A stretch of 32,000 bases of DNA, from positions 540,001 to 572,000 of the forward strand of contig NC_007494.2 in NCBI RefSeq assembly GCF_000012905.2. The letters are read 5' to 3'. Under the pieces are notes generated by a model, which saw only the letters and a program-made list of their open reading frames with translations, had not been told where the DNA came from and ran no database searches. The translations under genes were made by a program, and so were the position numbers. The stretch is from Cereibacter sphaeroides 2.4.1. Its GTDB lineage: Bacteria > Pseudomonadota > Alphaproteobacteria > Rhodobacterales > Rhodobacteraceae. Shown here one piece after another: positions 1 through 32,000 of the stretch (its first letter is position 1; each line of letters begins with the position of its first letter).

Positions 1-8046: not shown

Positions 8047-9560
8047 CCATGGCCGAAGCCAAGCAGGACACTGGCCCCGCCACCGCCGAGACGGAGGCGC
8101 TGGATCTGGGCGAGTTCAGTGCGCTTCTGGAAAAGGACTTCCGCGTCCGCGAGGACGACAGCGACAAGCTGAAGGATCTGGTGCGCAACCTCGCCCTCGC
8201 AGCCACCGAGCGGTCGGGCACCGCCACCATCTCGGGCAATGCCGTCAAGTCGATCAAGTCGCTGATCGCGGGCATCGACGCGCTTCTTTCGGCGCAGATG
8301 AACGAGATCCTCCACGCGCCCGAGGTGCGCCAGATCGAGGGGACATGGCGCGGGCTCCATTATCTCGTGAACAACACCGAGACCGACCAGAAGCTGAAGA
8401 TCCGGGTGATGAACATCACCAAGGACGAACTGGCCGACCAGCTCGAGGATTTCGAGGGCCAGATGTGGGACCAGTCGCCCACCTTCAAGAAGCTCTACAC
8501 CGAGGAATATTCGATGTTCGGCGGCGCGCCCTTCGGGGCGGTCATCGGGGCCTATGAATTCAGCCACCATCCGCGCGACGTAAGCCTCCTGCGCAACATC
8601 TCGGGCATCTGCGCCTCGGCCCATGCGCCGTTCATCGCCGCGGCCGCCCCGCAGCTCTTCCGCATGGAGAGCTGGCAGGAACTGCCCAATCCGCAGGATC
8701 TTCAGCAGATCGTCTCCTCGCCCGATTACGCCAGCTGGCAGTCGCTGCGCGAGAGCGAGGACAGCCGCTACATCGGCCTCACGCTTCCGCGGGTGCTGGC
8801 CCGCCTGCCCTATGGCGCGGCCACGATCCCGGTAAAGGGCTTCGCCTTCGAGGAGGAGATCGACGGCAAGCACGACCATTACGTCTGGATGAACGCGGCC
8901 TTCCCGATGGGCGTCAACATCAACCGCAGCCACAAGCTCTACAGCTGGGGCACTCAGATCCGCGGCGTCGAGACCGGCGGCTCGGTCATCAACCTGCCCG
9001 TCCACACCTTCCCGACCGACGACGGTTCGGTGGCGATGAAATGCCCCACCGAGATCGCCATCGACGACCGGCGCGAGGCGGAACTCGCCAGACTCGGGAT
9101 GATGCCGATCCTGCACCGCAAGAACACCGACATCGCGGCCTTCATCGGCGCTCACAGCCTGCAGGACGACGAGGCCCGCGCCGGGCGGCTGGTCGATCCC
9201 GACGCGCAGTCGAACGAGCGGCTGAGCGCGAACCTGCCCTACCTCTTCCCCGTCTGCCGCTTCGCCCATTACCTCAAGGCCATCGCGCGCGACAAGATCG
9301 GCAGCTTCAAGGAACGGGCCGACATGCAGGTCTGGCTGTCCGAGTGGATCAACCGCTATGTCCTCGCCAACACCGCCATGGCCGACGACAAGCAGAAGGC
9401 GCGCCGCCCGCTCGCCGCCGCCGAGGTGCAGGTCGACAGCGTCGAGGGCCGCCCCGGCTACTATGCCGCGCGCTTCTACCTGCGGCCGCACTACCAGCTC
9501 GAGGGCATCAACGCGAGCCTGCGGCTCGTCTCGGAGCTGCCCTCCGTCAAGGGAGGCTGA
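8043..9560 (+). CDS. tssC: T6SS contractile sheath large subunit TssC (VipB/ImpC)
   Basis: 505 aa with typical TssC N- and C-terminal regions (..PGYYAARFYLRPHYQLEGINASLRLVSELP). ATGA overlap with the tssB stop (8043-8046). Confidence 0.97.
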   Translation: MTMAEAKQDTGPATAETEALDLGEFSALLEKDFRVREDDSDKLKDLVRNLALAATERSGTATISGNAVKSIKSLIAGIDALLSAQMNEILHAPEVRQIEGTWRGLHYLVNNTETDQKLKIRVMNITKDELADQLEDFEGQMWDQSPTFKKLYTEEYSMFGGAPFGAVIGAYEFSHHPRDVSLLRNISGICASAHAPFIAAAAPQLFRMESWQELPNPQDLQQIVSSPDYASWQSLRESEDSRYIGLTLPRVLARLPYGAATIPVKGFAFEEEIDGKHDHYVWMNAAFPMGVNINRSHKLYSWGTQIRGVETGGSVINLPVHTFPTDDGSVAMKCPTEIAIDDRREAELARLGMMPILHRKNTDIAAFIGAHSLQDDEARAGRLVDPDAQSNERLSANLPYLFPVCRFAHYLKAIARDKIGSFKERADMQVWLSEWINRYVLANTAMADDKQKARRPLAAAEVQVDSVEGRPGYYAARFYLRPHYQLEGINASLRLVSELPSVKGG

Positions 9561-9611
9561 TCGCTTCTCCCCGCTTTCAGGACGTCTGCATGGCCATCGG
9601 AGGTTCAGGAC

Positions 9612-10103
9612 ATGGCATTCACAGGCTACCTCAAGATCGACGACATCAAGGGCGAGTCGCGGCGCGCCGACCACGAGGACGAGATCGACGCCTTCGGCGT
9701 GAGCTGGCTCGTCGAGCAGACGAGCTCGGCCTCGACCGGCAGCGGCCGGACGCGCGGCCGCGCCAGGGTGGGCGACTTCCGGCTGCGCAAATGGATGGAC
9801 GCCTCTTCACCCTATCTCGCGCTGGCCTGCATGCAGGGCAAGTCCTTCCCCGAGATGATCTTCATGGCCCGCAAGGACTCCGGCGAGGCGCATCTCGATT
9901 ATCTGCAGGTGACGCTGAAGAACTGCATCGTCTCGAGCTATGCGCTCGCGCAGGATGCGCCCGAGGAGTCGGGCCATGACATGATCGCCGAGGATGTGGC
10001 GATCTCGTTCGAGACCATCACCTACAAATATGTCGTTCAGGCCGACGACCATTCGGCCGGCGACGAGCACGAGGTCGAATATAACGTCGTCGCCGCCCGC
10101 TGA
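9612..10103 (+). CDS. hcp: T6SS tube protein Hcp (TssD)
   Basis: MAFTGYLKIDDIKGESRRADHEDEIDAFGVSW is the Hcp N-terminal signature. 163 aa. GGAGG Shine-Dalgarno upstream. Confidence 0.95.
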   Translation: MAFTGYLKIDDIKGESRRADHEDEIDAFGVSWLVEQTSSASTGSGRTRGRARVGDFRLRKWMDASSPYLALACMQGKSFPEMIFMARKDSGEAHLDYLQVTLKNCIVSSYALAQDAPEESGHDMIAEDVAISFETITYKYVVQADDHSAGDEHEVEYNVVAAR

Positions 10104-10135
10104 GCGCGGCGGCCCCGCTGGCGCGGAGGGACCCG

Positions 10136-10843
10136 ATGCCCGAGACGGTGATACCCCCTCATGCCCGCCGCGAGGCGGTGCAGCCGAGCCTCTGGGACCG
10201 GCTGCGCGAGGATCTGCCCGGCCTCATCGCCGAAAGCGGGCGGGCCCGGGCGGCCCTCGCGCGCGAACTGGGCGAGGAGCGGCTGGACGAGCTGCTCGCC
10301 CGGGGGCGGGCTGGGCTGACCGGTCTCGACGAAGGGCAGCGGCGCGCCGTCCTGCGGCTGATGGCGCTGCTCGACCGGCGCGCGTTTCTCGAGGAGCACG
10401 GTCTTCTCGTGACCCCCGAGGCGCTGCGCGAGGCCGTCCGGCGCGATGTCGAGGCGCTCTTCAACACCGAGCGGCTGCAGGCCCATCTTCTGCTCGGCGC
10501 AGCCGAGCGCGGGGCGGCGGAAGACCCCGCCGATACTCTCGAAGACTTCCCCCATGTCCGGCGCAGCGTGCTGAACTTCGGCGTTCCCGCCTTTTCGGGC
10601 CGGCGCGCGCGCGACTTCGATCCCGAGCGGCTGGCGCGCGATCTGCGCGAGGTGGTGGCTTTGTTCGAGCCGCGGCTGCGGCGCGACACGCTCAGGATCC
10701 GCGTGGACACCCACGACCGCAGCGGCCTGCGCATCTCCATCGAGGGGGTGCTGATGCTCGCCCCCGTACCCGAGCGGTTGCGGCTGTCAACCATGCTCGA
10801 CCTCGATACCGGCAGCGCCTCGACCGCGCTCGAGGAGGCGTGA
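10136..10843 (+). CDS. tssE: T6SS baseplate subunit TssE (gp25-like), unusually long at 235 aa
   Basis: SLWDRL...RRDVEALFNTERL...VLNFGVPAFSG...REVVALFEPRL matches the gp25/TssE motif order, with extra residues between the first two motifs. Confidence 0.85.
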   Translation: MPETVIPPHARREAVQPSLWDRLREDLPGLIAESGRARAALARELGEERLDELLARGRAGLTGLDEGQRRAVLRLMALLDRRAFLEEHGLLVTPEALREAVRRDVEALFNTERLQAHLLLGAAERGAAEDPADTLEDFPHVRRSVLNFGVPAFSGRRARDFDPERLARDLREVVALFEPRLRRDTLRIRVDTHDRSGLRISIEGVLMLAPVPERLRLSTMLDLDTGSASTALEEA

Positions 10844-12708
10844 TGGACCGCGCCTTCCTCGCCTATTACGAGGCAGAGCTCGCCGAGCTGCGCGAGGCGG
10901 CGGCCGCGTTCGGCACCCTGCATCCGACGGTGGGGCGCAACCTCTCGCTCGATACGGTGCCCTGCCCGGACCCCTATGTGGAACGGCTGCTCGAAGGGGT
11001 GGCCTGGCTCGCGGCAAGGACCCGGCTCAAGCTCGACGCCGAGGCGCAGCGCAGCGTGCGCAACCTGCTCGACTGGCTCTGGCCCGATCTCGCCGGGCCT
11101 GCGCCGGCCATGGCGCTCGCCACCCTTCACCCGGGGCCGCAGGTGCTGGGGATGGCGGACGGCCACACGGTGAGGCGCGGCACCCGCCTCGTCGCGGCCT
11201 TCCGCGAGGGGCTGGCCACGCGCGCCACCTACACGACCGCGCAGGACGTGACCCTCTGGCCGGTGACCCTCGAGGCGGCGGGATACCTGCCCGACCGCGG
11301 CGCCTTGAAGGCCGCGGGGCTCTCCGAGGCGATGGCGGGGGGCGCCGAGGCGGCCATCCGCCTCGCCCTCGCGCGCGCAGGGCCGGGCACGCTCTCCGAG
11401 CTGTCGCTCGACCGGCTCGACCTCTGTTTCGCGGGCAGTCCGCGCGCGCCCGCGCTGTTCGACGCGATCCACGGCACCTGTCGGCGGGCGGCGGCCCGCG
11501 GCGCGGCGGATTTCGAGCGGGTGCCGGCCCCCGCCCTCGTCGGCATCGACGGGGCGGAGGGACTGCTGCCGCGCCTGCGCCCCTCCTTCGAGGGCTACCG
11601 GCTGATCCGCGAATATTTCCTGATGCCGGATCGGTTCCACTACCTGCGCCTCGACGGGCTGCAGACAGCCATCCGCGCGGCGACGGGACGGGTCGAGATC
11701 CTGTTGCTCCTCGACCGTCCGCGGCCGGCGCTGGCGGACGTCGCGGCGTCGGACTTCCGGCTGTTCGTGACGCCCGTGGTCAATCTCTTCGAGAAGGAAT
11801 GCAATGCGGTCGAGGTCGATCCCCGCTCGGCCGCGCATGTCGTGCACCCGGACCGCACAAGGCCGCGCGACTTCGAGATCCTGCGCCTGCTGCGGGTCGA
11901 GGATGCCGACAGCTCCGGCCCCGAGGCGGTGATCGAGCCCCTGCATGCGCCCGCGGCCCAGGGGGGCTTGGGTCTTTTCTATACCACCGAGCGCCGCCCC
12001 CGCCGCCCCGGCGAGGACGAGCTGCGCCGGGGGCAGACCCGGACGAGCCACGCGGGCGACGATCTTTACATCTCGCTCGTGCGGCGTCCGGGCGCGACGG
12101 CGCCTGCCGTCCGGCGGCTCGACATCCGCGCGCTCTGCACCAACCGCGACCTGCCGATCCTCGACGACAGCCCGCGCCTCACGCTCGAAAGCGGCGATCC
12201 GGTGGCGCGGGTCGAGCTTCTGTCGGCGCTCCGCCGCCCCCGTCCCGCGCTGGCCGCCGGGCTGCCGCGCATGACCCGCGAAGCGGAGGCGCAGCAGGAC
12301 GAGGTCATCTGGCGCCTCGCCGCGCAGCTCTCGCTCGATCATCTGTCGCTCGCCGAGACGACCGACGACGCCGAACCGCTGCGCGCGCTGCTCGCGCTCT
12401 ATGCCGACCGCGGCGACCCGGCCGTGGCCCGCCATGCGCGGTCCATCGCCCGGGTGCGGGCGCGCGCCGTGACCGAGCGGCTGGATCTGCCCGGCCCGCT
12501 CTGCTTCGGCCGCGGACAGGAGGTGACGCTCGAAGTCGACGAGACGGTGCTGAGCGGGGCGAGCACGCTTCTTCTGTCCGCGCTGCTCGCGCAGCTCTTC
12601 GCGCGGCAGGCGGCGATCAACGCGGTCGTCCGGCTGCGCACGCGGCTGGTTCAGGCACAGGAGGAGGTGACATGGCCGACGATCCCCGGCATCCGCCCCC
12701 CGATCTGA
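10843..12708 (+). CDS. tssF: T6SS baseplate subunit TssF (ImpG/VasA)
   Basis: MDRAFLAYYEAELAELREAAAAFGTLHPTVGRNL is the TssF N-terminus. ATG 10843 shares one nucleotide with the tssE TGA. The upstream part of the 904-aa ORF is Arg/Ala/Pro-rich non-coding-looking read-through. Confidence 0.95.
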   Translation: MDRAFLAYYEAELAELREAAAAFGTLHPTVGRNLSLDTVPCPDPYVERLLEGVAWLAARTRLKLDAEAQRSVRNLLDWLWPDLAGPAPAMALATLHPGPQVLGMADGHTVRRGTRLVAAFREGLATRATYTTAQDVTLWPVTLEAAGYLPDRGALKAAGLSEAMAGGAEAAIRLALARAGPGTLSELSLDRLDLCFAGSPRAPALFDAIHGTCRRAAARGAADFERVPAPALVGIDGAEGLLPRLRPSFEGYRLIREYFLMPDRFHYLRLDGLQTAIRAATGRVEILLLLDRPRPALADVAASDFRLFVTPVVNLFEKECNAVEVDPRSAAHVVHPDRTRPRDFEILRLLRVEDADSSGPEAVIEPLHAPAAQGGLGLFYTTERRPRRPGEDELRRGQTRTSHAGDDLYISLVRRPGATAPAVRRLDIRALCTNRDLPILDDSPRLTLESGDPVARVELLSALRRPRPALAAGLPRMTREAEAQQDEVIWRLAAQLSLDHLSLAETTDDAEPLRALLALYADRGDPAVARHARSIARVRARAVTERLDLPGPLCFGRGQEVTLEVDETVLSGASTLLLSALLAQLFARQAAINAVVRLRTRLVQAQEEVTWPTIPGIRPPI

Positions 12709-13670
12709 GCCCCGCCACGGGCTTCTTCGAGCTGCTGCGCCGGCTGGAGGCGCCGGAACTCCGCTTCGGCCGCACCGGCCCCGAGCCCGCGCGGCTCGGC
12801 CAGCGCGTGCGGCTGTCGATGGCGGCGCGCGACGTGGCGGCGCTGCGCCCCGGCGCGCCGCCCTTCGTCGAGGTCGAGGTGCTGGGCCTTCTCGGCCCCG
12901 AGGGGCCGATGCCCCTGCATCTCACGCGCTGGCTGATGCAGCGCCTGTCCGACCGCTGGTTCGAGGGCACCGACGGCGGCACCGCCGATACGACGGCGCT
13001 CGATTTCCTCAACATGATCCAGCATCGGCTGCTCGCGCTCTACTGGCGCGCCTGGGCCGACCAGAGGCCCGAGGTGCAGGCAGCCTTCGGCACGGGGCGG
13101 CTCGGGGCCATGATCGACGCCCTCGCCGGTCTGGGCCTGCCCGGGCCGCGGCCTGCCCGGCTCGACGGCGTGAAGCGGCGGCACGCGACCTCGCTCGCCT
13201 CCGGGATCCAGAGCCCCGCGCGGCTGACGGATCTGGTGGCCTGCCATCTCGGCGCGCCAAGCACGCTTCGTGAATTTCTGCCGCACTGGATGCCGATCCC
13301 GCTGCCGCTGCAGAGCCGGCTCGGCCACCAGCACGCCCGCCTCGGCCGCGGCGCGGTGGCCGGGGCGCGCAGCTTCCAGCGCCAGACCCGGGCCGAGCTG
13401 CGCGTGGGGCCGGTGGATCTGCCGCTCTACCTGCGCCTGATCGAGGATCCGGCGCTCGCCGCCGACCTGCGCCATCTGGTGGGCGTGGCCGCCCCGCGCG
13501 AGGTGACGGTGGGGCTGCGGCCCCTCCTGCGGCGCGCGGCGATCCCCGCCCCGCGCCTCGGCTCGGTGCGGCTCGGCCGGACGCTCTGGCTGGCGGGCGG
13601 CCGCCACCGCGACGCCGAGGACTGGCGGCGGCCAAGCCTTCTTCCCGCAGAGGGAGAGGCCGGATGCTGA
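12672..13670 (+). CDS. tssG: T6SS baseplate subunit TssG (ImpH/VasB)
   Basis: MADDPRHPPPDLSPATGFFELLRRLE is the TssG signature. ATG 12672 preceded by GAGGAGG. Overlaps the tssF 3' end by 37 nt. Confidence 0.9.
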   Translation: MADDPRHPPPDLSPATGFFELLRRLEAPELRFGRTGPEPARLGQRVRLSMAARDVAALRPGAPPFVEVEVLGLLGPEGPMPLHLTRWLMQRLSDRWFEGTDGGTADTTALDFLNMIQHRLLALYWRAWADQRPEVQAAFGTGRLGAMIDALAGLGLPGPRPARLDGVKRRHATSLASGIQSPARLTDLVACHLGAPSTLREFLPHWMPIPLPLQSRLGHQHARLGRGAVAGARSFQRQTRAELRVGPVDLPLYLRLIEDPALAADLRHLVGVAAPREVTVGLRPLLRRAAIPAPRLGSVRLGRTLWLAGGRHRDAEDWRRPSLLPAEGEAGC

Positions 13671-14893
13671 GGCTCGTCATCGAACATGCGCCCTGCCCGC
13701 AGCGCGTGGGCGAGATGCGGCTCGAAGCGGGCGAACTCTCGATCGGGCGCGGTGCCGACTGCGACTGGCAGATCGACGACCCGGACATGTTCGTCTCGCG
13801 CAGGCACTGCATCGTCTCTGGCGGCGAGGGCGGCTGGCTGGTGATCGACGCAAGCCGGGGCGGGCTGTTCCTCGACGGGTCCGAGAGCCCGCTCGGCGCG
13901 GGAAATTCCGCGGTGCTGGCGCAGGGCACCCGGCTCCGGCTGGGCGATGTCGTGCTGCGCGCCGAGATCGAGGGGCGCGAGCCCCTGCGCGCGCCGCTCG
14001 CGCCGCGCGAGGCGGCGCTGGCGGTCGACGATTTCTTCGCGGCGCCCCGCGCGGTGACGCCCGAGCCTCCGCCGCGGCCGAAGGATCTGCCGGGACCGTT
14101 CGAGGCGGTGGAGCGGGCGCCCGCCCCGCCGCCGCAGGATGACTTCGGCTTCGGCTGGGCCCTGCCCGCGCAAGTTCGCCCGCCCCCCGCCGAGGCGCGC
14201 AAAACGGAGGGACAGGACCCGTTCTTCAGGCCGGGCACCGCGACGGAGAACCCTTCCCTGGAAGCATCCCCGGCCCCACCTCAGGCGAGGTCCGCGCCAA
14301 GGGAGCTCGCCTTGTCGGAGGACGCCCTGTCCGAGGCCTTCTTCCACGGCCTGGGCCTTCCGTCCGAAGCCCTCGACACGGCGGCGATGGAGGCGATGGG
14401 CCGCCGCTTCCGGCTGCTGGCCGAGGGGCTCGTCCTGCTGCTGCGCGCCCGCTCCCGCGAGAAGGGCGCCGCCCGCGTTCCGCAGAGCGTGATCGGGGCT
14501 TCGGAGGTGAACCCGCTGAAATTCCTCGTCACGCTCGACGAGGCAGTGGCCGCGCTGGTGACGCCGCGGGGGCCGGGATATCTCGGCCCCGAGGCTTCCA
14601 TCGAGGGCGCCTTCCGCGACCTCACCGACCATCAGCTGCGCAACTGGATCGCGGTGCAGGCCGCGCTGCGCCGGATGATCGACCGGTTCGATCCCGCGCG
14701 CTTCGAGGCCGAGAGCGAGCGCGAGGGCCGGATGGCGCAGCTCCTCGCCGGAGGCCGCAGCGCGCGGCTCTGGCAGCTGTATCTCGACCGTTACGAAGAG
14801 CTCGCCCGCGCGGCCGAGGACCGGTTCCTCGGCGAGGTCGGGGCCGATTTCAGGGAGGCCTACGAGGGCCCGGAGAGGAGAGAGAATGGCTGA
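13664..14893 (+). CDS. tagH: T6SS-associated FHA-domain protein TagH (Fha/ImpI)
   Basis: N-terminal FHA domain (LSIGRGADCDWQIDDPDMFVSRRHCIV...LRLGDVVLRAEI), a Pro-rich linker, and a TagH-type C-terminal domain. ATG overlaps the tssG stop by 7 nt. Confidence 0.9.
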   Translation: MLRLVIEHAPCPQRVGEMRLEAGELSIGRGADCDWQIDDPDMFVSRRHCIVSGGEGGWLVIDASRGGLFLDGSESPLGAGNSAVLAQGTRLRLGDVVLRAEIEGREPLRAPLAPREAALAVDDFFAAPRAVTPEPPPRPKDLPGPFEAVERAPAPPPQDDFGFGWALPAQVRPPPAEARKTEGQDPFFRPGTATENPSLEASPAPPQARSAPRELALSEDALSEAFFHGLGLPSEALDTAAMEAMGRRFRLLAEGLVLLLRARSREKGAARVPQSVIGASEVNPLKFLVTLDEAVAALVTPRGPGYLGPEASIEGAFRDLTDHQLRNWIAVQAALRRMIDRFDPARFEAESEREGRMAQLLAGGRSARLWQLYLDRYEELARAAEDRFLGEVGADFREAYEGPERRENG

Positions 14894-15338
14894 CAGACGC
14901 ATGTTCCTTGCGGGCGCGGGGGCGCTTTTGCTCGTGGCGGGCTGCGGGGGGCCCAAGGCCGGCACGCTCACCGTCAGCGCCACGGGCACGGCGGGCATGA
15001 ACCCCGGCCCCGACGGGAGCGACCGGCCGCTGACGGTCCAGATCCTGCAGCTGCGCGGCACCGCGGCCTTCGACGCGGCCGACGCCTTCGCGCTCCAGTC
15101 GCCGGCGGCAAGCCTCGGCGCGGACCTGCTCAAGGCGGATCTCGTGACGCTGATGCCGGGCGCGCCGGTCGTGCGGGCGATCCCGCTCGACCCGTCGGTG
15201 GCGGCCATCGGCGTGGTCGCGGGCTTCCGCAGCGCGGGCGGACGCAGCTACCGCTACAGCTTCAGCGTCGCGCCCACCGCCGAGGTGGCGCTGAAGATCG
15301 ACGTGGGCCAGGGGGGCCTCGTCGTGGTGCAGGGCTGA
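14886..15338 (+). CDS. tssJ: T6SS outer-membrane lipoprotein TssJ (SciN/VasD)
   Basis: Signal peptide with lipobox LVAGC (Cys20), then the TssJ-like pattern LTVSATGTAGMNPGPDGSDRPLTVQILQLR. Overlaps the tagH stop by 8 nt. Confidence 0.85.
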   Translation: MADRRMFLAGAGALLLVAGCGGPKAGTLTVSATGTAGMNPGPDGSDRPLTVQILQLRGTAAFDAADAFALQSPAASLGADLLKADLVTLMPGAPVVRAIPLDPSVAAIGVVAGFRSAGGRSYRYSFSVAPTAEVALKIDVGQGGLVVVQG

Positions 15339-15346
15339 GGCGCGCC

Positions 15347-16675
15347 ATGAGCGGCAACAGGGTGGTCTGGTCGGAAGGGCTCTTCCTCAGGACCCAGCAC
15401 TTCCAGCAGCAGGACCGGCACGCGGAGGCGCTGCTGCGCGCGGCGCTCCTTGCCGCGCCCTGGCAGCCCTTCGGCTTCACCCGGCTCGCGCTCGATGCGG
15501 CGGCGCTCGACGCAGGCCGCGTGGCGCTCGCCGAGGCGGAGGCGCTGATGCCGGACGGCACGGCCTTCCGCCTGACCGAGGCCGAGCCGCCGCCGGCCGC
15601 GGCGCTCCGCCGCGACGGGCCGCCGGGCCTCGTCCAGCTGGCGCTGCCGCTCGAGCAGGAGGGGGCGGCGAGTGTCGATCCCGCCCATGCCGCACCCTCG
15701 GGTGCGCGCTACCGGGGCCGGATCGAGGTGCTGCGCGATGCGATCCGCGGCGGCGCCGAGCCCGAGGAGGTGGAGCTCGCGCGGCTCGCCCCGCGGCTGA
15801 TCGCGCCGGGAGAGCCCGCGGACGGCTGCGTGACGCTGCCCGTGGCGCGCGTCGAGGGGCTGCGCGCGGACGGATCCGTGGCCCTGCAGGAGGGATGGCT
15901 GCCCCCTGCCCTCACCATCGGCGCCGTGCCCTGGTATGGCGCGCTGCTTCAGGAGCTGGTGACGGGGCTCGACCGGGTGGCCGATGCCCATGGCGGGCTC
16001 GTGCTGGGCGGCGCCGGGCGCTCGATCGAGAACCTGCTGATCCTCGAACTGGCCAACACCGCGCGCCCGCGCCTTGCCCACCTGCTCCAGCAGGCGCAGG
16101 AACATCCATCGGCGCTCTATGCCGAGCTGGCCGCGCTCGCCGGGCGGATGGCGACCTACGGCTCCTCCTCGCGCCGGCTGAGCGCGCTTGCGCCCTACGA
16201 CCATCTCGAGCCACAGCCGGCCTTCGCGGCGCTGGCCGACACGCTGCGTTCGCTTCTTCTGTCGCTGCGCCATGTCGAGCCGAAGTCGCGGGCGCTGCCG
16301 GTGGCGCGCCACGCGCAGAACATCTGGAAGGTCCGCATCGACAATCCCGAGATCCTGCGCTCCTCGCGCATCGTGCTGCGCGTGGGCTCGGAGATGTCGG
16401 ACGAGAGCCTGCGCCGGCTCTTCGCCGATCAGGCGACGGTGGGCGCGGCCGATGCCTTCGAGCGGCTCTGGACCTCGCGCCTGCCGGGCATCCCGCTGAA
16501 GCCGCTCCATTCCCAGCCGCGCGAGATCCCCTACGACGGCGAGCGGCTCTGCCTCGAGCTCGACCAGAAATCCGAGCACTGGTCGCAACTCCTCGAGGCG
16601 CCGGGCTTCGTGGTGGGGGTTTCGGGCGTGCTCGAGCGCGAGCCGCAGATCGATTGCTATGCGGTGAGCCGATGA
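15347..16675 (+). CDS. tssK: T6SS baseplate subunit TssK (ImpJ/VasE)
   Basis: VVWSEGLFLRTQHFQQQDRH is the hallmark TssK N-terminus. 442 aa. Confidence 0.95.
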   Translation: MSGNRVVWSEGLFLRTQHFQQQDRHAEALLRAALLAAPWQPFGFTRLALDAAALDAGRVALAEAEALMPDGTAFRLTEAEPPPAAALRRDGPPGLVQLALPLEQEGAASVDPAHAAPSGARYRGRIEVLRDAIRGGAEPEEVELARLAPRLIAPGEPADGCVTLPVARVEGLRADGSVALQEGWLPPALTIGAVPWYGALLQELVTGLDRVADAHGGLVLGGAGRSIENLLILELANTARPRLAHLLQQAQEHPSALYAELAALAGRMATYGSSSRRLSALAPYDHLEPQPAFAALADTLRSLLLSLRHVEPKSRALPVARHAQNIWKVRIDNPEILRSSRIVLRVGSEMSDESLRRLFADQATVGAADAFERLWTSRLPGIPLKPLHSQPREIPYDGERLCLELDQKSEHWSQLLEAPGFVVGVSGVLEREPQIDCYAVSR

Positions 16676-16739
16676 CCCGCGCAGGCGCCTCCGGCTGGGC
16701 ATGTCCGCCGTTGGGCGCGGGGCGCCGGGGGACGGGACC

Positions 16740-18101
16740 ATGACGCGGGAGGACGATCCGTTCGGTCTGGCGACCGATGCCGCCCGCACCCGGATCAGGC
16801 CTTCTCCCGCCGAACGGGCGCGCCGGGCCGCGGCCGGGCCTGCTCCGGCCGAGGTGGGCGCTGTGGCCCCGGTCCGCCCGGCCCACGGAAGGACCCATGC
16901 CAATCCGCTTGTCGCGAGCTTCGCTCTCCTCCTCGAACTCGCGCCCGCGCTGGAAGGCACCGCCCCGCCGCAGGAGCCGGGGATGCTGCGTGCGCGGCTC
17001 CGCGACGGCCTGACCGAAGCCCGCGACCGGAGCGTGGCGCAGGGCGTGCCGCTGGCGCGCGCCGACCGCGCCGCCTGGTTCGTGGCGGCGCTCCTCGACG
17101 ATCTGGCCCTGAACACGCCCTGGGGTGCGGCCAGCGGATGGCCGCGCCAGCCGCTCGTGACCGAGCTGTCGGGCGAGGTCGATGCGGGCACCCGCTTCTT
17201 CGACCGGCTCGAAGAGCTCGCGCGCCATCCGACGCTCGACCCGCAGCTGCTGGAGCTGGCCTGGCTCTGCCTGTCGCTCGGCTTTCGCGGCAAGCACCGG
17301 ACGGGGCGGGAGGGCGGCGAGAGCGCGCTCTTCGCGCTCCGCACCGGCGTAGCGCGCCTTCTGCGCAATCCGGAGGCTGCGGCCGCGCCGCTCTCGCCGC
17401 ACTGGGAGGGGGTCGCCGCTCCCGACGCGCCGCGCCGCTTCGCGGTGCCGGTCTGGACGGTGGGCCTTGCGGCGCTTGCGCTGATGGCCGCCCTTTACAC
17501 GGGCCTCTCGCTGCAACTGTCGGCGCGGGCCGAGAAGCTCTTCGATCTGGCGGCCCTCGTGCCGCCGGCCGAGCGCGCGGCCCTGTTCCGCCCCCCGCGC
17601 GAAACGGTCGCGCCGCCCCCCGAAATCCGGGTAGAGCCGGTGGTGATCGAGCTCCTGCCCGCCTTCCGCGCCTGCGCCCCCGCCGCCACCGCGGCCGCCC
17701 TTCAGGGCCGCGAGGATGCGCAGCTCACCATCCTGACGCTTCAGGGCACCGACCCCGAGCTGTTCCGCTCGGCCCGCGCCGAGGTGAACGCGGATTATGC
17801 GCCGCTGGTGGCCTCGGTCGCGGCCGTCCTCGCGGAGAACCGCGAGCTGGTGGGGGCGGTCCGTGTGATCGGCCACACGGACAATGTGCCGGTCCAGCGC
17901 AGCAATCCCTTCGCCTCGAACCAGGGCCTGTCCGAGGCCCGCGCCGCCACCCTCGCGGCCCTCCTCGTCGAGGGCGGCGTGCCCGCGGGGATCGTCACCG
18001 CCGAGGGCCATGCCGACAGCGAGCCCGTCGCCGACAATGCCACGCGCGCGGGCCGGGCGCAGAACCGCCGCGTCGAGATCCGCATCGAGAAGAGGCTCTA
18101 A
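16740..18101 (+). CDS. tssL: T6SS inner-membrane protein TssL (DotU/ImpK) with a C-terminal OmpA/MotB peptidoglycan-binding domain
   Basis: MTREDDPFGL...RTRIRPSP start typical of TssL. DotU core (..LELAWLCLSLGFRGKHR), one TM helix (VWTVGLAALALMAALYTGL), and an OmpA-like end (VIGHTDNVP...NQGLSEARA...NRRVEIRI). An alternative ATG at 16701 would add 13 aa. Confidence 0.9.
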   Translation: MTREDDPFGLATDAARTRIRPSPAERARRAAAGPAPAEVGAVAPVRPAHGRTHANPLVASFALLLELAPALEGTAPPQEPGMLRARLRDGLTEARDRSVAQGVPLARADRAAWFVAALLDDLALNTPWGAASGWPRQPLVTELSGEVDAGTRFFDRLEELARHPTLDPQLLELAWLCLSLGFRGKHRTGREGGESALFALRTGVARLLRNPEAAAAPLSPHWEGVAAPDAPRRFAVPVWTVGLAALALMAALYTGLSLQLSARAEKLFDLAALVPPAERAALFRPPRETVAPPPEIRVEPVVIELLPAFRACAPAATAAALQGREDAQLTILTLQGTDPELFRSARAEVNADYAPLVASVAAVLAENRELVGAVRVIGHTDNVPVQRSNPFASNQGLSEARAATLAALLVEGGVPAGIVTAEGHADSEPVADNATRAGRAQNRRVEIRIEKRL

Positions 18102-21100
18102 TGCGCGCGCTCCGCCTCCTCCTCGCCGCCCTGACCTCGCGGACGCTCTGGACCTTCCTCGGGCTCGCGCTCCTCTGCGGGCTGGTCTGGCAGTTCGGCG
18201 CGCTGGTCTCGGTGGGCGAGACGGTGCCGCTCGCCTCCGACCTCGCGCGCGGGCTGGTCGTGGGCTGCATCGCGGTGGGCTGGCTTCTGTCGCTGCTGGC
18301 AGCCCAGCTGCGGGCGGCGCGCAGGAACCAGCTCTTCGTGACCGAGCTTGCGGCGCCCGCGCCCGCCGCCCCCGATCCCGGCGCGGCGGCCGTGGCCGAG
18401 GTCGGGGCGCGGTTCCGGCAGGTGATGGCCGAGATGAAACGCTCGCGCGTGGGCGGGCGGCGCTTTCTGCGCGACATGCCGTGGTATCTGCTGATCGGCC
18501 CGCCCGGCACCGGCAAGACCACGGCCCTGCGCCAGTCGGGGCTGCATTTCCCGATCGATCCCGGCGACGACCTGCAAGGCGTGGGCGGCACGCGGAACTG
18601 CGACTGGTTCTTCACCGAACAGGCCGTGCTGGTGGACACCGCCGGGCGCTACGTCCAGCAGCAGAGCGATCCCGAGGCCGATGCGGCGGAATGGTCGGGT
18701 TTTCTGGACCTTCTGAAGCGCCACCGCGGGCGGCGGGCGCTGAACGGCGTGATCGTGGCCCTGTCGATGACCGAGCTCCTTGGGCCCGAGCCTGCGCTGC
18801 GCGCTCATGGCCGCGAGATCCGCAAGCGGCTGAGCGAGCTCGGCCAGAGGCTCCAGATCCGCCTGCCGGTCTATCTGATGGTGACGAAGGCCGACCTCGT
18901 GCCGGGCTTCGAGACCTTCTTCGCGCCCCTGCCCGCGCGCGGGCGCGAGCAGGTCTGGGGGGCGACGCTCGCGCCCGACGAACGTCCCGAGGGCGGGGCG
19001 GTCGACCGCGAGGCCCGGGCGCTCTGGCAGGAACTCGAGGCCCGCGTCGGGCCGCGGCTGGCCGAGGAGGCCACGCTGGCCGACCGGGCCGAGATCTTCC
19101 GCTTCCCCGCGCGGATGGCCGAAGTCGAGGCGCCGCTGCGGGTGCTGATCGCCACCCTCTTCGGCGAGAGCCGCTACGAGGACAGCCCCTGGCTCCGCGG
19201 CTTCTACTTCACCTCGGCCACGCAGGAGGGCTCGCCCATCGACCGGATGCTCGGGGATCTGGCGGGCGCCTTCGGCCTCAGCGCGCCCGCGCCTCCCCGC
19301 CGGGCGCGGGGCGAGACACGCTCCTATTTCCTGCACGATCTTCTGGCGAAGGTGATCTTCCCGGAAGCCGGGCTCGGTCGCCTCGACCGGGCGGCGGAGG
19401 AGCGGCGCCGCTGGCTCTGGCGCGGCTCGGTGGCGGGCGCGGCGCTCGCCACGGCGGTGGCGGGGCTGGGGTTCCTTCTCTCGTTCCTCGGCTGGTCGGG
19501 CGCCATCGAGGATCAGGCGCGGCTGACCGCGGATCTCTCCGCCCGGCTGGCCAATGTGGCCGCGCGGCAGGCGCCGACCGAGCCGCTGGACCTTCCCCTC
19601 GCGCTGGAAGCCGCGACTGCCGCGGACGCCGCGCGCACGGAGCCGCCCTCGGGCCCCTTCGCCCTCATCGGCCCCTCGGCTGCGGCCGAGATCGAGCGGG
19701 CGGGCACCATCGCCTACGAGCGCACGCTGGCCAATGTGCTTGCGCCGCGGATGGTGGCGCTGCTCGAGGCCTCGATGTGGCGGCAGGTGCGCGATCCCGA
19801 CGACATGCTGGGCGCGCTCAAGGCCTATTTCATGCTCACCGGCCTCGCGCCCTACGACCGCGACTTCCTGACCGGCTGGCGGCAGGAGCAGCTGCCGCAG
19901 CAGGCGGTGCTCGACCCGTTCCCGACCGAGGCGGCCCGCTGGCACCAGCTGGCCGCGCTTTCCCTTTTCGGCACGCAGGGCGACCCCATCCCGCCCGACG
20001 AGGAGCTGGTGGCGGCGGCGCTGGCCAGCATCTGCACCATCCCCCTCGCGGCCCGCGCCTATGGCGCGCTGATGCAGGATCCCGCGGTCACGGGCCTGCC
20101 CGACTGGATCCCGGGCGACCGCGCCGGGCCGAACGGCGCGAGGATCTTCACCCGCCTCTCTGGCAAGACGCTGCGGGTGGGGCTGCCCGGCGCCTTCACC
20201 TTTGCGGGCTTTCACGAGACGATCCTGCCGCTCGTGCCCGAGGTGGCCGCGCAGGCCACGCTCGACCGGACCCTCTTTGCGGGCGGCTGCGGCGGCAGCG
20301 CCGGGGCCTCGGCCGCCACGCTCGAGGCGGACATCCTGAAGCTCTATTCCGACGATTTCATCGCGCGCTGGGATGGGCTTCTGCGCGACATCCGGCTGGC
20401 GCCGCTGACGGACTTCGCCACCGCCACTGCGGCGATGAAGGATCTGGCGAGCCCCGACAGTGCGCTGAAGCGGCTGCTCGCTGCGGTCGTGGCCGAGACC
20501 GACCTCACGCGCGTTCCCGCCCCAGATGCGGCGCCGCCCGAGGGTCTCCTCAAGGCCGCCGGCAAGAAGCTCGGGAAGGTGGGCAAGCTCGTGAAGGGGG
20601 CCGCGGCGCTGTCGGCGGGCTCCGCTCCGCCCACGGAGCCGCCGGGGCAGGCGGTGGCGCGCCATTTCGAGCCGCTGAAGGGGATGATCGCCGAGGTGGA
20701 GGGGGTGCCGCCGCGGATCGGGGATGCCGAACTCGCGCTCGGCGCGCTGGCCAATGCGCTTCAGACCGCGGCGGCCAATCCCGATCCGCAGGCGGCGCTG
20801 ACCGCGCAGGGGGGGCTTGCCACGCTGACCGGCGGGCTGACCGAGGTCGCCGCCCGCCTGCCGCCCCCCATCGGCGCCTGGCTCGAGGGGCTGGCCACGG
20901 ACACGGCCAGCGTGACGCGCGAGGCGGCGATCGCTCGGCTGAACGCGCGCTACCGGGCCGACATCCTGCCCTTCTGCCGCGCCGCCACCGCGGGCCGTTA
21001 TCCGTTCGAGCCGGGCTCGGCCATCGATGTGAACACAGCCGATTTCCAGCGCCTCTTCGGGCCCGGCGGCCTCTTCGACGGCTTCACGGGCGACGCGCTC

Positions 21101-21622
21101 GGGCCCTGGATCGATACGACGCGGCACCCTTGGGCCTGGCGCGCCGATCTGGGGCTCGATGCCCGGAGCCTCGCGCCCTTCGAGGCCGCCCGGCGGATGC
21201 GCGACGGTCTCTTCGCCGGAGGCATCGGCCCGGTGATGGGCTTCCTGCTTCAGGCGACGGACCTGTCGCCCAATGCCGCCCGGGTGACGCTGAGCCTCGA
21301 CGGCCAGCAGCTTGTCTACATGAATGCGGCCACGCCCCCCGTGGGCATGACCTGGCCCGGCCAGAACGGAACGAACCTCATCGTGCTCTCCTTCACGCCG
21401 CTCGACGGGTCGGCCGAGGCGGTGACCTCGGAATCCGGCGCCTGGGCCTGGCTCCGGCTGATCGGCAAGGGCAGCCTCGCGCCCACCGCGCAGCCCGACC
21501 TGTTCCGGCTGCGCCTTGCCGCCGGAGCCTATGCCGCGCGCTTCGATCTCCGGGCGAATTCGGTGGAGAACCCGCTCGACCTCAGGCTCTTCGGCGGGTT
21601 CCGCTGCCCGGATGGCTTCTGA
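18101..21622 (+). CDS. tssM: T6SS inner-membrane protein TssM (IcmF/ImpL), 1173 aa
   Basis: Two N-terminal TM helices, P-loop GPPGTGKT and VLVDTAGR, a third TM helix, then a large periplasmic IcmF-type domain. ATG 18101 shares one nucleotide with the tssL TAA. Confidence 0.95.
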   Translation: MRALRLLLAALTSRTLWTFLGLALLCGLVWQFGALVSVGETVPLASDLARGLVVGCIAVGWLLSLLAAQLRAARRNQLFVTELAAPAPAAPDPGAAAVAEVGARFRQVMAEMKRSRVGGRRFLRDMPWYLLIGPPGTGKTTALRQSGLHFPIDPGDDLQGVGGTRNCDWFFTEQAVLVDTAGRYVQQQSDPEADAAEWSGFLDLLKRHRGRRALNGVIVALSMTELLGPEPALRAHGREIRKRLSELGQRLQIRLPVYLMVTKADLVPGFETFFAPLPARGREQVWGATLAPDERPEGGAVDREARALWQELEARVGPRLAEEATLADRAEIFRFPARMAEVEAPLRVLIATLFGESRYEDSPWLRGFYFTSATQEGSPIDRMLGDLAGAFGLSAPAPPRRARGETRSYFLHDLLAKVIFPEAGLGRLDRAAEERRRWLWRGSVAGAALATAVAGLGFLLSFLGWSGAIEDQARLTADLSARLANVAARQAPTEPLDLPLALEAATAADAARTEPPSGPFALIGPSAAAEIERAGTIAYERTLANVLAPRMVALLEASMWRQVRDPDDMLGALKAYFMLTGLAPYDRDFLTGWRQEQLPQQAVLDPFPTEAARWHQLAALSLFGTQGDPIPPDEELVAAALASICTIPLAARAYGALMQDPAVTGLPDWIPGDRAGPNGARIFTRLSGKTLRVGLPGAFTFAGFHETILPLVPEVAAQATLDRTLFAGGCGGSAGASAATLEADILKLYSDDFIARWDGLLRDIRLAPLTDFATATAAMKDLASPDSALKRLLAAVVAETDLTRVPAPDAAPPEGLLKAAGKKLGKVGKLVKGAAALSAGSAPPTEPPGQAVARHFEPLKGMIAEVEGVPPRIGDAELALGALANALQTAAANPDPQAALTAQGGLATLTGGLTEVAARLPPPIGAWLEGLATDTASVTREAAIARLNARYRADILPFCRAATAGRYPFEPGSAIDVNTADFQRLFGPGGLFDGFTGDALGPWIDTTRHPWAWRADLGLDARSLAPFEAARRMRDGLFAGGIGPVMGFLLQATDLSPNAARVTLSLDGQQLVYMNAATPPVGMTWPGQNGTNLIVLSFTPLDGSAEAVTSESGAWAWLRLIGKGSLAPTAQPDLFRLRLAAGAYAARFDLRANSVENPLDLRLFGGFRCPDGF

Positions 21623-21629
21623 GCGCGCC

Positions 21630-22103
21630 ATGGCCGGGTTCTTCGGCAAGCTGCCGTCCACCGGCGATTTCGTGACGCGCGGCCTCTCGCCCGCCTTCCG
21701 CGCGGCCTGGGACGGCTGGATCACGCGCCATGTCGCGGGCCGGCTCGGCGCGGGTCCCGAGGGCGGGCTGCGGGTGCGGCTCCGCTCCGGCGGGCGGGTC
21801 GCGGGGGGCGTGGTGCTGCCCGGCCGCGACCGGATCGGCCGGAGCTTCCCGCTCTCGCTCCTTCTGGTGGCGGACGGGCTGCCCGGACCGGACGGCCTCG
21901 ATCCGTGGTGCGAGGCGGCCCGGGCGGCGGCCGCCGTCCACCCGGAGCCGGACGCGCTCTGGCAGGCGCTGAGCGATATTCCTGTCCCGGAAGGCGACGC
22001 CGCAGCGGCCGCGCCGCTCCTTCTCTGGACGGGTAAGGCCAGCGCCGCCTGCGATCCCCGCGACCCGGCGGAGGCCCTCGGGAGGCTCCTCGGAACCGGC
22101 TGA
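21630..22103 (+). CDS. tagF: T6SS-associated protein TagF (ImpM)
   Basis: MAGFFGKLPSTGDFVTRGL is the TagF signature. The ORF-track start at 21516 lies inside tssM, so ATG 21630 is preferred. Confidence 0.9.
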   Translation: MAGFFGKLPSTGDFVTRGLSPAFRAAWDGWITRHVAGRLGAGPEGGLRVRLRSGGRVAGGVVLPGRDRIGRSFPLSLLLVADGLPGPDGLDPWCEAARAAAAVHPEPDALWQALSDIPVPEGDAAAAAPLLLWTGKASAACDPRDPAEALGRLLGTG

Positions 22104-22112
22104 CCGGCACCG

Positions 22113-24416
22113 TCAGTTCAGGTTGATCTTCGAGCCCTTGCCGGTGATCTCGCCGCCGGCCTTGAGGTTGATCTTGCCCGAGGCGTCCAGCGTGATGTCC
22201 TTGCCCTTGAGGACGATGGTGCCGTCCTTCTTCAGCGTGATCTCGGCCGAGCCGCATTTCAGGGTGATCTCGTCCTTGACGTCGAGCGTGTAGCTCTTGC
22301 CCACGCCGATGCCCATGGCGCCGTCGGCCTTCTGCAGGTCGTCCTTGGCCACCTGCGTGGCGCGGGAGCCGCCGACGGTGGTCACCTGATCCGAGCCGGT
22401 GCTGACCGTCTGTTTCGCCCCCACCGTCACCGACTGGTCCGCGCCGACCGAGACGGTCTGCGACCCGCCCACGGTCCAGCCGTCGTCGGCGCCCACCGAA
22501 TGGGTCTGACCCGCGCCTACCGAGACGCTGCGGCTTGCGGCGATGGTGTTGGTCTGGACCGCGCCGACCGAGCGTGTCTCGGCCCCGCCGACACTGTCGG
22601 TGCGCGCCGCCCCGACCGTCACCGTCTGGGCGATGCCGACCGTCTGGGTGTGGTTCATGCCGATGGTCTCGGTCGCATTCCGCGCCACCGCGATCGTCTC
22701 GTCCGCGCCGACCCGCAGCGCGCGGTTCGCGCCCACGCTCTCGCTGTCGTCGACGCCGATCGAGACGGTGCGGTTCCGGCCCACGCTCGTGTCCTTGTCG
22801 TTGCCCACGCTCTCCCTGCGGTCGTGCGCCACGGACTGCACGGCGTCATGGCCCACATCCTCGGCGAAATCATGGCCGATGGTGCGGCTCTCGTCGTTCT
22901 TGATGAGCTCGGTATGGTCCTTCTGCGCCTGGAAATAGACCTCCTCCGCACCCGCCTTGTCCTCGAAGCGCAGCTCGTTCCAGCCGCCGCCTCCGGGCGA
23001 GGAGTGCGACTTCCAGCCCGACTGGGTGGCCTGGCCCGGCAGGCCGTAGGGCGGCATCTGCTCGGCATTGTAGACCCGGCCCGTGACGATGGGGCGGTCG
23101 GGATCGCCCTCGATGAAATCGACGATGACCTCCTGCCCGATCCGGGGGATCTGGATAAACCCCCAGCCGGCCCCGGCCCAGGTCTGGCTCACGCGGACGA
23201 AGCAGGAGGAGGCCTCGTTGCGGGCGTCGAGCCGGTCCCAGAAGAAATGCACCTTCACCCGCGCATATCTGTCGGTGAAGATCTCCGCGCCCGCGGGCCC
23301 GACCACGAGGGCGGTCTGCGGCCCCTTCATCACCGGGCGCGGGGTGCGCCGCTCGGGCCGGTAGGGGACGCGGGCGGGGACGAGCGACAGATCCACCTCG
23401 TAGCCCACCTCGGCGCGCGACTGACCCGAGCGGAACTGATCGTCCCAGAGCCGGTAGCGGCAGGCGGTGACGAGATAGTCGTCGTTCTCCGCCTCGCGCG
23501 GGAAGAGATCGAGCCGGAAGATCCGGCCCGGCCAGAGCGGCCGCGCGGTGCCGCGGGCCTCGATGCGCACCTGCGGCGCCTGCGCCTCCTCCAGCCGGAG
23601 CCGGGACAGCCGGTCGCCCGCGGGGAGGGTGCGGTAATCCCCGGGCCAGCGATAGTGCTCGGCACCGTCGGCCGCATGGCCGAGCGGATTTTCGGCGCGG
23701 CTCGTCAGGTCCGACGAGGGCTTCTCGAAATCGTAGTCGCCCTGCGAGACCTTTCCCGGCCGGATATGCGCCCGGGGCAGCCAGGCGGTGATGAAGTCGC
23801 CGTCGCGGAAGCTCACCCGGCTGTCGGGCTCGTAGGGCAGGATCTCGGCCCCCGGCGCGGGCGCGAGCCGGGCATTCGTGTCGAAGAGGACGAGCCTGTG
23901 GCCCTCTGCCTCATGCTCGAAGAAATAGCCGATCCCCTCATGCTCCATCAGCCGCTGCACGAAATCGAGATCGGTTTCGCCATACTGCACGCAGTAGTCG
24001 CGCGGCGGATAGCTGGCCTGCAGCCTGAAATCCCAGTCGAGGCCGGGGATCTCCCCCAGGACGGCCTCGAGGATCTCGGGCACCGAGCGGTCCTGGAAGA
24101 TCCGGTTGTCGCGCCGCAGGCCGAGGAGCGCCATGGAGGGCTCCATCGTCAGCCGGTAATGGGCATGGTCGTCGCGGATCTCGTCCAGCCCGAAGGCGGT
24201 GGCAATGCCGTGGAAATGGCGCGGCACCTCGCCCCGCACCGTCACCAGCACCGGCGTGCCGAGGATGTCGGCCGCGCCGAGATCGAGCGACTTGCTGGCG
24301 AGGAGCAGCTCGTAGCGGAACGGGCGCCCCAGCCCGTCCTCGCCCTCGAGCGCCGAGAACCACAGATCCTCGGTCGCGGCGGGAAGGGACAGGGTGATTT
24401 CGCGGGCCTCGGACAT
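22113..24416 (-). CDS. vgrG: T6SS spike protein VgrG (TssI), 767 aa, no obvious C-terminal effector extension
   Basis: gp27-like N-terminus (MSEAREITLSL..LEGEDGLGRPFRYELLL), gp5 OB-fold region, a long Val-Gly repeat beta-helix (about 22338-22850), and a C-terminal ..ITLKCGSAEITLKKDGTIVLKG..KINLN. ATG 24416 preceded by GAAGGGA. The upstream part of the 875-aa ORF is rejected. Confidence 0.95.
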   Translation of the reverse strand: MSEAREITLSLPAATEDLWFSALEGEDGLGRPFRYELLLASKSLDLGAADILGTPVLVTVRGEVPRHFHGIATAFGLDEIRDDHAHYRLTMEPSMALLGLRRDNRIFQDRSVPEILEAVLGEIPGLDWDFRLQASYPPRDYCVQYGETDLDFVQRLMEHEGIGYFFEHEAEGHRLVLFDTNARLAPAPGAEILPYEPDSRVSFRDGDFITAWLPRAHIRPGKVSQGDYDFEKPSSDLTSRAENPLGHAADGAEHYRWPGDYRTLPAGDRLSRLRLEEAQAPQVRIEARGTARPLWPGRIFRLDLFPREAENDDYLVTACRYRLWDDQFRSGQSRAEVGYEVDLSLVPARVPYRPERRTPRPVMKGPQTALVVGPAGAEIFTDRYARVKVHFFWDRLDARNEASSCFVRVSQTWAGAGWGFIQIPRIGQEVIVDFIEGDPDRPIVTGRVYNAEQMPPYGLPGQATQSGWKSHSSPGGGGWNELRFEDKAGAEEVYFQAQKDHTELIKNDESRTIGHDFAEDVGHDAVQSVAHDRRESVGNDKDTSVGRNRTVSIGVDDSESVGANRALRVGADETIAVARNATETIGMNHTQTVGIAQTVTVGAARTDSVGGAETRSVGAVQTNTIAASRSVSVGAGQTHSVGADDGWTVGGSQTVSVGADQSVTVGAKQTVSTGSDQVTTVGGSRATQVAKDDLQKADGAMGIGVGKSYTLDVKDEITLKCGSAEITLKKDGTIVLKGKDITLDASGKINLKAGGEITGKGSKINLN

Positions 24417-24432
24417 GGGCTTTCCCTTCGTT

Positions 24433-26841
24433 TCACAGGACCTGCGGACAGGCGAGCCCGCGCACGAGTCGTCGCACCGAGAGCGGGTTCGGCGCCGCGT
24501 CGAAGGCGGCTTCGAGAAAGAGCCGCGCACCGCCGGAGCGCAGGTCGATGAGGAACCGCAACCCGCCCTCGCGGGGCCGCAACCGGAAGGGCTCGAGGAG
24601 CCGGAGGAGGCCCCAGGGCCCCGGCGCCGCCAGCCGCGCCGCGCCCTCGGGCGTGCGGAAAGCGATCTCGGCGCCGCGGTCGGGCTGCAGGCCGGGCCAG
24701 TCGAGCCGCAGGCTGTCGCTCGTGGTGGTGACGGGGCCACCCTGCCCGCCCAGCATCACCGCGGCCGTGCCCCGCTCGGCCAGAGCGGTGAGCGTGAGCG
24801 TCCTCGGCCCGGTCAGGCCGGGACCTGCGGCGCTCGCCCGTTCGAGGAAGGCCGCGCTGTCGGGCGAAAGCCCGGCGAAGCGCGCCTCGGGCTTCCAGCG
24901 CCAGGGGCTGGCGCTCCGGTCGAGATAGGGCGCGGCGCGCGCCGCCACGAAGGCCGCGAGCGCCCCGTTCCGGCCCAGAAGCCGCTCCACCCCGGCGGGG
25001 TCGGCGTCGGCCCCCTCGGCGAACGGATAGCGCCCGTCGAGCGTCGCGCGACAGAGCGGCAGCACTTCGGCCTGCCACGCCGCCGTCAGCGGGTTCGTGA
25101 GACCCGCGGCCTGCGCCGAGCCCGCCTGCGCCAGCAGATCCTCGATGATCTCGACCACCAGCGCGGGCGCCTGCCGCAGCGTGGCGATGCTGCGCGCCCG
25201 GTCCTCGGCCTGCATCAGCCGCTGGAGACCCGTCGGACTGTCGCGGTCGAGGCCCCCCAGAGCCGCATTCAGCGCCGCAAAGAGCGCGGCGATCCGTGTC
25301 ATGCCGCCCTGATCCACGAACTGACGCGTCGGCCCGAAGACGGCCGCGATCTTCAGCTGCAGCGCATGGGGCCTCAGCGGATCCTCGCCGCCCACCTGAT
25401 GCCAGACCTCGCGCAGAAGCTGCGTGAGCGGCGACTCGGGTCGCGCCAGCGCGCCCGAGACCCGCACGGCCGTGTCGGCGGTCCGGAAGGGCACCACGCG
25501 CAGATCGGCGAGCAGGGCCTGCCACCGGGCGAGCGTCTCGGCCTGCAGAAGCTCCAGTACGCGGTCGGCGCTGGCGTTGCTCTCGGCGGTCGGCCGGTCG
25601 AGCAGCCGCGCCTCGCGCCGCGCCGCCTGCACCGCCAGCCCGGCGCCGCGGTCGCGGGCGTAGGTCCAGCCCGCCGCCGTGAAGAGGCCGGGGACCGGCG
25701 CGTCGAGCGCGGCCCCCGACCGACGGATCACCACGGCTGCGAGCCCCGGCACCGCCGCCTCCGCTTGCCACGGCGGAAGCGCCGCCGCGCCTTCCGAGCG
25801 CAGGAGTTCGAGCCAGGCGCGGTCGGCCTCGGACGCTTCGGCGGCAAAGGCGCGGGCCTGCGCCAGAAGATCGGCATCCGGCTGCGGCAGGGGTCCCTCG
25901 GGCGGCGCCAGCTGCCGCACATGCCGCGCGAGGCCCCGCATCTCCGCCGGAGCCGCGCGACGGTCGAGCCAGCCTGCCAGCCAGGCAGGCGACCAGTCAG
26001 CCGCGCCGCTCAGGATCGCCCAGGCCCGCACCGTGTCATAGCTCGCCGCCGGATCGGCCTCCGAGGCGATGGCCTCCTCGACGGCCTGCACCAGAACCGC
26101 CGGCAGCGCGGCTTGCACTTCCGCGCGGTAGGCTGCCTCGGCACCGGCCGCCGCGTCGAAGCCGAGAGGCCCCGCGGCCAGCGCGACCGGCGCCTGCTGC
26201 ACCTCGGTCGCGACACCGGACGCCGCATCCGCGAGCGTGTCGAGCCGCGCGCGGAGCGGCAGGGCCGCCGCCTCCGCAGCACGGGCCTCGAAGGCCTCGG
26301 CCAGCCTGTGATGGAAGCTCCATTCGACATGCAGCGCCCAGCCCGCCACCGCGAACCCGAAGGAGGCGGCCAGAACCGCCGCGATCCCGCGCCAGCTTTC
26401 CACGGCGGTCGGCTGGAGGCGTGTCCGCCGGGCCTCCAGCCGGTCAAGGCAGGCCTGCAGGAACGGCTGCACCGGCGCGAAGGCGGGCCCGGCCTCGGCG
26501 GCGCTGCGGAGGAAGCGGCGCAGGTCCGGCTCGCCCAGAGCGCGACCGTCGAAGAGCTGCGCCCGCGCGGCCGCTTCCCACAGACGCAGGTCGAGGCTCG
26601 GGTTCGCGCGCGCCTGCCGGTCGATCACCAGCGCCAGCGCATAGCGCGCGGGCGGCACCGCGGCCGCGGGAACCTCACCTGCAAGCGCGCGCCCGAACCG
26701 GTCGAGATGCGCCCGGGCCTCGGCCGCCAGCGCTGCGGGAGGATCACGCCTCCGGCCCAGCTCCTCGGCGAAGGCCAGCGCGGGGGCCGCGGCGCGGGCG
26801 AACGGATCGGAGGCGGGGCCTCGGGCGAGATCCTGCGGCAT
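24433..26841 (-). CDS. DotU(TssL)-like N-terminal domain, single TM helix and TssM/IcmF-like periplasmic domain; no NTPase domain (802 aa)
   Basis: The C-terminal ~630 aa are colinear with the periplasmic part of the TssM in this window (for example LPLCRATLDGRYPFAEGADADPAGVERLLG vs LPFCRAATAGRYPFEPGSAIDVNTADFQRLFG). The N-terminus shows a weak DotU-like pattern. TM helix WRGIAAVLAASFGFAVAGWALHV. ATG 26841 shares one nucleotide with the upstream stop. Confidence 0.85.
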   Translation of the reverse strand: MPQDLARGPASDPFARAAAPALAFAEELGRRRDPPAALAAEARAHLDRFGRALAGEVPAAAVPPARYALALVIDRQARANPSLDLRLWEAAARAQLFDGRALGEPDLRRFLRSAAEAGPAFAPVQPFLQACLDRLEARRTRLQPTAVESWRGIAAVLAASFGFAVAGWALHVEWSFHHRLAEAFEARAAEAAALPLRARLDTLADAASGVATEVQQAPVALAAGPLGFDAAAGAEAAYRAEVQAALPAVLVQAVEEAIASEADPAASYDTVRAWAILSGAADWSPAWLAGWLDRRAAPAEMRGLARHVRQLAPPEGPLPQPDADLLAQARAFAAEASEADRAWLELLRSEGAAALPPWQAEAAVPGLAAVVIRRSGAALDAPVPGLFTAAGWTYARDRGAGLAVQAARREARLLDRPTAESNASADRVLELLQAETLARWQALLADLRVVPFRTADTAVRVSGALARPESPLTQLLREVWHQVGGEDPLRPHALQLKIAAVFGPTRQFVDQGGMTRIAALFAALNAALGGLDRDSPTGLQRLMQAEDRARSIATLRQAPALVVEIIEDLLAQAGSAQAAGLTNPLTAAWQAEVLPLCRATLDGRYPFAEGADADPAGVERLLGRNGALAAFVAARAAPYLDRSASPWRWKPEARFAGLSPDSAAFLERASAAGPGLTGPRTLTLTALAERGTAAVMLGGQGGPVTTTSDSLRLDWPGLQPDRGAEIAFRTPEGAARLAAPGPWGLLRLLEPFRLRPREGGLRFLIDLRSGGARLFLEAAFDAAPNPLSVRRLVRGLACPQVL

Positions 26842-27689
26842 CAGATCCGCCCCTCCGCACGCCAGCGGCGCAGCGTCTCTTCGCCGACCTCGAAATGCAT
26901 CGAGTCCTCGCGGTTATAGGCCGCGCCCCAATACCAGCCCTCATCGTTGAAATATTCGGCGAGGTAGAGAAGCCCCGCCTGCGTGCCGCCATCGGCGAAC
27001 GGATCGAGCACGCCTTCGAGCGTCAGGTCGATGGCCGTGCCCCAGGAATGGTTCGAGATCGAGCTCGTGGATCCCCGGACGAACCGCGCACAGAGGGCGC
27101 CGGCGGTGCCGACCTTGGCATGGATGTCGGGATCGGACTGCCTGAGCCGCTCGAGCACCCGGGCCAGACTGTCGAGCGCGGGGCGGATCATGCTGACCGT
27201 GATCGGCCCGACGGTGCGTGTCTCGAGAAGCGCCTTCAGACGCGGCGCGGTGACCGGCTGGCAGGCGGTGCTATAGCTCTCGCGCGGGGGGCCGAGCAGT
27301 TCGAGCATCACGCGGTTCTTCGGCTGGGTGACGCCCTTGTTGAAGCGCGCGCGGGCCAGCTTGACCTCTTCCGTCAGCGCCTCGGAGGGCGGCTCATCGA
27401 AGGCCTCGCCGGCGAAGGGATCGGCGGCCACGACGGGCTCGCTCCGGTTCGCGACGAGGCTCAGGCTGTCGCGCAGCTGCGCCACCTCGGCGGTCAGGGC
27501 GGCGATCCGCCCGTCGAGCGCCCCCCGCGCCGCATCCGCCTCCGTCAGGGCCGCCTCGAGCCGCTTCAGGCGCAGTTCGGTCGCGCCATCGGCCGTGCGC
27601 AGAAGGCTCGTCACCACCGCGAAGGCCATCGCCGCCACCACGAGGCCGATGGCGACGATCAGGGGCCCGGCGAGGCTGCCGCGCTGCAT
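26841..27689 (-). CDS. Membrane-anchored LAS-family (peptidase M15, VanY-like) metallopeptidase with a coiled-coil linker; TagX-like candidate
   Basis: N-terminal TM helix (GPLIVAIGLVVAAMAFAVVTSLL), a heptad-like Ala/Leu/Glu-rich stretch, an exact SxHxxGxAxD motif (SNHSWGTAID, 27027-27056) and a C-terminal DSMHFE (His265, 26895-26897). Confidence 0.8.
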   Translation of the reverse strand: MQRGSLAGPLIVAIGLVVAAMAFAVVTSLLRTADGATELRLKRLEAALTEADAARGALDGRIAALTAEVAQLRDSLSLVANRSEPVVAADPFAGEAFDEPPSEALTEEVKLARARFNKGVTQPKNRVMLELLGPPRESYSTACQPVTAPRLKALLETRTVGPITVSMIRPALDSLARVLERLRQSDPDIHAKVGTAGALCARFVRGSTSSISNHSWGTAIDLTLEGVLDPFADGGTQAGLLYLAEYFNDEGWYWGAAYNREDSMHFEVGEETLRRWRAEGRI

Positions 27690-27692
27690 GGC

Positions 27693-28439
27693 TCAGCCCT
27701 CCGCCACGTCAACCACCACCACCGAGACATTGTCGGGCCCGCCCGCATCGAGCGCCGCGCGGACGAGCGCGAGGCAGGACTCGTAAGGCCCCACCGCCGA
27801 CGCCAAATGCCCCTCAAGGACGGGATCGGCCACGCAATGGGTGAGCCCGTCCGAGCAGAGCAGAAGCCGGTCGCCGGCTGCGATCTCCAGCGCGACCGTC
27901 TCGACCTCGACCGTATCGGAGGCCCCCACCGCTCGGGTGACGAGGTTCGCCTCGGGATGGAGGGCGGCAGCGGCCGGATCGAGGTGGCCTGCGTCCACAA
28001 GCGCCTGCACGACGCTGTGATCGCGGGTGAGCGCGCTCAGGCGGCCCGCGCGCAACAGATAGGCCCGGCTGTCGCCCACCCAGGCGACATGGGCCGTGGT
28101 GCGGGCGATGAGCAGGGCCACGACCGTAGCCCCCATCTGCCCGACCTCTGCCTTCCGCGCGTGCGCGCGGATGGCGGCATTGGCAGCCTCGAGCCCCGCC
28201 ACCAGCATCCGCCGGGGCTCGCCGCCCTCGGGGATCGTCTCGAGATGGTCGATCACGATATCGGCCGCCACATCGCCCTGCCCGTGGCCGCCCATCCCGT
28301 CCGCCACGGCCCAGAGCTGGCCCGCGGGGTCGGTCAGGATCGCATCCTCGTTCCGCGCGCGCCGGTGGCCGCGGTGGGTGATGCCCCAGCCCTCGACCCG
28401 CAGCCCGGCACGGGGCACGACCGTCGTCGGCGCCTTCAT
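27693..28439 (-). CDS. pppA: PP2C-family Ser/Thr phosphatase (T6SS PppA-like)
   Basis: RNEDA..AVADGMGGH..GATVVAL..WVGDSRAYL..LLLCSDGLT..GGPDNVSVVVVDV are the PP2C motifs. ATG 28439 (MKAPTTVV) preceded by GAGGG. The longer ORF to 28742 would overlap the divergent gene. Confidence 0.9.
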   Translation of the reverse strand: MKAPTTVVPRAGLRVEGWGITHRGHRRARNEDAILTDPAGQLWAVADGMGGHGQGDVAADIVIDHLETIPEGGEPRRMLVAGLEAANAAIRAHARKAEVGQMGATVVALLIARTTAHVAWVGDSRAYLLRAGRLSALTRDHSVVQALVDAGHLDPAAAALHPEANLVTRAVGASDTVEVETVALEIAAGDRLLLCSDGLTHCVADPVLEGHLASAVGPYESCLALVRAALDAGGPDNVSVVVVDVAEG

Positions 28440-28581
28440 CGCGCGGGCCCTCGGGGCGGGACGCGCGGCCGTCGCACTTCCGGCAGGGTCATGGCGGCTG
28501 GTCCAAATGGGTGAAACCAATGCGCGTTCATGATAGCCTGACTCAGTGATTTCAGCTTGTCCTTTTTGCGGGAGGACCGCG

Positions 28582-29346
28582 ATGGCCCGCCGAGCGACCC
28601 TGACGCGCCGGATCTGCGCGCTTCTTCTGGCGAGCCTCGCCGCTGCCCCGACCGGGGCCGGCGCAGAGGGCCTGACCGATGCGGAGCTTCTCGGGCTTTT
28701 CCACCGGCAGCGCGACGCCTTCGCGGCGGCCCGGAGCGGCAATGGTCAGGCGCGCGGGCTGAAGCTCGTGACGGTGGACCGGATCGGGCCGGCGCCCGCC
28801 ATGGCCGATGTGCCGGACAGCCTCGGGGCGCCCGCGGGGGAGGATCCCGGCCTTCGGCCGACGGCCTCGACCGACAGCGCGCCGGGCGAGACCGGGCGGC
28901 CGGTCCTCGGCCTGCCGCAGGGGGCCGACCGGCTGGCCGCCGCGGATCCGCCGCCCGAGGGGCGTGAGACGGCGGAAGTCTCTCCTGAGAGCTTCGGCCT
29001 TCTCGATCCGGCGCTGCAGGTCAATGTGCGCATCCATTTCGCCTTCGACTCGGCGGTGCTGGCCGCGGATCAGACGCCGCTTCTCGCGCAGCTCTGCACG
29101 GTGATGAAGGCGAGCGACATCCGCCTGTTTCAGATCGTGGGCCACACCGATGCGGCGGGCAGCGAGGCCTACAACCAGCAGCTCTCGCTCCTGCGGGCCG
29201 AGGAGGTGCGCCGCTACCTGACCGGCCCCTGCGGCATCGCGCCGGAACGGCTGCGCGCCGTGGGGATGGGCGAGCGGTTCCTGGCCGACAAGAAGGACCC
29301 CCGCAGCGGCGAGAACCGGCGGGTCGAGTTTCAGGCGCTGAGCTAG
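28582..29346 (+). CDS. Secreted OmpA-family peptidoglycan-binding protein
   Basis: ATG 28582 with GGAGG 6 nt upstream (the ORF-track start at 28546 is a GTG). Signal peptide ..LLLASLAAAPTGAGA/EG. C-terminal OmpA-like domain (IHFAFDSAVL..IVGHTDAAGSEAYNQQLSLLRAEEV..NRRVEF). Confidence 0.85.
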   Translation: MARRATLTRRICALLLASLAAAPTGAGAEGLTDAELLGLFHRQRDAFAAARSGNGQARGLKLVTVDRIGPAPAMADVPDSLGAPAGEDPGLRPTASTDSAPGETGRPVLGLPQGADRLAAADPPPEGRETAEVSPESFGLLDPALQVNVRIHFAFDSAVLAADQTPLLAQLCTVMKASDIRLFQIVGHTDAAGSEAYNQQLSLLRAEEVRRYLTGPCGIAPERLRAVGMGERFLADKKDPRSGENRRVEFQALS

Positions 29347-30269
29347 ACCACCGGCATCGGCCCGCTCGCGCGGCGGCCGCGGTAGATCGAGCGGACGAAG
29401 GCAGAGGCCTCCGCATCGAGATCGGCAAGGGCAAGCCCCAGCTCCGCGCGCAGCCTGCGGCCGAGGCGGGCGATGGCCGCCCTCCGGCCGGCCTCGGTGT
29501 CATGGGCAGGCAGGATCTCCTCCTGCCAGAAGCGGGCGAACCAGCCGTAATCGGCGACGCGCGCCGGATCGAACCCGTCGAGCGCCACCATCGCGCAGCC
29601 GAGACGGGCACCGAGAAGGGCCCAGTCGCCATGCGCGACATCGATGCCGACCGAGCACCAGATGCGCAACCGCTCGTGGTTCGCGGCCCCGACATGGCGC
29701 AGGAGCGCCTCGCCCCGCGGCAGGTCCGGATGGACGTCATAGGCGAGCCGCCCGCCGCCGAGGTTCAGCTTCACCCCTTCGCGGAACCCGGCGCGGAAGG
29801 CCTGCGCCGGCGTCCCGGTGACATGCACCTCGGAGAGCACCCGGTTGATCTGGAAGTAGGGCACCGTCCAGCAGAAGTCGACCGCCGCCTCGGGCCGTCC
29901 GGCATGTTCGTGCGTGCGCAGCCCGAGGAGCGTGGCGCGGGGCCAGAGCTTGACGCCGCCATTGCCATATTCGAGCCCGTTGATCGCGTTCCGGGCGCTG
30001 AAGGACAGGACCGAGCCCAGATCGCGCGGAGACAGGTCGAGGCGCCCCGCGAAGAAGCCGGGATCCGTCACCAGATTGTCCGCATCCACGGTGAAGACAT
30101 GGGCCGAGGTTGCGATCTCTCCCGCCCGCCGGTGGGCGGCATCGAAGCCGCGCACGCCATGGACCCGGCGCGTCCGCGGCACCGCGGCGGCGAGATGGGC
30201 GAAATGCGCCTCGGCGTTCGGCTCGTCGAAGCTCAGGAACACCACGTCGCAGGCGGCCAGATCGATCAT
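29343..30269 (-). CDS. Hypothetical protein, possible nucleotide-sugar glycosyltransferase-like (308 aa)
   Basis: GC3-biased frame. ATG 30269 (MIDLAACDVVFLSFDEPNAE) forms an ATGA overlap with the upstream gene. A DxD-like FTVDADN motif is present. Function is not securely recognised. Confidence 0.55.
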   Translation of the reverse strand: MIDLAACDVVFLSFDEPNAEAHFAHLAAAVPRTRRVHGVRGFDAAHRRAGEIATSAHVFTVDADNLVTDPGFFAGRLDLSPRDLGSVLSFSARNAINGLEYGNGGVKLWPRATLLGLRTHEHAGRPEAAVDFCWTVPYFQINRVLSEVHVTGTPAQAFRAGFREGVKLNLGGGRLAYDVHPDLPRGEALLRHVGAANHERLRIWCSVGIDVAHGDWALLGARLGCAMVALDGFDPARVADYGWFARFWQEEILPAHDTEAGRRAAIARLGRRLRAELGLALADLDAEASAFVRSIYRGRRASGPMPVV

Positions 30270-30676
30270 CTCTCCCACTCCGCACGGGTGCCGAGATGGA
30301 CGATCGCCGCCGGCTGCCATTTCGACAGGAGCACGGCGCGGCGGCGCGCGAGATAGGCGGGCCAGTCGCCCGACCCGAGCGGCGCGTTGGCGGCAGCGTT
30401 GGGCAGCGTGTCATAGGCAAGGCCCGCCCCCCGCAGGCCGCGGAAATCCACGAGATCCACGACCAGCACCGGCACCATCTCCTGTTCACGCGCCACCTCG
30501 CGCGCGACCGGCAGGAGAGGCTCGATCTCGGGCCAGTCGAGGCCAGTCAGATCGACGAGCATGATGGCGAGGGGTCGGTCCTGCCGGGCGACCCCGGCGA
30601 TCACCGGGCTGTCCGCGGTGAAGGGCCAGGCGGCCGCGTCCGGATCGAGCGGCGGCTCTGCCGGAGGCGCCGGCAT
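30266..30676 (-). CDS. Hypothetical protein (136 aa)
   Basis: ATG 30676 shares one nucleotide with the stop of the upstream glycosyltransferase gene, and the stop overlaps the next start (ATGA). Coding-like GC3. No motif recognised. Confidence 0.5.
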   Translation of the reverse strand: MPAPPAEPPLDPDAAAWPFTADSPVIAGVARQDRPLAIMLVDLTGLDWPEIEPLLPVAREVAREQEMVPVLVVDLVDFRGLRGAGLAYDTLPNAAANAPLGSGDWPAYLARRRAVLLSKWQPAAIVHLGTRAEWER

Positions 30677-31749
30677 CAGACGAGCGGCCCCACGCGGCCG
30701 GGCGGCGCTTGGGCGAGGAGCGCCGTGAAGAGGTCGCGCCAAATGGCGCCGACGAGGCGGCGGTCGCGCGCCGCGGCGAGCGCGCCCGCAGCGGCGCCCC
30801 GCTCGGCCCAGACCTGCGGGCCCTCCGCCAGCGCCGTGGCCAGCACCTCATCGAGCGGGCGGGCGGGATCGTGGAGCCAGCCGGTCCGCCCGGTCTCGAC
30901 CACGTCGCGGAGGCCCGGAAGGTCGGGCCCGAGGACGCCCCTTCCCAGCGTCTGCGCCAGCACCGCCGAGCCGGAGGTAAGCGATTGCACATAGGGCAGC
31001 ACCACGAGATCGGCGGCGGCATGGCACTCGGCCAGCCGCTCGGGCGTGGCGAAGTCGGGCAGGAGGAGGAGCCGCGGATCGGGCGCCCCCGGCGGCAGGA
31101 CGCCGGGCAGCGCCTGCCCCGCAAGGATCAGCCGGTCCTCGGGGGCAGCAACACGGCAGAAGGCCTCCACCAGTGCCGCGGGGCGCTTGTAGGCCGCGAG
31201 ACGGCCGGGCAGCAGCAGGACCATGCGCGCCCCGGCGAGCCCCAGCGCCGCCCGCGCCGCGGACCTGTGCAACACCGGATAGGCGCCCTCATAGCCCGCA
31301 TGTGGAACGATCCGCAGCCGCTCGGGCGGCAGCGGCAGGGCCGCGCGCGCGGCCGCCACCGCCGGCAGCGAATGCAGGTGGATCACGTCTGCCAGCCGCA
31401 GAAGCCCGCGGCGCAGGTCCGCGACGGCCCCGGCCATCCGGGGATCGCGCGGTTCGAGATTGTGGAGCGTCCAGACCACCCGTCCGCCGCGGCCCCGGAA
31501 CCGCTCGAGATCGTCGAGGAACCGCTCGACCGGGCCTGCGGCCACCACCGCATGTTCCCAGTGCAGATGGAAGATCATCCGCCCGCCCGCCACCTTCGCC
31601 TGCCGGTCGAGCGCCTCGGCAAGGGGCGCGGGCTCGGGCGCGAGCGTCGGGCCCAGCCCCTCGTAGAGCAGCGTCTGATAGGGATTGGTGTCCCGGTAGT
31701 CCGGGAACCAGCAGAGCGGCACGGGACGGGCGGGCGGCGGCTCGAACAT
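30676..31749 (-). CDS. Glycosyltransferase, GT4-like (group 1)
   Basis: ATG 31749 (MFEPPPARPV). C-terminal GT-B signatures LLLPGRLAAYKR and GLRDVVETGRTGWL (E-x7-E-type region). The upstream part of the 416-aa ORF is Arg-rich and was rejected. Confidence 0.8.
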   Translation of the reverse strand: MFEPPPARPVPLCWFPDYRDTNPYQTLLYEGLGPTLAPEPAPLAEALDRQAKVAGGRMIFHLHWEHAVVAAGPVERFLDDLERFRGRGGRVVWTLHNLEPRDPRMAGAVADLRRGLLRLADVIHLHSLPAVAAARAALPLPPERLRIVPHAGYEGAYPVLHRSAARAALGLAGARMVLLLPGRLAAYKRPAALVEAFCRVAAPEDRLILAGQALPGVLPPGAPDPRLLLLPDFATPERLAECHAAADLVVLPYVQSLTSGSAVLAQTLGRGVLGPDLPGLRDVVETGRTGWLHDPARPLDEVLATALAEGPQVWAERGAAAGALAAARDRRLVGAIWRDLFTALLAQAPPGRVGPLV

Positions 31750-31983
31750 GGATCGAGCGTCCCACGTCCCGCGCCCGCAGGCGAGAGATTTCTCCGCCCA
31801 TACGCCGCCAGCCGAAGCCCTCGGCCAGCGGCTGCGGCTCCGACCCGCAGGCGGCCGCTCCGTCCCTCGGACATCGGGCGCCGTGCTGCCCAGGCGACGC
31901 GCGCGGCGCTTGACGGAAATGCGCATCTGACGTCTACTTTTCAGGGCGCGAGCCTCTGTCCGCGCGATTTGAGGTGAGTCATT

Positions 31984-32000: not shown

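What the first reader, a model, noticed from the sequence alone, without database searches (positions are those of the whole stretch)
22113..28439. Four-gene minus-strand module pppA / M15 peptidase / DotU-TssM chimera / vgrG behaves as one tightly coupled unit
The gaps between the genes are 3 nt (27690-27692), a 1-nt stop/start overlap (TGATG at 26841), and 16 nt with a Shine-Dalgarno sequence (24417-24432). The module therefore links four functions to the spike gene: a signalling off-switch (PP2C), a cell-wall hydrolase, and an extra envelope-spanning protein. In the imp loci I know, pppA sits with tagF/ppkA, and vgrG is followed by adaptor and effector genes. Here vgrG is the last gene and ends 9 bp from the convergent tagF stop, so no cargo follows it. 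This arrangement may define an uncharacterised accessory subsystem for envelope breaching or spike docking.
Basis: inference. Interest (0 to 1): 0.7.

Follow-up and report, generated by a model that had tools for sequence, protein, structure and literature searches.

The report
Conserved accessory operon of a T6SS
The four tightly packed genes are real and belong to a type VI secretion cluster, but the first three (a phosphatase, a membrane-anchored cell-wall peptidase and a TssL/TssM hybrid membrane protein) form an accessory operon already noted by sequence analysis in rhizobia, and the spike gene is only a lineage-specific neighbour.

Summary
The gene boundaries, the 3-nt gap, the TGATG overlap, the 16-nt Shine-Dalgarno spacer and the 9 nt between the convergent stops are all as stated. 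The window holds a complete T6SS cluster of the H1-like "Group 3" type.

The module consists of:
- pppA, a PP2C phosphatase.
- A PF13539 (VanY/LAS-type) peptidase with one N-terminal transmembrane helix, in the same functional class as TagX.
- An 802-aa hybrid: DotU-like cytoplasmic domain, one transmembrane helix, and a TssM periplasmic domain. It lacks TssM's TM1-2 and NTPase domain.
- vgrG, with no effector domain.

At least 155 species encode a relative of the hybrid. In essentially all 80 Rhodobacterales loci examined, pppA-M15-hybrid-vgrG keep this order, with a divergent ompA gene. The conserved, translationally coupled unit is the trio, with median gaps of 3 nt. vgrG usually sits about 97 nt downstream, behind its own conserved -10-like box. 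It lies elsewhere in Rhizobium and Sinorhizobium, and is tightly fused again in one distant MAG.

The same proteins were described from sequence alone in Sinorhizobium fredii USDA257 (2025) as PppA, TagY, TagM and TagN. I found no functional test. The most likely role is to help the membrane complex cross and anchor in the cell wall. This is a new member of a known but uncharacterised kind, of moderate interest.

The parts
27693..28439 (-). pppA: PP2C Ser/Thr phosphatase and first gene of the accessory operon. It is the presumed antagonist of the cluster's PpkA kinase (4320-6326) in the Fha/TagH threonine-phosphorylation pathway.
   Evidence: PF13672 E 1.1e-14 and PF00481 E 1.7e-11. NCBIfam Stp1-type PP2C E 4e-62, below that model's cut-off. 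ATG at 28439. Always the first gene of the trio in 80 loci and in Rhizobium, Sinorhizobium and MAG loci.
28529..28537 (-). Promoter-like -10 box (GGCTATCATG), 89 nt upstream of the pppA start, in the pppA/ompA divergent intergenic region.
   Evidence: Pattern hit; sequence. An equivalent box (GCTATGAT / GCTATGCT / GCTATACT, preceded by AAAAnGGATTT) lies about 95 nt upstream of PP2C in most related loci: at most 1 mismatch in 16 of 72 loci against about 4 of 72 in shuffles. That it acts as a promoter is inferred, not shown.
26841..27689 (-). Membrane-anchored periplasmic peptidoglycan peptidase of the PF13539 VanY/LAS type (TagX-like; 'TagY' in S. fredii). It has one N-terminal transmembrane helix (about residues 9-30, nt 27600-27665), a coiled coil, a variable linker, and a conserved catalytic domain (residues 106-282, nt 26844-27374).
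   Evidence: PF13539 E 1.4e-12, 48 bits against a cut-off of 25. One hydrophobic segment. Invariant in 20 orthologues: H214, D221, D262 and H265 (the LAS zinc and catalytic motif SxHxxGxAxD...DxxH), plus C143 and C200. Weak collinear match to Ply500 (2VO9) at the catalytic core.
24433..26841 (-). TssL/TssM hybrid of 802 aa ('TagM' in the S. fredii USDA257 sense), with no NTPase domain and no TM1-2.
- DotU-like cytoplasmic domain: residues 13-140, nt 26422-26805.
- Single transmembrane helix: residues 152-172, nt 26326-26388.
- TssM-type periplasmic domain: IcmF-related, residues 199-483, nt 25393-26247.
- TssJ-binding-type C-terminal domain: about residues 598-780, nt 24502-25050.
   Evidence: PF06761 E 6.8e-48 and PF06744 E 5e-9. 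TIGR03348 score 211, below the cut-off of 388. DotU evidence. One transmembrane helix against three in the true TssM. Full-length model pLDDT 85.8; Foldseek top hits are TssM in 6IXH and 6HS7 (E 7e-13) and the TssM C-terminal domain 4Y7M (TM 0.75). Only 24-26% identical to the cluster's own TssM.
24417..24432 (-). 16-nt spacer with a Shine-Dalgarno-like AAGGGA between the hybrid and vgrG. It is a contracted remnant of a spacer of about 97 nt that carries a promoter-like box in most relatives.
   Evidence: Sequence. Gap distribution: median 97 nt, 19 nt in L001. The conserved GCTATACT box about 55 nt upstream of vgrG occurs with at most 1 mismatch in 34 of 75 relatives, against about 2 of 75 in shuffles.
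22113..24416 (-). vgrG (TssI) spike, 767 aa, with no C-terminal effector domain. It is the only vgrG in the window and the last gene of the minus-strand run.
   Evidence: TIGR03361 E 1.5e-191; Phage_GPD, Phage_base_V and Gp5_trimer_C. The C-terminal 173 aa contain only gp5 repeats and a weak DUF2345 match. 9 nt separate its stop from the tagF stop.
28582..29346 (+). [quoted passage not shown] It travels with the trio in two of the three cluster architectures.
   Evidence: PF00691 E 3.3e-17. N-terminus MARRATLTRRICALLLASLAAAPTGAGA. Adjacent and divergent to PP2C in essentially all 80 Rhodobacterales loci and in the Rhizobium, Sinorhizobium and L088 loci.
21630..22103 (+). tagF, the last gene of the plus-strand core operon (ppkA ... 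tssM tagF), convergent with vgrG.
   Evidence: TagF_N E 5.4e-15. Start MAGFFGKLP at 21630, 7 nt after the tssM stop.

Best explanation
Shown. The minus-strand run is an accessory operon of a complete Group-3 (H1-like) T6SS cluster. Its conserved core is three translationally coupled genes.
- pppA, a PP2C phosphatase.
- A type-II membrane-anchored periplasmic PF13539 (LAS/VanY) peptidase with an intact zinc and catalytic motif.
- A hybrid protein that joins a TssL-like (DotU) cytoplasmic domain, through a single transmembrane helix, to a TssM-like periplasmic domain. That domain includes the C-terminal module which in TssM binds TssJ. The hybrid lacks TssM's TM1-2 hairpin and NTPase domain.

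A divergent OmpA-type peptidoglycan binder accompanies the trio. In this lineage the cluster's only vgrG has been pulled to within 16 nt of the hybrid, so it is most likely read from the same transcript.

Inferred mechanism. The hybrid inserts into, or nucleates, the TssJLM membrane complex, using the DotU side towards the baseplate and the TssM side towards TssJ and the outer membrane. It brings the membrane-tethered peptidase to that spot so that peptidoglycan stems are cut locally. This is what TagX does in Acinetobacter and what TssM-recruited MltE does in E. coli. The OmpA protein and the OmpA domain of TssL then re-anchor the complex to the wall. Placing pppA first couples production of these assembly helpers to the phosphatase that resets the PpkA/Fha switch. 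Co-transcribing vgrG adds the hub on which the baseplate forms.
For: - Gene identities and junctions.
- Complete T6SS context.
- Family of the hybrid: about 800-830 aa, at least 155 species, confined to Rhodobacterales, Rhizobiaceae and a few MAGs.
- Conserved order in 80 loci. Median 3-nt gaps for pppA-M15 and M15-hybrid.
- The trio stays contiguous in three different cluster architectures.
- DotU-like N-terminus.
- TssM-like periplasmic part.
- One transmembrane helix.
- Invariant catalytic H214/D221/D262/H265 and a Cys pair in the peptidase.
- TagX precedent (inner-membrane PF13539 L,D-endopeptidase required for Hcp secretion, interacting with TssL and TssM): PMC5061870 and PMC13584744.
- The same four proteins, with the same proposed role, in S. 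fredii USDA257: PMC11872809.
- No sigma-70 consensus site or junction terminator inside the module.
Against: - No experiment on any member of the trio was found. Every functional step is by analogy.
- The peptidase is not a close orthologue of TagX. It matches the Ralstonia T6SS M15 protein only over the catalytic core (29% over 72 aa, E 0.19; hhalign E 0.018).
- The DotU assignment for this particular copy is below Pfam's cut-off. hhalign against the cluster's own TssL is inconclusive (E 0.013, probability 3%).
- The cluster already has full TssJ, TssL (with an OmpA domain) and TssM, so the hybrid is not obviously needed.
- Related Leisingera clusters carry the peptidase and OmpA genes without the hybrid.
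- Co-transcription of vgrG is inferred from spacing only. In most relatives vgrG appears to have its own promoter.
Confidence: 0.6

Rival explanations
1. Brake model. The trio is a negative-regulatory unit. PppA switches the phosphorylation pathway off, and the hybrid acts as a decoy or dominant-negative paralogue that ties up TssJ (periplasmic side) and/or TssK and Fha (DotU side), limiting how many membrane complexes assemble.
For: - pppA, an established off-switch, is always the first, translationally coupled gene.
- The hybrid lacks TssM's NTPase and TM1-2, but keeps the TssJ-binding-type C-terminal domain.
- 22 of 80 orthologues carry an N-terminal PRTV(L/M)PP motif resembling the TssL N-terminus. 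In Agrobacterium the TssL N-terminus is the PpkA and Fha target (PMC3953482).
Against: - The co-encoded peptidase belongs to a class that promotes secretion (TagX).
- Strict conservation of a large 800-aa protein with more than 90 invariant positions fits a structural role at least as well.
- The window's own copy lacks the RTV motif.
Confidence: 0.15
2. Effector model. The M15 peptidase is an antibacterial cell-wall toxin delivered on the adjacent VgrG, that is, cargo encoded upstream of the spike rather than downstream. The hybrid would act as its adaptor or chaperone.
For: Peptidoglycan hydrolases are common T6SS effectors. The gene lies two genes from vgrG, and no other cargo is seen next to vgrG.
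Against: - An invariant N-terminal transmembrane anchor and coiled coil give it TagX-like architecture rather than effector-like architecture.
- There is no adjacent immunity gene; the gaps are 3 nt and -1 nt.
- In Rhizobium and Sinorhizobium the gene is not next to a vgrG; in the R. etli locus examined, vgrG lies at the opposite end of the cluster with its own downstream small genes.
- In Leisingera the gene pairs with ompA, not with a vgrG.
Confidence: 0.06
3. Adjacency without a functional unit. The four genes are simply neighbours inherited with the whole cluster, and vgrG (and perhaps others) is transcribed independently from promoters inside upstream coding sequence.
For: - All loci with the same order belong to one T6SS lineage. 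TssC is 82% identical even to Rhizobium, so synteny could be plain vertical inheritance.
- In most relatives vgrG has its own -10-like box in a spacer of about 97 nt.
Against: - The trio remains contiguous and tightly spaced while its position in the cluster changes: next to clpV, next to vgrG, or directly after tssM.
- Overlapping or 3-nt junctions are maintained in more than 70 loci.
- In the window the vgrG spacer is 16 nt and lacks the box.
Confidence: 0.12
4. The hybrid is a decaying duplicate of tssM, a relic without function.
For: It looks like a truncated TssM and scores below the TssM equivalog cut-off.
Against: - Intact full-length ORFs in at least 155 species at 41-69% identity, with conserved length and many invariant residues.
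- A confident fold.
- A distinct, conserved N-terminal domain that TssM does not have.
- Only 24-26% identity to the resident TssM, so it is an old paralogue.
Confidence: 0.02

Closest known systems
PppA / TagY / TagM / TagN of the Sinorhizobium fredii USDA257 Group-3 T6SS (PMC11872809, 2025; sequence-based description only)
   Same: The protein set is the same: a PP2C phosphatase; an M15 peptidase; a protein of about 820 aa with a DotU domain, one transmembrane helix and two IcmF domains; and an OmpA protein of about 250 aa with a signal peptide. Sinorhizobium and Rhizobium plasmids carry homologues of the window's hybrid (about 39-48% identity) and peptidase (44-50%) in the order ompA | PP2C-M15-hybrid. 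The core machinery is very close: TssC is 82% identical.
   Different: In the rhizobial loci examined the block sits beside clpV and the hybrid is the last gene; in the R. etli locus examined, vgrG with small downstream genes is at the other end of the cluster. Here the block sits beside tagF and is fused to vgrG by 16 nt. I could not compare the USDA257 sequences themselves because no supplement was held.
TagX, the T6SS L,D-endopeptidase of Acinetobacter (also found in Burkholderia and Ralstonia)
   Same: It is encoded in a T6SS cluster, has an N-terminal membrane anchor with a C-terminal periplasmic PF13539 domain, and carries the LAS metal and catalytic residues.
   Different: The window protein has one predicted transmembrane helix plus a coiled coil, where TagX has two. 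Similarity to the Ralstonia T6SS M15 protein is limited to the catalytic core, so this is a separate subfamily. Activity and requirement for secretion are untested.
Canonical TssM (IcmF) and TssL (DotU) of the membrane complex
   Same: The periplasmic part folds like TssM, including the C-terminal domain solved with TssJ (4Y7M/4Y7L, TM 0.73-0.77). The N-terminus resembles the TssL cytoplasmic domain. The topology is N-in/C-out through one helix.
   Different: It has no TM1-TM2 and no IcmF-related_N NTPase domain. It has no OmpA domain. It is only 24-26% identical to the resident TssM and shows no pairwise similarity to the resident TssL. The true tssL (16701-18101) and tssM (18098-21622) are present in the same cluster.
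Non-canonical membrane-complex helpers: TsmK/TslA with TagX in Acinetobacter, and MltE recruited by TssM in enteroaggregative E. coli
   Same: The concept is the same: an extra envelope protein that stabilises the TssL-TssM complex and positions a peptidoglycan hydrolase at the assembly site.
   Different: There is no sequence relationship. TsmK occurs only in clusters without tssJ, whereas this cluster has tssJ (14886-15338). MltE is a lytic transglycosylase encoded outside the cluster.
PpkA/PppA/Fha/TagF threonine-phosphorylation pathway (P. aeruginosa H1-T6SS, A. tumefaciens)
   Same: The kinase (4320-6326), the FHA protein (13664-14893), TagF and the PP2C phosphatase are all present.
   Different: pppA is not next to tagF or ppkA. 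Instead it heads the accessory operon. The classical position (tagF-PP2C) is seen in the related Leisingera cluster.

Membership tests
TagM-type DotU/IcmF hybrid (sensu S. fredii USDA257) | About 820 aa, with an N-terminal DotU domain, a single transmembrane helix and two IcmF periplasmic domains. | tested here: met
   802 aa. PF06761 and PF06744. One transmembrane helix at 152-172. DotU: window E 0.003; 16 of 18 family members at or below 0.01, best 4.9e-10. The model's top PDB hit is the TssL cytoplasmic domain.
TagM-type DotU/IcmF hybrid (sensu S. fredii USDA257) | Encoded in a Group-3 T6SS cluster together with PppA, an M15 peptidase and an OmpA protein. | tested here: met
   Homologues in Sinorhizobium and Rhizobium plasmids have the same neighbours.
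TagM-type DotU/IcmF hybrid (sensu S. fredii USDA257) | Direct sequence homology to the USDA257 protein itself. | not tested
Other S. fredii and S. americanum records match at 44-46% identity over residues 260-802.
TssM (IcmF) core subunit | Three transmembrane helices and a cytoplasmic IcmF-related_N NTPase domain, with a score above the TIGR03348 equivalog cut-off. | tested here: not met
   No PF14331 hit. One transmembrane helix. TIGR03348 scores 211 bits against a cut-off of 388. The true TssM is at 18098-21622.
TssM (IcmF) core subunit | Periplasmic IcmF-related domain and a TssJ-binding-type C-terminal domain. | tested here: met
   PF06761 E 6.8e-48 and PF06744 E 5e-9. The profile hits 4Y7L/4Y7M at E 3e-11. 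Foldseek against 6IXH gives E 7e-13; against 4Y7M, TM 0.75. Actual TssJ binding cannot be tested here.
TssL (DotU) core subunit | DotU domain above Pfam's cut-off, followed by a C-terminal transmembrane anchor (long form: plus an OmpA domain). | tested here: inconclusive
   The window copy scores 17.7 bits, below the cut-off of 27, though the family is supportive. hhalign against the cluster's TssL gives E 0.013 and is collinear. There is no OmpA domain. The true TssL is at 16701-18101.
TagX (T6SS L,D-endopeptidase) | T6SS-cluster-encoded protein with a C-terminal PF13539 domain and conserved LAS metal-binding and catalytic residues. | tested here: met
   PF13539 at 48 bits, above the cut-off of 25. 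H214, D221, D262 and H265 are invariant in 20 orthologues.
TagX (T6SS L,D-endopeptidase) | N-terminal membrane anchor placing the catalytic domain in the periplasm. | tested here: met
   One strongly hydrophobic N-terminal segment. An invariant Cys pair (C143/C200) in the catalytic domain is consistent with a periplasmic disulfide; this is an inference. TagX has two predicted transmembrane helices.
TagX (T6SS L,D-endopeptidase) | Orthology to characterised TagX proteins beyond the shared domain. | tested here: not met
   Against the Ralstonia T6SS-cluster M15 protein, presumed to be the TagX homologue of PMC5061870, only the catalytic core aligns: 29% over 72 aa, E 0.19; hhalign E 0.018.
TagX (T6SS L,D-endopeptidase) | Cleaves the L-Ala-D-Glu bond of peptidoglycan stems and is required for Hcp secretion. 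| not testable with these tools
   Needs an enzyme assay and a deletion mutant.
PppA (T6SS PP2C phosphatase) | PP2C fold, encoded in a T6SS cluster that also encodes PpkA and an FHA protein. | tested here: met
   Its substrate (Fha, TssL or the hybrid) cannot be tested here.
VgrG (TssI) | gp27-like and gp5-like domains, with a score above the TIGR03361 cut-off. | tested here: met
   637 bits against a cut-off of 186. No effector extension.

The most novel reading that the evidence does not exclude
The DotU/TssM hybrid may be a genuine structural subunit of a non-canonical, heteromeric T6SS membrane complex. In one polypeptide it would link the baseplate side (DotU domain) to the TssJ and outer-membrane side (TssM periplasmic domain). 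It would dock a dedicated membrane-tethered peptidoglycan peptidase and would itself be controlled by Thr phosphorylation. Two observations point this way. PppA is translationally coupled to it, and a TssL-like N-terminal PRTV(L/M)PP motif is present in 22 of 80 orthologues. That would make it a new architecture for the T6SS envelope-spanning complex in Rhodobacterales and rhizobia, not a mere helper.
Probability: 0.25. Interest if true: 0.65.

Novelty: new member of a known kind. Interest (0 to 1): 0.4.

Why it matters
How a T6SS gets its membrane complex through its own cell wall is solved only for a few model organisms: TagX in Acinetobacter and MltE in E. coli. This locus belongs to a widespread alphaproteobacterial lineage (marine and freshwater Rhodobacterales, and nodulating rhizobia). 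That lineage carries a fixed three-gene kit of phosphatase, tethered peptidase and TssL/TssM hybrid, plus an OmpA partner. The kit has only been noted from sequence and never tested.

The comparative result here gives clear targets for deletion and interaction studies. The trio is the invariant unit across three cluster layouts, while vgrG joins it only in some lineages. [quoted passage not shown]

For genome annotation, the hybrid should not be called TssM or 'DotU', and the peptidase should not be called a D-Ala-D-Ala carboxypeptidase.

Tried and rejected
- Sequence searches of the PDB with the peptidase alone and with a 20-sequence profile gave nothing significant. Ply500 (2VO9) appears only at E 0.85, so the family assignment rests on Pfam and the invariant motif.
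- hhalign of the hybrid's N-terminus against the cluster-type TssL was collinear but weak (E 0.013, probability 3%). BLASTP against the resident TssL found nothing.
- The PDB profile search with the hybrid hit DotU chains only at E 0.4-1.
- A second large protein search with the peptidase profile returned only close relatives in the 120 rows listed and no protein named TagX. I therefore fetched a Ralstonia T6SS M15 gene through the plasmid collection.
- The sigma-70 consensus scan found no promoter in 21900-28700, and terminator-like hits were at chance level and not at junctions. The scan suits a 72% GC alphaproteobacterium poorly, so this is weak evidence.
- Folding the vgrG/tagF convergent stop region gave no structure better than shuffles (z = +1.7), and no inverted repeat was found.
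- I considered a sigma-54 reading of the box upstream of ppkA (TGGC-N8-TGCT). I dropped it because the equivalent boxes upstream of vgrG in relatives do not fit.
- Shorter (800-900 aa) IcmF-like hits from the exhaustive search were checked as possible further hybrid families. Most are N-terminally cut canonical TssM. Three lack the NTPase domain but begin with hydrophobic, transmembrane-looking segments and show no match to the hybrid's DotU-like N-terminal profile.
- No supplementary table of the USDA257 paper was available to read its gene order.
- The R. etli Mim1 effector paper does not mention these genes.

Full report
**1. Checking the observation**

The window (32 kb, about 72% GC) contains a complete type VI secretion cluster.
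- On the minus strand: clpV/tssH (1537-4206).
- On the plus strand: ppkA (4320-6326), tssA, tssB, tssC, hcp, tssE, tssF, tssG, the FHA gene tagH, tssJ, tssK, tssL (DotU plus OmpA), tssM (18098-21622) and tagF (21630-22103).

Convergent with tagF are the four genes of the finding.
- The pppA stop is followed by 3 nt and then the M15 start.
- The M15 stop and the start of the next gene overlap as TGATG.
- A 16-nt spacer with an AAGGGA ribosome-binding core precedes vgrG.
- 9 nt separate the vgrG and tagF stop codons.

Pfam and NCBIfam confirm PP2C, Peptidase_M15_4, IcmF-related plus IcmF_C, and VgrG. VgrG has no effector extension, and nothing is encoded after it.

**2. The 'DotU-TssM chimera'**

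The 802-aa protein has one hydrophobic helix (residues 152-172). The cluster's real TssM has three, and TssL has one. It has no IcmF-related_N (NTPase) domain, and it scores below the TssM equivalog cut-off.

On this copy alone, the N-terminal 150 residues give only a sub-threshold DotU hit (E 0.003). The assignment is nevertheless sound.
- 16 of 18 orthologous N-termini match PF09850, best E 4.9e-10.
- An AlphaFold model of residues 1-205 is confident (pLDDT 90, six helices followed by the long transmembrane helix).
- Its best PDB match is the cytoplasmic domain of TssL (6Y4R, probability 0.99, TM 0.64). The Foldseek E-value is poor, as is usual for small helical bundles.

The full-length model (pLDDT 85.8) matches TssM in the two cryo-EM membrane-complex structures (6IXH and 6HS7, E down to 7e-13). 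It also matches the TssM C-terminal domain that was crystallised with TssJ (4Y7M/4Y7L, TM 0.73-0.77, rmsd 3.7 Å).

The protein is only 24-26% identical to the resident TssM and has no pairwise similarity to the resident TssL. It is therefore an old paralogue, not a recent in-cluster duplication.

**3. The peptidase**

The 282-aa protein has, in order:
- an N-terminal transmembrane helix;
- a coiled coil;
- a variable linker;
- a strongly conserved domain of about 175 residues.

The core of that domain is PF13539. In 20 orthologues the LAS-family motif is invariant (S-x-H214-x-x-G-x-A-x-D221 ... D262-x-x-H265), and so are two cysteines.

PF13539 plus a membrane anchor in a T6SS cluster is the definition of TagX. 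TagX is the Acinetobacter L-Ala-D-Glu endopeptidase required for Hcp secretion, and it interacts with TssL and TssM (PMC5061870, PMC13584744).

I fetched the M15 gene of a Ralstonia solanacearum T6SS cluster, presumably the TagX homologue cited in that paper. It aligns with the window protein only over the catalytic core (29% over 72 residues, E 0.19; profile comparison E 0.018). The window protein is therefore in the same functional and structural class as TagX but is not its orthologue.

**4. Comparative genomics**

The hybrid family is compact.
- A word-indexed search found about 100 proteins of 790-855 aa, all from Rhodobacterales where named except one Xanthobacteraceae MAG. The next hits are canonical 1,170-1,200-aa TssM proteins at E 1e-31 or worse.
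- An exhaustive profile search of 1.8 billion representatives found 28 representative clusters (at 50% identity) with the DotU-like N-terminus, about 20 of them full-length. They come from Paracoccaceae, Rhizobium and a few MAGs.
- A scan of one genome per species found 155 species with a relative.

In the 80 loci fetched, tblastn with all the window's proteins gave the same order essentially everywhere: ompA (divergent), then PP2C, M15, hybrid, vgrG, then convergent tagF, tssM, tssL, tssK, tssJ.

The junction lengths separate the genes into two groups.
- PP2C-M15 and M15-hybrid both have a median gap of 3 nt, mostly between -4 and +5.
- Hybrid-vgrG has a median gap of 97 nt. It is short only in the window (16 nt) and in its closest genome relative, Rhodobacter sp. 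NSM (19 nt).

That longer spacer carries a conserved -10-like box, GCTATACT. It occurs with at most one mismatch in 34 of 75 spacers, against about 2 of 75 in shuffled spacers. It lies about 55 nt before the vgrG start and is often preceded by GGAAnTTCC.

A related box lies about 95 nt upstream of PP2C in most loci. It is retained in the window at 28529-28537, 89 nt before the pppA start.

**5. Other cluster layouts**

Three arrangements differ from the Rhodobacterales one.
- On Rhizobium etli and Sinorhizobium americanum plasmids, and in one metagenomic contig, the order is tssA, ppkA (reverse), clpV, ompA (reverse), then PP2C, M15, hybrid. There the cluster ends. In R. etli, vgrG lies at the far end beyond tagF and is followed by two small genes.
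- In a distant Pseudomonadota MAG the order is tssL, tssM, PP2C, M15, hybrid, vgrG, all co-directional, with gaps of -4, 10 and 23 nt and no tagF.
- In Leisingera plasmid clusters (TssC only 57% identical), ompA and the M15 gene are a divergent pair, PP2C follows tagF in the classical position, and there is no hybrid.

Three things follow.
- The invariant unit is the trio PP2C-M15-hybrid.
- The ompA-M15 partnership occurs without the hybrid. The hybrid was never seen without the peptidase in the plasmid sample (38 records against 172).
- vgrG is attached in two of the three hybrid-bearing layouts.

**6. What is already known**

Full-text searches found one paper and its preprint that describe these genes. 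It is the S. fredii USDA257 T6SS study (PMC11872809), which reports the following from sequence analysis only.
- 'TagM': 821 aa, with a DotU domain, a single transmembrane helix and two IcmF domains.
- 'TagN': 248 aa, with a signal peptide and an OmpA domain.
- 'TagY': an M15 peptidase, compared explicitly with TagX.
- PppA.

[quoted passage not shown] The 2026 review of T6SS accessory factors lists TagX but has no entry for the DotU/IcmF hybrid. The R. etli Mim1 effector paper does not mention these genes. I found no functional data on any of them.

**7. Most likely mechanism**

Shown:
- the domain architectures and topologies;
- the intact catalytic motif;
- tight coupling of the trio across three cluster layouts;
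- the TssM-like fold, including the TssJ-binding-type domain.

Inferred, by analogy with TagX/TsmK/TslA in Acinetobacter and MltE-TssM in E. coli:
- The hybrid joins or seeds the TssJLM complex.
- It positions the tethered peptidase to open the peptidoglycan locally.
- The OmpA protein, together with the OmpA domain of TssL, re-anchors the complex.
- pppA as the leading gene ties expression of these helpers to the reset of the PpkA/Fha switch.

In this window vgrG is most probably read through from the pppA promoter, because its usual promoter-bearing spacer has been lost.

The main rival is a 'brake' model, in which the hybrid titrates TssJ or baseplate and Fha partners. It is kept at about 15%. 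It gains a little from an N-terminal PRTV(L/M)PP motif in 22 of 80 orthologues (absent in the window copy). That motif resembles the TssL N-terminus, which is phosphorylated and bound by Fha in Agrobacterium (PMC3953482). The effector, mere-adjacency and relic readings are less likely, for the reasons given under the rival explanations.

**8. Verdict**

It is an accessory subsystem for envelope transit and anchoring, and it is experimentally uncharacterised. However, it is not an undescribed arrangement, the functional unit is the trio with ompA rather than the tetrad, and the fusion to vgrG is lineage-specific.

I file it as a new member of a known kind, of moderate interest (0.4). The open question worth testing is whether the TssL/TssM hybrid is a true subunit of a variant membrane complex.

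Noticed in passing
L002-L080, spacer between the hybrid gene and vgrG; the equivalent in the window is 24417-24432: Most Rhodobacterales relatives have a spacer of 80-200 nt with a conserved -10-like box, GCTATACT, about 55 nt before vgrG. It occurs with at most 1 mismatch in 34 of 75 spacers, against about 2 of 75 in shuffles, and is often preceded by a GGAAnTTCC palindrome. The window and L001 have lost the whole spacer.
   Followed up: partly
window 28529-28537 (-), window 4264-4272 (+), and the region upstream of PP2C in L001-L080: A similar box (GCTAT[GAC][AC]T, with AAAAnGGATTT about 25 nt upstream) lies about 95 nt before PP2C in most loci. In the window it is GGCTATCATG, 89 nt before pppA. 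CCTATGCTG lies 47 nt before ppkA. This may be a common promoter type, or a regulator site, for the T6SS operons of this lineage.
   Followed up: partly
N-termini of hybrid orthologues in L003-L058 (for example L004, L022, L046, L056); window TssL at 16701-16810: 22 of 80 hybrid orthologues begin with a PRTV(L/M/I)PP motif resembling the N-terminal motif of TssL (the window's TssL has ARTRIRPS). The window's hybrid lacks it. In Agrobacterium an N-terminal Thr of TssL is the PpkA target bound by Fha.
   Followed up: partly
window 1146-1568 (-): A 140-aa ORF lies immediately downstream of clpV. It has a weak OB-fold/DUF6484 signal, and its C-terminal stretch (ITLAPDGRVTIRG...VQLN) resembles the extreme C-terminus of the cluster's VgrG (ITLKKDGTIVLKG...INLN). 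It may be a small spike-associated protein.
   Followed up: no
window 12-440 (+), 463-1149 (+) and 29343-30320 (-): Three ORFs with coding-type GC3 flank the cluster and have no family match. The 325-aa ORF and the GT4 glycosyltransferase gene (30676-31926) are also next to ompA in L001 and L026. The T6SS cargo of this cluster was not identified in the window, and no PAAR gene was recognised.
   Followed up: no
L083 12609-14108, L085 27762-29903, L086 9972-11093: Caspase-like (Peptidase_C14) genes recur beside these alphaproteobacterial T6SS clusters. In L086 one lies directly after vgrG.
   Followed up: no
L084 5959-6525 (Pseudomonas aeruginosa megaplasmid) and about 100 similar records: A 188-aa homologue of the peptidase's catalytic domain (about 40% identical to residues 116-282) is carried by Pseudomonas megaplasmids of about 400 kb. 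No T6SS genes are annotated in the 12.5-kb stretch examined around it.
   Followed up: partly
P0243, P0169 and P0218 (exhaustive protein search): A different kind of short IcmF-like protein exists (810-855 aa). These have no hit to the cytoplasmic NTPase domain (PF14331), their N-terminal sequences contain hydrophobic, transmembrane-looking stretches, and they do not match the hybrid's DotU-like N-terminal profile. Their origin and context are unknown.
   Followed up: no
L090 25211-33652 (Ralstonia solanacearum megaplasmid): In the Ralstonia cluster the M15 (TagX-type) gene is followed by PAAR, a hypothetical gene, tssM, tagF and an OmpA-family gene. The pairing of a T6SS peptidase with a separate OmpA protein therefore also occurs outside the alphaproteobacteria.
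   Followed up: no

What the first reader, a model, noticed from the sequence alone, without database searches (positions are those of the whole stretch)
24433..26841. Chimeric TssL(DotU)-like / TssM-periplasmic paralogue without an NTPase, encoded directly upstream of vgrG
The cluster already has a canonical TssJ, TssL and TssM. This 802-aa protein is an additional membrane-complex-like component. Residues ~1-140 follow the hydrophobic and charge pattern of the DotU domain of the TssL in this window: PPARYALALVIDRQARANPSLDLRLWEAAA vs DRAAWFVAALLDDLALNTPWGAASGWPRQPL, and PFLQACLDRLEARR vs LELAWLCLSLGFRGKHR. A single TM helix follows (about 26329-26394). The remaining ~630 aa are colinear with the periplasmic region of TssM (18101-21622): YRAEVQAALPAVLVQAVEEAI..YDTVRAWAILSG vs YERTLANVLAPRMVALLEASM..LGALKAYFMLTG; AWQAEVLPLCRATLDGRYPFAEGADADPAGVERLLGRNGALAAF vs RYRADILPFCRAATAGRYPFEPGSAIDVNTADFQRLFGPGGLFDGF; SPWRWK vs HPWAWR. 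There is no P-loop and no TM1-TM2 hairpin. I do not recall a named Tag family with this single-pass DotU + IcmF-periplasmic architecture. It could form or modify a second trans-envelope channel, cap or compete with TssJLM, or couple VgrG loading to the membrane complex.
Basis: partly seen in the sequence, partly recalled or inferred. Interest (0 to 1): 0.8.

Follow-up and report, generated by a model that had tools for sequence, protein, structure and literature searches.

The report
TagM-type TssL/TssM hybrid T6SS accessory protein
The gene is real and encodes a membrane protein joining a TssL-like (DotU) cytoplasmic domain to a TssM-like periplasmic domain, but this architecture was already described from sequence and named TagM in Sinorhizobium fredii in 2025, and its function is still untested.

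Summary
Window 24433-26841 (-) encodes an 802-aa protein with one TM helix (res 152-172) and no Walker A motif. Residues about 200-800 are a full TssM-type periplasmic region (Pfam IcmF-related E=7e-48, IcmF_C 5e-9; Foldseek hits to TssM in 6ixh/6hs7/4y7m).

The N-terminal DotU assignment does not hold by pairwise comparison with the window's own TssL. It does hold at family level: Pfam DotU hits 30 of 35 homologues, nine of ten scanned individually score at or above the gathering cutoff, and the only good structural match of the N-terminal model is a TssL cytoplasmic domain (6y4r, TM about 0.6, rmsd 2.7 Å).

The family is discrete (about 25 clusters at 50% identity). It occurs in Paracoccaceae and on Rhizobium/Sinorhizobium plasmids, always inside one T6SS cluster type.

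The invariant neighbour is not vgrG. It is an M15 (TagX-like) peptidoglycan peptidase immediately upstream (gap -4 to +5 nt in 63 of 78 loci), within an ompA | pppA-M15-hybrid module.

The architecture is not unnamed. Sinorhizobium fredii USDA257 "TagM" (821 aa; DotU + TM + IcmF domains) was described in silico in 2025, with no experiments. The most likely role is an accessory membrane-complex subunit working with the cell-wall peptidase. Interest is moderate.

The parts
24433..26841 (-). TagM-type hybrid gene (802 aa): DotU-like domain + 1 TM + TssM-type periplasmic region
   Evidence: ORF; identical public gene call; Pfam; family; AF2 model pLDDT 90.4
26422..26808 (-). Cytoplasmic six-helix DotU-like domain (res 12-140)
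   Evidence: Helices 13-140 in the model. Pfam DotU hits 30/35 family members, best E=2.7e-8. Ten members scanned individually score 26-34 bits against a gathering cutoff of 27, matching profile positions 2-81 and 2-121 in the R. etli member. The top PDB profile hit is 6y4r TssL, E=0.023. Foldseek to 6y4r_A gives TM 0.58/0.63, rmsd 2.7 Å.
26326..26388 (-). Single transmembrane helix (res 152-172), part of a long helix spanning res 150-191
   Evidence: Hydropathy scan; model secondary structure
25393..26247 (-). IcmF-related (PF06761) helical periplasmic domain, res 199-483
   Evidence: Pfam E=6.8e-48; TIGR03348 partial match to model positions 441-793; hhalign to the TssM family
24889..25092 (-). 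IcmF_helical-like segment, res 584-651, containing invariant Cys597
   Evidence: Pfam E=0.019 in the query, hit in 29/35 family members; BLASTP block to TssM; invariant columns
24502..24804 (-). C-terminal beta domain (res 680-780; IcmF_C PF06744 matches res 708-778)
   Evidence: Pfam E=5e-9; PDB profile hits 4y7l/4y7m at E about 1e-10; Foldseek TMt about 0.70 to the EAEC TssM C-terminal domain
26841..27689 (-). TagX-like membrane-anchored M15 peptidoglycan peptidase (282 aa). Its stop overlaps the hybrid's start. Called 'TagY' in S. fredii USDA257.
   Evidence: Pfam Peptidase_M15_4 PF13539 E=1.4e-12; N-terminal TM res 3-34; TagX is defined by PF13539 plus N-terminal TM segments (PMC5061870); immediately upstream of the hybrid in 78 loci, with the gap between -4 and +5 nt in 63 of them
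27693..28439 (-). PppA/TagG PP2C phosphatase, first gene of the pppA-M15-hybrid(-vgrG) operon
   Evidence: Pfam PP2C; public gene call of 248 aa; conserved synteny
28582..29346 (+). TagN-like periplasmic OmpA-domain protein, transcribed divergently from pppA
   Evidence: Pfam OmpA E=3e-17; public gene call; present in most loci; described as TagN in USDA257
22113..24416 (-). VgrG (767 aa), downstream in the window and in Paracoccaceae but not in Rhizobiaceae
   Evidence: Pfam Phage_GPD, Gp5; public gene call; synteny
16740..18101 (+). Canonical 'evolved' TssL (DotU + OmpA domains) with an N-terminal DDPFGL..RTRIRP motif
   Evidence: Pfam DotU E=8e-50, OmpA; motif present in 61/63 co-resident TssL
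18101..21622 (+). Canonical TssM (1173 aa; three TM helices, Walker A, IcmF-related_N, IcmF-related, IcmF_C)
   Evidence: Pfam; TM and Walker A scan
14886..15338 (+). TssJ lipoprotein
   Evidence: Pfam T6SS-SciN E=6e-22

Best explanation
The gene encodes a member of the TagM family, the name given in Sinorhizobium fredii USDA257. NCBI's genome annotation pipeline (PGAP) names these proteins 'ImcF-related family protein'. It is a bitopic inner-membrane accessory protein of one T6SS cluster type. Shown here: about 130 N-terminal residues form a DotU/TssL-like helical domain in the cytoplasm. One TM helix follows. The remaining roughly 630 residues reproduce the whole periplasmic part of TssM (helical pillar region plus the C-terminal beta domain). 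The NTPase, the TM1-TM2 hairpin, the OmpA domain of TssL and, in the window protein and most of the 80 genome members, TssL's N-terminal phospho-site motif are all absent. Inferred: it is a structural accessory subunit of the TssJLM membrane complex. The topology of both halves matches their parents, so the periplasmic half could pack against TssM/TssJ pillars and the DotU half could pack against TssL or the TssK baseplate. It would act together with the tightly coupled TagX-like M15 peptidase and the TagN-like OmpA protein, opening the peptidoglycan locally and then anchoring the complex. A plausible origin is fusion of a duplicated tssL-tssM pair by deletion from just after the TssL TM helix to TssM TM3.
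For: Architecture. The family is discrete, with a score gap of 520 bits or more against 280 bits or less for true TssM. The other short TssM-like hits that were scanned are mostly N-terminally cut TssM. Purifying selection: median identity to the window protein is 51% across 80 loci, similar to TssJ, PppA and TagF. All 80 genome loci lie in the same T6SS cluster, which also has canonical TssJ, TssL and TssM. The M15 gene lies immediately upstream in 78 loci, with the gap between -4 and +5 nt in 63 of them. The ompA | pppA-M15-hybrid module stays intact even where the cluster is rearranged and vgrG is elsewhere. In Acinetobacter, TagX is an inner-membrane PG endopeptidase needed for T6SS biogenesis, and its reported partners include TssL and TssM (PMC5061870; PMC13584744). 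The two invariant Cys residues (C597, C798) align with Cys residues in TssM. The USDA257 authors reached the same in-silico expectation.
Against: There is no experimental datum for any family member. No interaction or complex prediction could be run here. The DotU domain is shorter than in TssL (about 130 against about 170 residues), and Pfam matches only profile positions 2-81 (2-121 in R. etli). The query itself has no DotU hit, and Foldseek E-values for the N-terminal domain are not significant; only TM-score and rmsd single out TssL. The periplasmic half is about as distant from the co-resident TssM (about 165 bits) as from unrelated TssM (up to 205 bits), so a recent in-cluster duplication is not supported. 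Sharing an operon with the negative regulator PppA would also fit a regulatory role.
Confidence: 0.55

Rival explanations
1. It is a decoy or brake. Because it lacks the NTPase, it could compete with TssM for TssJ and with TssL for the baseplate, damping assembly. It would then be part of a negative module with PppA, which is encoded in the same operon.
For: It carries the interaction-type domains of both TssM and TssL but no NTPase and, in the window protein and most members, no TssL-type phospho-site motif. It is co-transcribed with pppA.
Against: The same operon also holds the M15 peptidase and, in Paracoccaceae, vgrG, both of which are positive components. The family is conserved at the level of core parts. 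No T6SS decoy of this kind is known, and the 2026 review of T6SS accessory genes lists none.
Confidence: 0.15
2. It is a positioning or nucleation factor. By analogy with Legionella DotU/IcmF, which target and stabilise the Dot/Icm machine, the hybrid would mark the envelope site, perhaps where the M15 peptidase has opened the wall, at which TssJLM then assembles.
For: The DotU and IcmF domains sit in one chain. It is tightly coupled to the peptidase. A paper on DotU/IcmF and polar targeting of the T4BSS was seen by title and abstract only (bioRxiv 10.1101/315721). In Acinetobacter, TagX partners act in T6SS localisation.
Against: The argument is purely analogical. It overlaps heavily with the best explanation and differs only in timing and stoichiometry.
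Confidence: 0.15
3. One reading: it forms a second, NTPase-independent trans-envelope channel, or it couples VgrG loading to the membrane complex.
For: It has a complete TssM-type periplasmic region, including the conserved C-terminal tail. vgrG is adjacent in the window and in Paracoccaceae loci.
Against: vgrG adjacency is lost in Rhizobium and Sinorhizobium clusters. No second TssJ gene was seen in the cluster. No feature links it to VgrG other than gene order.
Confidence: 0.1
4. It is a decaying remnant of a duplicated tssL-tssM pair and has no function.
For: Domains have been lost relative to both parent proteins.
Against: The full-length ORF is conserved across two bacterial orders in 144 or more species genomes and 38 plasmid records. 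There are about 60 invariant positions and a confident fold, pLDDT 90.
Confidence: 0.03

Closest known systems
TagM of Sinorhizobium fredii USDA257 (Microb Biotechnol 2025, PMC11872809)
   Same: The described architecture is the same (N-terminal cytosolic DotU domain, one TM, IcmF structural domains, 821 aa) and so is the neighbourhood (TagN OmpA protein, PppA, M15 peptidase 'TagY'). A Sinorhizobium americanum orthologue is 40% identical to the window protein over res 31-802. An 821-aa S. fredii member is 88% identical to that orthologue.
   Different: The window protein comes from a Rhodobacter-like Paracoccaceae organism, where the gene is followed by vgrG. Its own DotU signal is below Pfam detection. 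I could not match the USDA257 accession directly because the paper's Table S5 is not held. That paper offers only in-silico description.
TssM (IcmF family; TIGR03348)
   Same: The whole periplasmic region is homologous and colinear with TssM res 503-1172. The fold matches TssM in the cryo-EM membrane core complexes and the TssM C-terminal crystal structures. The conserved Cys pair is shared.
   Different: It has no TM1-TM2 hairpin, no cytoplasmic IcmF-related_N/NTPase domain and no Walker A motif. It scores 211 bits against the 388-bit TIGR03348 cutoff.
TssL (DotU family)
   Same: An N-terminal cytoplasmic helical domain with the DotU fold is followed directly by one TM helix. The conserved PARYALA-L-D motif corresponds to AKYAFCALIDE in the solved A. 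baumannii TssL, 6y4r.
   Different: The domain is shorter. The DDPFGL..RTRIRP N-terminal motif is absent, and there is no OmpA peptidoglycan-binding domain. A 630-aa TssM-like periplasmic region follows the TM helix in place of a short tail or an OmpA domain.
TagX and its partners in Acinetobacter (TsmK, TslA)
   Same: This is a functional analogy only. In both systems a T6SS-encoded membrane-anchored PF13539 peptidase works with accessory envelope proteins that contact TssL and TssM.
   Different: No homology was tested or claimed between the hybrid and TsmK or TslA. The Acinetobacter proteins have been studied experimentally, and this one has not.
TagL / TagP / TagN (peptidoglycan-anchoring accessory proteins)
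   Same: All are accessory envelope proteins that supplement the membrane complex.
   Different: Those proteins are defined by an OmpA/MotB peptidoglycan-binding domain, which the hybrid lacks.

Membership tests
TagM sensu S. fredii USDA257 (DotU + TM + IcmF accessory protein) | N-terminal cytosolic DotU-type domain | tested here: met
   The query has no direct Pfam hit. However, 30/35 family members hit DotU, nine of ten scanned individually score at or above the 27-bit gathering cutoff, and the R. etli member scores 30.8 bits over profile positions 2-121. The N-terminal model superposes on TssL 6y4r with TM about 0.6 and rmsd 2.7 Å.
TagM sensu S. fredii USDA257 (DotU + TM + IcmF accessory protein) | Single TM helix and no signal peptide | tested here: met
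   One hydrophobic segment at res 152-172; one long helix at res 150-191 in the model.
TagM sensu S. fredii USDA257 (DotU + TM + IcmF accessory protein) | Two IcmF structural (periplasmic) domains | tested here: met
   PF06761 E=6.8e-48 and PF06744 E=5e-9.
TagM sensu S. fredii USDA257 (DotU + TM + IcmF accessory protein) | Sequence homology to the Sinorhizobium protein and the same gene neighbourhood | tested here: met
   40% identity, E=8e-165, to the S. americanum orthologue. An 821-aa S. fredii member exists. The OmpA | PP2C-M15-hybrid module is shared. The USDA257 accession itself was not checked.
TssM / IcmF (TIGR03348) | Three TM helices with an N-terminal hairpin | tested here: not met
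   One TM segment, against three in the window's TssM.
TssM / IcmF (TIGR03348) | Cytoplasmic IcmF-related_N / NTPase domain with Walker A | tested here: not met
   No PF14331 hit and no G-x4-GK[ST] motif.
TssM / IcmF (TIGR03348) | Periplasmic IcmF-related and IcmF_C domains | tested here: met
TssM / IcmF (TIGR03348) | Score at or above the curated equivalog cutoff | tested here: not met
   211.4 bits against a cutoff of 388.15.
TssL / DotU | DotU domain followed by a C-terminal TM anchor, with at most a short tail or an OmpA domain in the periplasm | tested here: not met
   A DotU-like domain and a TM helix are present, but about 630 residues of TssM-type periplasmic domain follow.
TagL/TagN/TagP peptidoglycan-anchoring accessory proteins | OmpA/MotB peptidoglycan-binding domain (PF00691) | tested here: not met
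   No OmpA hit in the query or in 35 family members.
Type IVB IcmF (NF038226) | Score at or above the equivalog cutoff | tested here: not met
   13.8 bits against a cutoff of 1000.
Functional T6SS membrane-complex component | Physical association with TssJ/TssL/TssM and a requirement for secretion | not testable with these tools
   This needs genetics, pull-downs, or multimer modelling, which was not available.

The most novel reading that the evidence does not exclude
TagM is a stoichiometric, NTPase-free protomer of a hetero-oligomeric membrane complex. For example, it could supply one class of periplasmic pillar and cytoplasmic DotU hook while canonical TssM/TssL supply the other. It would also be the docking site that brings the M15 peptidase to the assembly point. 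This T6SS clade would then have a membrane complex with a different composition, and possibly a different symmetry, from the EAEC TssJLM paradigm.
Probability: 0.2. Interest if true: 0.7.

Novelty: new member of a known kind. Interest (0 to 1): 0.4.

Why it matters
The T6SS membrane complex is usually treated as a fixed TssJ-TssL-TssM assembly. Here a conserved extra subunit is built from halves of TssL and TssM. It is always paired with a cell-wall peptidase, and it is spread over Paracoccaceae and rhizobial plasmids. That pattern suggests one whole T6SS clade assembles or anchors its envelope complex differently.

The family has a name, but no experiment has been done on it. This analysis adds several things that make it directly testable:
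- the family's boundaries and taxonomic distribution;
- its true conserved partner, the M15 peptidase rather than VgrG;
- a confident structural model;
- the list of features it has lost: the NTPase, the OmpA domain and (in the window protein and most members) the TssL-type phospho-site motif.

The organisms concerned are genetically tractable (S. fredii, Cereibacter sphaeroides, Paracoccus).

Tried and rejected
- Pairwise BLASTP of the hybrid against the window's TssL found nothing.
- hhalign of the N-terminal family profile against the co-resident TssL family gave E=0.025, the same as the control against TssM (0.028).
- Foldseek E-values for the N-terminal model are not significant (best 2.0). 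Only TM-score and rmsd single out TssL.
- A homologue search with the N-terminal profile returned only four fragments.
- Recent duplication of the co-resident TssM was tested. Co-resident TssM scores about 165 bits, and an unrelated marine TssM scores 205 bits, so this is not supported.
- Eight other short TssM-like proteins from the exhaustive search were scanned. Seven start inside IcmF-related_N and so are N-terminally cut TssM. One (P0262) has no N-terminal domain hit. None has a DotU hit, so none is a second DotU-IcmF family.
- A TssL-type phospho-site motif in the hybrid was looked for. It is absent from the window protein. A strict motif is found in 6 of 80 members, and related variants occur in a few more (SPRTVLPP, Tabrizicola-like genomes).
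- R. etli Mim1 literature: the studied Mim1 T6SS is assigned to group 5 and its described gene modules do not include this gene. The hybrid lies in a cluster on a different plasmid of the related strain IE4771.
- Literature searches for 'TssM-like', 'ImcF-related', and 'DotU IcmF fused', plus the 2026 review of T6SS accessory genes (TAGs) and Boyer 2009, found no description of the hybrid. The S. fredii USDA257 paper was then found.
- The supplement of that paper (Table S5) is not held, so the accession could not be matched.
Full report
**1. What is in the window**

The minus-strand ORF 24433-26841 (ATG start, 802 aa) is present as described. The identical protein is called on a 319-kb ENA metagenome contig and on many other contigs.

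It sits in a complete T6SS cluster:
- clpV (-), then ppkA, tssA, tssB, tssC, hcp, tssE, tssF, tssG, fha, tssJ, tssK
- tssL (DotU + OmpA domains)
- tssM (IcmF-related_N + IcmF-related + IcmF_C)
- tagF, all on the + strand

A convergent minus-strand operon follows: pppA (27693-28439), an M15 peptidase gene (26841-27689), the gene in question, and vgrG (22113-24416). An OmpA-domain gene (28582-29346, +) is transcribed divergently from pppA. The cluster therefore already has canonical TssJ, TssL and TssM, and this protein is additional to them.

**2. The C-terminal 600 residues are a TssM periplasmic region**

- Pfam gives IcmF-related at res 199-483 (E=6.8e-48), IcmF_C at res 708-778 (E=5e-9) and a weak IcmF_helical hit at res 584-651.
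- The TssM equivalog TIGR03348 matches only model positions 441-793 and scores 211 bits against a cutoff of 388.
- A family profile aligns to the co-resident TssM family at E=5e-38 over 579 columns, about res 205-801 against TssM 503-1172.
- An AlphaFold2 model built from 81 family sequences is confident (mean pLDDT 90.4, pTM 0.70).
- Its best PDB matches are TssM chains of the cryo-EM membrane core complexes (6ixh, 6hs7; E from 1e-12 to 2e-8) and the EAEC TssM C-terminal domain crystals (TMt about 0.70).
- Hydropathy finds one TM segment (res 152-172) and no Walker A motif. The window's TssM has three TM helices and GPPGTGKT.

**3. The N-terminal domain is DotU-like, on weaker and indirect evidence**

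Several direct tests fail:
- The query has no Pfam DotU hit.
- BLASTP against the window's TssL finds nothing.
- Profile-profile comparison with the co-resident TssL family gives E=0.025, no better than the control against TssM at 0.028.

Family-level tests support the call:
- 30 of 35 homologues hit Pfam DotU at E<=0.1, best 2.7e-8.
- Ten members scanned individually score 26-34 bits against a gathering cutoff of 27, always from the start of the domain to DotU profile position about 80.
- The R. etli member reaches position 121 at 30.8 bits.
- Rhizobiaceae members carry precomputed DotU hits, and some are even named 'DotU family' by NCBI.
- A profile of res 1-174 searched against PDB sequences has a TssL cytoplasmic domain as its top hit (6y4r, E=0.023). 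It aligns LDRF..PARYALALLlDq with LNRFE..AKYAFCALIDE.
- A separate N-terminal model (pLDDT 91.4) has only one good superposition in the PDB: 6y4r_A, with TM 0.58/0.63 and rmsd 2.7 Å over 131 columns. Every other listed match has TM of 0.35 or less and rmsd of 7.8 Å or more.
- The full-length model also finds 6y4r with probability 0.99.

I take the DotU homology as likely (about 85-90%). The domain is shortened: six helices and about 130 residues.

**4. The family**

About 100 clusters at 90% identity, all 790-850 aa, surround the query. An exhaustive profile search of 1.8 billion representatives finds about 25 full-length clusters at 50% identity scoring 520 bits or more. There is then a gap down to canonical 1170-1200-aa TssM at 280 bits or less. 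I scanned eight of the shorter TssM-like hits. Seven start inside IcmF-related_N and so are cut TssM, one has no N-terminal domain hit, and none has a DotU hit. I saw no second DotU-IcmF family.

A scan of one genome per species finds relatives in 144 species. The best 80 are Paracoccaceae plus Rhizobium etli. The genera named in the record titles include Rhodobacter, Tabrizicola, Rhodovulum, Paracoccus, Sulfitobacter, Ruegeria, Shimia and Salipiger.

The plasmid collection adds 38 records: 28 Rhizobium, 4 Sinorhizobium and 3 Paracoccus, plus one each from Rhodobacter, Sulfitobacter and Pseudosulfitobacter. They are named 'ImcF-related family protein' by NCBI's annotation pipeline, PGAP.

Median identity to the window protein is 51%. 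That is similar to TssJ, PppA and TagF and lower than TssM (62%) or TssK (70%). There are about 60 invariant positions. It is a constrained, functional gene.

**5. Context: the constant partner is the peptidase, not VgrG**

In the 80 genome loci, the order is OmpA(-) | PppA, M15, hybrid, VgrG (+) | TagF, TssM, TssL, TssK, TssJ, Fha (-). This order recurs almost without exception.

The gap between the M15 stop and the hybrid start lies between -4 and +5 nt in 63 of 78 loci. It is a 1-nt overlap in the window. The hybrid-to-vgrG gap is usually about 60-175 nt by my approximate start calls.

On R. etli and S. americanum plasmids the cluster is rearranged: ppkA <- | -> tssH | <- ompA | -> PP2C, M15, hybrid. 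There the hybrid is the last T6SS gene and is followed by unrelated genes. The inherited unit is therefore ompA | pppA-M15-hybrid.

The M15 protein has an N-terminal TM helix and a PF13539 domain. By eye it also has intact SNHSWGTAIDL and DSMHFE metal and catalytic motifs. This is the architecture that defines TagX, the inner-membrane L,D-endopeptidase required for Acinetobacter T6SS biogenesis (PMC5061870). The reported partners of TagX include TssL and TssM (PMC13584744).

**6. What the hybrid lacks relative to its parent proteins**

- Compared with TssM, it lacks the TM1-TM2 hairpin and the NTPase/IcmF-related_N domain.
- Compared with TssL, it lacks the OmpA domain.
- It also lacks the N-terminal DDPFGLxNDAGRTRIRP motif. 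That motif is present in 61 of 63 co-resident TssL. In Agrobacterium TssL, Thr14 in the N-terminal cytoplasmic region is the PpkA-dependent phospho-site that Fha binds (PMC3953482). The correspondence between the two motifs is my inference from position and sequence.
- The window protein has no such motif. Only a handful of members have a related SPRTVLPP motif: 6 of 80 match the strict pattern.
- Two invariant cysteines (C597, C798) align with cysteines in TssM. This suggests a periplasmic disulfide like the DsbA-dependent one reported for Serratia TssM (review PMC13584744).

**7. Comparison with what is known**

The 2026 review of T6SS accessory genes (TAGs) lists no DotU-IcmF hybrid. However, the 2025 paper on the Sinorhizobium fredii USDA257 T6SS ('Rhizobiales Group 3') describes exactly this protein and names it TagM. 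It is given as 821 aa, with a cytosolic N-terminal DotU domain, a single TM helix and two structural IcmF domains. It is described as homologous to both TssL and TssM. It lies beside TagN (248 aa, signal peptide + OmpA) and an M15 peptidase that the authors call TagY and compare with TagX. [quoted passage not shown]

Only that paper and its preprint contain TagM, DotU and T6SS together. No tagM mutant is mentioned in the passages I read.

The S. americanum orthologue is 40% identical to the window protein over res 31-802, E=8e-165. An 821-aa S. fredii member is 88% identical to that orthologue. I could not match the USDA257 accession itself.

There are name collisions. In the review, 'TagM1' is a Burkholderia lipoprotein and 'TagY' is BCAL0353.

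**8. Mechanism**

Shown: the topology and the domain content.

Inferred: both halves keep the orientation of their parents, with DotU in the cytoplasm before an in-to-out TM helix and the TssM pillar and beta domain in the periplasm. The protein could therefore plug into the TssJLM assembly on both sides of the membrane. Its tight gene coupling to a TagX-like peptidase and a TagN-like OmpA protein points to local opening of the sacculus and to anchoring or stabilising the complex.

A tssL-tssM fusion origin is plausible, because the two genes abut at 18101. It is not recent: co-resident TssM is no closer than unrelated TssM.

**9. Verdict**

The claim that the architecture is unnamed is wrong: it was named TagM in 2025, on in-silico evidence only. 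vgrG linkage is lineage-specific. The protein is a new (Paracoccaceae) member of a described but experimentally uncharacterised accessory family. Interest is moderate.

Noticed in passing
window 26841-27689 (-): A 282-aa protein with an N-terminal TM helix, a probable coiled coil (about res 38-80) and a PF13539 M15 domain with intact SNHSWGTAIDL / DSMHFE motifs. This is the TagX-like architecture. Its stop overlaps the hybrid's start, and it lies immediately upstream of the hybrid in 78 loci.
   Followed up: partly
window 16752-16802 (+), N-terminus of TssL: TssL carries DDPFGLATDAARTRIRP. The motif DDPFGLxNDAGRTRIRP is present in 61/63 co-resident TssL and looks like the Agrobacterium TssL Thr14 phospho-site region. 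With ppkA, pppA, fha and tagF in the cluster, this suggests an Agrobacterium-type phospho-TssL/Fha switch. The hybrid lacks the motif.
   Followed up: partly
window 28582-29346 (+): A periplasmic OmpA-domain protein (TagN-like) is transcribed divergently from pppA. It is conserved in position in Paracoccaceae and on Rhizobium and Sinorhizobium plasmids.
   Followed up: partly
L082 7993-13603: The full-length TssM closest to the hybrid's periplasmic part (P0101, TARA marine scaffold) is preceded by a second TssM-like gene of 671 aa that has IcmF-related_N and IcmF-related but no IcmF_C. This is the opposite kind of TssM paralogue: the NTPase is kept and the C-terminus is lost.
   Followed up: no
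window 24448-24450 and 25051-25053 (Cys798, Cys597 of the hybrid): Two invariant cysteines in the periplasmic part align with cysteines in the window's TssM (LPFCRA..., ...FRCPDG). They probably form a conserved disulfide. The distance in the model could not be measured here.
   Followed up: no
L005, L006, L009, L013, L046, L071 (N-termini of hybrid orthologues): Six of 80 genome members, from Tabrizicola-like genomes, have an N-terminal extension matching the strict motif SPRTVLPP, and a few others have close variants. It faintly resembles the TssL RTRIRP site, so a phospho-regulated subset is possible. The motif is absent from the window protein.
   Followed up: no
window 115-1098 (-) and 29343-30320 (-): Two ORFs (327 aa downstream of clpV; 325 aa beyond the OmpA gene) have no significant Pfam hit. 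The second is 81% identical in Rhodobacter sp. NSM (L001). Their functions are unknown.
   Followed up: no
L081 1619-4534 (source contig, outside the window): A 971-aa caspase-like Peptidase_C14 protein with TPR/Sel1 repeats lies a few kb beyond the T6SS cluster on the source contig.
   Followed up: no
literature (PMC11872809 vs PMC13584744): Nomenclature collisions exist. 'TagM' means the DotU-IcmF hybrid in S. fredii but a Burkholderia lipoprotein (TagM1) in the 2026 review. 'TagY' means the M15 peptidase in S. fredii but BCAL0353 in Burkholderia. The S. fredii TagY has the TagX architecture (PF13539).
   Followed up: yes
L083 / L084 (R. etli IE4771 pRetIE4771d; S. americanum CCGM7 plasmid A): This T6SS cluster type is carried on large plasmids and chromids in rhizobia; 17 of 38 records are predicted conjugative. 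In R. etli IE4771 it lies on plasmid pRetIE4771d. The T6SS studied in the related strain Mim1 is assigned to group 5, and its genes carry plasmid-f (PF) locus tags.
   Followed up: partly
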